NCBI GenBank assembly: GCA_963815195.1
Contig: CAWFGE010000014.1
Span: 32,001 to 96,000 of the forward strand
Direction: 5' to 3'
Length of the DNA: 64,000 bases
Source of the DNA: an uncultured Planctomycetaceae bacterium
GTDB lineage: Bacteria > Planctomycetota > Planctomycetia > Planctomycetales > Planctomycetaceae
Part shown: piece after piece, positions 1 to 64,000 of the stretch
How positions within the stretch are numbered: the stretch's first letter is position 1
Layout of the letters: every line of letters begins with the position of its first letter
Notes under the pieces: generated by a model
Databases searched by the model: none
What the model saw: only the letters and a program-made list of their open reading frames with translations
Told to the model about the DNA's origin: nothing
Program-made: the position numbers and the translations under genes

Positions 1-3000
1 GAGGAGCCCGCCAGAACTTCATGGCATGTCGTGTCGCCGAAAGCACCGCGTCGTGTGTGTCCCTAAACTGCTTCAGAATCTGAGCGTCCGTGTAATTGGC
101 CGTGGCGGGTTCGAGATGATCCCATGAGTGATTACCCAGCGCGTGTCCCTGTTCCAAGATTTTCTTCGTGGCTGCCGGACTGTTTTGAACTTCCTGCCCA
201 AGATTGAAGAACGCACCGACAATACCTCGCGTTTTCAGCTCCGCCAGAATCGCGTCCAAAGCCGACGCGACAGGTTCCGGACCGTCATCAACGGTGATTT
301 GCAGTTTTGCCATGGTGTTCTTTCGTCAGCGAGTATCTGCGAATGGGAATTGAGATTGCCTGCCTCAGGCATCATGTCATCATGTAACAGTCGAAGCCGC
401 GATCTCCTGATGCGTTTCGACCGTGGCCCCGTCGTCAAATACTTTGACCATGTGCAACTCTGCAGACGCGTCGGTCGTGAACGGATCGGACAGCGCCACC
501 GTTTCCACATCAGCAGCATCAAAGCGAAGCCACGGTTGTTCCCCTTCCGTCGAGTGCAGTTTGACGTTGAGGCCGTTTGATGAAGCAGCCGGACCATCGA
601 TGAGCGTCAACTCCCGGACCTTCCCAAGTATGCCGGAAAATGAGTCTTCCTTTGAACGCAGGACAGCATGTACGCGCGGAGATTGCGGCTGGTACGGCAC
701 ATCGCGGGTCGTCAGCTCTTCCCCAGCCGCCAGAAGTTTCGGGGCCTTCTTGTAGACATCATCCGTGATCGTGTCGGCATCTTTCCACCAGGCCAGATTG
801 AGACGCGTTTCCGCTGGGGCCAGTCTGTTCAATATCGTTGGTGGAGTCGGTCCTGAATCGTTGGCCGGGCGAGTCAACCGCCAGATTTTATAGTCTCCTG
901 ACTCGGTAACGTCTCCGAAGATCTCGTCCGCAGGCCATGCTTTGTACTCGGGTCCGGATTCACCTAGCACAATTTCAACGAGTTTCGGCTTCACTTTCGT
1001 CCCGTCTCCATTGTTCAAGTCTCGCTCCGCCCAAAGGTCCGTGATGCGAGTCACGATGAAAACGTCGAACGCCTCAACCGATCGTTTTTCAGCAACCGCC
1101 TTCAGTGGCATCGGTAGCTGGCTATCGATCTCAGTAATCTGCTCGCCGAGGCGGACAAACCAACGCAAACATTTGTCCGGTTCCTGGATGGTGTACTCCT
1201 CGGCCCCATCGACCTTGACGATGGCTAGTGAGTCCGAGAAACCGGACTTCTCCATCGGAACAATACTCAGCGTTTCCGTCCAGGCGATCCTGGCTGTCAT
1301 TCTGCCGTCTGCTCGCTCGAACTTCGTTCCCCGAACAAGATCAAAATCAATATGCAAACTCGATCGCGGTGGCGGGGCGAAACGCTGCGGGTCGCGACGC
1401 AGGTAGGTCGTCGGAAGTGCGGAATGCATCATGTCGCTGTCAGTCGCGGGGGCGGTACCGACACACTGCACGATCTGATGGAACGCGGCGCCTGGTTTAT
1501 CCACTCCGAATCCCAGTTCAAACGATTGTGGAACGAACGCTGCCCCGTTTGCTTGCGCGGAAGCCGCCACTAATGGTCTGGCGGGCGTCTCCGCACCTCG
1601 CAACGCCGGCAGTTCCGCAATGCGAATGGCTGGTAATGTTTTCTCGTTCGAATTGTCGTTCGACTGCTGCGACAACATCGGCATACGTTCGAAGCCTCTC
1701 AGGGCCGAACGCTCGTGCGAAAAATAAGCCGGGAAGAAGCGAGGCGACCCGTGCGTCTTCATCCCGTACACGACCGCCGGCGTAGCAATCGGGGGTCGCT
1801 GTCCTCCAACTTCTCATCCTCTGTTGCCGGTGCCTGCTGTTCCTGTCGTTTTGCCGCGAGGGGAACCAGGCTGTGGTACGGCGAATTGACGAAGCGGTAA
1901 CTGACGCGTCCGCGAGCGTCTCGCGTTCGAGCTAGCAGGACTCCGGACAGTCCCGCACGAAGAGCATGCGTCTGAATGCGGACATCGTCGAACAGCATCG
2001 TCACTTCGGACTGAGCCGCTCCGCTGCTTCGCAGAATGGTGCTGGTGAGCACGTTGCGAACGGTCGGAGTGGCCATTTCACCATCGGAGGACTGGCTGTT
2101 CGGCTCGCCAAACAAGATGGAACCGTCACGATGAATGGTCAGAACACTCTCAGTCAGCAGCCGCGACCAGTCCAGTGCGCGACCCTGTGGACGGACCAGA
2201 AGATTGAGCGTGAGAGCCGTAATTCCGCGGCGTTCTGGCCAGCGGGGCCAACAGCCAGAGTTTATCTTCGGCTGCGTCGGCAAAGTCGTCTATCGGCGTC
2301 GACGGGGATCAATCTCAGGACGTTGTCTTTGAGTTCCACCTTGCCGGCGAGTCGAGCGATTCGACCTGGCAAGACAGATTGATTGTCCGGCGGCAATTGA
2401 TCGGTGAGCGGAAACCGCCAGTCGAACGTGCTGCCTTCTTTGATTGAGACACTTCCATTGGCAATCACCAGATGCACCAAGGCCGATGTGATTTTCTCTT
2501 CTTTCTTGTCGTCGATTTCCTTATCGACGATCGGCACTGTCTTGCCGTCAGGCGTCATTTCAGCGGGATTCGACAGAATGACGTCGAGTTCCATTTTTGT
2601 GACGTTTACGTCCTGACCGCCCGTGACAGCAGCGATCGGTTGGTCCAATACAACTTTGGTAAACTGAACCAGTTCGATCGGCAGGCCAAACAGACGAGCC
2701 ACCTTGCTTTCGTCGTCTCCCTTGCCGCAAATCCCGTAAACGCCGTGCCGATACTGGCGGTGGTGCCTATCAAACGGGACTGGCTTCCAGGCATTCGTCC
2801 CATCCGCCGGCGTCAATGGCAGGTCCTGGCACAGGAACCGAACATTCTCTGCGACGCCTACCGGCTCCCCGACCGTTGACAGCATCAGAACGAGTTCCCG
2901 ACCGTTACCGTCATCCTTTGGCACACTGATCACTTCCGCCCAATAACGCGTGCCAGACTGATTCGTGCTCGTTTGACGCGTCACTCCAAGCACGTCGAGA

Positions 3001-6000
3001 TATTTCTTTGAAGTTTGCGTGTGCCGAAACTTCTCCTGGCCGGATTCAGGATCCCAAACTCGAACCGTCCCATCGGCACCGCCCGTGACGACCCACGCAC
3101 CGAACCTGGCTTCGGGCGAACTCATCATCGTGTCAGCCTGACGTCCGGGGACGAGCACAGCCGAAAGCAATTCGCCTTCGTGATCGCCAAATCGGATTTC
3201 TTCAGCGATCTGAGGTCGGAGAAATGGGAGTTGATCACCGACCCCTTCCGTTTCAACCCACGTCTCAACTGGCCAAAGCAACACATCTGACTGACCGACT
3301 TCATTGGCTCGTGTCGTTGCAAGGATCCATCTAGCCTCCGGATTGACTTCGCCGAGGTCATCGTCGTCCTTGAGAATCGGATCCGTCTTCAGATTCTGAA
3401 CAATATTCGGCAGGGCCAGTAAGCTCTTCTCACCGCGAGATTGACCCTTGAATTCGTTCAATGACGCAAGTTCGCTAGAGGAAACGACCGGTGCCAAGTT
3501 CCACGTCACGGTTCTTGTGGATTTCCCGTCCGATCGTTCCCAGACGGCGTACACCGAGGCGTTCGTCTTCGGGTCCGCGCTTCGCGTGATGGTCTGTAGA
3601 ATCACTGCGGGCAGTTTGTCTCCGCTCTCGAAATCCTGAACCGTCAGTATTGCACTGGGTTGGATGGTTTGGACAGAGGCTGGAACGGTAATCTTGCTGG
3701 GCCAGTGGAACAACCTGACCTTCCCATCATCTGATGCGGTCGCAACGGTCAGGTTCTTAGCATTGGACGAAGCTCGGACATCAAGGCCGGAAACCTTGCC
3801 AGCCGCGCTTTGTGCAATTGGAGAAGGCTTCTGATTGTCATCAATGTCGTAGACAAAGAACGTTGCGCCGGTTCCGGCGGTGCCGAGGAATATACGCTGT
3901 GCCGCGATCCTTGCAGCCGTTATCGGAGCCGACAAAGTGACTCCGTCCTGTGGGTCAGCGAATTGCAACGGCGAGTCATTCGGGCCTGCCGAAATCTTGA
4001 GCGTAATGTGTCTGAACTGAAAGGACGCGGACTGAATAATCACAAGCCGGATTCGTTCACGATCTGCGTCTACCTCAAGGAAATCGATGCGTCCGTTCTG
4101 CAGCGTGATTTCCGTAATTTCCTTCGCCAAAACCATTGACAATGGTTCCCAGGCGAAGAGCTTTGGTTTGGCCTGTGGAGTCGGAGGATCAACGGCGAAG
4201 AAAACCCACATGCGACCTTTGAGCCAGCCGGCGGCGACGGCCGTGACGGGAGTGCGTTGTTCGAGCAGAGGGATGTCCGAACTGCCTGCTCGGCGTGCCC
4301 CGTTCTTGCCGTCCGGGTGAACGTGAACAGTCGGCTGACCGTCGGTGTCGTCCGCCGTCCAGCGCAGCCAGGCTTTCAGCCAGTCGCCTGGAAGCCGCTG
4401 CCATTCACCTTCGCCTGGACCTATGCCCGGTACCGCGGAGCCACCCGCGGTTGCGGACAACTGAAAGGTGTCATCGGAAGTGGTCGTCACGTAGTAAGTT
4501 GTGTTCGGTGCAACGCCGACGGGAAATGTGCCGGTCGGCAGCAACTGAATGGGAGTCCCATTAGTCAGACCATGAGCCGTGCTTGTGAAAATGCCATCGC
4601 TGGCGACGGTGAACGGTCGCGGCGAAGGATTCAAAGTGAGGGATTGCGGCTTCAAATCGTCGGTTGCACCATTCCACTCGAATTGGAGTGCCCCGGGTGA
4701 ATCGGCCTTACGTTTGATCTGCGGAGTAATCGGCGTGTCTGCTTCTTTGTATGCCACTCCGGACAGCCAGTTGGCAACCGGCTTTGTGTCATCGCCGCTG
4801 AGTTTCAGAGCCTCCAATGTCGCGTTCGAAAATCGGTCGCGAACAGCTTTTTCCCTGGCGAGTCGCAGTTCTTCATGGCGAAAGTCACGAATGCCACCTT
4901 CACCGCCGTCGGGATCCACCAGCGGCGGGAGTGCTCCGGGTTCGGCATCCTTCCGATCAGGCGTGCTGCGAGCCCAGTCGAATGCTTCCAGCAGAGCGTT
5001 GTGATGCAGCGGCTGTACTTCGTGTGCTGCGAAATTCATCCTGCTTGACACTCACAAGGCTCCACGGGTGCAGGGCGGCGACCATTTCTTCTGAGGGGAG
5101 AAACAGGTCGCCCGTTTTACTGACCGTGATCATTCCCAATTTGTGTTGGTCTGAACCGGGTGTCAGCGTGATGTTCTGTTTCAGATGAACGGCCACCAGA
5201 CCGGATTCGTAATTGCGGACGCGGTCGGGCGGCGGCGGATCGTTGGGGTTTGTGGAGGCTGCCGGCGTCAGGTTGCCACCGACGCGGGGGACCAGATCGA
5301 TACCCGCAACCGGACCGGGGACATACGCAATAACAACATCGTTTGCACCACGGAATGACGAGAGCGTAATGCTGCTTTTGTCTTCCGTCTGAGCTGCCTG
5401 AAGTGCGTACACCTGAGTCACTTCGCTGTCGGACAGTTCACGATCATTGGCCAGCAGAATGCGTGTGTCTGCGTGCAGTCCTGCAAACCGGTCGGCCTGA
5501 TTGGGAAGCGATGCGGGATCGTTGAGTACTTTCTGGAGCGCCATGGATCTTCGGCGATGCCGCTTCTATGCGTGCGTCTTTCATCGTGAGCGTCACGCTC
5601 CGTGCGTTGCTGTTCGCTGCGTCGACCGGGTTCAAAGCCAGCCAGATGCGTCCGTTTGACATGCCGGAATCGGGCAGCAGGCTGAGATCGATCCTCCAGT
5701 CTTCACTGGCGCCTTCGTCCTCGCCCTTGAGCTTGTCCAGCCGAATGGAACGGCTGAGCCCTGCATCGTAGTCCGCCTGGCGGGAGACGGCAGTTTCGCG
5801 TACCGGCAACGAATCCAGTCGGTACCGCAGCCAGACGCCCGGCTCCGTTTTCTTGTTGTTGGAATCATCCTTCTCAACCTCAAGCCGCGTTCGCTGCCAC
5901 AGGTACGGCAGGTTGGCTCCGGCACCCGGCACTTCGCCGGTTGAGACAAGTTGGGACTTGCTGGTCAGTTTCTTCAACGCCGGCAGCACGACTTTGTCAG

Positions 6001-6970
6001 CACTGGGCGGATTGTCATCCCACGACCACTCGAACGAGGTCTGTTCGTCTCTCTGGTCGTCTGGCGGATCTTCGAACGCATCGACTGCATCGGTGTAGAC
6101 GAAATCAGCCTTTTCGACGGCGGGATCACCCTTGATCACCAGTGACCTTGGAGCCCAGTCCGCGCCACCGAGTGACAGGGCCCAGCCCGGCGCAATTCGT
6201 TCACGAGCTGTGGCGTTCGCGGTTGTCCCATCGTGTTTGATTTGAACATGAACAAACACAGCCCCTTCGGCATCCGACCGATCGTCAAACCGATTGACGT
6301 GGGTCACGGGAGCGGCCGTTTGAGGCTCCAGCCTTTTCTTTGACGTATCCTCCACCTGCTTGAGCCGATGGTCTGGGCCTTTGTGAGCGGGTGTCGCGTC
6401 TCCTGACAATCCAGCATCGCGCCATGCGATTTGTCTCCAGACCAGCCGCGACTTCTGATCCTTCTCAGATGGGACAGACGCGCCCTTCACAAGATGAAAT
6501 CTGCGACGATTCTGATTTGCGTCAAGAGTTTCCACTTCCAGTCCCGTGGCAGTGGCGATCAGTCGATCCAGATTTCCCAGCGGGGAGTCAGCAATCCCGG
6601 GCCAGACGGCATTCAGTACGGGAGGAAGAGTCTGGAACTGGCTGACATCGACTCGGATTCCCCCCGAGACGACTTCGAACGCCACATCTCCGTTCGGCTG
6701 CTTCGGATTTCGTGCCGCAACACAGACGCGTTCCGTTCTCTGGTCAGAACTCGCGGGAACGGCAATCTCTACGCCAAGGAACTTCAGTGTGAGCGCCTTG
6801 TCGGTCCACGAAATCTCCGGTGCGGCACCTCTTCCCGCGGTCGCTTTCTGCGCGGCAGAGATCACTTTTTCGTCGATAATTCCGTCAGTGTTCCCACCTC
6901 CGTTAGTGATGGTCACACTCACGCGCAGGATCGAGGGATCCTGCTGCGAAAACAAAATCAGATCGCTCAT
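1..6970 (-). CDS. Giant hypothetical protein (>2300 aa, 3' end beyond or near the window start) with WD40-like repeats; split by several frameshifts
   Basis: Consecutive overlapping minus-strand ORFs 5444-6970, 4957-5544, 2262-5051, 1759-2283 and 380-1771 join by single-base shifts. WD-like motifs VATASDDGKVRLF and VVTGGADGTVRVWDPESG are present, plus a small beta-rich module (TAHGLTNG...PNTTYYV...TFQLSAT). Confidence 0.6.
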
Positions 6971-6980
6971 GATGCAAGTC

Positions 6981-9900
6981 CTACTGAGATTGTGTATCGA
7001 AGATTTTGAACTTCACGGGCCGTGTCCGGTAACCATCACGCTGCATCTGCAGCCAGGGTAATCCCGGGTTCTTGGTGTCCAACGGGTTTCTGAAGATGGC
7101 TGCGGGCGTTGGATTTTCGCCTTCCGAAACCGTCACCTTGACATCAAACATCACCACGTAAACGGGGCGTGCATCCTGAGACGGCCACCAGAGTTTGATC
7201 GCAGTTTTGTCGACGACCTTGACCTTATCGCCATTTCGATTCTGGATGAGAATTGGGTTCGCGGGAACGGGGTCCCCTGAGTACTGCGGACTGCCGGGCA
7301 AGAGCAGTTCAACGAGTTCCGCGTAGACTGGCTCGGCGTCGGTTGAATCGGGAAGTTCCCACAGGATTTGATAAGTGCAATTCAGGTCTGGCAATTCGGC
7401 CGCGGACAAGTGTCGAATTCCAGACAGAACCGCGGTCTTGTCTGGATCGACCATTCCCAGATCCGTCTGAATTTCTTTCGGCGTGAGCAAATCACCCTGA
7501 CAACTAAGGAACAGTCGGAAGGAATAGGCAATCACTTCCTCTGACTCGACTATTGCAGTGAGTTGGGGCTTGAAAAGCGAAAGGACTGACGGTTTGCGTT
7601 GTGCATAGGATGTGTCACTCGTTTCGGATTCCGTGTCTGAGGTCGACTTGTCGGATATTTCAGTGCCGTCGAATCGCGGTGCGATCGAGACTTTGTATTT
7701 CCGGTAGTACGGCAGTTCGGGAAGACTGACCAGCCGCTCGTGGCGAAACAGAGTCGGGATACCCGATTCAACGCGCGCGACCGGCGTACGCGACGGTGGT
7801 GTCACTCCCGCAAGAATCAGCACCGGCGGTTTGCCATTGAGGTCAATGTCGGCATTCAGAGTAAGCGTCTGATCGTGCGCTCTGTAATCTTCAATGAGCC
7901 TTGCATGGCTGGGCTTTTGCGAACTGTCCAGGGCGAGTAGCAACTGTCCCTTGTAGAAGTGTCCTGCTTCGCTCAATGGAGTAGAATCGCCTTGCGGTTC
8001 TAAGTGAAACTGCCGTTGATCCGCAGCTCCTACACGCGCTATTCTCCCCGCGAAACCGTTCTTCGCGATCAGTGTTGTGGTTGGGTTCTTCAGACCGCCG
8101 ACGATCTTATTCTCCGGGATTTCAAAGCCCGCCAAAGCGTCTGTACCAAGAAAGTTCAAGTTGCCATTTTCGCTACTCGCCACCGGAACGAATACGGCAA
8201 GTGCGACGTGCGTGCGATTCTTGTCGAATACAACAAGTGTGTCGCCGCTCGCCAAGCCGGTTGCGGGGACTGTCCATTGATTTGGAGATTCGCTCGTGAT
8301 CTTGATCTGCATCAACGAATCAAATCCGGTGATACCCGCAATCATGCCAGCCGGGCCGTCAATCCTCGTGTGGGAAAACTGCGCCGTAACGCCTTGATAG
8401 CCCGTACGTCTGGCGGACAGGCCGGAGACGGTGGCGCGGGCACCGGACGTTGGCAGGGAGTAAATGAACTCAATCCGTGTCGGATGCGGGCTGATCTGCG
8501 AGAATGGTGCTGAGCAGTGTGGCACGCGCGTTTTTGAGACGTCTTGCGGCTCGTGGGGCGGCGTCTTCGAGGCGGCCCTGAGTGACAGACTCGCTGACTG
8601 ACCTGGTCGTACCGCAGCAGGCGACCGATGTCGCCGCGACGGCTGACGCCGCTGAATCCTTCAGACACAAGTTCCTGAACCGGACGATACCGGTAAGGGT
8701 AAACGCCATCGGGTCGCGTCATCTGATCGGTGAGTGTCCAGTACACGCGGGCAGACGATTCGGGACGCGGGTCGCTGACAATTTCAGCATCCGTCAGTGG
8801 TACGCCCGGATCTTCCTGTTCGTCCCAGGCTTGCTTTTCATTGGTTTCGGATTCCGCCTTCGCCGCTGTGTTCAGGAACGCGGATTCAATTTGCGTCAGC
8901 CTCATCACCAGATCAACCAGCGTTTGATCGTCTTTGTCGCCAGGGAGCGAGTCGAAATTCCCACGATCCCAGGGCATGGCCAGATCAACGACTTTCTTGA
9001 GCTGCCCGCCTGAAGAATCCTTGAACGGCAACACCATCCGCATCACGGCATTTCGGAACGGCGAGAGATGTTGCTTCTCGAGTTTGCTGGCAATGCCCGC
9101 GTTGTCCGTGTTGTTATCATCGGGGGCAGCCGACGTGTCGCGTGGCAGGTTCGCGTATTGGCTCATGCCGGTTGCATACGGCGTGTACCACCAACTCGGG
9201 TACTCGGGCGACGGAACCAGCAGGTGATACACTTTGTCGCCGCTGACGCTCTTGTAGTAATACCATGTCTCAACAGGCGGCAATTCTTTTGTGGTGTTGG
9301 CCGGCAGCGTTTGCACCGGGGCTCGTGGCAGACCGCGAAGCCGATTGATCTGGTCTTCCACAGCGGCGATACGGCGTCGAACGTTGGTCGCGACTTCCGG
9401 CCGGTAGTCGAACCGCGGTGCGATCCGCAGGTCGTGTCCGCAGACCGACGTCGAGATGGCCATCGTGCCGGAAAAGCCGATGCCGCCGGATTCGTCGAAT
9501 GCCAGGATGCCTTCCAGAACCAGATCCAGCGACGATTCCGGCAGGTGGTATTCCTCAATGGAGAAGACCGGGTAAACCAGTTTGATGCGGACGGTCACAG
9601 TCTCGGTGATGTCACGTGTTTTCCATTTGCACTTCCAGCGTTTGCATTTCAGGTAGGGAATGCTGACAGTGATGCTGAATGTTTCTTCGTATTCGATGGT
9701 CTCGAACGCGACGGTGGGAATATTCACGAATGCGGAGACTCGGAATGACAGCCCGGCTCGGATGGCTCCGTACGCTGCCAGACCACGGGACGAAACGAGA
9801 CCGCCGAAGTCGGCATCCAGCCCAAAATTCCCGCGGAAGGCAAAGCCGCCGATGCCGCCCTGCAGTTTCTTCTCAGGCAGTTCACCGCGAAGTCCCAGCG

Positions 9901-12900
9901 TGGCTCGCATCAGGGCTCCGAATCGACCGATCGCGATGCGATAACTTGCCATCACGGCAATGTTGATACCGAACAACTGATCGCGGTACGACAGACTCTT
10001 CCAGGTAGAAGTCCGCCAGTTCGGACGACAAGTAGAATGAGAATCTTGCTCGGACGCGGCTGAGCAGATCGGAAAGCATTTGGTTGCTTTCGATCGCCGG
10101 CCTCGGCGTCGTTTGAGCGACCAGCGAGAACGTTCGCTCCCGGGCGGACAACCCTGCGGCTCCGATCAGTGCCGGACGCCGTTCGTGATCCTGCTGAGTG
10201 ATATAGCCCGGACTGGAAAACAACCACACCTGAGCCGCGGCCACAATGTCGATGTTGGTGTCAATGCTCAGCAGCAATTTGGCCACGTACGCGCAGACTA
10301 CGTTGTCCTTGCCGCGATTCGAGGCGATCATGGCTGTGGCGACGACCGATACGTAAACGCCGGCTTCCGAAACGAAGCTCCAATTGCGGGACTGTTTTGG
10401 GTCGATGTGATCCAGGTTGGCGAGAATCGCTCGCGGATCCGGCCGGTCGCCAATGCCCGCCAGTCGATTGTTCAATCCAAGCCCCAAACCAACGCGTTTG
10501 AGCACGACGCCGGAAAACAGATCGGCTTCGTACGGCAGTTCGGCAAAGATGGCGAGGTTCGGAGCGGTCTTGCCGTCTTCCTTGAGCCCCGTGCCCAGTT
10601 TCAAACTGCCGGCAACTTCCGGAAAGCCGGTCATCTGCAGTCGACCGTCGGCCCGGAAGTAGTGTTCGGTTGGCGTGTCTTCCCAGCCCACGTTGCCGGC
10701 GAAGGAAAGCTGAGTCCCAATGCGCACCTGCAGACCGAAAGAGGACGGCGTCTTGAATTTGAGCGATCGCTTGTTGAGATCGAACATCAGTTCGACCTTC
10801 CCAGCCTCGATGGCGACATCGAGATCGCCGCTGCTGGCCTGATATTCGAATCGGGCGCGTTCGATTGCGAAGCTGGCCGTTTTCGCGTCGAGATCCCAGT
10901 GCAACACGGAGTTGTAGAATTCGACGCGAAACTGCTTTTCGAGCAATTCGAATCGTGCGACCTGATCGACCGTGCTGGGTGTGCTGTTTGAGGGGCCGCC
11001 ATTGCCGTTATTCACATTCGCGGGCTCATCTCTCACCGGTCTGCCAAGTGGAATCTGGCCCGCACCATTATGGAGTCGGGTCAGGTCGAGGTCACGGAAG
11101 GGAATCGCTTGCGGCTGATCCAGTCCTTCGATCCCGCCAGTTGATCCGAGATCGCCGGTGATGGAGATGGCTCCCGTCGCCCATGCTCGGAAATCCCAGT
11201 CTGAACTATCGCTCCCTTGCTTCTTCGTCCATGTCAACTGCATCCGCAGATCGTCAAGCTGTGCCTTGAGCAGTGGAATCTGCATGCGGGCGAGCGGCTT
11301 GCGGTCTGTGCGATCGATGTCGATAACGGCCGTGACAACGGGCGGTTCGTTTGGTTTGTCACGTCTGAGACCCAGTGCGACGTCGGCTTCAAAGTTGTCC
11401 AGGCCGGGAATTTTGATCCGTCCAGCCAGATTGGCGTAGCGCACCTGGTTGTCAATGACGACCAGACCGCTGCGAAGGCCGTCACGAGTCTCGACCAATC
11501 GCATGGGAACGGAAGCACTACCTGCAACGGTGATGTTGGCTTCTTTGACGGTGTCCGCTTTGGCTGAGAAGGTCAGTCCCCGGGCACCCAGTCGCAATTG
11601 CAGCGTTTTTGATTCGTCCTTCGGTTGTTCCGGCCAGACTTCCGGTTCGAAATCTTCGAGAAGAATGCGGACGCGTTTCTTTTCGTCGTCCGATTTGACC
11701 GTGCCGTCGTCGTCCCTATTCAAGCCGCCAGGAAACAGCACCGCCAACTGCGGCCGATTGGCCTGCGAAACGGGCTGCGCATCCAGCACGACATCAAGCG
11801 ATTCGAAGTCGAGATAACCGTCGTGATGCTCCTCACTCGGCAGGCGTTTCTTGGGATCCTTCAGGATACTCGTGAGGTCCGCAACGGTCCGAATGGGTAG
11901 TGTCATGGCGAACGCTGTGAGGTCCAGCATTTGTGGACGGTCAGTCGCTCCGGCACCCGCCGCGACGTAGAAATAAGCCCGGTTGCTGCTGAGCCGTCCT
12001 TTCCACAGATTGATGTGCAGAACGACCAAAAAGACGAGATCGGGCTTGCTCGCGTCTTTCTCTTTGCTCACCTTCAATGCGACGGGCAGCGGATAGTCTT
12101 CGGTATTGAATGCGTCGAGTTCTTTGATGACGTCAACCAGATCGGTGCCGTGGTTCAAAGCTGACTTAACCTGACTAAGACTGAAGTACAATGCTTCGCC
12201 AGCTTGCCCGGCGAGTTCCTGCAATGGAGCAAAGAAGCTGCTTAGGTCCGTGTCTTTGACATTGGTGTCTTCCTGAAAGACCGCGAGAACCTTCTTGCCA
12301 ATCTCTTCAGCAAGTTGCCCGGCCTCTGCCAACCCGGCGACCGTCCGTTTGACAGACCACAGCAGCGGGGCGATGTCGAGAGTGCCCTTCGGTCGCTTGA
12401 TTTTGACTGTGTATTTGAGTGGAGTGAGATTCTCCGCTGACGAGGGGACCAGTTTGGCCAGGGCGTTCGTTGCCGAATCGCCGATTGCGGCCTGAACCAA
12501 GGGAAGTACAAACGTTGCGGTTCCCAAGTCCTCATTGTCGCCCGGATCCGCCGCGATCCCGATGTGGTCATCGTGCAGCCGAATTCGAAATTGTTCCCAC
12601 TCAAACGTGACCTTCGATTCAGGTATGCCGCTTACCAGTGGTTTGTGGTCGTATGAACTCTTCGGAATGACAATCTCAAAGCCGATCTTACGGGCACCTC
12701 CGGCTCCGTCCTCGAGAACGAGTGCTGTATTCAGTGCTGAATCGTTGTCGAGCGGGATGTGCATCGGACCCGAATCGGGAACTAGCGTCGAAAGATCCTT
12801 TCCATTGACCTTGAGCTTCTTGTCGTCCGTGCTGTAGCTCAGCGTGATCGTCTTGCCGATTCTGAATGGTGTCTTGAAACCGACCTTGGTGAGGTCGATG

Positions 12901-13316
12901 TTCTTCACTGTGATCGCAATCGCGACTGAGGAAGACGGCACATTAGTATCTGCCGTGATCGTTGCCTCGACTTTTTCAACGTTTACCACGCCGCCGACTG
13001 AAGAACTGGTGGTGGTCGACAACGTGACGGACGCCGTGGACTTATGCGTCAGGAAATGGTGCGAAGCTTGTAGTGTTGCCAGATCAACGGTCGCGCCACC
13101 GGCTGGAGTGAGTGACATGTCTTCAAAACGCAGCACACGCCATCCGTCAGGTACTGTGGGATCTGCGTCCGCATTTGCACCCAAAAGCGAAAGCAATTTG
13201 TTCAGTACCGGGTTCTCTGCCTCAGCCCGAACAAGCAGAGCTCGGTGTGAAGGTGTTGGGCGAAGCTTGCGCATCCCAGCCAAGCAAGGCCACGACCGTC
13301 CATTTGTCGGTGCCAT
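6981..13316 (-). CDS. Giant beta-rich protein (~2100 aa), DUF6603-like central region; frameshifted
   Basis: ORFs 9882-13316, 8342-9976 and 6981-8525 overlap and join. Strong RBS (AAGGAGGGAG) before ATG 13316. Segment LAIFAEL...GVVLKRVGLGLGLNNRL resembles the DUF6603 'LFIFA...GLAAGFGYNR' pattern (by eye). Confidence 0.55.
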
Positions 13317-13497
13317 TGCTGAGGTCTCCCTCCTTCAGCTTGCCCGTGGTGGAATCAACGACGCTGTTCTCACCGAACCAGATATACGGAATTGGCATGG
13401 TACTGTCTCAACAGATGCAATGGGCCACAAACGGTGGGGGCGTTCAATGTTGATCAATCTCGCAGTGAGTTGCCGGGGCACACTTCCGTTGCGAACC

Positions 13498-14202
13498 TCA
13501 GGGCGATTTCCAGTCCGGCGGGCGTGCACCGTAGTCAGCATCGCCCGGTCGCACGTAATACTCCGGTGCATGCTGCAGCCACGCGCGATCGGCTGACGAA
13601 AACCGAAATTCAATCGAGTCCGGATATTGCTCCGCCGGACGCAGGTACTGATTGGGCACCATCAGTGTGTTCACCGCGTCCCGAGAATACGGCTCTCCCG
13701 CTTCACCTGGATGCCGAAGATTGAACACGTGCCCCAGCTCATGAGCCACCGTCCGCAGATAGGTGCGGTCATCATCCTGCACCCGCCGCCACGCAATGGC
13801 ACACCCCTGTCGCGGCTTCGTCCCGGAATCGCTGGCCGTTACATCGAACATCAGTCCCAGCGGACGACTGAATCGACCGTTGGTGACCGTGAGGATCTCC
13901 GGTACGATCAGCATGCAGGCGATCCACTCGGTAGCGTCGATACTGCCATGTTTCGTCAGTGTCGAAACGAGTACGGAACGTAGGTCTGCGGGCTCAAAGG
14001 ACCGTCCGCCTGCGGGGGGCACAACGTCGTCCTCAAGCAAAGAGCAGTGGAGCGAAACGCCGGCTTCGGCAAAGATGTCAACAAGCCCTACCAAAGCTCC
14101 ACGGTGCGTCACGGTTCTTGGTGGCCAGGTCGTCCCAATGGCTTTGCGAACCAAGAGTGTGCAATTCCTCTGCTGCGACAATGAAGTACTAATGCCAGAC
14201 AA
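13498..14202 (-). CDS. Zinc metalloprotease (metzincin-like)
   Basis: HELGHVFNLRH zinc-binding motif (HExxHxxxxxH) followed by a Met-turn-like TLMVP. Confidence 0.75.
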   Translation of the reverse strand: MSGISTSLSQQRNCTLLVRKAIGTTWPPRTVTHRGALVGLVDIFAEAGVSLHCSLLEDDVVPPAGGRSFEPADLRSVLVSTLTKHGSIDATEWIACMLIVPEILTVTNGRFSRPLGLMFDVTASDSGTKPRQGCAIAWRRVQDDDRTYLRTVAHELGHVFNLRHPGEAGEPYSRDAVNTLMVPNQYLRPAEQYPDSIEFRFSSADRAWLQHAPEYYVRPGDADYGARPPDWKSP

Positions 14203-14330
14203 GTGTCATCCCGTCGTAAGTGTTGACATGACCTCGACTCCTTTTATTCAATGCTGTCCTTCTAATGCCATTCTACTCGCAAGTAATACTTACACAATGG
14301 TAAGTCCGAACGGTCTTGAACGCCGACTCT

Positions 14331-16541
14331 TCAGACACTCAAGATGTCGTGCTCTTTGCACCACTCGAACGTGGCTAATCCAAACAGCAATTCTTCAATT
14401 TCTGCAATCGGAGTTTGGTAAGGCTCCCAATCCTCGGGTACCGCAAATTCTAGAGGAACGCCCGTGAGCTTTTGCTTGAGCACGAAGCCGAAGGCACGCG
14501 GACCATCGTCGGTATTGGCGACTACTATCTTCCAGAACTGCTTCGGAATTTGAATCTTGACTGGGCCATTCGAATCGACGCCATTGAATCGCTTGTCGGA
14601 GGGATCGAGAACTGGTCCCGCAAACACGATCACCCGCTCAGATGTCGTTTCATGCTGAATTAGGTTTTCCAGATCTCCCCAATTGTCGACCCCTTTGGTG
14701 GCCTGGTTGAATTTCGCAACTTGGGGTGAGCAGTTCGTCGTATGAAACGTGTCGCCATTCCCCTTTTGCATGTCTTCGAATGAGTCCCCCCAAGCGACGT
14801 CATCTCGCCGCACCAGATGACCCCGGTCAAACGCTCCCTGGTCCTTGATGAAGAATTTGTCGGGGAGCTGTTCCCCAGCTGGAATACGCTCGTCGATCGC
14901 CCAGGCTTCTCGAATGTTGTCGTCATCAAATCCGTTGAGTTCGTCTCGTGTCGGCTTGTGGCCGTTGGAGAGGAACTTGTCTTCCGACTGCCAGCTGACG
15001 TTGGACGCAGTGAACAACGCGAGGCGGCGCTCTTTATGCATGACGACTGAAAACTTGTGGTACTTGAGTTCATGGCTGTCATCCGACAGCCGGGCGACGA
15101 CATCCGCACCGTCCTCCGTGAGTTCCGGCAATGGCACCAGTTCCCCGCCATCGAGTTCGAGAAAGTGGGGATCGTATCCAGTGCGCTGATCCAGGTTGGG
15201 GTGAATCACCGGGACTTGAAACGTTGCTTCACGCGCAGCACGGACTGGTGCTATTGCTGGCCCGACGTTCGCGCCCAGCAGTGGTTGTCCCAATGAGATG
15301 GACACTTGGATGGGGATCGTCCAGGTGACCGACTGTTGGTCAGGCTGGCCAGTCACGAAAGGAGCAGCTGGGAACGCTGCGGATACGCCACTGTCAGCCA
15401 GCGACTCAATGCCGCGCCAGGCACGGTCCCATTCCTCGGTCGGCGGAACGCTGCCGACAAAATTCATGCCTGTATCCACCACGCGCGGGTCACGAGCCAG
15501 CTCGAATAACGGCACCGAGTAGTTCGCTTTGAGAGTTATGCCGGCGAAATGCAGTCCCACAACTTCTCCAGTGTCCACGTCGACGATTGCAGAACCCGAG
15601 TTCCCAGCAAGCGTGGAGCTATCGTGTGTCATCGCTGGAACGACGTAATCGAAACTCTCGATCCGCTCCCTGACTTCGATTTCGCCAGGAGCCAGCCGCT
15701 TGACGCCAAAGATTGTTCCATAGACCTTTCGCTCCAGTTGTACGGCTTTACGAGATCGGTCATTTCCGCGACCCGGATATCCGATCACCACAATGTTGCG
15801 TCCGACCAGATCCTCTGGCGCCCGAACCGATAACCGCAGCCCCCCATTTGCAGCCGACAACCCGTCGACGCGGAACAGCGCCATATCCCAATACGGATGC
15901 ACCATCACCACATCCGTGAGCCGAACACTGGTCGAAAGATCGTTCGGATCGAGTTCGTTCTCGCGCCGGAAGTCGATGGCAGACTCAACCCCCGGAATGA
16001 ACGACAGTTGGTTTCGCAGCCGTCCCGTGCCACGCACGAACGCCTCGGCAACGTGCCGGTTCGTCATCATCAGATTCGGGCCCACGACAAAGCCGGTACC
16101 GATATGCTGCGGGATACCGCCAGAGATGTCCTCGATACGTCCAATGGAAGGCATCAGGGCGTTGATACGCGAGCGAACTGGGTCTGCATTGAGCTGCGTC
16201 CAAGGATCTGGAAGTACATCAAATTCGTCGTCGATCACGAACACGACGGGACGGCCATCCTCCTCAACGATCGCTTCTAACACCCCATGCTCTCGTCCCG
16301 TGATATCGTCAAAATCACCATTCTCCAACTTCCGTAGAGCCGACGTCTCCACATCGAAATCGCGCGTGACGAGATTGTCCAGATTGGACCCGCGCCCACG
16401 GGCCTCGCCCGTCAGACTCTCCCTTCCCCCTTCGCCCGCTGGTGCCGTGCTTCTCTCCTTCGCCAGAGATTCCAACTTGCCAGCTCCGGCAACTCTGGAA
16501 AGTTTTCTTCGAAGGGCATGAAGTGAAGTATCTCGTGGCAT
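14331..16541 (-). CDS. Trypsin/V8-like serine protease fused to a DNA/RNA non-specific (NucA/EndoG-type) endonuclease
   Basis: Protease motifs MTNRHVA, DMALF, STLAGNSGS and GLHFAG; nuclease motifs FDRGHLVRRDD and TFHTTNCSPQ...FNQ...WGDLE. Confidence 0.9.
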   Translation of the reverse strand: MPRDTSLHALRRKLSRVAGAGKLESLAKERSTAPAGEGGRESLTGEARGRGSNLDNLVTRDFDVETSALRKLENGDFDDITGREHGVLEAIVEEDGRPVVFVIDDEFDVLPDPWTQLNADPVRSRINALMPSIGRIEDISGGIPQHIGTGFVVGPNLMMTNRHVAEAFVRGTGRLRNQLSFIPGVESAIDFRRENELDPNDLSTSVRLTDVVMVHPYWDMALFRVDGLSAANGGLRLSVRAPEDLVGRNIVVIGYPGRGNDRSRKAVQLERKVYGTIFGVKRLAPGEIEVRERIESFDYVVPAMTHDSSTLAGNSGSAIVDVDTGEVVGLHFAGITLKANYSVPLFELARDPRVVDTGMNFVGSVPPTEEWDRAWRGIESLADSGVSAAFPAAPFVTGQPDQQSVTWTIPIQVSISLGQPLLGANVGPAIAPVRAAREATFQVPVIHPNLDQRTGYDPHFLELDGGELVPLPELTEDGADVVARLSDDSHELKYHKFSVVMHKERRLALFTASNVSWQSEDKFLSNGHKPTRDELNGFDDDNIREAWAIDERIPAGEQLPDKFFIKDQGAFDRGHLVRRDDVAWGDSFEDMQKGNGDTFHTTNCSPQVAKFNQATKGVDNWGDLENLIQHETTSERVIVFAGPVLDPSDKRFNGVDSNGPVKIQIPKQFWKIVVANTDDGPRAFGFVLKQKLTGVPLEFAVPEDWEPYQTPIAEIEELLFGLATFEWCKEHDILSV

Positions 16542-16576
16542 GGAATGTCTCCTGCGAAGTGAGGATGTAGAATGGG

Positions 16577-17676
16577 TCAGTCTCTCGCTTTCGCAGCGAT
16601 CTTGGCGATGTACTTGTCCAGGCTGTGGTCGCTGACGCTGGGAAACAGTCCTTCGGTCTGAGGCTGCAAACGCGATTCGATCAATGGACGATTGACGCTG
16701 ACAACTTCCTGACCAATCCGTGATTGCAGAGCTTCATATTCGGCTGCTGTTAGCATGGGTGGTCCAGGTTCAACACCTTCATTGCCGATCGACTCAACGA
16801 ACGCCTGCTCAGTCGATGGCAACGATTGCCCGTTCTGTAGGTTGCCCAGGGGATCGAAGTGCAGCAGGCGACCCACATGTTGATAACCCGGTGGTACTCG
16901 CGGCACTATGTCATCATCGTTCACGAAACGGAAGAACTTCCTGGAGTAATGCTGCATGAAGTACATTCGGAAAGCACCTCTCCCGACGGCTGGCTGCCCA
17001 AATGTCACGACCCATGATGCTGGCATGAAATCCTGCCATTCGGCGGCCATCATTGTTGCGAGTGCTCCTCCCAAACTGTGGCCTGTCAAAATGAGCTTTC
17101 GCCCACCGACTCCCGAGAGCGCCGTCCTCAACCGCGCCTCGACGGCCTGAAATGCTCCGAGAAATCCCCGGTGCGCAACCCCGTAGTTGCGCGAGTTCGC
17201 CCGGGGACGTTGATGTTTCTCAGCCAGTCGCCACGGCTTTCGGTCCCGCGAAATGAGACCAATGCGATCTCTGAGGTTAACGCGACGAAACACTGCGTGT
17301 CATCGACATCGATGAATTCGCAAGAACCAAAACCCCATGATCTCGTCAAGCCAAGGCAGGTCGACTTGACGCTCTGATCGGACTCGTATGCCAACTTGCT
17401 GGTAAGCGCCAAAGACAATGCCGCTTTCCAGGTGAAGGTCGACTTCGAGAGCGAATCCAGATGGAACGGTGCTGTAACAATCGTCGGTGGTGAACTTCCG
17501 AGCTGTCCCTCTGGCAATGGCTCAAGCGACATCTTGGGCTGCATGTCGCTCGCATGCATCGATAGGACAGGCATTCCGATCGTCACCGAGAGCAAAACGG
17601 GAACTGAAAACTCAGCATTGTTAGCCCGCGCAGCTAGAACCACGGTATGTGATAATGATCCGCCTCCGGAACTCAT
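16577..17676 (-). CDS. Lipase class 3 (alpha/beta hydrolase), frameshift near 17190; probably N-terminally truncated
   Basis: VSFRGTES, VAHRGF, TGHSLGG, TFGQPAVG, DIVPRVP and DHSLDKY motifs across ORFs 17128-17676 and 16577-17293. Confidence 0.85.
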
Positions 17677-17837
17677 GACATCTTTACTCCCAGCTCAAGA
17701 ACAACAATCCAGTGCTGATCGGGTTTTCGTGAGCCCACGCTGACCTCTTTCATGCGATAGAAACAACAAGGACAGAAACAGGGACAATTGGTGCCAGCCA
17801 TGCGATCGCTGCAACGCGCAACCAACCTTCGAAAGGG

Positions 17838-18110
17838 TCAACACACATATGGAACAAACATCCATTTGACCCTGTTCGCGTAAGCGGCATATTCCGCGTC
17901 ACCCAGGAACACTCGCTCCTCAGCGAAGGCTCTTGTCACTAAGCAGGCTATCCCCACGCTTGCCACGACAACATTCCATCCTGTTGGATTACACGCCACA
18001 ACGATTGCGTCACCACACATATACAATGAATGGATGGCGAACTATCGTGAAAGCTCCACGAGAGACGACCGCCCGCCTAGCGGGTAGAATGCCAAAACTC
18101 GTCCCCATGG
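17838..18110 (-). pseudogene. C-terminal fragment of an isoprenylcysteine carboxyl methyltransferase (ICMT/PEMT-like) membrane protein
   Basis: SFGILPARRAVVSRGAFTIVRHP and EERVFLGDAEYAAYANRVKW match the family C-terminal motifs; fused to an unrelated upstream frame. Confidence 0.6.
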
Positions 18111-18960
18111 CCTCAGCTCCCCGCCGTGCCTCGCGTTCTCGCTGCGATTGAGCAAGACGTTCTTGTTCAATCCGCTGCTGCTCTACCGTAGCGGTCGAAA
18201 GAATCTGCGTTGTTGATGCCCGGATGGCTGCTATATCGGATGGCAGCACCTTATCGATTTGTGCTCTGACAAAGGGGTCCGCCCAATCAGATGCTGGTGG
18301 AATATCAGGAGGAGGGTTTGCAACGTATCCTTGCTTCACGCGCGTTAGTAAGGCTTGGACTCTGGCGTTATCCGGGCTCGCAAGTTGGTGCTCGTTAAGT
18401 CTCAGTTCGATTGCCTTGTAGGAACTGTCCAGTGTTGCGGCTGCGTGCTCAATTTCGCTGGGACTTGACGCGGATCGATTGTATTTAGCGAGAACACCTA
18501 ACGCGTCTCCATTCCTCCGAATTTCTTTTTCGGCATCCCGCCGAGCGGCATCGACGAAATCGAGCTGCGCGGCGAGTCCATCGAGCGCGGTTTCGAGCCA
18601 AGCTCGCTTCAATTCGGGTGTGCCAGTTCGCTCAACAAGAATGCGAAGGATACCGTACAGCCGCTGCGGCTCGGGCCTGTCAACACGAAGCGAAGAATTC
18701 AAACGCGACTCACCTGCCGAAATATCTCCTGGTCGTCGTGCGTTTTCCGTCACAAGCGCACGGCGGGTTTCCTCCACGTCAACGCGGTCGTCGGCGTGAG
18801 GTGCCCGCGGATCATTGATCGCGGCGAGGTCCGAGAAGATTCCCAGGAGTGGGTCGATCCGCAGCGTGACAAGCTCATACAGCCGAGGGTGTCGATGGCA
18901 TCTTTGGCGAGGATCAGATTGACGATCTTTTGGAAATCATCGGAGCGTTTCGCCCGACAG
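18110..18960 (-). pseudogene. Internal fragment of a helical hypothetical protein
   Basis: ORF 18010-18777, extendable upstream across a frameshift; no clear start or family. Confidence 0.35.
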
Positions 18961-19088
18961 ATACATGATGCGGACCGTGACTGATGCAACAACGCACCTT
19001 CGACTTCGATGCTGATCTGCGTTCGTCAATCCGGGCCGCCACCAGGCAACACACACTTGAGACCATCTTTGACCTACGGAAAAAATCC

Positions 19089-19935
19089 ATGATTACCGGA
19101 GCACTTCGCAGCAAGATCGACCGCCTCTGGCTGGAGTTCCACTCAGGCGGCATCACCAACCCGCTGACCGTGATTGAGCAGATCACCTACCTGATGTTCC
19201 TGCGTCTGCTGGACATCGCCGAGATGCGGAACGAAAAAAAGGCGGCTCGCGCGAAGAAGCCCTTCAAGCGGGTCTTCGCCGATCCCGACGCCGATGGCAC
19301 CAAGGGTCACAGCGAGCAACATCTGCGCTGGCATCGTCTCCGCACGATGGACGGCCCGGCCCTGGTCCAACTGATGACCAAACCGAAGACCAAGGAAGAC
19401 CCGGCGGGCGGCGTCTTTGCGCATCTGAAAGAAATGTCCGCCGAGCAGACCACCTTCGGCGAGTTCATGAAGGATGCCCAGTTCCTGGTCATCAAGCCTC
19501 AGCTGCTGGTCAAGGCGATGGAACTGATCGAAGACCTTCCGTTGGAAAAGGGAGACACCAAGGGCGACCTGTACGAGTACATGCTCGGCAAACTGACCAC
19601 CGCCGGCATCAACGGCCAGTTCCGTACGCCGCCGCACATCATTCGCATGATGGTCGAGATCGTTGATCCCGAACCGCAGTGGAAAATCGGCGACCCAGCC
19701 TGCGGAACCGGCGGCTTCCTTGTCCGCACGATGGAGTATTTGCAGAAGAAATACACATCCGAGGGAGGCACGATCATCGAGGAAATCGTAAACGAAGACG
19801 GCTCGAAGGAAACGAACACGATTTATACCGGAGATGAACTGGAACCGTATCGAGATCACATTCAGAACGACATGTTCTACGGCTACGACTTTGATGCCAC
19901 CATGCTCCGCATCGCCGCAATGAACATGATGCTGC
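19089..19935 (+). pseudogene. hsdM: Type I restriction-modification methyltransferase subunit, 5' half only
   Basis: [57 protein letters not shown]. Breaks at AAMNMML (normally MNMxLHG); no NPPF motif follows. Confidence 0.9.
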
Positions 19936-21055
19936 CCCGCAGGGTGTGGTTGACGTCCTGGATGGTGGCTTCGAGATTGCAGCCTTTCTTGCGCCGCGTC
20001 TTTTGGCGGATCGCGTCTTTCAGTTTCTCCAGGCTCTTCTTGCGGGGAAAGCGTTTGCCCCGCGTGAAGTGATAGCCCAGAAACGCGAAGCCGTCGTCCA
20101 CGGCGTGCGCCACGTGCGTTTTCTCGGGATGCAAAGAGAGTCCGGCGTCCGCCGTCCAGGTTTCGACCAGAGCCAAAGCGTCTTGAGCTTCCTGCTCCGT
20201 GCGACACAGGATCACGAAGTCGTCGGCGTATCGCACCATCTCGAAGCCATTGAAGGCCATCAGGTGGTCCAGCGAATCGAGGTAGATGTTCGAAAGCAAA
20301 GGCGAGATCACCGCCCCTTGCGGACTGCCTTGTTCGGGAGTCCATTCGGAGAGGCCATCCATTACGCCTTGCTTCAGGAACGACTCGATCAAGGCCAGCA
20401 CCCGGCCGTCGCTGATCTTCGCGGCGATCAATTGCATCAGACCTTCGTGAGGAATCGTGTCGAAATAGCTTTTCAGGTCGGCATCCACAACATAAACATA
20501 ACCGGCCTTCAGGAGCGCATCGACACGCCGGAGCGCATCTTTGCATCCGCGTCCGGGACGGAAGCCGTACGAATGTTCGGCGAAGTCCCGTTCGAAGATC
20601 GGTTCGATCACATCGCGAAGCGCCGTTTGCACGACGCGATCGCGGATCGTGGGGATTCCCAGAGGTCGCTTGTCCCGGCTGCCCGGTTTGGGGATCAGAA
20701 TTCGGCGAACGGATTTGGGTTGGTACGTGCCGGCTTTGAGTTCGTCGGAGAGTTCGCGAACATTTTCCGCGATCCGATCTTCGAACATCGCCGGCGTGAC
20801 GTGATCCACACCCGCCGCTTTGTTCTTTCGTCCCGTCACCTGGCGGGCTGCCGAGTGCAGCGTGTCCTCGCGATAGACCTTGTCAATCAGACTGAACCAT
20901 TGGCCCCCTTTCACTCCGTTCACCAGAGCTGTCAACATGCGGTCCGTCCAGATCCAAGGTTTAGTCCACGCCCAGTTGCTCCGGACGCTTTCCGCTCCGG
21001 CTTGTGTAGCCTGATGAGGCACTTCCGCCGGTCTCATTTCCTTGTTGTCTGTCAT
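19933..21055 (-). CDS. ltrA: Group II intron reverse transcriptase/maturase, C-terminally truncated
   Basis: [62 protein letters not shown]. After VNHTLRG the frame reads antisense hsdM to a stop at 19883. Confidence 0.92.
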
Positions 21056-21555
21056 CTCGCATCCACCTTCCTGCCCCCCTTTGCTCCACGGGAATTACCC
21101 CGCTTCCACGCTCGTATGAGGGCTCTGACTTTCGCGGCCCCTTCGCCTCCGGCGAAAACCTTTGCAGGTCCGCGAATCTCTGTGCTTAAATTGTTTGGCC
21201 TTCCGACCATTCCGTCCCCAACCACCTTACTGCCCTGCCCCTGCCGTCAGTTGCACACTACCCTTACTGCGGCAGGCGTCCCCAAAGTTGCTCCCCGGCG
21301 GACCGAAAAGGTCGGGAGCTATGGCCACGACTTTGAGGTTCGGGTTTCACCATTAGCTAGCAGGCTCACCGGTAGGCTCGGCCGAAACGGGTTCGCTTTA
21401 CTACGGACTGGTCGTTCTCCTCCAGTTGCTTCCCACCCCGATGGTTCGCACCTATCCCTGCTTGCCATCGACGCAGTTCCCTTCAGATTCAGGTCGGAGA
21501 GTGACTCCCTGAAGAGGACTTCCACCTCTCTGACCAAACAACTTCACACACGCAC
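19933..21555 (-). mobile_element. Group II intron, 3'-truncated (DV/DVI absent)
   Basis: Canonical 5' end GTGCG at 21555-21551 on the minus strand, about 500 nt of non-coding sequence, then the RT ORF. The sequence stops inside maturase domain X at the hsdM junction. Confidence 0.85.
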
Positions 21556-21557
21556 TA

Positions 21558-21687
21558 GCCACCGGATCACCGGTCATTCTCGACGCCATCCTCGAAAAGA
21601 TCGACAACTGCACCGCCTTTGTCGCCGACGTCTCGATCATCAACTCCGCCGACGTCCGCCGTGATCCCTCGGCACGCTCGATATAGG
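21558..21687 (+). pseudogene. Fragment of a TIR-like/nucleoside 2-deoxyribosyltransferase-like gene (intron insertion target)
   Basis: Hand translation ATGSPVILDAILEKIDNCTAFVADVSIIN matches the 'GSPxIxxxIxxKIxxxxxFVADVS' family pattern; the expected downstream PNPNVxxELG motif is missing. Confidence 0.55.
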
Positions 21688-21700
21688 AAGAACAGGAACC

Positions 21701-22766
21701 ATGATCAAAGGAATCTATGTCAGAAACTTCAAAGGCATCGGGGAGCAGGGCGTCACGCTGGAACTCGAACCGGTCACATTGCTCTTCGGGAGCAATAGCG
21801 CCGGGAAAGATACTTACGACGTCGTTGCCATCACGCATCTTGATAACGATCATACCTGCAAGGCCGAGACCTTCTTTCACTTCGATTACGCCAAAAAGTA
21901 CCAGGGCGAGGGGAGGTTCAAGATCAAGAGTTTGTGGGTGCCCGCGGGTGTTATCACCGAAAGCCGCAACGGACTCGGCGACGGGGCGAAGGCGCTGCAG
22001 GCGGAAGCGCGCCACCGGCTGAGAAAGGGGTACGGCATCCGCGTCTTTTCCCGACCGGCGGCACTGAAGGACTGGCTGGAAGCCAATGATTTGACGCTGG
22101 AGGACCGCGAACACCTCATCACCGACGCCGGCCAATTGGCCAAGGAGGCTGACGCTGTCGGCCGATAGCGTGGAGTTTTTCGTACACAGCCCCTTCGCTT
22201 GGCGGCAGGATGACGAGTTGTTCGACCGCAACCGTGATGCTCTGGTCATGCAGGCGACGTTCAATTCCAGCGACCAAATCACCCGCGCCATCCTCGGCTC
22301 CGACGCCGACTGGGATGCGCTGGCGAAAATCGTGCAGACCACAAAGCGGCACAAGCGATCTGAACGCCTCAACTGCATCTTTAAGCTGCCGCATCACTGC
22401 TCGTATCTCTCCATCGGCCCCGAGAAGGGAGATGAGAAGACCGTCCCCGATAAGCATGTGAAGTGGCTGTTCGAGACCCAGAGCAATGACGGTTGCATAA
22501 TCGTCTCTCCCAGCTGGCCGATCCCCGCGAAGGGCAGCAAGGAGGACAAGGATCCACAGCCGCCGCACCGTCAGGCCAAAAACTATTATTACGACGATGT
22601 TGTCACCGCGCACGACGGCGAGTGGAAAGTGACGATGGAGCACCCGAAGGTCTCCGCTCCCAAGCCCATTGTCATCGAGATCTCAAGCAGCGGGGCGATG
22701 CTCAAGAAGCAGATCGCCGTCGGTGCCGCCGCCGTCATTGGCACCAACGCTCCACGGGCTGGCTAA
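21701..22766 (+). CDS. Metallo-beta-lactamase-fold hydrolase ending in C-terminal Gly; N-terminus replaced by 36 aa of an ABC/AAA ATPase; frameshift near 22145
   Basis: VRNFKG...LFGSNSAGK (Walker A) joined to DVVAITHLDNDH; then LGSDAD and FKLPHHCS; C-terminus NAPRAG-stop. Confidence 0.75.
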
Positions 22767-22769
22767 ATA

Positions 22770-25023
22770 ATGGCTGCGGAATACCTTATGCCACCAGGCA
22801 TCGTCGTCCAGCCGATGGCATTGACGTTGGGTCGAGCGCACGGCGCTGACCGAGGCGCTGGCGCCGGTCGGCTGCCATATGTTGAGCTTCTGGACTGCGT
22901 GCAACACAGCGCGGACGGGGACCTTGAGGAGACGGTGGTCTTTGAGGTGGAAGTCGAGCGCCGCAAAGACGTGTGCATGACGTGCGCCGGAAGGAGCGGA
23001 TTGCAGTCACCTTTAAACCGGCGGACAATTGGTATCCCGAAGTGGTGGCGTTGCGCGCCGACTTCCCGAAGGTGCCGCACACCAACCTGCGCGACGCCGA
23101 GTTCCCGCGAAGTCTCTGCCTGTACGACCAGCCATGGTCGCAAATCGCGTTGCGTTGGACGCCCACTCTATTCGTCGAACGCATTCGCTTTTGGCTGGCC
23201 GAGACCGCCAAGGGCACGCTCCACCAGGACGACCAGCCGCTGGAGCCGCTGTTGTTCGGCAGTGGCTACCACATCGTTCTCCCCGCCGACTATTTCGAAG
23301 GCGAAACGGAAGGCAATTACCAGGAGCTGAAGGTCTCACTCGCCTACAATAAAAAGGACTGTCGCACTCTTTTTGCGGAGAAGGGTCAGGGCACCGAAGG
23401 CCTGCCATATCTCGCACTGTCATTCCTCGCAGCTCCACAGATGCACGGTACAATCCGCCACTCGCCTCACAACCTGCGCGAGCTTGACGAATTCCTAAAG
23501 CCGGCGGGTATCGTCCTGATCGAATCGCTCCGCGCGAAGCTGGCCGACTGGAATAAGCCCGAACTGCTTGACATGCGCATTCTCTTTGTGATCGCCTTTC
23601 CGTTGCTGCGAGCGGGGCAGGCAACCGTCGAGAGCACCGATATGTGGGTTTTCTTCACGCTGAAAAGCATCGCCGAAGTCGGAATCGACATCGGTTTGTG
23701 GGAGAAAAGCCAGCACGGGCTGGGAACTCAGTTGAGGCACAATCCGGCAGCAGACGGCAGCAGCGTTCCGCTTGACATCATTTCGCCGCATTTCGACTTT
23801 TCTCGCTCCAATGCCGCTGCTGCTAGCGGACTCAGCCCGGACACCTGTCCCGCCGTTGCCATCGGTGCCGGCGCGCTCGGGTCGCAGATGCTCAGGCTTC
23901 TGGCGCAGTGCGGCTTCGGCGTCTGGTGCGTGATTGATGAAGACATCCTCCTTCCCCACAATCTCGCCCGCCACGCCCTCGATCAAGCGGCCGTCGGAAA
24001 GCCAAAGGCAGCGACCGTTGCCGCTTGCTTGCGGCAGATTTATTTTGAGGACCAGCCGCTGAACTTCATTGAGGCCGACATCCTGCACCCCGGCAGCAAC
24101 AAGGGAAAAATCGAGGAGCAACTCCAGACCGCAGAACTGGTCCTCGACCTGGCAGCGGCGATTCCGGTGTCGCGGTATCTCCGCACGAAGCGCCGGGTGC
24201 GGCACGTCGGGTATCGCTATTCCTGAATCCGCGCGGAAATGATCTCGTGCTGCTGGCGGAGGATGTCAGCCGAACGCTCCGCCTAGATTGCCTGGAAATG
24301 CAATATTACCGCGCACTCTGCCGCGACGCCGAGCTACGGGAGCACCTAGCCCCACCGTCCGGGCGGCTCCGGTACGCGCGCTCCTGTCGGGATGTTAGCG
24401 CCAAGATCCCGAATCATGCCGTGGCGATGCATGCGGCGATCGGGGCTAAGGGCATTCGGCAGGTGGCCGATTCGGATGGCGCGGCTATCCGCATCTGGCA
24501 TTCCGCCCCCGAGACACTCGATGTCCGGCGATTCGATGTCCCACCCTCGCCCGTGCACCGCCATGTCTATGGTCCGTGGACACTCGTGGTGGACGAATAC
24601 GTGCAGTGCCGGGTTTCAGAGCTGCGGCAGTCCAAGTTGCCGAAGGAAACCGGTGGTGTTCTGATGGGTGCGTACGACCTCGACCGGCGAATTATCTACG
24701 TCGTTGATACCATCCCGTCACCGCCGGATAGCGAAGAGTGGCCAACGCTCTACATTCGTGGGAAGAAAGGCTTGGCTGGGCAGGTGAAGGAGATCACCGC
24801 GATCACCGACGGCCAGCTCGAATATGTTGGCGAGTGGCACTCGCATCCCGAAAACTGCGCCTGCAGGCCCAGCGACGACGACCTTAAGGTTTTCGGTTGG
24901 CTGACGAAAAATATGGCCGAGGCCGGCTTACCGGCTCTCATGGCGATCGCCGGCCAAGGGCCTATCGTGGCTTGGTATCTCGGCGTCATGCCGCGTAGCG
25001 GTGGCTGGGAGGTAGGATTATGA
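22770..25023 (+). CDS. Prokaryotic E2 - ThiF/E1 - JAB fusion protein (Cap2/Cap3-like), split by frameshifts near 22975 and 24180
   Basis: E2-like ALRADFPKVPHTN...SLCLY...LHQDDQPLEP; ThiF IGAGALGS and DILLPHNLARH; JAB ETGGVLMG and YVGEWHSHP...PSDDD. Confidence 0.85.
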
Positions 25024-25059
25024 TCAGTTACCGCGGAATTGGCTGACCGGAGTACCCAC

Positions 25060-25803
25060 ATGAAGATCCCGTTTTCCGTTTACGACTTCTTTGCCTATCT
25101 CACGACTGGTTTTCTACTCCTGTGCGCGGCCGACTATGCCTTTGACATCGGCTGGCTGCAGAAGGAGAAGGTGCCGCCAGGCATAATCGGCTTCCTCATC
25201 GTAAGCGGCTATATCCTTGGTCATTTCGTCGCCCACCTGTCCAGTTTTTTCCTGGAGCACAAGTTCCTGCGCGGAGTGCTGAAGTCTCCGGAGGAAACAC
25301 TGTTCGAGAAGCAGGCGAAGGACTTCTGGTCCTACATTTTCCCAATTTTTTACAAGCCGTTTCCCCCGGAGACACAGCAGCGCGTTATGTCACGTGCAGC
25401 CGCAGCAGGAATCGAGCGGCCAGGGCGGGCGCTGTTCTTCCATTGTTTCGCCATCGTGAAGCGGGACAAGTCCACCGCCGAACGGCTTGGCACGTTCCTC
25501 AATGTTTACGGCTTCTGCCGCAACATGAGCATGGCGGCCCTAATCGCCGCGGGCATCCTTCTTTTTGCCACATTCCAGCACTGGTCCGCGGCGGCCATTG
25601 ACACGGCAAAGCTGGCCTGGGCGGGTGTTGCCATCGTGGTGGCGATTGTCTTGTTCTACCGCTATCTCAAGTTTTTCAAGCACTACACGGAGGAGGTGTT
25701 CCGGGATTATGCCGAGCCTGAGAAGTTAGCGGCATCGCAACCAGCGGCATCAAATACACCTACTGAGGCAGACACACCACCTGCACCGGCCAGCACTGCA
25801 TGA
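25060..25803 (+). CDS. Multi-pass membrane protein of unknown function
   Basis: About four hydrophobic segments; directly follows the JAB gene in the same orientation. Confidence 0.7.
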   Translation: MKIPFSVYDFFAYLTTGFLLLCAADYAFDIGWLQKEKVPPGIIGFLIVSGYILGHFVAHLSSFFLEHKFLRGVLKSPEETLFEKQAKDFWSYIFPIFYKPFPPETQQRVMSRAAAAGIERPGRALFFHCFAIVKRDKSTAERLGTFLNVYGFCRNMSMAALIAAGILLFATFQHWSAAAIDTAKLAWAGVAIVVAIVLFYRYLKFFKHYTEEVFRDYAEPEKLAASQPAASNTPTEADTPPAPASTA

Positions 25804-25898
25804 CAGCAGTTCCAAAACAACCTCAAGATTGTGGCGCGCTGGGAGGCGGGGAGCAGTCGGTAGACGCTTGGGGAAAAAGGAGTACGGGGCGCATGGCT

Positions 25899-26024
25899 TT
25901 AAGCGGCCTTTCGGATTTTCTGGAGCGTTTCAATGGCGGCTTTTGCCTTTTCCACGCTGCCCATATTTTCCACGAACTGCCGCAATTTCAGGATGTCCTG
26001 TTCCTCGGGTTTGTCGTCGGCCAT
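25899..26024 (-). CDS. 41-aa small protein
   Basis: RBS AGAAAGGA before ATG; LRQFVENMGSVEKAKAAIETL resembles the C-terminus of the divergent neighbour. Confidence 0.6.
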   Translation of the reverse strand: MADDKPEEQDILKLRQFVENMGSVEKAKAAIETLQKIRKAA

Positions 26025-26239
26025 CAGAATTCCTTTCTGAATGTTTGGGTTCTGGATCTTTCCTATTTGATCGGCAATGGCGATCGTGGAAATTGAACGA
26101 AGTCGGCACACATGTTCGCCCATAGCGTATTACTGACGCTCCCGTGGCTTCTGGGCACGCGTTTACTGTATATAGCCACGCAGAATCGCTAACATTCCAC
26201 ATCAGCCCGATCACCATTCAGATTTAGAAAGACGGCATC

Positions 26240-26608
26240 ATGGCGAAAAAAAAATCCAAAGGCGTTAGCAAAAGCCAAGCCATCCGCGACTACCTGGCGG
26301 AGCACCCGGACGCCACGGCATCAACCATTCGCCCCGCACTTGCCGAGCGCGGTATTAACGTAAGTCTGGCGCTGGTTGGTCAGATCAAACATCGGATGAA
26401 CGATTCGGGCGGATCGGGATCCAAGAGGAAAACCGCGAAAAAGACGGTGGGCAGAAAGAAAGCAGCCCGGAAGGCGACGCCTAGGAAAGCTGCGTCCGGC
26501 AGTGCCCTGAGTGCAGCCAATCTTGTTGAAGCGAAGAAACTGGTCGATGACCTGGGTGGAATCGATCAAGCCCGCCAGGCGCTGAAATACCTGGAAGAAT
26601 TGGGATAG
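26240..26608 (+). CDS. Small basic putative DNA-binding protein (planctomycete type)
   Basis: SKSQAIRDYL...HTH-like N-terminus, Lys/Ala-rich linker, C-terminal AKKLVDDLGGIDQARQAL helix hairpin. Confidence 0.7.
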   Translation: MAKKKSKGVSKSQAIRDYLAEHPDATASTIRPALAERGINVSLALVGQIKHRMNDSGGSGSKRKTAKKTVGRKKAARKATPRKAASGSALSAANLVEAKKLVDDLGGIDQARQALKYLEELG

Positions 26609-26689
26609 GCTGGCGGCTGGTGTCAAAATCGAGAGTGGCGGGGTGGGGAATCGGCTGAAATACCTGGAAGAATTGGGATAGGCTGGCGG
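26581..26689 (+). repeat. Perfect 36-bp direct repeat (26581-26616, 26654-26689) separated by 37 bp
   Basis: GCTGAAATACCTGGAAGAATTGGGATAGGCTGGCGG occurs twice; the first copy is the 3' end of the upstream gene. Confidence 0.9.
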
Positions 26690-26738
26690 GCATCCAAGAT
26701 TTGCGACGGATTATTCGTCTGGTTACTCGCTCCTTTTC

Positions 26739-27086
26739 TCAGAGCAACTCCAGCACATTCTCTGGCGGGCGGCCGAGCACAGCGCGATCACCCCGCACCA
26801 CGATCGGCCGCTCGATGAGCTTGGGGTGTTCGTGCAGAAGTTGGATGGCCTCCTCGCGCGACAATTCACGCGAGCCGAGGCCGAGTTCCTTGTAGACCGA
26901 TTCCCCCTTGCGCATCAAATCTCGTGGCTCAACGCCGAGCTTCTCGAGAATCTGCCCAAGCTCACGAGTCGACGGAGGGGTATCCAGGTAATTGATGATT
27001 TCCGGCTCGATCCCTGCGTCTTGGATGAGTTTGAGCGTCTCGCGGCTCTTTGAGCACCGCGGGTTGTGGTAGATGCGGACTGTCAC
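26739..27086 (-). CDS. arsC: Arsenate reductase (glutaredoxin-dependent family)
   Basis: IYHNPRCSKSRE and HPKLIERPIV motifs. Confidence 0.92.
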   Translation of the reverse strand: MTVRIYHNPRCSKSRETLKLIQDAGIEPEIINYLDTPPSTRELGQILEKLGVEPRDLMRKGESVYKELGLGSRELSREEAIQLLHEHPKLIERPIVVRGDRAVLGRPPENVLELL

Positions 27087-27148
27087 TGATTCCTCTCAGT
27101 TTTCGAGATGTCAATCGTCAATCATGGCGTTCCGGTCGGGCACCGGCA

Positions 27149-27766
27149 CTATCGCGTCAGATCATGTAATTCCTGCAGGAGTTTTTCCGCGTCCTCATCC
27201 GAAGGGTCCCAAGGGACGGCAACATAATAATTGTCAGGGATGCCAAGCAGGGGTTTCAAGGGGCGGCTCTGTTCGGGAGAAGCGTCCTGCCAATTCTCGG
27301 CTTCGAAGTCGTTGTCCCAAAGGACGCTCGCTTCCAAGCATTCAATCAGAAAGTCCCATATCTCCTTGTCTCGACTTTCGTGATGCGGAAAGTCTTCCAG
27401 TTCCAATTCGCGGGCGGCTGCGAGCACCAATTCTCGCCATGTCGGCAACTTATCGTCGAAACATTTCACGTCAGGCGGCAAATTGATTTCCAGCATTACC
27501 ATTGAGCGGGCATGTTCGTAAACGCTCGCCACCGCGCCTTCGATGACGGCCGTGAGATCCGGGGCGGGTGTGTCGTCACATAACAACGCGTGGGCGACTG
27601 TGTGCAGGGTGGCAATCTTCTGATTTCGCTGCAAAACGTCGAAAACAGGGATGTCGACGGCGAAATCGTCGCTACCCAAAAGATCGACGATCATTCCAAG
27701 GGATGTAACGAACAATCTGCGTTCGGGACCGCGAAGGACGCGCACGCCGCCTGGGGTGTCGTACAT
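27149..27766 (-). CDS. Acidic hypothetical protein
   Basis: 205-aa ORF with an RBS (GGAG), co-oriented with its neighbours. Confidence 0.7.
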   Translation of the reverse strand: MYDTPGGVRVLRGPERRLFVTSLGMIVDLLGSDDFAVDIPVFDVLQRNQKIATLHTVAHALLCDDTPAPDLTAVIEGAVASVYEHARSMVMLEINLPPDVKCFDDKLPTWRELVLAAARELELEDFPHHESRDKEIWDFLIECLEASVLWDNDFEAENWQDASPEQSRPLKPLLGIPDNYYVAVPWDPSDEDAEKLLQELHDLTR

Positions 27767-27781
27767 GAATGTCTCCCCGAT

Positions 27782-29742
27782 TTATCCAGCCCCGCAGCAC
27801 TTTTTGTATTTCTTCCCGCTGCCGCAAGGGCATGGATCATTTCGACCGACCTTGTGGCGGGTGTTGCGGACCGTTAGCGACGCTTCCCGCGGGTCTTCCT
27901 GCACACGGTCTTCAGCGATCATCAGCGGTTGTGATGTGGGGTGGGCGCGGCCAATGGAGGGATCCTTTTGACTGTAGGATGCCCAACTGCGGAGTTCCTC
28001 GACCGTATCCTCGACGCCCGTCGGACGACAGTGGTTTAGCGATTGCCGAAACCGCGATTCCGCTTGTTTGAGGCTCTTGCGCACAGATTCAAGGCTCACC
28101 ATCCCCAAGTCGACTAAATTAAGGCGAAATGCCTTTTCGATTTCACCAAGGGCTTCCCGAGAGGCGAACGAAGCCAGTTCACAGACCAAGCCCGTGGCCA
28201 CATCCGAATCTCGATTGGCAATCGCTTCATTAAGATGTTTGCGAAGGTGCTGGACCGCCACGTCACGCATCATGAGACCGTCACGAACCCAATGCAGGTA
28301 CGTCTGGGCCGCTCCCCAACGCACATATTCATTAAGCGAACGATTCGTAATCAGCTCGTCGATCACTCGCGGAGAATCGTCGGCAAGTGCGGCAAGCACA
28401 CGGGCCAAGTCCTCAGTGATGGCGTCGCCGAAGAGGTCGAATGGTCCCTCGCCCGGAAGCGATACGGCTTTAAGAATCGCCGGCAGCGATTCTTTCGCTC
28501 GAAATTCCGTCAACAGGAACAGTGCAAAAAGATGGCCGTTGCCCGTGGGAAGATTTCCCGCGCGGATCGCTTGGGTGGCTTGCTCGATAAGTTGAACCAA
28601 TCGGGGCATGATTTCGTCGCGCCGGCGCTGAGCCGCTCGCAGCGCTTCCTCGGGCAATTTGCCCGTGTATTCCGCATCGAGGTCGGCGATGATCTCATCC
28701 AGATCCGGCTCTCGCTCCTGATTTCCCCGAGGGGGGCTTTTCGTTGGTTCGCGTTGTTGCGTCTGTTTCGCTTTCCGTGCGTTCGCCACCTGTTCGCGCA
28801 GACGGGCGGCTTCTTCACCTCGGCCAGTCTCGTCACATAACATCGCCAGCCGCTCGAGGATGTATTCCCGATCTTCCACGCCGGAAACAGCGAGACCCGC
28901 TTTCAGAATTTGCTCCGCCCTGGCCGGGTTTTTCCGATCTTCAGGCGCAAAGGCGTGATAGAGATCCGACCAACCAATCCATCCCCATCCCCAGCCAGGC
29001 TCTTGCGCATCCATTGCGTATAAAGTTCCTCCGCGGTATCGTACTCGCCCACGTCCGCATGTGATTCCGCCAAGTCCCTTCGAAAACTGCGAATCAGCGA
29101 AAACTCTCTGTCGGTCTTCTCAGAAAGATCGAGCACCGCACGGCATAAGGCAATTCGCTCCCGAGCCAATGACGGGTTAGCTCGGGCTGCCCAATGCAAT
29201 CCACTGCTGAAATCCTGGACCCAGTTAAAAACAGATTGCGTCCCGCCGAAGCACTCGTCGAATTCCTCAATTGTTGGGATGTCAAAAGTCTGCATCAGAT
29301 ATTGGATGTCGCGCCAAGCCTGGAGCCAAAGCTGAGCCGTTTCGAGCCGGTCCTTGCGATCGTAGGCGTCGTAGCCCTGCTGCATCCGATCGTCGAGCAT
29401 CTCGAAATTCGGCCGGTCCGGGAACCAACGCTCCCAGAGACACACCAGCGAGATCCACACCCAGTCCACCTGATTGTCCGGGATTTCGAGCCCGCTGTGC
29501 TTTGTGATCGCAGTTGCCAAAACTTGAGCCGAAGGGCACTCCCGGCTGAATCGGTCCAGCCAGTCGCGGCTGGCTTTGGTCACACCGAGCGATTTGAGCT
29601 TTTCGAGCAACAATTCATCCGAGAGAATACGCCCGTCAGCCAGCGTGCATTTTCCATTGCGTTTGACAAGCCGACGGGTTTCCTCATCCTCGGCGGCCCG
29701 CTTCTCCAGCATGCGATTCATCGCAATATACGAAATGAACAT
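27782..29742 (-). CDS. TPR-like + DUF1186-like + SEC-C motif protein; frameshift near 29010
   Basis: ORFs 28903-29742 and 27782-29014; ALFLLTEFR...FGDAITEDL...NEYVR (DUF1186-like); [20 protein letters not shown]. Confidence 0.8.
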
Positions 29743-29810
29743 CTCGATCTCCCTGTCAGATGATCCGCAATAGGAATTCGTTCGGACGATGGACGACTTG
29801 AAACAACCTA

Positions 29811-30384
29811 TTATGTCGTCTTGGGCCGCAGTTTTCCTGTGAGCAGGTCATCAAGTTCCCGGGTCACCTGAAGCTTCTCCGCCCAGTGCTTGAGATACTC
29901 CAGATCGAGAGCCCCGGCCTGCACCGTGAACACTCCGGCCGCATCGTACAGTTGCCGTTCCGAAGGCGTCAGCCGGTTCCAATACAGCTTATGAAGGAGC
30001 ACATCCTCGGCCGTGGCGATCCAAGCGGGCGTGCTGAACAGCTCGACGGCGAGTCGCCGGCGAAACATCTCCCGCTCAAACTCGCTGTCGCGAAGCTGCC
30101 AGAAGTCCGCTTTGAGGGCGGACTGCTCGTCCAGCACGTTGAACTGATACGGGGGCTGAAACACCGAACGCACGGACTGGGGTTGAATGAAGAAGCCTTG
30201 TTGGAACCCGGCTACGAATAGATCGACCTGATCCGGCTTCAGGAGAACGACAAAATCGAGGTCGTGCGTGGTTCGGGGGAATCCCCCAAAAGTTGCTGGC
30301 CATCGATCCCGTGAGCATGTAATCGACGCCGATGAGATTGAGTTGATGGAGGACATCAACCAGGAACTCGATTTCGCTTCTCAT
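29811..30384 (-). CDS. Pol-beta-type nucleotidyltransferase (DUF6036/AbiEii-like), putative TA component; frameshift near 30280
   Basis: YMLTGSMASNFWGIP joined to RTTHDLDFVV; ATAEDVLLHKL; RQLYDA; LDLEYLKHWA. Confidence 0.8.
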
Positions 30385-30581
30385 CGCTGTCCCAATTCAA
30401 TCCGTCGCCTCAGATGTTGTTCGACTTCCTTATCCGTGGCGTTCGGATACTGGCGGCGAATCCCCGCCCGTGCAACGTCGCAAGCAAACGTGTGCAGGTC
30501 GAGCGAGATTTTCATGCGTTGTTCGCCGGTCATCGCACGGTAGATTTCAATTTGCTTGGCGAGGGCTTCGTCGGGGGTCAT
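30381..30581 (-). CDS. Small helical protein, putative antitoxin partner of the nucleotidyltransferase
   Basis: MTPDEALAKQIEIYRAMTGEQR...AGIRRQYP; stop overlaps the downstream start (ATGA). Confidence 0.75.
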   Translation of the reverse strand: MTPDEALAKQIEIYRAMTGEQRMKISLDLHTFACDVARAGIRRQYPNATDKEVEQHLRRRIELGQR

Positions 30582-31423
30582 GGAATCGCCTCGGAAGAAG
30601 CGGGTGTTTGGTGTGGGCTCCGAATCTACGGTAATTCCGGAACCGTCGGCCCGCAAGGGAGCGTCGCCGGAGCGTTTTAGGCAAAGGGTTCGGCCCGGTG
30701 CCGAAAACACGAAGCGTCAACCCACTGGTTTACAGGCGTCCTGTTAACCAGTGGGTGCTGTTCACCAAGAGAGTCCGAGAGTTCGTACGCGATTTTTTGG
30801 GGTCCGGTCGCAACCCTATGGGTTCGGTTCGGACCCCAAAAATCGTTTGCCTAACCGAGAGCGCCGGACCGGCGGGGTAAAATCGCCAAAAGCCTTTGGC
30901 CCACGCGAGTTAAGAAAAAACGCCGGGCGCTCTCGCGCCGACGTTTTCCGTAAACCCTTGGGTACGGGGGTTCCGTACCAAAAGTTTTGGCTCCCCGTAC
31001 AAAACCCTCTGCCTAACCGACAAAGAGACAGCGCGGAGAGAGCGCTGAGAGAATCGGCGCTTAATGTTGCACCGGCAGGACTTACGTCAACGGGTAATTG
31101 AGCGGAGAAAAAGAGAGAGCACTCTCAATTCTCCAAAGAGAATTCGCTGGCTCGTCCGTGCGCTCTCAAAAGCTGTTAACCGCCAACGCGCTGCGAACCT
31201 GCAACCCACCGGTGAACAGCGAGAGAGAATGTGAGAGCGCGCGACTGAATCCGTCCCCAAATTCCGCCACGCCGATCGTCGGTCTGAACCGGTTTTTCGG
31301 GCATTCAACATTGGCTTCGGATCAATACCCAAAAACGCGTCGATTGCTGGTTTCGGTGCCGGCTCATCCGGGGTAAAAAAACTCCGTCCACCCTGAATTC
31401 TAGCTTCTCTTGATTTAGCACCT

Positions 31424-32491
31424 ATGTCGAAGATTTTCCACCCTCTGCTCATCATGCTGGCTGGCTGCACCGAAAAAGAGTTGGCTCGCCAAGTCCAATA
31501 CCTGACAGAAGAGAACCGAATCCTCCGAGCCAAGTTGCCAAAGCGGATCACGGTCACATCCGAAGAGCGGCGGAGCCTGCTGAAGTTCGGCAAGCCGGTT
31601 GGGAAGGCGATCAAGGAATTGATCACGATCGTCACGCCGCGGACATTTGCCCGCTGGGTGGCCGCTGAGAAAAAGACAGACGAACCGAAGCAGACGAAGA
31701 AAGCTGGCCGGCCGAGAACGCCGGAAGAGATTCGCGAATTGGTGGTCAATCTGGCAAAAGAAACCGGGTGGGGCTACACCAAAATCTTGGGCGAATTGCG
31801 GAAACTCGGAATTCGCAAGATCACGCGCCAAACGGTGAAAAACATTCTCAAGGAGCACGGCTTCGATCGCGGCCCCAAGCGAGGCAAGGGCACTTGGGAT
31901 GAATTCTTGAAAATCCATGCTGAGACGCTCTGGCAATGTGATTTCTTCTCCAAGAAAGTTTGGACGCTCGGCGGCTTGGTCGAGATGTATGTGCTGGCCT
32001 TCATCCACGTCGGCAGCCGGCGCGTGTGGGTGAGTTCGCCGACCGCCCATCCCGATGGCCGCTGGGTCGCCCAGCAGGCCCGGAATGTCTGCATGGAATT
32101 CGCCGAGGAAGAGCACAAACCGACGGATATTATTCACGATGCGGACACGAAGTTCACGAAGCAGTTCGATGAAATCTTTGAGGACGAAGGCATAAGAGTC
32201 AAGAAACTTGTGCCCGCGTCGCTGAACATGAATGCCTTCATCGAACGCTGGGTGCAGAGCATAAAACAAGAATGTCTCGACCATTTCGTCGTGCTCGGCG
32301 AGAAGCACTTGCAGCACATCGTGAGCGAGTACGTCTCCTATTACAACAACCTCCGCCCACACGAAAATCGGGATCACCTGCCGCCGGCGTTGAAGGAATC
32401 GCCTCCGGAAGTTGAGACGATTTGCTTGGAAAACGTGGTCTGCCGGGAACGGTTGGGCGGACTGCTGAAGCATTATGAATGGGCGGCATGA
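31424..32491 (+). mobile_element. IS-like element: rve/integrase-core DDE transposase
   Basis: WGYTKILGEL, LWQCDFF, IHDADTKF, NAFIERWVQSIKQECLD, RLGGLLKHY. Terminal repeats not resolved. Confidence 0.85.
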
Positions 32492-33023
32492 TCCAGGATT
32501 TGAGTCAACGTCCGTGAAGACTGGGGCCGACCGCTCGCGCGGCTGGCTGCAAAAGGCACCACACCGCTGTCGAATTACTGTTCCCCTTAAGATCATACCT
32601 CCGCCGCGATGGCAGATGAGAAAGTCCGTCGTCCGTGGCCAGCGACTTTTGTTTTTTTACGGGGAGGAGTCGGACGCTATGAAATTACCTTTGGGAAAGC
32701 CATTTTTCGCAAACCACTACACGCAAAAGGTTTATGATAGAAATCTATGATGGCAAATGCTGCCCACTGAAGGTTTTTTTGGGAAAATGGGATTTTTACA
32801 GTTTTTTCGTGCCCGGTTAGTCGCTGCTTTAACGACTGGTGAAACAGGGAAACTTTGTGCATTGACCGCCGTGTCACCTGGCGAATGTTCACTGAGCTTG
32901 AAGAGGCCGAATTGCCCCAAGTTCACGGACTCTTTGTTCGTCTCGCGAAGGCTACAAAACCTTAGATCCAGCAATTCCTGTTAGTTTTTCACCATCCTTG
33001 ATGCGGATTAGGAGTTCGTCCCC

Positions 33024-36000
33024 ATGAAGTTAACGCATTGGCTGAGTACACTTTATCTGCAGCGAGGCATTTCCTGGAAAGCTCGATCGGCCCGTCGGCG
33101 CATGCGTTCAACACGTCCTTTTCCTATTTCTGCTGAAATTGAGCGTCTTGAGGATCGGACTCTCCTCTCAGCAATCCAGGCATTCGAACCCGTCGTCGTC
33201 ACCGGCGTTGACGCGGGCACGACCAATGACGATCAAGTCAAGGTTTTCGATGCCGCGACGTTCTCCCAACGGATGAGTTTCAATGCGTATCCTGGCTTCA
33301 ACGGCGGCGTGCGAGTCGCGACCGGTGATGTCACGGGCGATAATATCCCGGATATCATCACCGCGGCCGGCACCACGGGCGGGCCGCACGTCAAGATCTA
33401 CGACGGCAGCAGCCCCGATCCTTCAAACCCCGTCCTCATCCGCCAGTTTTATGCTTATGACCCGGGATTTACAGGCGGAGTATTCGTGGCGGCCGGGGAT
33501 GTCGATGATGATGGCCGCGCCGACGTGATCACGGGTGCCGATGCCGGCGGCGGGCCGGATGTCCGAGTCTTTCTCGGTGCCGATATTCTTACCGGAGCTG
33601 ATTGGGCGGTTCCATTCAAACATGATCTGTTTGCGTTTGGCAGCAACTATTCGGGCGGGGTCCGCGTCGCCGCCGGCTATTTTAACGACGACGACAACGT
33701 CGATATCGTCGTCGGGCAGGGAACGGGAGATTCCAACGGGGCCGAGGTGAAGGTCCTCGATGGCACGAAATTAGACGATCCTTTGCAAGGTGTTTTATTT
33801 GACCGTTGGGTTTATCAGGGCGTGTCCGGCGGAGTCTATCTCGCCGCGGGCGATGTGACGCACGACGGAAAAGACGATGTCATCACGGGACCAGGCACGG
33901 GCGGCGGCCCGGATATCCGCGTTTACGACGGAAGGGACTTTTCCCAGGCTTATCAATTCTGGGCCTATAATACAAATTTCACCGGAGGAGTTCGCGTCGG
34001 GGCCGTCGATGCGAATGCTGATGGCCGTGCCGATGTCGTCACCGCGGCCGGTCCCACCGGCGGGCCGCATGTCAAGGTGTTCAATGTCAATCCCCTCCAG
34101 GAGCTCCACTCCCAATTCGTGTATCAGGATGGCTTCGCCGGAGGAGTCTATGCCAACGGGAATCATTCGGACACGCCCCAAACCGCCACGGCGGTTGAAG
34201 GACAACCATTCGACGTGGATTTGACGCTCCTCGGCTACAGCAGCGTCAGCATCGCCAATATCACCCAATGGACCGTCGACTGGGGTGACGGCAGCGCTCC
34301 TCAAACCGTGAACGACAGTACCTCACCAATCTCCCACGTTTATGCCGACGATGGGACCTATGATGCGTTCCAAGCCGTGGCTTATGATGCCAGCGGCTCC
34401 CTGGCGTCCAACCTCGTGAAAGTCGTGGTCAATGATCCGGGACCCACGCTGACGCTTTCCGGGGATCCCGTCGATGAAGGCCCTTCCACTCCTTTCACGT
34501 TGCACCTCAGCGCGATCGAGCATACGGCCGATACGGTAACTCAATGGACGATCGATTGGGGCGACAACACCACGCCGGAGATTATCAACGGCAATCCCAG
34601 CAGCGTCATGCACGCGTACGCGGACGATGACAACTACACCATCCAGGCCACGGTGACGCAGGACGACGGCAATACGTTTCAGGCGGACGACTTCCTGGCG
34701 ACCATACAGGATGTCCCGCCCAGTTTGTCGCTTTCCGGGGATCCCGTCGATGAAGGCCCTTCCACTCCCTTCGCATTGCACCTCAGCGCGACCGACCCCG
34801 GAGCCGATACGGTAACTCAATGGACGATCGATTGGGGCGACAACACCACGCCGGAGATTATCAACGGCAATCCCAGCAGCGTCATGCACGCGTACGCGGA
34901 CGATGACAACTACACCATCCAGGCCACGGTGACGCAGGACGACGGCCGGGAATTTCAGGCGGCCGACTTCATCGCGAACATCCTCGATGTTGCTCCAACC
35001 ATCAGCCTCATCGGACCGGACACCGTTCTTGAAGGCAATGACTACATCCTCAACTTGGGGCCGGTGATCGATCCGGGCACCGATACCGTGAGCCAAGGGG
35101 AGATCGATTGGGCCGATGGGACCATCGATCCCTTCACCGGATCACCTCCCACTTCCGCAAGCCATCAGTATGCCGCCAAGGGCGATTATACGGTTCACGT
35201 CAATCTGACGAACGAAGACGGCACCTTTTCCGATGTGGGAACAAAGGACATCACGGTCACCCCCGTGAGCCTGAGTCTCTCGGGTCCCAGTACGGAAGTG
35301 TACGAGGGTGACTCGTACCAATTGGACCTTTCAGCCACTGGCGGCGGAGTGGGTTCCATCGACCATTGGACGATCAACTGGGGCGACGGCGTCGTCCAAT
35401 CCTTCGCCGGCAACCCCACGAGCGAGTCCCACATTTACGCGGACAATGGCAGCTACACCATCAGTGCGTTTGTGACCCTCGATGACGGCGAAAGTTTCAA
35501 TGCATCCGACTTGGCCGCCGAGATTTTGAACGTCCCGCCCACCGTCAACTTGAGCGGCCTGGGCAGCATCGATGAAGGCACCACCTATTCCTTAACGGTG
35601 GAAGCCGTCGACGATCGCGGCGCCGACACAGTGAACCAATGGCGCATCGATTGGGGCGATGGGACCTTCAATACGTACATCACTCCCCCCGGCACCAAAA
35701 CCCATTTCTATGCTGATAATGGGACCTACCCCATTAGCGTTCAACTGACGGATGAGGACGGCACCTGGGCGAATGCGGGAACCAAGTCGCTGACCGTCAA
35801 CGTCGTCCCGCCCACCGTCGCGTTTGCGGACTATAATTTAGACTACGCCTATCAAGGCAACGATTACGCACTGGCGTTCTCCGTCACTGATCAGGGCGAT
35901 GACACGATCAGCCACATCACCATCAACTGGGGCGACAACACCAGCGACACCTATACGGGCGTTATTGAATCCGCCGGGCACATCTACAACGATTTGACCA

Positions 36001-39000
36001 GCCACACGATATGGATTACGCTAGAAGATGAAGACGGCATCTTCCAAAACGTCGCGCAGAACACGGTGAGCGTGCACGATCAAACTCGCTTGTTGGTAGC
36101 ACCCGTGTTCGGTTCCTCGACGTATAGTTGGACTCCCTATGAAAACGTCGCCGTGAACACGGTTGTCGGACAGGTTCACGCCACGGACGACTTTTGGCAG
36201 ACCGTGAGCTATTCCCTGGGCGAGGACTCGTTCGGCACGCCGTTTGATGTGAACGAGACGACCGGAGAGATTACCGTGAGCTATGAATTGGACTACGAAT
36301 GGGAAAGCTCTTACACGCTGAGCATCATAGCGACCGACTCGGATTGGAACGAGAGCACCGCCGAGGTGTACGTTAACGTGCAGGACATCGCCGAGGCACC
36401 CGCATTCAACCAGTCCTCCTTCGCCTTCTCGGTGCCGGAAGACGCCCAGTCGGGCGCGCTGCTCACCACGGTCAGCGCGGCTGACCCCCAACCCGGCGAC
36501 ACCGTCACCTATTCTCTCAGCCCCGATGAAGGTTACGAGCAGTTCGGCAATTCCTTCGCAATCAATTCCGCCACCGGTCAAATCACCGTCCAAGGCCCGC
36601 TGGATTATGAGATGGCGGGAGGCTATGTCAGCCTCACGGTCTATGCCTTCGATAATGAGGCGAACATCGGGGAGACCCAGGTTCAAGTCAATATCGACGA
36701 TGTCGACAACGATCCGGAGTTCATCGACGACGGTTATGGCCACTATGACGGGTTTGGTTCTTATACGTTCGACCCCCTCCCCGAAAACGCCCTGGCCGGC
36801 ACCTCCGTCGGACAGGTTCAAGCCTGGGATCCCCTCGACGAGACCCTGACCTATTCCCTCGACGACGGCTACGGCGGCGCAGGCGTTTTCCATTAACTCC
36901 ACCACCGGGGAAATGACCGCTAACGTCTCGTTCGATTATGAATCGACCACAGATTTCACCCTGACCGCCTATGCCACCAACACCAGCGGCGTCGTATCCG
37001 CCGTGCTGGTTTACGTCGCGATCGGCAACATCGATGAAACTCCCGATCCAAACAACCCGCCTACAGTTTCCAGCCTGGCATTCAACGTGACCGAGCGACA
37101 CGACGGCTACGCCATCGGCGAACTGACGGGCACGCTCACGGACGACTATGTTGCCGAGGGCTACTACGACGTTCAAATTGATGTGGACAGCGATGGGACG
37201 ATCGACTTCGAATACCAAAGTCCGGAAGATGTGACTGCCCTCTCCGCTTATCTCTCGCTCAGTTATGGAATGCACGAGATTCTGGTGTCAGTTGATGAAT
37301 ACGAACTTGAAACCGCGAGTACGTTATACGGGACGTTGCATCTTCTAAACGTCGACGTCGTCGCGCCGGACAATTTCGCTCCCCAAATCAAAAACCTCGC
37401 ATATACTCCGTATGTTGATGAACGCGGCGTCGACCCCCATCACTTTCTCACCGGAGACATCGTTGATGATACGCGAGGGAATAGTTCCTATACGATCGAA
37501 TTCGATTTGGACAACGACGAGGTCGTCGATGATTCCATATCAGCTGAAAACGACTCGACAGGTTTCACTTATGATTACAGCCCAAGTGAAGGACTTCAGA
37601 CCGCGTCCGTGAGGGTTGTTGAGTATGACAATAACACCGACCAGGAGCTCGTGGGAGCGTGGGCCACGCCCATAACTTTTACAGTCGCGCCCCCTGTGAA
37701 CAACCCGCCAGGTATTCATTCAGCGTACTTCTACCCCAACACGGAACCGGAGTCGGGTTACACGGACGTAACAATCGCGGGCCAATTCAACGATGATTTC
37801 TCCGACGGCGCTTATGTGCTGGAAGTGGACACGAACGGCGACGGCTACGCGGACGACGTGGACATCGATGGCGACGGGTCCCCGGACAATGAGCCGATCT
37901 ACCTATACGTAAATCCTTTTTCCGTGACGATCCGGCTCCAACCGGGGGAAACAGTCTGGAGCGTTCGCGTTGTCGAAAGCGGGTCCGGCAAATTCAGCCC
38001 TTGGATTGGCGATAAATTTGAAAACCATGCCCCGGTCTTTGAGCAGCCCACAAAAGAGATCAAAATCTCAGAGCATTCGTTATTCGTGATTGGTTCGGAT
38101 CCAAACGCGACGAATAATGGTTACGAGGTAATCAAAGTAAAAGCCAACGATCAAGATGACCGAGATCGCGTCGCCTACTTCCTGAGCCAGCCAGAATTGA
38201 AGATTGGTAAAGTAACAATCCCCTTGCCAGCGTTAGAAATTGATCCGAACGGATCAATCACAATTAAGAATAGGTTTACCCTACAACGCTTCTTGAAAAG
38301 AGATGCTAAATTCGAATTCACCGTCGTGGCAATCGACCGTGAAGGGGAGGCCGCCTATTTGCAGTTGACGATCTATGATGATCCAGAGTACTACAAAACT
38401 AATGCGATCCTCTTACTTACTGGATGGGAAGGAGCGGCGACAAACTACGTCAATGCAGTTTACAAGAACAGCTTGGCCGCGGCTGAAAAGCTAAAAGACT
38501 TCATTGATAGTGAATATAATGATATGGGACTCAAAGTTACGGAACTCACGAACATAAGCTGGGCTGCGGCAGCTTTTGCGTCCACACCAATTTCGGGAAT
38601 CGCCTCCTTGGCTGCCGTTACAATAGGACAGATCATTTCTAAGGTGATTGCTATCAATCATGCAGGTGATGTTGCGATTTGGAAACAGATCAAGCAGGAA
38701 TTGCTTGCTGTTAATCTAGATGATATTGAGAAGATTGAGCAGACAGCGGGAAAAAATGAAAAACAGGGAGAACGAAAGAAGATCAGTGAATTGGTGGCCG
38801 GGATGGCGAAAGATCCCCTTGACCAACAAGTCATTAAATGGAGAGATTATATTAACGATTTGACAAGTCGATTGCCCAGCACATTTTCCGGAGGTGAAAA
38901 ACTGGAGGCTCCGTCGGTGAATGACATCTATGGAGAATTGCTGATGCGATTCGTGCACGGGCAGGGTTGGCGTGTTGCTGGAGCGCTTGGAAATCTACAG

Positions 39001-39159
39001 CACAATCGGCCATTTTGGGTGAGTTGGGGGCCGAATTATTTGTTCGCGCTTGATGCAAAAGATGTTGCAGGTGAACTTAACAGTATTGGCTACGTGCCGG
39101 CAGGCGCTTACGGCGTCATAGTTGGTCCAACCGGTATATATGTGACTCCTAGAAACTAA
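33024..39159 (+). CDS. Giant exported adhesin-like protein (~2040 aa): LEPR-XLL leader, FG-GAP repeats, PKD repeats, cadherin domains, unique C-terminal domain; frameshift near 36893
   Basis: ERLEDRTLLS; repeated GGVRVAxGDVxxDxxxD; repeated WTIDWGD; cadherin LDYE motifs. FSINSTTGEM is restored by one base at the 36896/36913 ORF junction. Confidence 0.85.
34453..34946 (+). repeat. Near-identical tandem duplication of one PKD unit (276-bp period)
   Basis: 34453-34670 recurs at 34729-34946 with few mismatches. Confidence 0.9.
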
Positions 39160-39169
39160 TATCTATTCT

Positions 39170-41248
39170 TTGAGAGGCATTCTCGTGAGAATCTCTAACA
39201 CAATCGCGATCGTGCTCTATTTGGTTTCATCGTCCGGGTGTGCGCGTGCTGATGAAAAGCAGCCCAAGGAAATCGATCCATTCACGCCATTTGCGGCAGC
39301 CAATTTTGGGCGCTTTGAGACTCTGAAATCATTAATAAAAGACAAGCCAGAGCTCTTGAGAGCGACCGAGCGCCGCTCAGGAGGAACTTTGCTGCACTAC
39401 GCGGCTCGAGGAAATCAACCCGAGATCATCCGTTATCTGGTCAAGCGGGGCGCCGACGTGAATGCGCGCGACGACATAAATGAGACGCCGCTGCATTCTG
39501 CCGCAAAATTTGGCGGCACGTTTGAGGCGGCCGAGGTTCTGATCGAACTGGGCGCGGACTTGAATTCTCGACCCGAGTTTCCGTCAATTCCGAGGACACG
39601 CCTAGACGGCACGAAAGTGTCCAAAGAGTATCGTAATTCCGTGTTGGAATACGCGGCCCGGTCAGGGGATTATCGCCTGGTGGAGTTGCTTCTCAAAAAG
39701 GGTGCCAAAGTGCAAGCGGAACCGCTGAACATCCTCGGCAATGCGTTGCACTTTGCCTGTATGGGGTATTTCGACTCCAAGTACAACGAAGATCCCAAAA
39801 CGGCCGGGAACCGCAAAGTGATCGCGATTCTATCCAAATACATAGACATCAACTGCGAAAATGAGGTAAAAATGAGGCCCCTGCATTATGCCGCAGCAAA
39901 CGGGGCCGTCGAGACGGTAAAGTATTTAGTTTCTAACTATGACAAAATCGATCTAAATGCCGTGGAGTTTAGTGGAGGCAACACCCCTCTCCATCTCGCG
40001 GTTGATCCTGAGCCCGATTTTTTGGGAGGCCCCGCGAAAAATCGGGCGATGGTCATCAAGATCCTGATCGAGGCGGGGGCCGATGTCGATCGCGTCAACT
40101 CCAAACGCCTCACCCCGCGGCAGTTGGCGGAGAAACTGGGCAACAAAACCATCCTCAAAGCCTTTGAAACGGCTTCGCCCCGTCGGGCGGACAACAAACC
40201 GCCGTCAGATTCGCCGAATTGGTCCGCGGAGCACCAGTGGACGCTGCGGCACGATGAGGGCGTGTATGCCCTCGCCTTTTCCCCAGACGGCAAGCAACTC
40301 TTAACGGCCGATGGCGGCGGTACGGTTCGGCTTTGGGATCCCTCGACAGGCCGTGAGCTTGAGAGATTCAAGGACGAGAAGGCCTGGCCTCTCGTCCGGG
40401 ACATCGCATGGTCGCCCGATGGCCGGTACGCTTTGCTCGCCGCGGGACAGTACAAGGGAAATGAGTCGCTGACGTTCTGGGATGTCAAGAAGTGGAAGGC
40501 AGTCCGACGGTTTGAAGGCCATTGGTACGCGGTGACTGGCGCTGCGTTCTCTCCAGACGGCCGCCGCGCCGTTTCTGGAACGATCGAGGGCGATATTTTT
40601 GCGTGGGACGTTCAAACGGGGAAGCAAATCAGCCATTACAAGCCGGAGCTTGGCCTGTGGAACGGCAAACCCGATGGTGACACACACAGCCTCAACGTCT
40701 CTCCCAATGGCAACATTTGTTTTTGGGCGGGCGGGAACGACAACTACCAACTGAGACTGTTCGACATCAGCACGGGACGCGAACTCAAGAGATTGGAGAC
40801 GAAGGAGCGGTATGGCAGCCCGGGCGTGGTCGATGCGGTTTTTACGCGAGACGGTTCCCGAGTCCTCGCCGCGAACTCGCAAGGTTTTCTGCGAATTTGG
40901 GACATTGAGCAGGGAACGTCATCGCCTGATCTGAATATCTCCCCCGAAGCTCCCGAAGTAATCGAAAGCGTGGCCTTCTCGCGGAACGACCGGCTTGCGC
41001 TGGTCGGCAGTGGGAGTGAACTGGCTCTCTGGCAAATCGAAGACGCAGGGAAGGGCACGCCAAGCGTCCGGCGGCTCCTGCGAATTCAACATCTTCATGC
41101 CGGGATCGAGATTAGCAGCGCCTTCGGGCGGGCGACGGCAGGAATCCAGCGAGTCGCTCTGTCGCCGGATAACCACTACGCTGCGGCAGCGGACCGTGGC
41201 ATGGTGCGCATTTGGAAGATTCGCAAGAAAGAATCCACGGGTGAGTAG
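39170..41248 (+). CDS. Exported ankyrin-repeat + WD40-repeat protein
   Basis: N-terminal hydrophobic signal (possible lipobox SSGC); TLLHYAA/TPLHSAA/TPLHLAV ankyrin repeats; LAFSPDG...VRLWD WD40 repeats. Confidence 0.85.
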   Translation: MRGILVRISNTIAIVLYLVSSSGCARADEKQPKEIDPFTPFAAANFGRFETLKSLIKDKPELLRATERRSGGTLLHYAARGNQPEIIRYLVKRGADVNARDDINETPLHSAAKFGGTFEAAEVLIELGADLNSRPEFPSIPRTRLDGTKVSKEYRNSVLEYAARSGDYRLVELLLKKGAKVQAEPLNILGNALHFACMGYFDSKYNEDPKTAGNRKVIAILSKYIDINCENEVKMRPLHYAAANGAVETVKYLVSNYDKIDLNAVEFSGGNTPLHLAVDPEPDFLGGPAKNRAMVIKILIEAGADVDRVNSKRLTPRQLAEKLGNKTILKAFETASPRRADNKPPSDSPNWSAEHQWTLRHDEGVYALAFSPDGKQLLTADGGGTVRLWDPSTGRELERFKDEKAWPLVRDIAWSPDGRYALLAAGQYKGNESLTFWDVKKWKAVRRFEGHWYAVTGAAFSPDGRRAVSGTIEGDIFAWDVQTGKQISHYKPELGLWNGKPDGDTHSLNVSPNGNICFWAGGNDNYQLRLFDISTGRELKRLETKERYGSPGVVDAVFTRDGSRVLAANSQGFLRIWDIEQGTSSPDLNISPEAPEVIESVAFSRNDRLALVGSGSELALWQIEDAGKGTPSVRRLLRIQHLHAGIEISSAFGRATAGIQRVALSPDNHYAAAADRGMVRIWKIRKKESTGE

Positions 41249-41599
41249 AAAAGTCGCCTTTTGTTGGGAACTGGGCGGCGGGTTCGGGCACTTTTCGCCT
41301 TTGGAACCCTTGGTGGATTTCTTCCAGCGGGAAGGCTTTGAAATCTCCTTTATCGCGCGGGATGTCTGGTCCGCAGGGCGCTGGTTTGACCAAGACCGCT
41401 TCATGCTGTTTCAAGCTCCGTTGCGCCACGGGGCCGGGCTTCAATTCACCTCCACGCCGACCTTTGCGCATATCCTCCATAACGTCGGCTACGGCGATCC
41501 CGCCGGGCTGTCCGCCCTGGCTGGCAGTTGGAAGTCACTCTTCGAATTGATCCGCCCGGATTTAATTTTGGCCGATCACAGCCCCACGGCCGTTCTCGC
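41241..41599 (+). pseudogene. GT-B glycosyltransferase N-terminal fragment interrupted by an IS
   Basis: VAFCWELGGGFGH and RPDLILADHSPTAVLA; homology ends at the TGT end of the IS. Confidence 0.7.
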
Positions 41600-43830
41600 T
41601 GTCCTTTCCCTGACTCTGGTCGCAGTTTTGGCCGGGAATTGCCGAATTGTCGCCGCATTCCTTGATGTTTGTTCCCGGGAGAATTTGGCAAAACCGTTGC
41701 TTCCGGTACGGACCGTGCCGGGATCTTTGTACCCCGCTCAAATGCATTTTTGTCATACCCCGCCCCGAACCGGCGGCCGCTAGAATCGTCGGCTTTCGGG
41801 GAGTGTGCTCACGTGAGCGAGGGGCGATGGTTCTATCGGGACGAAGAGGGCTTTCTCGCGATTTACGAGAAGCTCAAGGCGACGGCGTGCCCACACTGCA
41901 AGGCGACCGGGCGGCTGGTTCTGCATGGCTTCCTGCGTGGTTATGACGAGACCAGCCCGCGGGAAAAGACGCTCCGCGCCCGGCGGATTTTCTGCAGCAA
42001 CCGCAATAATCGCCAAGGGTGCGGGCGGACGTTCAGCATCTGGCTCGCGGACAAAATCCGCCGACTGAGCCTCTCGGCCGGCGGTCTGTGGACGTTTCTT
42101 CAATCCGTTGTCGCCGACGGTATCAGCGCCGCCATCCGCCGCGTCGACTGCCACCTGAGCGACAGGCAGATGCAACGCATCTGGAAGCGATTCGACCTCG
42201 GCCAAAGCGAGATCCGCACGGCCCTGTGGCAACGGTGCGAGCCACCGGAACTGCCGGCCAATTCTGCTCAATCTCCGGCGGCGGAGGTCCTGGTTCATCT
42301 TCAAGCCGCCTTTCCCCATTCGGACTGTCCCGTCGCCGCCTTTCAGCACGCCCTGCGGACGTTCTTTATGTAAGGCGGCCCGCTCTTCCCGCCTGACCTC
42401 CGGGTGTCATTGTAGGTCGCTGCCAAGATTCTGCCGGAATGAGCGAATTGTGACACTTGTGATGCCGCCCGCCGCGCCAATCGGCGCGTGTCATGGTTTC
42501 CCAACGGCTGCCACACCGCGCCGATCGTGACCGAATTGTCATCGCGCGACCCTGATACCATCTGGCCAAAAATGGGCGACAACACAAGCTGTCGTTTCTC
42601 GACGCGGCCGCTTTTGGGACAACGTCTCTTTTGGTTTTGGTCAACCATTCCCAAAGCAAGGAGAACCCCATGAAGCAGCCTTCGGTTTATTTGAAGATGC
42701 GCGTTCTGGGAGCCGTCGACACGGTCGAGGGCCGGACCCGGCACGAGCGGATCCACCAGGTCGCCGCCATGACCTTTCTCGATGAGGAAGGCAATCCCCG
42801 GCAGTTCACTTGGCGAACCATCCAGACCTGGCACTACCGCTACAAAAACCACGGCATCACCGGCATGACCCACAGATCGCGGAATGACAAGGGAAAGACC
42901 CGCAAGATCACTCCCGAGGAACTGCTCGAAGCCCTCAACGCCGCCAAGCCGCACTTCCACAATAAACGTTATAACAAGTCGGCGTTGTACCGCTTTTGCA
43001 TCGAAAAGGGACTGCTTCGCCGCGACCAGATCGCCCAGACCACTTTCTATCGATTCATTCGCGAGTACGACCTGCTCGCCCCCGAAGACAAGGACAACAA
43101 CAAAAAACGGCTCGCCTTCAGCATGAAATACGCCAACCAACTCTGGCAAGCCGACACGATGTTCGGCCCCTATCTGGACACCGGTGTATCCGGAGCGGCC
43201 CGCAAGCAAGCCAAGCTGATCGCCTTCATCGATGATGCGAGTCGAGTGATATGTCACGGTGAATTCTTCTTCGAGGAGAACGTCGATTCGTTGGTGCAAA
43301 CCCTTCGCGCCGCCTTCTATAAACGCGGCATTCCCGAGCAACTCTTAGTCGACAACGGCTCGATCTACAGCGGCCAGGAGATCACGCTGATCTGCGCCCG
43401 ATTGGGTTGTCTCCTGCGGCATACGGCGGTCCGAGACGCCGCCGCGAAGGGGAAGATCGAACGCTTCTTCCGCCGCGTCCGCGATCAGTTCCTCATCCGC
43501 CAACTCGACCTCTCCTCGCTGGCCGCCCTCAATCGGCAGTTCACCGCTTGGGTCGAAAGCGACTACAACGCGGTGGAACATGACGCGATCGGCATGAAGC
43601 CGATCGACCGCTTCGGCATGGATTCTAGTCACGTTCGCTTCCTGTCACCGTCCGAACACAACGACGAACTCTTCTATGCCGAGGCGACCCGCAAGGTCAA
43701 AAAGGACAACACGTTCAGCTTCCGCAACCGCCGCTACGAAACGCCCGTCGATCTGCGCGACAAGCCAATTGAGATCCGCTACGACCGGCACCATCATGAC
43801 ACCGCGGCCATTGTCATCTACCCTCCCCGG
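41600..43830 (+). mobile_element. Two-ORF IS/transposon remnant (Zn-ribbon protein + DDE transposase); right end missing
   Basis: Begins TGTCCTTTCCC exactly where the GT breaks. No matching inverted end and no partner ATPase seen. Confidence 0.65.
41813..42373 (+). CDS. Zn-ribbon transposon accessory protein (DUF6431-like)
   Basis: CPHC...HG...R...FCSNRNNRQGCGRTFS. Confidence 0.6.
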   Translation: MSEGRWFYRDEEGFLAIYEKLKATACPHCKATGRLVLHGFLRGYDETSPREKTLRARRIFCSNRNNRQGCGRTFSIWLADKIRRLSLSAGGLWTFLQSVVADGISAAIRRVDCHLSDRQMQRIWKRFDLGQSEIRTALWQRCEPPELPANSAQSPAAEVLVHLQAAFPHSDCPVAAFQHALRTFFM

Positions 43831-43848
43831 AAGGAACCCTCTTCATAA
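42670..43848 (+). CDS. DDE (rve, Mu-C-terminal type) transposase, C-terminally truncated
   Basis: LWQADT, IDDASR, LVDNGS, KGKIERFFR; RKVKKDNTFSF...IRYD, then abrupt divergence. Confidence 0.88.
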   Translation: MKQPSVYLKMRVLGAVDTVEGRTRHERIHQVAAMTFLDEEGNPRQFTWRTIQTWHYRYKNHGITGMTHRSRNDKGKTRKITPEELLEALNAAKPHFHNKRYNKSALYRFCIEKGLLRRDQIAQTTFYRFIREYDLLAPEDKDNNKKRLAFSMKYANQLWQADTMFGPYLDTGVSGAARKQAKLIAFIDDASRVICHGEFFFEENVDSLVQTLRAAFYKRGIPEQLLVDNGSIYSGQEITLICARLGCLLRHTAVRDAAAKGKIERFFRRVRDQFLIRQLDLSSLAALNRQFTAWVESDYNAVEHDAIGMKPIDRFGMDSSHVRFLSPSEHNDELFYAEATRKVKKDNTFSFRNRRYETPVDLRDKPIEIRYDRHHHDTAAIVIYPPRKEPSS

Positions 43849-44102
43849 CCATTCTCACTTTATCAATCCACGCAACCTCTTGCAAGAGCCTGCTTTAACG
43901 ATTTGAAGTAGCTTTCGGTCCCCCCCCCCTCAGCGGAAGCAACTTTTTACGGAATCTTCTCCTTCGGGTTTACAGGGATTGGGAATTGCGTGCAATTTAA
44001 ATTGGAGTCAAAGCTGTCGCCATTCGGGACGGCTAACGGGTAAGAGGCAAATCCGAACGAACCAACTCAACTGCCGGCGGGGTGCGCCTGGTTCAGCGCG
44101 GT

Positions 44103-45050
44103 CTACTGCCAGAGCAATTGCAGACCCTTGAGAATGACGTAATCCAGCACGAGCCACTTATTGGGTCCCGGAGCAGTATCAGGCGTAAACTCCCCACTCA
44201 TGTACTTGGCAGGCCGCTGGGCCATGATGATGTCGTTATCCCGCTCCCTTATGATGTACGCTGAAGCATAAACATCTATGTCACTCACGCTGAATGACCG
44301 GCCGGCCGTGATGCGAAATGCCGGCCCCCATCCTTTGTCCGCATGAAGCCGATAATTCTTCCGCCACGCATCAACATCTTCGTCGTCCTTCCCCCACTTG
44401 ACGCACGCCTCGCTCACAACCCCCAATGCATTGAAAACCGAATAGGCGTCCCGTGTGGCGAGATCCTGCCACGGAAGTTGAGCCAGCAAGTTGTTCGCAG
44501 CCAGAGCGGTCGAGAACTCAAATCTGCAGCGGTCCCGGCGGAATCCCCGTAGGTAATCAATGCCATACATCCTGCATGCGATATCAATAGCGTACCTCTG
44601 GTTGTCTCGGAGCTGTCCTTGCTGCGTGTCCGAGAGTGCGCCGTGGCGACGGTCGAGTTCGATCAGTTTCTGCAGAATGGCTTGCGCAACGTTCTTCGCG
44701 TCACCGCTCCCAAAGGCGCTGACGCTGGCCGAGAAGTATAGGAGCGGCGCAAGCTGATCTCCGGAAAACTTTTGACTGGGGTTCTTCGGCAAAGTCCACT
44801 CGTCAACTCCAGCACAGTTGTCCCGAAAGTAAACCAGAAACCGCTGAATTTGGCTTTCCGCGAGTCCGTGTTGCTCGCAGATGTGCTGAAATGTGGCCGG
44901 GTCCTTCGCCTTGATTATCAGCAGCGATGAGAAAAACCACGACGACCGCCAGACACCGTCGCCAAACGGGTCGGTCCAGCCGGGTCCCTCAGGCCGCTTG
45001 ACAACTCCTGATTCCTGATCGATGTACTGACCATACTGCTGTTTGGACAT
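44103..45050 (-). CDS. Hypothetical protein (possible gene cassette)
   Basis: 315-aa ORF flanked by attC-like remnants. Confidence 0.75.
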   Translation of the reverse strand: MSKQQYGQYIDQESGVVKRPEGPGWTDPFGDGVWRSSWFFSSLLIIKAKDPATFQHICEQHGLAESQIQRFLVYFRDNCAGVDEWTLPKNPSQKFSGDQLAPLLYFSASVSAFGSGDAKNVAQAILQKLIELDRRHGALSDTQQGQLRDNQRYAIDIACRMYGIDYLRGFRRDRCRFEFSTALAANNLLAQLPWQDLATRDAYSVFNALGVVSEACVKWGKDDEDVDAWRKNYRLHADKGWGPAFRITAGRSFSVSDIDVYASAYIIRERDNDIIMAQRPAKYMSGEFTPDTAPGPNKWLVLDYVILKGLQLLWQ

Positions 45051-45383
45051 ATCGCTTTTCCTACGCGAGATTAACGAACCAAAGCGTCAGCTTGGCGTGC
45101 GACGCCCCCAAACCGATATTGTAGCCACAAGCAAACCTACAGCGCCGCGAGGATGGAGGAGATCATTCCGTCTTTGCCTTCCGTGACGAGATCGCATCCG
45201 ATTCTCTATCGCTGTAAACCCAAAGGACAAAACTCCGTAAAGGGTTGGTCCCGCTCAGAGGGGACGGACTGATTGGCAGGTCGGTTGCGTAACAACCCAG
45301 ATCCAGCTCGCCGCTCGGATGGCATCCTCGTCGGCAGATGGGCTTGCGCTACCGGCCGTTGCCCCTCAACCGCCCCCTCCCTC

Positions 45384-45474
45384 GCCGAATGTCCAGCGTA
45401 GCCGGGCGGGCGGAAGCGACGTTGATCTCACAAACGCGCGTTGTCGCCCGCTCCGGGTCAGGCAATTGTTCGCC
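45384..45474 (-). other. attC-like integron recombination site
   Basis: Minus strand just after a stop codon: GGCGAAC (R'') ... CCGGAGCGGGCG pairs with CGCCCGCCCGG with one extrahelical base ... ATTCGGC (R' with GTT changed to ATT). Confidence 0.6.
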
Positions 45475-45481
45475 AGCTTTG

Positions 45482-46069
45482 CTATTGGGTTGGCGGAAGC
45501 TTCTTGAACGGAGCGTCGAGCCGCACCTTTGAACGGCCAGTGCCAGAGTTTGGGCCGCTCGGGCCGCGAGCGTGAACCCAGAATTTGACAGTTGTCGGAA
45601 CATAGACACGTGTTCCTGGGTAAATCTCGACACGATTGTGCCATTCGACGTAGTAGCGGTTGTCCGTTCCCCTATCGATCAACCAATGTGCCGATGCATC
45701 GGCTTCGACAAAGTAGTAGCCTGTGGGCACGTTGACGACTTGTGGATCAGAATCGCAGTCGCGTCGGATTCCACTTGATGGTGTTGGATCGGTTTCACAA
45801 TCAGCGGTAAGATGGACCGCTTCATCAGTATTGAACGATGCGAGAAAGTCGTCCGACAGCCGCATGTAAGACATGTCCGTTTCAATCGGGACAAGCTTCG
45901 GTTCAGCGCCACGCTGGAATTCCACCTTAAAGTGGTGTTCTTTGCCGGTGTGGTGCGCCGGCGCATCTTCCTTTTTGTCAGTGTCTTGAGTCATTGCATC
46001 GTGGGCAATAAAAAAAAACAACGCAGCAGTCACGAGGACCGTGCAGGAAACGAGGTGTTTCTGAGACAT
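45482..46069 (-). CDS. Secreted hypothetical protein (possible gene cassette)
   Basis: Hydrophobic signal-like N-terminus; followed by the attC-like site. Confidence 0.7.
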   Translation of the reverse strand: MSQKHLVSCTVLVTAALFFFIAHDAMTQDTDKKEDAPAHHTGKEHHFKVEFQRGAEPKLVPIETDMSYMRLSDDFLASFNTDEAVHLTADCETDPTPSSGIRRDCDSDPQVVNVPTGYYFVEADASAHWLIDRGTDNRYYVEWHNRVEIYPGTRVYVPTTVKFWVHARGPSGPNSGTGRSKVRLDAPFKKLPPTQ

Positions 46070-46275
46070 TGTAGGCTCCTTTGGCAAAAGTACGAACGGT
46101 CAAACGGTCAAACTCACGATCACTCAACTCAAAGATCCGGCGTGTATCACCGCAGAGATCGCCTACAACGGGAGTTTACATCGATTCTTAATATAACAGA
46201 AACCCATAGCCGACGGGCAGTCCAGCCCCTACCGAACGGCCGGCATCGCCGGGTTGGCTACCGGACGATGCGAAT

Positions 46276-47010
46276 CTAGAAAGAATCCAGAATTTTCCCC
46301 GCTGTGGCGGCATCAATAAGCAGTGGGAACATCTCGCGACCAGCCCGAATTTGGACATAGTCGATCTTTAAATCTATGCTGCCATCTGAATTCTTCAGTG
46401 CATCATATCCGATACGAACCAATTCGCCCGCGACGGTGACCCAGACGCCGGCGACGCCACAACCACATGCCGACAGCGCTCCTCCAATTGCTCTTGTCGC
46501 CTCCGAGACACCTTGTGTAATTCGCTCCGCGACGCTTCGTCCCAAGTGAACTTCGGCGTCTTTCCGGTAGCATTCACCAGTAATATCATTTCTCGCTCTA
46601 TCAAGATGGACTTTTGTTGAAGTCGAGGCGTCTTCCCAATATTTGTCATTACATGAAGCTTTGACGCCACCTATGCAGCTACAATCACTCTTAAGAGGTT
46701 CGGCAAGGGTCTCGATTAGTAACCGCTGGAGCCATTGGCCTTCGGTCGTTTCAGCCGGTTTGAGAACAAGCGTCGCATACCACATAAATAACACTCGACC
46801 ACCGCCACTGCATCGGTGAATCTGTCCTTGCCGAATGTCTAGTATCTCATCTCTGGGGATCGCGAGGTGCGGGCATTTGTACGAATTAGGACCAAACAAA
46901 ATCACTGATCCGTCACCCGGGTCGCGCGCGATATATCCCGTAATGGTAGTCTCCGCTAGCCTGGCTGCCGCGAGAAACGCGTCTACGGAGTTTGGACTAG
47001 AATCACTCAT
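46276..47010 (-). CDS. Cys-rich hypothetical protein (possible gene cassette)
   Basis: 244-aa ORF with an RBS (AAAGG). Confidence 0.65.
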   Translation of the reverse strand: MSDSSPNSVDAFLAAARLAETTITGYIARDPGDGSVILFGPNSYKCPHLAIPRDEILDIRQGQIHRCSGGGRVLFMWYATLVLKPAETTEGQWLQRLLIETLAEPLKSDCSCIGGVKASCNDKYWEDASTSTKVHLDRARNDITGECYRKDAEVHLGRSVAERITQGVSEATRAIGGALSACGCGVAGVWVTVAGELVRIGYDALKNSDGSIDLKIDYVQIRAGREMFPLLIDAATAGKILDSF

Positions 47011-47481
47011 ACATCATCTACCTTTGTGAGAAAAGACGGAGCCGATAGTGCGAAATTGCCGAACAAAAAAAGCATTACAGGACCAAGGTTCTCTCCGGAA
47101 AGGATTTCCGTCGATCCCCCGTGGTGCGTTAGTGGCTGGATTTGATGCATGGAAAGTTGACGTCAATCCAGATCATACCTCGCCACCCGCACCCGTTTCA
47201 CCACGTACGCCGTCACACGCTATCCCTGGCTGCAATCCCGAAGCCACCATTCAAAGCTCACCGACCGTCACCATTATGGTTACCTTTAAGTGTGGTACAG
47301 AAGGTGTTACAACATTGGGTGCGTGCAGTCGCATGTCGGTAGGGTTTGGGTGCCGGCAAACTTGGACCGCCATCCTCAGTTGACGATTATCATGTCGCCA
47401 AATCGAAAACGTCAAATAAATTCTTCCGGATTCTCAAAAAAACTTGAAAAATAAACACTTACCCTCGTGGCCTAGGTGGAT

Positions 47482-48270
47482 CTATCTACGATCGTTGTTG
47501 GTCAGTACCGGCCTTGCGACGCGCACCCGTTCCACGACGTCTGCCGTCACACCATCACAAACCAACCGCACTCCAGCAGGCAATCCGGACGCCACCATCC
47601 AAAGCCCTCCCGCATCCTGGCCCGAATACTGCCATTCTTCACCCGTAAATGCAGAAGCGGCGTCGTACAGTCGATCTAACTCCGCATCGGGCAATTCCGT
47701 CCCCAACCGCACCGCAATCTCCCGCGCCCGATCTCGCGAAAGTTTTCCGTCCGCATCCCGCCAGAGCCCAACTGCATCAGCCAACCGTTCATACTCGATC
47801 CATAACTTTGGCCCTTGCCAATTCGCATACAACCGCCCCGCCTGTCGAATCTGCGAATCGTATTGTCCCGCCGCCGAGTCCCGCGGCACGCCGCGTTTAC
47901 GCTTTGATTCCAGCACGGATTCACGGTCGCGAATTACCCAAAGCAAAAGCGGGTTGTATGGAGCCAAAAACGGCTGCCAACGGCCCAAGGTGCGAACAAA
48001 GCGCGGATCTTTGATCGCCCACGGCTGCGGCAGGCCGGCCAAGTATTCGGCCGCCCCACTGAAATTCCCGGATTCGTTGATGTCCCGAAGCTTTACCGAT
48101 TCTCCGAAGATTTCATCGGCGTCCGCTGCCTGCCAACCCAAGGCATGCAGCATTTTCGTGACGATCGTGGTGCCGGAATTGCCGACGCCAAGGACGACGA
48201 TATTGGGACGACGATCGACCAGGATCCGCGGATCGGTGCTGGGCAGGATGTTCAATTCCCGAACGCCCAT
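47482..48270 (-). CDS. Sulfotransferase-family P-loop protein
   Basis: VVLGVGNSGTTIVTKML...WAIKDPR...VIRD...IEYERL. Confidence 0.65.
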   Translation of the reverse strand: MGVRELNILPSTDPRILVDRRPNIVVLGVGNSGTTIVTKMLHALGWQAADADEIFGESVKLRDINESGNFSGAAEYLAGLPQPWAIKDPRFVRTLGRWQPFLAPYNPLLLWVIRDRESVLESKRKRGVPRDSAAGQYDSQIRQAGRLYANWQGPKLWIEYERLADAVGLWRDADGKLSRDRAREIAVRLGTELPDAELDRLYDAASAFTGEEWQYSGQDAGGLWMVASGLPAGVRLVCDGVTADVVERVRVARPVLTNNDRR

Positions 48271-49026
48271 AGACTCCAAGCTCCCCGTACAAAACACGTT
48301 ACTAACCATTCTGCGCGACCCGATTTTGCAAAGCATGAAACAGCTTGAGCTTACGGAGTTCGCGTCCTCTACGGTTGCCTCGGAGGTAGGCAACAACTTT
48401 CGAACTTTTGGCATCTTGGTTTACAGCGGGCGCGAATCGAGGCGCGATTCGCGCGCCTTCGTGAGCGTGTGGATTGGACCGACTTCCGCGGCGGGGCGAG
48501 CATGCGCGTAACTGCGTGTTGACGAAGTCGCGGGGTTCGCGGAAGACTTCGGCCTATGGGTTTTCGATCGCGGGCGGAGTCGTGGGGAAGGTCATCGCGC
48601 CGGTGGAGTGATCTTCGCGGCAGGGCAAGGCGCGGAACCTGAGCGCAATCGGCGGAGCGCCGAAAACTTGCGGATCGAGTTGGATTGTTCGGATTCGCAT
48701 GACGGAGGTCGATTTCGCTCAATCAGGATGTATCGGTCACAACCGCCGGAATCCGGCCAAAGTCGCAGCGGACACCGCGCCTATCAGAACGCAAAGAATT
48801 AAGGGCAAGAGCAAACAATGCCGGCTCTTGTTGGAATCTTAGAAGCCGATTTGGGCTGAAACCTTGACGCGAGAATTTCTGTAAATCTGCTTGCACGTGG
48901 ACACTTTACCCCGTACTGTGTACCCACATTACTGATATTCCTTTGCTTCCTTGTCACTCTTGGCATTCCCCCGGCGTATTGCTTCTACAGACTTCTTGGT
49001 TCGATTGAAGCGTAAAGTGATTGGTG

Positions 49027-50652
49027 ATGATGCGATTCTTGGTTGCGTTCGACGTCCCCAGCATTAAGCAGTATGTGTTCGGCACCGACCCTCTGCGGGA
49101 AATTCGCGGGGCGAGCAGCCGGCTGGTCACGCTCAATTGCTATCGAATGAAGTCGGTGCTCATTGAAGAACTCGGGGACGATCAGGTCGATCAGGTTTAT
49201 GCCAACGGGGGGACGGCGCAGTTTATCATCACCGCCAATACTGAAAGCGACGTCGAAGAAGCCTGCCAGAGGCTTGCTGGGGTGTTCCGTGAGGAAACGG
49301 GCGGGGAAGTCGGACTGGTTTGGGGAATCGAAGAGTACCGGGAAAGCGAAGGCGACTATAAACGTGCTGTCCAGCAGGCCCATCGGCGGCTTCGGCAGTG
49401 CCGGGATTCCGCGCGGGACGAGCCAGTTTCCCTTTTGATGCCTTTGGTGGCCGAGTGCAAATCCTCGTCTCACTTGCCGGCTAGCCAGAAGAGTTTGCGG
49501 GATGGACGGTGGCAGTTGATCTCCCGCGCGGTGGAACAAAAAGAGAATGTGCCCCGCGAATCCCTCTGGGAGGCGTGGATGCAATTCGTGAACACCCACT
49601 TCGCTCAAGAAGGTTGGGAAAACGAGAGCCAATGGAAGAATCTCCACTGCGGTGAGTTCTCGGAGTTGGTCGGCCAGGAGAATTCCGACTTGGGGCTGGT
49701 TTATGCCGATGGCAATGCGATGGGCAAGGTCGTGCGAAAGCTCAATACCCCCGAACGCAGCCTGGCATTCAGCGAGATGATCGACCAGAGCGTGCAGCGG
49801 GCGTGTCACCGGGCATTGGCTCAGGTTTGTGGGAAAGACATTGCGCAGCTTCGCCGATCGAACTTTGCCAACGGCAAACTGCGAGCGGAAATTCTCTTGT
49901 TGGGCGGCGACGATCTGTTGGTCGCCTTGCCGGCGGAGCGTGCATTGGCGTTTGCCAAACTTGTGATGGAGGAATTTCAAGCCGAGACCGAAAGCCACCT
50001 CAACACCCTCGATCCGGATTTGCAGAAGTATTTCCGTGCCGATCGACCGTTTTCTCTCTCGTGCGGGGTGGCGATTGGCCGCGTGACCTTTCCCTTTGCG
50101 TTGTTGCTAGAACTGGCCGAGGACTTGCTCAAAGAGGCTAAGCGGTGCGGGACTGCGCAGCAACAGAGCGACCGCACGAGCGTGGCGAGCTTTCTGGACT
50201 TCCATCAGGTCCTGGGCTCGGGCAGCTTGGAACTGGCCACGCTTCGGGACGAGGATTTCCGAATCTCAACCAATAGACCCCGCACCCTGCGACCGTTCCA
50301 GATTACGAAAGGACCGCAAGAATCCCCGGCGGGAGCGGTGGAGTTCAAGCGATTGACGGACGCCGTGGGAATCCTCAAACGGTGTGAGCCGGGCATTCCG
50401 CGGACCAAACTGCACGCCTTGCGGGAGGCGGCGCTGACCGCTTCGGAAGCGAAAGCGGAACAGCGGAGCCGCGAACTGTTTGCCCGTTTGACGGAAAGGC
50501 AACGGCAGGCGCTCTGGAAGGCGATGGCCTGTTTGGATGAAAACGGACGCGTGGAAAATTTCCCCTGGATTTCCTGGCGTGGCAAAACCCCCACGCCCTT
50601 GCCCGACCTCGTGGAAGCATTCGATTTATGGCAATCCTACGACTCGATTTGA
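49027..50652 (+). CDS. cas10: Type III CRISPR large subunit Cas10 (compact, no HD domain)
   Basis: FDVPSIKQYVF...LREIRGAS (Palm1), YADGNAMG, LGGDDL (Palm2), SLSCGVAI...FPF...LAEDLLKEAK. Confidence 0.92.
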   Translation: MMRFLVAFDVPSIKQYVFGTDPLREIRGASSRLVTLNCYRMKSVLIEELGDDQVDQVYANGGTAQFIITANTESDVEEACQRLAGVFREETGGEVGLVWGIEEYRESEGDYKRAVQQAHRRLRQCRDSARDEPVSLLMPLVAECKSSSHLPASQKSLRDGRWQLISRAVEQKENVPRESLWEAWMQFVNTHFAQEGWENESQWKNLHCGEFSELVGQENSDLGLVYADGNAMGKVVRKLNTPERSLAFSEMIDQSVQRACHRALAQVCGKDIAQLRRSNFANGKLRAEILLLGGDDLLVALPAERALAFAKLVMEEFQAETESHLNTLDPDLQKYFRADRPFSLSCGVAIGRVTFPFALLLELAEDLLKEAKRCGTAQQQSDRTSVASFLDFHQVLGSGSLELATLRDEDFRISTNRPRTLRPFQITKGPQESPAGAVEFKRLTDAVGILKRCEPGIPRTKLHALREAALTASEAKAEQRSRELFARLTERQRQALWKAMACLDENGRVENFPWISWRGKTPTPLPDLVEAFDLWQSYDSI

Positions 50653-51395
50653 CGTTTCAGTTGCAATTTGTGACCGACTGGCACGTGGGCAGCGGAGCGG
50701 GTTCCGCTTTGGTGAACCGCCTGCAGGCCCGGCGGCGGATGCGGTCTTGGGGAGAGGTTCCGTTTGTGCCCGGGGCTCAACTCAAAGGCGTACTCAGGCA
50801 ACAGTGCGAACGGTTGGCCCTGGCCCTGAACTTGTCGGATGTGCTCGACCCGCATGACCAGGAGGCCGCATTGGCCGCGCACTTTGTTCCGCTTCCGCAA
50901 TCGCAGATTTTCGTGGATCGCTTGTTTGGGTCCCGTTATCAAGGCGGGTGTTTGTTCCTGAGCGATGCCCTGCCGGTGGACGATCACAGCGACGGGGCGG
51001 TTTCGCCAGGGACAACCGTGCGGCAGCGGACGGCGCTCGATCGGTTGACGGGCACGGTCAAGCATCAGCATCTGTTCGCCACGGAGATCGTCTCCGTATC
51101 TAAGGGGGCTTATGCCGCCCGGTTGCGGGCACGGCATCCCTCCGAGGCCCTGACCCACAATGGGGGAGGTTTGCCGTACGAATACGCTTTGTTGGTGACG
51201 GCGCTGTTGGGCATCGAATCGCTCGGCGGCGACAAAAGTGCCGGCCGCGGTCAGTGCGTGATCACCGTGGATGAGTCGACTTTGAAATGGAATCGCACGC
51301 CGCAATCCCTGGATGCCATGTTGGCCCCCTTCCGAGAGGATGGGTGGCAAGAGTACTACCAACTGATGATCGACGAAAAGACTGGCTCGGAATAA
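50628..51395 (+). CDS. csm3: Cas7-group RAMP (Csm3-like)
   Basis: WHVGSG, VPGAQLKGVLRQQCE, RLFGS, RTALDR, LGGDKSAGRG. Confidence 0.88.
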   Translation: MAILRLDLTFQLQFVTDWHVGSGAGSALVNRLQARRRMRSWGEVPFVPGAQLKGVLRQQCERLALALNLSDVLDPHDQEAALAAHFVPLPQSQIFVDRLFGSRYQGGCLFLSDALPVDDHSDGAVSPGTTVRQRTALDRLTGTVKHQHLFATEIVSVSKGAYAARLRARHPSEALTHNGGGLPYEYALLVTALLGIESLGGDKSAGRGQCVITVDESTLKWNRTPQSLDAMLAPFREDGWQEYYQLMIDEKTGSE

Positions 51396-51490
51396 CCAAT
51401 CGCAAAACGGCAACCGCACGCCTTCTTTACCCTTATTGAGGCGTGCCCTGGCGGAATCAAATCGAAATCTGAACTTGGAAAGCCCTGTTG

Positions 51491-52958
51491 GTGAACCGAT
51501 ATCTCGATCAAAGCCTATTTGGAATCGCCCTTGGCGATCAAACAGTCGCGGCAGTCGCAACGGTCGACGGGCGTGAAATCCATCAGCGGCACCATGCTGC
51601 GGGGGGCACTGGCCCGGTTGTACCTGGATCGCCACGGCTCTGCGGATGAGGGCTTCCGCGAACTGTTCCTGGAAGACAGCGGCTCACGGTTCGGACCGCT
51701 CGATCCCGCTCCGAGGACGCTGCCCCTCACGGCGGCGGCCTGCAAACGGACTCCGGGGTTTTCCAAGGCTGGTCAGCACGGGATGGCCGATCAATTGTGG
51801 TTACGGATCGGCCTTGCCCTCGCCGAACAGGATGGGCGAACCGTACCCATTGACGAATTGGAACAGCCCTTTCTGGATTGCGGCGTCTGTGGGGCCGCGA
51901 TGCGAGACGAACGGGGGTTTTACGAGTGGCACGATCAAACGTATCACGCCAGCCGGACGGATCGGCGGCGGGTGGAGACGCACGTCGGCATCGACCGCCA
52001 CACCATGACGGCGGCTCGGTCCATTTTGTATTCCAATGAAATTCTCGAACCGAACACACCCGTTTTGATCAACTGGATCGTTGCAAGAACAGAGAACGCT
52101 GAGCGGTTACGACAGTTCTTGAAGGGTGAAGATCTCTTTGATTGGTTAGCCAACGACAAATTCAATGCTGCTCGGTTACAACAGTTCTTGAATGGTGAAG
52201 ATCTCATTGATTGGCTCAGAAGCAAGGAAACGAATCCCCGGCAGTTGAAAGGCTTCTTAAAAGGGGAAGACTTGGTTGTGTGGCTCCGCACGCCTCCCCA
52301 GAAGATTAGAGCGTTGATCGAACTGATGGATGTGGAGGATCTCACCGGCTGGATCGAAACCACGGACGACAACGCCCGGCGATTCCAAGAGTTGCTGGAG
52401 GAAGAGGAAAACTGCATTGATGTCGGTCATGCCCGCACGCGGGGTTATGGTCGGGTCCGGTTGGAGTGGGGTGAACCGTTCGCCGCGGCAGGCGAGTCCC
52501 CAACCCGGTGGAACCAGTGGAGCGAGGACCTGAAAGTGTTCCTGAAAAGCGAGCCGTTTCGACTGGAGGGTCCGCAAGTGGAAGGATTTTACTTTTCGTT
52601 GGGATTGCCCTCGGGCGCGATTGTGGTGGATGAGTTGCTGCGCTATTCCCTCGATCCTCGCCAAGCATTGTCTGGGAACCGCCCGGAGATCGAATGCCTT
52701 CTCACGGTCGCCCGGCATGAGCGGGTGCGGGGCTGGAACGCCGCCCACGGATTGCCTCGCCAGGATGAATGGGCCATCGCCCGCGGCAGCGTCTTTGTCT
52801 ATCGCTTCACGGGGGAGGACAAGACGGGTTTGTTCGATTGGTTAAACACCTTGGAACGGGAAGGGCTGGGACTCCGGCAGGGCGAGGGATTTGGCCAAGT
52901 CGAAGTTTCGGCACAATTTCATCGCGATCTTTCCCGGCAGGAAGGAACATCGGCATGA
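51491..52958 (+). CDS. csx10: Csx10-like RAMP (Cas5 group, type III-D) with an internal tandem-repeat insertion; start probably GTG 51491 with an early frameshift
   Basis: ISGTMLRGALA, HVGIDR, VGHARTRGYG, RGWN...LPR, GSVF, GLGLRQGEGFG. Confidence 0.8.
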
Positions 52959-53386
52959 GTCAGTCTATCAGCATCGAACAACAACGGAAACTGGATCGGG
53001 AACTGGAACAGCCCGACCGCCGAGCCGCCTACGAACAACTGGGCGAGGCGCTCTACCGGGCGTTCGGCGGAACAGAGAACGTCAGCACGCAGGTGCGGAA
53101 CCTGCAACAGACTGCCGCCACCGCCCGGCGGTTTGCGGACATCGAAGCCTTCGTGAAAAACCAGATGGGCCGCAACACCAAGGATGCCAAAGCCTGGCGC
53201 GAACCCGGCGTGGGCCAGACCGTACTGGATCAACTGGCCGAACTGCGGGAGATCGCCCGGCAGCATGCCGAGACGGACGAAGACGCCCAAGCCAATCGGT
53301 TTTGGTTGGCCCGGAATTGGGTCCGGGTGGTCGTGGGAGCCTATCTCTACGAGAAAGCCGTGGCGGGAATGCCCTCGGCCCATTAA
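52955..53386 (+). CDS. Cas11/Csm2-like small subunit
   Basis: All-helical 143 aa; STQVRNL...FVKNQMGR...W; ATGA overlap with csx10. Confidence 0.7.
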   Translation: MSQSISIEQQRKLDRELEQPDRRAAYEQLGEALYRAFGGTENVSTQVRNLQQTAATARRFADIEAFVKNQMGRNTKDAKAWREPGVGQTVLDQLAELREIARQHAETDEDAQANRFWLARNWVRVVVGAYLYEKAVAGMPSAH

Positions 53387-53414
53387 ATGCCCTCGGCCCA
53401 TTAGGAGACTTTCC

Positions 53415-54107
53415 ATGCTTCAAGCGGAATGGAATCAGATGGCGGATGATGTGCTGGCCCCGGAGGCGAGGCGATTCTTGAACGAGTGGATCGCTACCGC
53501 CGAGAGCTTGCGCGACCAGGCTCTGCAAAAAGAAGAGGCGGAAATACAGTCGAGAGAGTCCGATCCCGAAAAGGTTGCCAAGCAGTTGGCGAAGCTCGAA
53601 ACGCGCTTGGCGAAGGTAGTGCCTTTTCCGATGGAGCGGAGTCAGATCGTGGGGCTCCGGCAGGTGGCGGTCAATCCGCCATCGCACTGGAACGATCACC
53701 AACCCTCGCTGGTGGCCTCGTTCGCCAATCATCAAAAAGAGAAATTCACACGCAGTTTAAGGAAAGAACAAGACGAGTATGAAAAACGGCGTCCAGGCAA
53801 ATCGTTCAAAGAGGTGATCTTGAAGTCTCAGGATTATTACAGGCAACAATTCTGGGAACGGGTGCGAAAGCTGACCGATCTACAAGACAACCCGCCCGGC
53901 GAATTGATTCAACTGGCTGTCGTCAGGAACTATCTCCCCGCCGAGTACCGGGATGAGGCCATGAAAGAGTTGAGCCGCAAGCAACAACGACTCCGTAAAG
54001 CGGAGCGGGACCGCTGGTTTGGTGAGCAATGGATCCCGCACACGATCCCGATGTTCTTCGAGTACTTTGCGGTCGAGTATTTGTTTGAAGCCGCGAAAGG
54101 GAAGTGA
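53415..54107 (+). CDS. Second Cas11/Csm2-like helical subunit
   Basis: RBS AGGAG; RSQIVGLRQVA...FANHQKEK...FW pattern. Confidence 0.55.
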   Translation: MLQAEWNQMADDVLAPEARRFLNEWIATAESLRDQALQKEEAEIQSRESDPEKVAKQLAKLETRLAKVVPFPMERSQIVGLRQVAVNPPSHWNDHQPSLVASFANHQKEKFTRSLRKEQDEYEKRRPGKSFKEVILKSQDYYRQQFWERVRKLTDLQDNPPGELIQLAVVRNYLPAEYRDEAMKELSRKQQRLRKAERDRWFGEQWIPHTIPMFFEYFAVEYLFEAAKGK

Positions 54108-54223
54108 CAAACGCAAAAAACGAACACGCACCCCACGATGCCCCGGGAAAAGGATGAAAAAGCCGCTTCTTTACCGTTTTGAAGTGGCTCGGGGCATTCA
54201 CGAGAATGGATCAAGGACAAGCA

Positions 54224-55093
54224 ATGACAAACAACACGACCGAGCGGGGGTTTTTCTCCCTGAAGCGAAAAATCCAGATCGAGGGCGAGATCACCTTCAC
54301 CACGCCTTGGCGGATTGGATCGGGTCGCGAGGGCGACATCAGCGATCTGGGAGTCCTGCTCTCTCCCACGGGCGAGCCGGTACTGCCGGGCAGCAGCCTC
54401 AAGGGTGTTTTGCGAAGCACCTGTGAACGATTGGCGTACGTCCTCGGGTTGGAGGCCTGCCAGTTGGACAGCCATTCCGCAGGGCTGTCCTATGTTTGCT
54501 CCAGCGATGTGAAAGCGTTTACCAATTGGAAAAAGGAACATCAAAAGGAATGGGAAAACCTTTCTGGTTTGCCGGCCGCCGAGCGGCTGGATTGGATCGC
54601 CCAGCACACCTGCGATGTCTGCCGGTTGTTCGGGTCGCCTTTGATGAAAAGCGTTTTGAAAATCTCCGACGGCCGACTCTCGGAATGGGCCGGCGTGGTG
54701 GAAGTTCGCGATTCGGTCGTATTGGACCGCGACAGCAAAACCTCGCGGAACAAGTTCGACTTCGATGTGGTCCCGCCGGCCAAGTTCGCCATCCGCTTGG
54801 ATTTGGACAACCCAACCGATGCCGATCTGGCCCTCTTGGGAGCGGGGCTGTTCGAGTGGACGGCGGGCGTGTCCATTGGCGGTTTCACCAGCCGGGGGTT
54901 GGGGCAGGCCGAACTCACCATTACCGGCCTGCGGTCGGCGAACCTTTCCGATCCCAAAGAGCAAACCCAATACCTACTCGGCAAAACCGCCGAGGAAAAG
55001 CTGACTCTCCAGAAGGATTGGGAAGGGGACTTTCAAGAGTTCATCGAAAAGCAGTTGAAGAAAATCAAAGATCAACAAGAAACGCAAGGTTAA
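54224..55093 (+). CDS. Cas7-group RAMP (Csx7/Csm3-like)
   Basis: WRIGSG, LPGSSLKGVLRSTCE, CDVCRLFGS, RDSVVLDRD, IGGFTSRGLG. Confidence 0.88.
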   Translation: MTNNTTERGFFSLKRKIQIEGEITFTTPWRIGSGREGDISDLGVLLSPTGEPVLPGSSLKGVLRSTCERLAYVLGLEACQLDSHSAGLSYVCSSDVKAFTNWKKEHQKEWENLSGLPAAERLDWIAQHTCDVCRLFGSPLMKSVLKISDGRLSEWAGVVEVRDSVVLDRDSKTSRNKFDFDVVPPAKFAIRLDLDNPTDADLALLGAGLFEWTAGVSIGGFTSRGLGQAELTITGLRSANLSDPKEQTQYLLGKTAEEKLTLQKDWEGDFQEFIEKQLKKIKDQQETQG

Positions 55094-55204
55094 GAACGCT
55101 CGGCACAACGCACCCCAAAAAGAGGAAATAAGCCCTTTTTACGGTTTTTGCGGTGCGAGGCCGAACGCCTCGGATGAATAAACCCCAATCAAAAAGGTTC
55201 CTGC

Positions 55205-56161
55205 ATGCTCCGCAAATGGTTTTGTCAGGCTGAGATCACGATTGAGATTCACCCGGTCGATCCGGTTTTGGTGAAAAGCGGGTACGCCACGTTTTCGGGG
55301 CCGGACATGGTTCCCGTGCAAACTCTGCGGGATGGCGAAGAGACGTTCTATCTGCCAGGCACGTCGCTCAAGGGGGTGCTCCGCAGCCATCTGGAGCGGA
55401 TCTGCCGTTCGCTGAAGGAAGGCGTGACGTGTTTGCCGTATTATTTCGATGCGAAGAAAGACGCCCAGAACGTGCCCGTGGCCAGCGAGCAGGGGGCGAT
55501 CAGTTGCGGCAAGCGGTTGGAAGGCGACCGCACCACCGCCGAGATATACCGCCTCAGCTGCCCCGCGTGCCGGGTGTTCGGCTCCCTCAAGTTCAAGGGA
55601 CGAGCCGGGCTTTCGGATGCCTACGCGCTGCCCGACCATAAGCCCGTTCGGGAGGACCGCAACAACGTCTGCATCGACCGCTTTACCGGCGGTGTGGCTC
55701 AGGGACCGTTCGATATGACGGTGCTCGTCGGTGGGGTCTATCGAACCACGCTGCAAATCACCAACTTTGAACTCTGGCAACTGGCGGGGATTCACTTCCT
55801 CTTGGCCGATTTGGAAGATGGCCTGCTCAGCGTGGGCAGCGGGCAAAGCCGCGGCCTGGGCCGGGTGGAAGGGAAAGCCACCAGCTATCGACTGACCTAC
55901 CTGCAAAAGCCGCCGCGGTTGTGCGGGCTATTCCAGTTTGCGACGGCGGAGGAACGCCAAGCCTACGGCCTGTCCGCCGAACCCGGAAATCTGCCCGAGT
56001 TGCCCTCTCCCAAAAGTTCGCGAGGGCTGCGAACAGTCTACGATGTCACCGGCGAGTGGCAAAACTGGACGGAAACCCTGGCGGGCAGTTTCCCCGCGTT
56101 TCTGGATTGGTTCGCCGAGAACGTCGGTCCCCTCGCCAGTCAAATGGAGGTCCCCGCGTGA
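55205..56161 (+). CDS. Cas7-group RAMP (Csm3-like)
   Basis: LPGTSLKGVLRSHLE, CPACRVFGS, IDRFTGG, VGSGQSRGLG. Confidence 0.88.
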   Translation: MLRKWFCQAEITIEIHPVDPVLVKSGYATFSGPDMVPVQTLRDGEETFYLPGTSLKGVLRSHLERICRSLKEGVTCLPYYFDAKKDAQNVPVASEQGAISCGKRLEGDRTTAEIYRLSCPACRVFGSLKFKGRAGLSDAYALPDHKPVREDRNNVCIDRFTGGVAQGPFDMTVLVGGVYRTTLQITNFELWQLAGIHFLLADLEDGLLSVGSGQSRGLGRVEGKATSYRLTYLQKPPRLCGLFQFATAEERQAYGLSAEPGNLPELPSPKSSRGLRTVYDVTGEWQNWTETLAGSFPAFLDWFAENVGPLASQMEVPA

Positions 56162-56748
56162 ACCCGCAGACTGCCATCTTGAAATCCGCCGACCTGAACG
56201 CGGCCGAGAAGGTGTCCGCACTGATTGCGGGTCTTCCCCGGCCGGACCGCCAGCCGCGTTGGGTGTGGCTGGCGGCCCCCGATGGGTGGACGTTGGATTT
56301 TCTCCCCAGCCCGGAAGGCTCGGTCCGCTGGTATGCCGCCCATGCTCGTCCGAAAGATGTTCCCTTGGCCGAGGTGCTGCCTCGCGCGGAGGAAGGGCGG
56401 GTGTTTGATCCCTCGGGCGAATTGCGGTTTCGGCGGTTGCCGCACCCCGGAGGGGCTTCGATTTGGCGGGCGGTCTTTTTGGGGGATGAGGAGTGGTTCC
56501 CCGATTGGGGCCACCCACAAAGCGAACTCGGTGGACTCCGTCGCACCCGCACGGCGTACTACCTCTGGGGTGAGCAAACCCCGCAGACGCCGCGCGAGTG
56601 GGTGGAGTTACAAATCCCGCACCGCTTCGACTACCCCATGTTGGATCCGAATGCCTCGCGGGTGACGCTGGAAGTGGAACTCTGGTGCGACCCCAGCGGG
56701 CGAGTCCACTTCCAACGCTTCTGCGGTCTGCGAGGAGAGGGCCGATGA
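56158..56748 (+). CDS. csx19: Csx19-like type III-D subunit
   Basis: GRVF...ELRF, YYLWGE, ELQIP...DYP, RFCGL pattern; sits just before the last RAMP gene. Confidence 0.7.
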   Translation: MNPQTAILKSADLNAAEKVSALIAGLPRPDRQPRWVWLAAPDGWTLDFLPSPEGSVRWYAAHARPKDVPLAEVLPRAEEGRVFDPSGELRFRRLPHPGGASIWRAVFLGDEEWFPDWGHPQSELGGLRRTRTAYYLWGEQTPQTPREWVELQIPHRFDYPMLDPNASRVTLEVELWCDPSGRVHFQRFCGLRGEGR

Positions 56749-56864
56749 GAAAACGCAAAACGGTAAACGCCCCGCACCACACACCTAAAAAAGGGTAAAG
56801 AAAGGCTTCTTTACCCTTTTTTAGGTGCTTCCCCGAACGCATTGAGAAATCGAAAGGCCGACCG

Positions 56865-58016
56865 ATGCCCCAAGGACAAAGCTACTGGAACCCTTACCGT
56901 TGGGTGCCGATGCCCGACGGCCCGCCGCACCGGCAGACGCCGGCCTATTACCATCGTTTGGAAAACCTGCGGGGCCGCCTCACCTGCGACGTGGAAGCGC
57001 TGACACCGCTTCTGATCGGCGACGGGGGACCGTCGGACAACATCCAATTTGTGAAGACTCCCGGCGGCACGGCGTACGTTCCGGGGACTTCGCTCAAGGG
57101 GATGCTCCGGCAGGTGTTGGAGGTGGTCAGCGGATCGGCGGTGCCGTTCGGTCAGCGGAACAATGCCGATACGAACCATCAAGCCGATCAGGCCAGCGCC
57201 GGTGCCGGATCGAATTGGCAGTTGGACGCCGCCGCCCGGTTGTTCGGCTACATGGACAACAGTCGGTCTTACACAGGAGAGGTCCGGATGGGCGACGCCC
57301 CACTGAAGTCCTCACCCACCCCAGCTTCGGAATGGCCGGCCTACACAGTGGAAACTGGCACGCCCAAACCGACTCACACGGTTTTCTACAAAGGACACGC
57401 CCACGGCCTTGCCAAGTGGAAGTTCTATCACCACGCCACGGGCGCGGAGGGACTCCGGGAAAATTCCACCGTCCCTGAGAACAGCCTTCGGAAGGTCAGG
57501 CCGGCACCGTCGGACAGTCTGTTCGGGCCGTTTACGCTGGCGTTTCAGAACCTGACGGAAGCCGAACTCAACCTGTTGGCCTATGTTCTCGTTCTGGAAG
57601 AGAACGTGACCGTCACCCTCGGCCCCGAGGCGATGGGAACGGAGGAGGGCTGCACCTTGAGCGGACCGCTCCGGCACAAGCTCGGAGCCTGCAAACCGCA
57701 GGGCGGCGGCAGCATTCGGATCGTGCCTCTCCAGATGCAACTCGAAGCCAATCCGCTGGCCCGTTACCAAACCGGGAACCGCCAAGTCCACTCGCTCGAA
57801 GGCGAACCGCTTCAGCAGGAACTCCGCCGGCGGGCCAACCAGGTGGCGAAGCAGATTCCGCAAGCGACCCGCGAAGCTTTTCACGCGATGCTGGTTTACG
57901 ATCCCAACGATCCCCGCGCGAAGCATCTGCAGTATCCCGATTGGGACTTCTTTCAAAATGAGAAACAAAAGTCCAAGCTAGAGACTCCGCTCACGAAACT
58001 CAAACCGACCCTTTAA
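56865..58016 (+). CDS. Cas7-group RAMP with insertion (TIGR03986-like, type III-D terminal subunit)
   Basis: YWNPYRWVP, LTPLLIG, VPGTSLKGMLR, RLFGY, KFYHH, KLGACKPQGGG. Confidence 0.85.
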   Translation: MPQGQSYWNPYRWVPMPDGPPHRQTPAYYHRLENLRGRLTCDVEALTPLLIGDGGPSDNIQFVKTPGGTAYVPGTSLKGMLRQVLEVVSGSAVPFGQRNNADTNHQADQASAGAGSNWQLDAAARLFGYMDNSRSYTGEVRMGDAPLKSSPTPASEWPAYTVETGTPKPTHTVFYKGHAHGLAKWKFYHHATGAEGLRENSTVPENSLRKVRPAPSDSLFGPFTLAFQNLTEAELNLLAYVLVLEENVTVTLGPEAMGTEEGCTLSGPLRHKLGACKPQGGGSIRIVPLQMQLEANPLARYQTGNRQVHSLEGEPLQQELRRRANQVAKQIPQATREAFHAMLVYDPNDPRAKHLQYPDWDFFQNEKQKSKLETPLTKLKPTL

Positions 58017-58036
58017 TCCCAGCGAGACGGCCAAGC

Positions 58037-59170
58037 ATGACCACGGCGGCGACCACATTGATTTCCACGGTGGGAACGAGTTTGATCTATCCGAATTTGG
58101 TCAACCTCTCTCCCGACGATCCCGACCCGGCGCGGGCTGCGATTGCAACGGCGTTTGCCCGGCGGGATGCCGCCGCGGTGGCCGAGGGATTGACTCAGTA
58201 TCCGCCTACAGAACGCTTGTTAGGGGCGGAGATCAACTCCATTGCCAGCCTGTGGGAGAAGGGCTACCTGGCCGAATCCCCCAATCTGTTGTTCTGCCAC
58301 AGCCACACCGAAGACGGGCGGTTCCTGGGGGAGGTGTTGACGGCCTACTACCACCGGCGGTCGCTGCCGGTGGTCGAGGCCTGCGAGATCGAAGGCCTGC
58401 AAGATCACGACCCCCGCCAGTTCCGCACGCTGGGTCTGCGGAACCTCACCAAGCAGATTTCGCAGTCGGTGCGGAATTACGGGGCCGATTACACGGCCAT
58501 CAATGCCACCGGCGGTTACAAGGCCCAGATCGCGATTGCCGTGTTGATGGGCCAGGCTCTGGGCGTGCCGGTGTATTACAAGCACGAGCGGTTTTCCGAG
58601 ATCATCGCGTTTCCGCCCTTGCCGGTGGCCTTGGACTTCGGCGTGTGGATGGAGTGCAGCGGGCTGCTCTACGCCCTCGATCAGACGGGCGGCTGCCTGC
58701 CCCGGCGAGAGTTCGAGGAGGAATACAGCGAAACCCTGGCCAGCCTGGTCAACGAAGTCGAGATCGACGGCGAGTGGCACTGGGAACTCTCGCCCACCGG
58801 GCAGATTTTCCACGAGACCTTCCGGGGGCGGTTTCAGGCCCTGGCCCCGAAACTCCTCCCGCCTCCGGCCAAGGAGAAAAAGCCGCCCCGCCTGGAAGAC
58901 AGTGGGCACTTGAAAAGCCACTCGGAGATCCGCGCCTTTCTGGAAAAGGTGACCGCCGAGGTTCCGCAGGTCATCCGCTGCCAAACGCACTACTACAACC
59001 CCGACCTACCCGGCGAGACCCGCTTCCGCTTGAGCACGCACGGCGTCGAAGGCGTCTACAGCAACGGCAGTTACACGGTAAAGTTTTATGTGGAGTCCAC
59101 CGCCACCACTCCCAGCGAACAAACAGCCGTCATCGCCGCGTTAAACCAATGGCTGGCGGAGAGACACTGA
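58037..59170 (+). CDS. APE2256-family CARF protein (ring nuclease/effector type) with a C-terminal extension
   Basis: ISTVGTSL, GAEINS, HSHTEDG, INATGGYKA, YYKHERF. Confidence 0.85.
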   Translation: MTTAATTLISTVGTSLIYPNLVNLSPDDPDPARAAIATAFARRDAAAVAEGLTQYPPTERLLGAEINSIASLWEKGYLAESPNLLFCHSHTEDGRFLGEVLTAYYHRRSLPVVEACEIEGLQDHDPRQFRTLGLRNLTKQISQSVRNYGADYTAINATGGYKAQIAIAVLMGQALGVPVYYKHERFSEIIAFPPLPVALDFGVWMECSGLLYALDQTGGCLPRREFEEEYSETLASLVNEVEIDGEWHWELSPTGQIFHETFRGRFQALAPKLLPPPAKEKKPPRLEDSGHLKSHSEIRAFLEKVTAEVPQVIRCQTHYYNPDLPGETRFRLSTHGVEGVYSNGSYTVKFYVESTATTPSEQTAVIAALNQWLAERH

Positions 59171-59221
59171 GTGTCGACGAGGAAACGCCAAGGCCACGGC
59201 GTTTGATAGTAAGACCTTCGG

Positions 59222-60153
59222 CTAATCCGGCCATTCTCTCATGAGGCGGCCCAGGCCGAAGACGGTGGATTTGCCCAGGTGCAGCCACTCGGCGGCGGCG
59301 AAGAGGGGGGCCAACGGACCGGGGCCTTGGGGGAGCGGCAGATCGCCGGTGATCGTGGGCAGTTCCAATCGCCGCTTTTGACTGCCGGAGTAGCGGGCAA
59401 ACGACTGGGGTTGTCCTCGGAACGCTCCGGCGGGATGGCGGCGCGCGATTTCTAGCCACGCGGCTTGATCGGCTTTCAAACGGCTGGCGGCTTCCGGAGG
59501 CAGAAAGGCTTCCGCTCGGCGGAGGGTGGCCATCGTTAAATCGACGAAGTTCGGTTCACGGACAAACTGCCGTTGGTAGAACATCCGCAGGCCCCATACA
59601 CGCAGATTGCATGGCCGACGCGGATCAAGATCACCCAAAGGCCACAACCCGAACCCCGGATGTAACCGCCCTGGCGAGAGCGTCGTGCCCTCCCATGCCA
59701 ACGGGCGAACTTCATCCAGAAAGAACGGTGTGCGATCACGACCCAATCCTTGGCAGCCGGTGTGCTCCCAGGCCCGCCACAGCCGATCCTGCTCCTTCGG
59801 AGAGACCTCGCCCATCAAGAGAAACTGCCATCGCGTAATAGGCTCGGACCGCGAGACGACCCCAGCATTAGCGGGCCGCACAATGTACCGCGGCCTCCGG
59901 TCGGGGCCATCTCCGAAGATCGTTTGATAATCCGCAGGAGAGATGCCCGCAGCCGGCTGCCCCACACGCCCCGGAGCTGCACGACCGTCGCCCGATGCCC
60001 CCGCGTGTCCAACCGCATCTCCCACGCCCGCACCCGCACCTGGGCCAACTCGGCCATGAGACGTTTTGTGAGAATCTCGACCGCGGGGACTCGTGCCGCC
60101 CCGTTCGTCTCCGCCGCTTGCCCCCGCCGTCCGTTCGCCAACTCTAATGCCAT
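59222..60153 (-). CDS. cas6: Cas6 pre-crRNA endoribonuclease; frameshift near 59955
   Basis: LRGVWG near the N-terminus, RYSGSQ, and C-terminal G-loop HLGKSTVFGLG. Confidence 0.85.
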
Positions 60154-60559
60154 GATTGCTCCGTTTGTCAGAACCTCCCCAGAATATACGCCTTTCCTTT
60201 CCAAAAAGGGACACCCGGCACAGGAAATTTTAATGAAGACCTGCGGCCGAAAATCGATTCGCTGAGTCTTTCGTCTCCGACATTGGTTTTTTTGTTCCGA
60301 GGGGGCGATCCGCTGCGTATTTCTCTCAGTGGCGGAAGAGCACGACCTTGCGAACTGAGAGCGAACCGAATTTCCGAATCCGAAAAAGGGAGGACAATAA
60401 CATGGACTTGGCTGTGATGATTTGGTGGCTAGGCGGAGAACTTTGGGTGTCGGCCCGCACCCCGGAAAGGAAATTCTTGCCTGGCGGTGGTATTACTGGT
60501 AGGATCGGCCGCAATGAGAATCCGGTGACGCAACACCAGCGATTGCGAGGAGCGACCCG

Positions 60560-61304
60560 ATGGCGGGCCACAAGGCAGACCAAGAGCCAAACCATGGAGC
60601 AGATCACGAGCGGGAGCAGATCCGTCAATGGATCGAGGCGATCCTCGACGGCTCAGGCTCGGAGCACGACGACGCCATGCACCGCCTCTCGGAAGTGATT
60701 AGCCACGTTCGCGGCGCTTGCGGGTGCTCGGTCGCGGCAACCAAATCCTGCGAGATCTCATCGAGGAAGCGCCGTCGGTCATCTTCCAGAAGCTCCGTCA
60801 GTTCGACACCGAGCAGGAGTTCGAGCCGTGGTGTTGGATTGTATTGAAGAACGCCTTTCTGGATCGCTGCCGGAGAAAAAAGACCGACCCGCTCGCCGCG
60901 AGCGGATCGACAAATGCCGAGGACTCGGACCCCATCCAGCGCCTCTCCGACGATGAGGCGGCCGACTTTCGGCGACGACTGGAATCCAGCCTCGACCATA
61001 ACGAACCGTTCTCCGCAACCGATCAGAACGAGATCCTTACCTGGCGTCTCGACGACCGCATCGTATTGCTAACTCTGGGGCTTTTGTGGCAGAAGGTTCC
61101 TCCGGAACTGTGGTCGGACTGGCTCAGCGAGCGGAATGTCCCAGCACTTTTCCGCCTAAGGGTTGGGAGACTGAAACCCTTAAGCAACATTGCGAGATTT
61201 TGGGGGACGCGCTCGGTCAGAACTCTGAGGCGATCAAGCGGCGGTGGTATCGTTATCGGCAATTGCTGTCGAACTTGGAGTACGTGCGGGGGATCCAGCC
61301 ATGA
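60560..61304 (+). CDS. ECF-type RNA polymerase sigma factor; frameshifts near 60710 and 61150
   Basis: Region 2: KLRQFD...FEPWCWIVLKNAFLDRCRR. Region 4: DDRIVLL...[insert]...EILGDALGQNSEAIKRRWYRYR. RBS AGGAG before ATG 60560. Confidence 0.75.
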
Positions 61305-62017
61305 CCCAATCCTCTCAACCACAAGGGACGATCTGGCAGGGACTTCGCGACCCGCGTTCCGACTGTGGGAAGGCCGGTGCGGTCACGATGCCGCGATCTA
61401 GTTGGCAGCACACAGCCGAGCGGCATATTTGCCGATCGGTCGAGCCATGGGACGAAGTATTTCCCGCAGAGATTGTGACGGCCCTGCAACGATTCGGACG
61501 AAACCAGGAAACACTGAGTTGCGAGCAGTGGGAGATCGCTTCGAACCTGCTCGGTGAGCAGGTTCGGCAGTCCCTGGATCGGCCTTTGGTGATTCTGTAT
61601 CTGCAACGCCAGTTCTACCAGGACGAACCCTATGCCGAGCGTTGGCTGCTTCTGTTACCTTGCGGCGGGCTGATGGCGATCCGTAGCGTCCAGCATGGCG
61701 GCAGCGTCCTGACGTGCTTTTTCATGGAGCAGTCTGGTCGCGGCCATCAGCTTGACAACCGCTGGAAGTATGCGTTGTTCTTCCTAAGAAACAAATACTC
61801 CGAACAGGATCCTAAGACAGGGCGACGGCATCCGCCCCACCCTGCCTATGCCGTTCCGATCCCTCGCCGGTTGGCCGACGAGGACCGCGCCGAGATTTGT
61901 TTTGTCACGGAACACGAGTGGCACCTGCCGGGTCCGGCTCGGCTCGAAACGAATATGCTGCGCCCGTGGCCGACCCACGAGAAGGACACGACCCGTTCGG
62001 GCGCCGGCCGTGGATGA
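61301..62017 (+). CDS. Hypothetical protein (238 aa), translationally coupled to the sigma gene
   Basis: ATGA overlap with the sigma stop codon; no recognised family. Confidence 0.7.
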   Translation: MTQSSQPQGTIWQGLRDPRSDCGKAGAVTMPRSSWQHTAERHICRSVEPWDEVFPAEIVTALQRFGRNQETLSCEQWEIASNLLGEQVRQSLDRPLVILYLQRQFYQDEPYAERWLLLLPCGGLMAIRSVQHGGSVLTCFFMEQSGRGHQLDNRWKYALFFLRNKYSEQDPKTGRRHPPHPAYAVPIPRRLADEDRAEICFVTEHEWHLPGPARLETNMLRPWPTHEKDTTRSGAGRG

Positions 62018-62048
62018 AGCCTAAAGACACCGAGTGAGAACCTCAGCG

Positions 62049-63100
62049 ATGACTGACCGAAGATCGAATCTGCCAGACGATGAAGCCGCATTCCGGCGCG
62101 ATGAAGTGGAGCAAGCCTACGCGCTCCCGGGGCTAGACGTCTTCGATCACGGGGGGCCAGTCGATGACGCCGTGCGCAAGAGCGGCGCTTCAATTGGCCC
62201 AAGCGATCGGGTACTGCCGGCTGTTCGGAGTCGAGATTGGCGAACTCGATGGCGTGCTCCCGGCGGACGTGGCCATCGCAGCGTGCCGGGAACTCGCCGA
62301 TCGGGTAGCCGCCTGGACAGAGCAACTCCAGGAACTGCCAGAACGGTATTTCGGAGCAATCGACGGATTCGAGGCCGAAGCGGCCTCCGACGACGTGTTG
62401 ATCGCCTGCATGGACTCGTGGGCGACCACCGCGGCGATCGAGGAAGCCTACACGCGCTGTGGGCCGGAGGACGACGTCGATACATTCTCCGCCGAATTGG
62501 ACCGGCTTGGGGACGCCCTGGACGAGTTTGACCGAAAGGCCCGCGAGCACGCCGACTTGTTGTCCACGCTCGCGAAGACCAACCTCTTGTCGAACTGGCG
62601 GTCGTATCTCGTCGAGCCGTGGAGTGAATTGCTGCCCTGGTGGCTGGATGGAACGCTTGAACGAACGGCTGAGGCCGTCGACCAGCTGGTGGCGGCCACC
62701 GTACCCGGTGAGTCCGACCGCCGTGCGGAGAAGGCCCGAGACCGATCCCAGATCACCGGCCCGAGCCCGCCTTGCGCCCGCGATGGCCGCTGCCGGTCCT
62801 TTGGAAGCCGGCAAAACCTATTCCTGGGATTCTCCAGATGGACGGTACCAGGCATTGCTCACGCTGACCACGACTTGGCAGGAGACGGTTCGGCTCGGGT
62901 TTGTGCACCGCGAGAGCGGAGCACCGACCGCCGAACTCAAGGGCCGCAAGGCCCGACTCGGCGATTTGCCGCCGGTGCCCATCGACGACAAGGGCCTCGC
63001 AGAGTTCGCCACCGCGTCGGTTCTTGGGCAGCCGTCGCGACTGCATCTCGATGAGGACGATCGAAACTGGACGCCCGTTGGACCGGAAGACAGTCTGTAA
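62049..63100 (+). CDS. Two-domain protein (~350 aa): acidic helical N-domain, linker, beta-rich C-domain; candidate anti-sigma/protease substrate; frameshifts near 62175 and 62708
   Basis: Joined from ORFs 62034, 62164 and 62459; NWRSYLVEPWSELLPWWLDG, linker RLAPAMAAAG, then YSWDSPDGRYQALLTL... Confidence 0.6.
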
Positions 63101-63166
63101 TCCGCTGGTGGAAAGCTGGCTCCATCGGATCCGGCAAGTTCTGACCTTAGCTTGTTTGGATGCGCC

Positions 63167-64000
63167 ATGGCCGTCACTTGGCTGAACCGATCATCTGCGG
63201 ACTTGACCCCGGCTGCCGCCTGCCAGCTTGTCGAGTGGCTCGGTCCCTTCGCGACTTGGTGTCTTCAGGCGGACACTTTAAACAAAGCCGCGGCCTCCTA
63301 CCGCCATCGCGGTGTGGCGGTCCTGGCCGAAGCGCTTGAGAAGCCGTGTGGACTGCCCCAGGAGCCGGGAACGTGCGGCGTTCTGTTCGTCCGCAAACGA
63401 AACGACTACCCCGGCCTGCGGGATGCCTTCGCCTGGCCGCTCCGATGGGTCGCCGAGGCGGAGCATGAACGAGTTCTCCCGGTAAAGTTACTGGCCGAGG
63501 CCGAGCGGGTTCGCGAGACGCTGATCCAGCAACTGGGTGATCTGTTGCCGACAGAGCGCTGGGGACTGCGGCCGGGGCTTGGCGGACCAGCCGACTGGCC
63601 TGACCTCCGGCACATGGACGTTTCCTGTGACTCGGCCTGGGTCCCGCTGGCGGGCGGTCTCCTCGCCGCGTCTCTGGAGGGACAGGTCGACCGCACAGTC
63701 TGGGCCACAGGAGCCTGGCAGGGCGGCATCGCAGCGGTCGGCTTTCTGCCGGACAAGCTCCGGGAAGCCGTCCGCCTGGCCGTACAGCGCGTGTTTGTGC
63801 CGACACAAAATCTCGACGAAGCCCATCAACTGGTCGAATCACACAACCTCGACCTGTCGATCGGGGAGTTGCGGCACGACAAACCTCAAGCGGCCGAAGC
63901 GCTCGGGCAATTCCTGGAGGAGTTTTCTGTCCTGCCGCCCCGCATCCCCGACGATGCGGAGAATTTCGAGCGACGTTGCCGCGCGTATCTCCGTCATCCA
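63167..64000 (+). CDS. Lon (S16)-type Ser-Lys protease domain protein, 3' partial; not in the ORF track
   Basis: Hand translation is open to the window end: SCDSAWVPLAGGLLAA...VWATGAW...IAAVGFLPDKLREA...VFVPTQN, matching Lon GxSA...TG...VGG..K..A...iP..N. Ser codon at 63632, Lys codon at 63755. Confidence 0.8.
   Translation, partial: MAVTWLNRSSADLTPAAACQLVEWLGPFATWCLQADTLNKAAASYRHRGVAVLAEALEKPCGLPQEPGTCGVLFVRKRNDYPGLRDAFAWPLRWVAEAEHERVLPVKLLAEAERVRETLIQQLGDLLPTERWGLRPGLGGPADWPDLRHMDVSCDSAWVPLAGGLLAASLEGQVDRTVWATGAWQGGIAAVGFLPDKLREAVRLAVQRVFVPTQNLDEAHQLVESHNLDLSIGELRHDKPQAAEALGQFLEEFSVLPPRIPDDAENFERRCRAYLRHP

Follow-up and report, generated by a model that had tools for sequence, protein, structure and literature searches.

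What a sigma factor gene, two partner genes and a Lon-type protease gene are doing beside a type III-D CRISPR locus is the question raised by one end of the window, the 64,000-nucleotide stretch of Planctomycetaceae DNA that was analysed. To our knowledge, the protease arms of type III CRISPR signalling that have been elucidated are few, namely CalpL/T/S, SAVED-CHAT and Craspase. An earlier note on this DNA had described four closely spaced plus-strand genes, divergent from cas6 and next to a III-D-like operon whose Cas10 keeps GGDD and lacks HD, and had proposed that cOA signalling there triggers a transcriptional programme through a protease-released sigma factor. Pfam, PADLOC and a check of residues confirm this layout (Table), the four genes being those for sigma, g2, g3 and the Lon-type protease (60560-64561, the last gene crossing the end of the window), and the results below support the interpretation. 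The Cas10 protein, with GGDD at residue 295 and an N-terminus that begins directly in the cyclase/Palm part, is the presumed source of the cOA signal. The effector genes that follow encode Csm3, Csx10/Cas5-IIId, Csm2, an unknown ORF, two Cas7 proteins, Csx19 and a Cas7/Csm5-like protein. The module comes after the type III-D operon, and its genes are tied together by start/stop overlaps (ATGA for sigma/g2, where the sigma stop overlaps the g2 start; GTGA for g2/g3 in a near-identical contig). The downstream sequence, which the earlier note had wanted retrieved, encodes the C-terminal CARF domain of the protease, which lies beyond the end of the window, and then cas2, cas1, an RT of the group-II-intron type and an array with ~48 repeats, each of 37 nt.

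Table. Features of the module and of the adjoining type III-D locus in the window.
Feature	Coordinates	Strand	Basis
cas10 (543 aa, GGDD kept, without HD)	49021..50652	+	PADLOC Cas10 2.6e-68
III-D effector genes	50628..58016	+	PADLOC matches
Second cOA-type effector, CARF7--DUF2103 family	58037..59170	+	PADLOC PDLC01930 2.4e-122; NCBIfam TIGR02619 62.1 bits
cas6, divergent from the module	59222..60214	-	Pfam CRISPR_Cas6 26.9 bits (cut-off 25); PADLOC Cas6 2.3e-27
ECF-like sigma factor	60560..61304	+	three-frame translation; Sigma70_r2
g2 (238 aa, family unknown)	61301..62017	+	alignments of relatives
g3, predicted anti-sigma factor and protease substrate	62034..63100	+	three-frame translation, alignment, models
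Lon-CARF protease, N-domain and Lon Ser-Lys domain	63152..64000	+	PADLOC PDLC01981

The protease, which starts at 63152 or at an ATG at 63167 and ends at window-equivalent position 64561 (L002 4152-5561), is by its sequence a full-length member of the PADLOC family CARF_m2--CARF_LON (3.8e-87, 291.4 bits, residues 10-446 on positions 9-400 of the 408-position profile); Pfam Lon_C and CARF_Card1 match it weakly. S161 and K202, 41 residues apart, are invariant in seven Lon-CARF sequences, and a Lon-CARF profile matches the protease domain of archaeal LonB (2.3e-08) with the catalytic serine and lysine aligned. The same profile matches the CARF domains of Cam1 (9.4e-07) and Csm6 (2.6e-05), as well as those of Crn1, Can2 and Card1, and the last ~120 residues of the protease align with single CARF domains among Pfam, PADLOC and PDB sequences. 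The protease thus carries the nucleotide sensor on which, according to the earlier note, its reading depended. A SAVED4 sensor was ruled out, a single CARF domain being matched instead, and CalpL was not among the best 60 PDB sequence matches of the Lon-CARF profile. In the literature covered, the family is already catalogued bioinformatically, as a prediction; the available part of one review (PMC9704534) speculates that CARF-Lon kills the host via promiscuous proteolysis or proteolysis of an essential target, and that part does not mention sigma, g3 or g2 partners.

Like CalpL, Lon-CARF joins a Lon Ser-Lys protease that lacks the ATPase to a cOA-type sensor. CalpL is activated in a cA4-dependent manner and forms filaments; the CalpL-CalpT-CalpS system, which Rouillon et al. 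reportedly described in 2023, comprises a type III SAVED-Lon protease, an anti-sigma factor plus an ECF-like sigma factor. The module likewise places a protease gene next to a two-domain partner as well as an ECF-like sigma factor in type III loci, and the catalytic Ser/Lys spacing of 41 residues is the same (CalpL dyads S152-K193 and S154-K195 in the available text of bioRxiv 10.1101/2024.05.08.593097). The sensors differ, SAVED4 of CalpL consisting of two fused CARF-like halves whereas Lon-CARF has a single CARF domain, and ligand binding in Lon-CARF would therefore be of the dimer type rather than the filament type. No sequence similarity was found in any of the three pairs of proteins, and CalpL/T/S has no counterpart of g2, a fourth gene in the sub-clade that includes the window. 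The module is probably a CARF-based variant of CalpL/T/S, in which Lon-CARF, activated by cOA, cuts g3 and so frees sigma, and whose anti-sigma and accessory proteins have no relatives that we could find.

The sigma factor is recognised most clearly in orthologues: Pfam Sigma70_r2 matches the middle piece of the window protein at 22.5 bits, under the cut-off of 24, and exceeds that cut-off in L021, L028 and L030 (35.4, 37.2 and 28.1 bits), the L021 protein also passing TIGR02937 (43.8 versus a cut-off of 42.9). Region 4 gave no Pfam match in the window copy or in these three orthologues. The predicted substrate, g3 (the "62049 protein" of the earlier note), is 41% identical in its middle piece to an intact 365-aa orthologue in genome G330, and consists of a helical N-domain, a linker, an alanine-rich motif (AMAAAG in the window) and a C-terminal beta domain of ~90-100 aa (~10 kDa). 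In the model (pLDDT 82.9), residues 22-240 are all helical, residues 243-265 form a disordered linker and the beta domain lies beyond, with the xAA motif at the end of the linker between the two domains; the model has no long hydrophobic helix, and g3 is predicted to be soluble. In 19 of 22 g3 sequences, W.SPD is preceded at a constant distance by an xAA dipeptide. The partner in L025 is matched by an HMM of the g3 C-domain (1.6e-09) and not by one of the N-domain. This arrangement, an alanine-rich motif between a large N-terminal part predicted to hold sigma and a ~10-kDa C-terminal part, recalls CalpT, of which the CCaCalpT protein is cut in LAA/A to give 24- and 11-kDa fragments and expose an LAA degron (bioRxiv 10.1101/2024.05.08.593097, available text). 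However, the N-domain of CalpT is MazF-like and that of g3 helical, and CalpT has a C-terminal DUF2080 domain, through which it docks on the protease, whereas intact g3 orthologues gave no Pfam match to DUF2080 or to MazF/PemK. By sequence, g3 resembles neither CalpT nor any entry in Pfam, NCBIfam, PADLOC or the PDB, and its fold matches do not rise above noise (best VIA match of the C-domain CrdA, Z 6.3).

The earlier note had named a candidate anti-sigma factor and had suggested modelling sigma with g3. An ESMFold2 three-chain job (g2, g3 and sigma of L028, with sigma as partner, its own alignments and three controls) predicted contact: sigma was placed on g3 with ipSAE 0.81 versus 0.00 for the best control, and replacing g3 while keeping g2 gave 0.00. 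Of 157 solved complexes 116 attain this mark, and of 215 mismatched pairs 2 do so; the counts apply only roughly here because three chains and own alignments (six usable rows for sigma) were used, unlike in the calibration set. Runs of the complex share at least 65% of contacts with partner pLDDT of at least 74, and the modelled contacts join residues 107-235 of g3 to residues 38-103 and 202-229 of sigma. The model supports binding of sigma by the N-terminal part of g3.

The window copy is broken in both sigma and g3. The frameshifts suspected in the earlier note proved to be real features of the window sequence, two in each gene: sigma passes through frames 2, 1 and 0 with breaks near 60700-60740 and 61131-61170 (tblastn with the G330 sigma orthologue matches the window in two frames), and g3 through frames 0, 1 and 2 with breaks near 62184 and 62750-62790, such that the copy may be inactive as assembled. 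Assembly error and decay are both possible, because near-identical short contigs lack one of the breaks: in run X1, one contig has an extra G after 61998, which extends the g2 frame to a stop at 62035-62037 overlapping the g3 start (GTGA), and another has one base fewer at 62184 in g3. It is somewhat doubtful, though a real possibility, that the module is a decaying remnant in this organism, with the breaks in sigma and g3 and the changed g2 tail real, the protease alone intact and signalling lost. All five frame-changing differences fall within 60.7-62.8 kb, a clustering compatible with real decay and equally with a local error of the assembly, and no frame change was seen in Lon-CARF, cas1, cas2 or the RT; five of six L028 cas orthologues align, each in a single frame without breaks, long ORFs of 929-1290 aa are unbroken elsewhere in the window, and obvious long homopolymers are lacking at three of the four places where the reading frames of sigma and g3 break. 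Against decay, the two 151-base X1 contigs match the window over their full length except for one gap in one contig and, in the second, a gap plus one differing letter, and they deviate exactly at 61998 and 62184; each of these deviations alters how long a G run is, and they restore conserved features, namely a basic-acidic g2 tail with the GTGA overlap and the g3 N-terminus. Each difference is seen in a single contig at a depth of 2.6-2.9 and may itself be an error, and two of the five sites are covered.

According to the CARF-based reading that we prefer, Cas10 would make cOA on binding target RNA, cA4 being the likeliest species, and the cOA would bind the C-terminal CARF domain of Lon-CARF, as family membership suggests. 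The activated Ser-Lys Lon domain would then cut g3 at the xAA motif, to which the motif itself, the strict adjacency of the genes and the CalpT precedent all point, with the ~10-kDa C-domain of g3 serving as the docking part for the protease. The new C-terminus ending in AA would, by analogy, act as a degron so that the sigma-binding N-domain is degraded, and the ECF-like sigma factor, held in the model on that N-domain by region 2 and its C-terminal region, would be freed and redirect transcription.

Sigma, g3 and Lon-CARF were found together in 19 loci, of which eight adjoin type III cas genes (III-D or III-B) and three adjoin CARF ancillary genes only, while in eight the flank examined contains neither. 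Homologous modules are therefore not mostly remote from type III genes, the situation that the earlier note had held to speak against it (11 of 19 have type III cas or CARF genes as neighbours); attachment to III-D holds for the window locus but not for the module as such. The g3 C-domain is encoded directly upstream of Lon-CARF in all 19 metagenome loci (from 25 returned) with a Lon-domain match and upstream DNA, and all 12 loci with more than ~600 bases upstream contain sigma. Of four genomes searched in which the module has no flanking cas genes (or cas1 only), three have Cas10 elsewhere, G330 at ~267 kb from the module. It is very unlikely that sigma and g3 act upstream of immunity instead, as a stress-responsive ECF pair that switches on the CRISPR genes in the manner of Myxococcus DdvS/DdvA, with Lon-CARF providing feedback or acting on another substrate. 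An ECF sigma/anti-sigma pair that controls a CBASS-CRISPR island is published (PMC11506125, available text), and the module is divergent from cas6 and stands just before cas2-cas1-RT; but g3 is soluble by its model and has the CalpT-like xAA motif, the three genes are also found together at sites far from cas genes, and g3 was never found without Lon-CARF in the genomes searched (among 401 of the phylum it is confined to G000, G330 and G282, each time beside Lon-CARF).

The earlier note had also likened the module to type III-E, whose Craspase arm (Csx29 TPR-CHAT, Csx30, Csx31 and RpoE/CASP-sigma) similarly combines a sigma factor with two partners; in III-E the N-domain of Csx30 binds sigma, a cut removes its small C-domain and Csx31 has a modulating role (bioRxiv 10.1101/2022.08.17.504292, available text). 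This likeness stands as architecture and not as homology to Csx30, Csx31 or CASP-sigma, for which no evidence was found, and g2 is optional. Sigma scores 26.8 and 15.8 bits against CAS_III-E_sigma (NCBIfam NF041236), below the cut-off of 100; g2 and g3 have no NCBIfam or PADLOC match at E <= 1, in libraries that may lack Csx30 and Csx31 models, and neither Csx30 nor Csx31 is among their fold matches. The protease of III-E is the CHAT protein Csx29, activated by direct binding to the effector complex, whereas that of the module is a Lon protein for which we propose a diffusible signal via CARF, and the effector complexes of the module are multi-subunit III-D or III-B, unlike III-E. The proposed step in which an anti-sigma factor is cut to expose a C-terminal Ala-Ala degron (VAA, ClpXP) and its degradation frees an ECF sigma factor is shared with RseA/sigma-E, degron use in the module being assumed by analogy; RseA/sigma-E, in contrast, uses DegS and RseP, whereas the module would be cytoplasmic, soluble and gated by CARF-Lon. 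No published description of the four-gene module was found, although the Lon-CARF family itself was already catalogued. CARF-Lon, in the literature covered only a predicted fusion with a guessed cell-killing role, gains a concrete, testable circuit that comprises a substrate family now defined, a cut site and degron that are probable, a sigma factor dedicated to it and an optional third partner, and for which the intact orthologues of L028 and G330 are templates ready for biochemistry. The comparison suggests that cOA-to-sigma relays have been assembled more than once, from anti-sigma factors without detectable similarity, and a soluble protease that is gated by a small molecule and targets a short, recognisable tag is also attractive as a tool.

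The optional partner, g2, is clearly present in nine of the 19 loci and absent from five, in which sigma, g3 and Lon-CARF stand directly next to each other, and among the 401 genomes of the phylum it occurs only in G000 and G330, inside the module; it is a third, accessory partner in a sub-clade. No Pfam, NCBIfam or PADLOC match was found; a profile search for g2 gives 296 clusters, and His, Glu, Arg and Trp positions are invariant in 28 sequences. With the g2 model (pLDDT 72.4), a wide VIA search gave 101 chains at Z >= 2, and 33 of the 37 top rows are entries for toxin-antitoxin, CDI or colicin D proteins (RelE, ParE, BrnT, YoeB, HigB, YafQ, MqsR, CdiA-CT and colicin D), the best match (7vd7_A) having Z 5.5 and rmsd 3.2 over 84 aligned residues; Z 7-8 is typical of models without a true match, and Foldseek found none at E <= 0.001. 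These matches give a weak lead to a RelE/ParE-superfamily fold, and g2 may be a toxin or an adaptor. That toxin release is the main output, the cut in g3 freeing g2 as a RelE/ParE-fold RNase or a toxic g3 fragment to cause an arrest like abortive infection, with sigma secondary or autoregulatory, is unlikely. The toxin-rich matches, the invariant residues and the confinement of g2 to the module would suit it, as would the toxic Csx30 fragment of III-E and its modulation by Csx31 (bioRxiv 10.1101/2022.08.17.504292, available text); but the best Z lies below the level of chance matches, sigma is never missing where upstream DNA suffices, and g2, being missing from five of 19 loci, therefore cannot be the core output.

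A rather doubtful extension of the sigma-release reading is that the ~10-kDa g3 C-domain with its xAA cut site and degron is a portable tag on varied N-terminal cargos, that the cut in the sub-clade frees both sigma and a RelE-fold g2, and that the cassette serves III-D or III-B systems or acts in trans from elsewhere in the genome. Such a cassette would be a dual-output switch, with a transcriptional programme through sigma and translational arrest through g2, joining the logic of CalpL/T/S, of Craspase Csx30/31 and of Cami1. To Cami1 (CARF-RelE) and to free RelE/ParE proteins g2 is likened only by the fold lead; it lacks a CARF domain and any RelE/ParE sequence match, and it carries a helical insertion of large size. 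The related loci L058 and L063 also harbour genes of the Cami1 type.

The four tightly packed plus-strand genes proposed in the earlier note as an operon divergent from cas6 form a module that extends from 60560 to window-equivalent 64561, with the start of g2, the second gene, overlapping the sigma stop codon as ATGA. Upstream lies a type III-D operon (Cas10, Csm3, Csx10/Cas5-IIId, Csm2, three further Cas7 and Csx19, by PADLOC), the Cas10 of which, as the same note had described, retains GGDD and lacks an HD domain; the GGDD is at residue 295. Downstream are cas2, cas1, a group-II-intron-type reverse transcriptase gene and an array of ~48 copies of a 37-nt repeat. Thus, the module is embedded in the CRISPR locus rather than just adjoining it. 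A scan of the cas6-sigma spacer for sigma-70-type promoters found none (0.3 expected).

Coordinates of the module genes and of two neighbouring genes in the window
Feature	Position	Strand	Remark
sigma	60560-61304	+	three-frame reading
g2	61301-62017	+	ORF
g3	62034-63100	+	three-frame reading
Lon-CARF protease gene	63152 (or ATG at 63167) to window-equivalent 64561	+	runs past window end
cas6	59222-60214	-	divergent from four-gene module
CARF7--DUF2103 effector	58037-59170		second CARF effector of locus; PADLOC 2.4e-122

The CARF7--DUF2103 effector is kin to CARF-RelE (Cami1) models, with a different C-terminal part. Within the III-D operon, a Csm2-like ORF (52769-53386) is overlapped by an unassigned 307-aa ORF (53184-54107), either through a frame break or as a separate gene. 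Just past the array, the DNA beyond the window end encodes two paralogous ~235-aa proteins, each with a C-terminal cold-shock (CSD/S1-like) domain (L002:13130-14607, window-equivalent 72130-73607).

The fourth gene product, Lon-CARF, bears out the expected Lon-type protease and carries a nucleotide sensor of the CARF type at its C-terminus. The PADLOC model CARF_m2--CARF_LON covers the entire protein (3.8e-87), and Pfam gives weak Lon_C and CARF_Card1 matches only. A profile of seven Lon-CARF sequences matches the archaeal LonB protease domain (2.3e-08, catalytic Ser and Lys aligned) and the single CARF domains of Cam1, Csm6, Crn1, Can2 and Card1; CalpL, the SAVED-Lon protease of the known CalpL/CalpT/CalpS relay (protease, anti-sigma, ECF-like sigma), is absent from its best 60 matches among PDB sequences. 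Thus, these matches make the protein a Lon protease whose sensor is of the CARF and not of the SAVED type. Its S161 and K202 are invariant and 41 residues apart, a spacing also given for the catalytic dyads of CalpL in bioRxiv 10.1101/2024.05.08.593097.

The third gene product, g3, the predicted anti-sigma factor and protease substrate, could be placed in no Pfam, NCBIfam or PADLOC family and has no PDB-sequence match by phmmer or profile searches, which likewise matched none of g2, g3 and Lon-CARF to CalpL or CalpT; all source names given for the 20 g3 homologues found read 'hypothetical protein'. The g3 model (pLDDT 82.9, pTM 0.64) consists of a helical domain (residues 22-240), a disordered segment (243-265) and a beta domain (277-367). 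In 19 of 22 g3 sequences, the beta domain is immediately preceded by an xAA dipeptide at a constant distance from W.SPD (for example IALAAD and LAVAAD; AMAAAG in the window copy); this dipeptide is the proposed Lon-CARF cut site. An HMM of the C-domain recognises the partner in a type III-B locus, L025 (1.6e-09), whereas an N-domain HMM does not, which suggests that a conserved docking/cut-site part is fused to a variable cargo part.

In fold searches of the kind proposed in the earlier note, no match listed linked g2 or g3 to CalpT or Csx30. Foldseek against the PDB returned nothing at E <= 0.001 for either model, and a wide VIA search with g3 found generic three-helix bundles only (best Z 8.2, spectrin repeats) and, for the C-domain, CrdA (Z 6.3), with no CalpT, Csx30 or anti-sigma entry among the g3 matches listed. 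The ESM Atlas gave no match >= 0.9 for g2 or g3; the 0.77 of a zf-HC2 cluster is chance level.

In one three-chain model (g2, g3 and sigma of the retrieved locus L028, with sigma scored as the partner), the sigma ipSAE was 0.81, versus 0.00 for the best of three controls; a control with g3 swapped and g2 retained scored 0.00. Of 157 solved complexes, 116 attain the 0.81 mark, as do 2 of 215 mismatched pairs; this calibration set is unlike the present model, which has three chains, its own alignments and few sigma rows. Contact agreement between runs was at least 65% and partner pLDDT at least 74. Confident contacts pair g3 107-235 with two parts of sigma, region 2 (38-103) and the C-terminal region (202-229); g2 is engaged in fewer. 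The modelling supports binding of sigma by g3.

No known family was matched by g2 in Pfam, NCBIfam, PADLOC or PDB sequences, and its profile search gave 296 clusters at E <= 0.001. In the g2 model (pLDDT 72.4), residues 9-166 make up a beta-alpha-alpha-alpha-beta4-alpha core. The wide VIA search with this model gave a best Z of only 5.5, yet RelE, ParE, BrnT, YoeB, HigB, YafQ, MqsR, CdiA-CT and colicin D entries take 33 of the top 37 rows; Cami1 is also among the matches (Z 2.9). This RelE/ParE-type likeness of the model provides a lead without assigning the fold.

In the window, the reading of sigma passes through frames 2, 1 and 0 in turn, and that of g3 through frames 0, 1 and 2. Intact orthologues of both in genome G330 align across these frames, and programmed frameshifting was dropped as an explanation because intact orthologues occupy a single frame. 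Frame breaks were seen neither in Lon-CARF, cas1, cas2 and the reverse transcriptase gene, nor in the cas genes covered by L028 cas proteins, five of the six of which could be aligned to the window (one frame each); unbroken ORFs of up to 1290 aa occur elsewhere in the window. Two 151-base contigs of sequencing run X1 agree with the window from end to end, except that one of them shows a single gap and the other a gap plus a differing letter. Relative to the window, they add a G after 61998 and drop one base at 62184, both being changes in G-run length. The extra G gives g2 the basic-acidic tail of its homologues and puts its stop codon over the g3 GTG as GTGA; the base fewer connects the conserved g3 N-terminus with the g3 body. 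Of the five frame-break sites, reads reached these two (no RNA run was among those listed, shares in the DNA runs were all <=0.13, and runs X3 and X4 yielded only short, dissimilar pieces). With one contig of depth 2.6-2.9 behind each difference and reads at two of the five sites, assembly errors are favoured only somewhat over real decay of the genes.

The Lon-CARF model is matched in 18 of 401 genomes of the phylum, and over most of its length in six (G000, which is the window's own, G330, G282, G082, G210 and G135). Among the 401, g3 was detected in G000, G330 and G282 alone, always with Lon-CARF adjacent, and g2 in G000 and G330 alone. A word-based homologue search with Lon-CARF gave four proteins only; further loci, 5 from a genome collection and 25 from metagenomes, were screened with HMMs built from intact copies. 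In each of the 19 metagenome loci that match the Lon domain and include DNA upstream of it, the ORF immediately preceding Lon-CARF carries the g3 C-domain; the remaining six comprise two without upstream DNA and four that match the CARF part only. Sigma is present in 12 of the 12 metagenome loci with more than ~600 bases upstream.

Sigma, g3 and Lon-CARF occur together in 19 loci overall, several of which are near-duplicates of one lineage and hence not independent. Eight are beside type III-D or III-B cas genes (G000, L025, L027, L028, L053, L054, L056 and L064), three beside CARF ancillary genes only (L051, L058 and L063), and eight have neither in the flank examined (L021, L029, L030, L045, L046, L048, L050 and L061); thus, the distribution that the earlier note had held would count against its proposal, with most modules away from type III genes, is not seen. 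The genomes of G330, L030, L029 and L028 contain a Cas10, at a distance of ~267 kb from the module in G330, and that of L026, the fifth genome checked, gave no Cas10 match; L026 has an orphan Lon-CARF (6896-8287, 7.7e-116) with no g3 or sigma upstream. Across the 19 loci, g2 is clear in nine, weakly recognisable in three, ambiguous in two and absent from five, in which sigma directly abuts g3.

The module probably acts as a signal-gated relay: cyclic oligoadenylate (cOA) made by Cas10 would be bound by the CARF domain of Lon-CARF, the Lon domain would cleave g3 at the xAA motif, and the exposed AA end would lead to loss of the sigma-binding N-domain of g3, setting sigma free. We infer that cA4 is the likeliest signal because the CARF domain resembles cA4-responsive sensors. 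Co-resident effectors, moreover, usually share one common signal (PMC11229360). By analogy, the closest system in logic would be CalpL/CalpT/CalpS, in which CCaCalpL cleaves CCaCalpT in LAA|A to give 24.3 and 10.9 kDa fragments, and CalpS release requires the LAA end so exposed, which serves as a degron (bioRxiv 10.1101/2024.05.08.593097); the sensor here is CARF, whereas that of CalpL is SAVED, and the g3 N-domain is helical, whereas that of CalpT is MazF-like. As for the III-E-like hybrid suggested earlier, the arrangement of sigma and two partners does recall the Csx30/Csx31/RpoE layout (bioRxiv 10.1101/2022.08.17.504292), but homology to III-E was not found, the module sigma scoring 26.8 bits against the cut-off of 100 of the III-E sigma model. 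The review PMC9704534 presents CARF-Lon as predicted by bioinformatics and its killing of the host as a guess, and a literature search, outside which the original CARF classification paper lay, found no published description of a sigma-g3-Lon-CARF module.

Related architectures occur in other loci. L053 (1347-9360) and likewise L054 carry the sigma-g3-Lon-CARF module twice in tandem, each time lacking g2; the pair is flanked by cas6 and by a complete III-B operon (Cmr1, Cas10, Cmr3, Cmr4 and Cmr6). The III-D locus L022 of G210 encodes a 690-aa Lon-CARF with a C-terminal Csx16 domain (9090-11162, 7.4e-31), as well as a 963-aa RT-Cas1 fusion and a CARF-TM effector. In L058, a 1136-aa ORF (5756-9166) downstream of a Cami1-like CARF7-RelE gene has a Lon-CARF match confined to residues 43-463, the C-terminal ~670 residues having no PADLOC match at E <= 1e-6. 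In L059 (712-2566) and L060 (2128-3982), the gene immediately following a module-type sigma encodes a ~320-aa protein whose match to Lon-CARF is limited to the CARF part (query residues 265-440); the two may be a protease-less CARF-sigma pair. On the minus strand of L023 of G135 (7827-11183), with three ORFs of unknown function (317-404 aa) upstream, a single 1118-aa ORF comprises Lon-CARF (PDLC01981, 1.4e-25, residues 155-539) and Cas10 (6.4e-53, residues 566-1016), so that sensor-protease and signal synthase would be one polypeptide.
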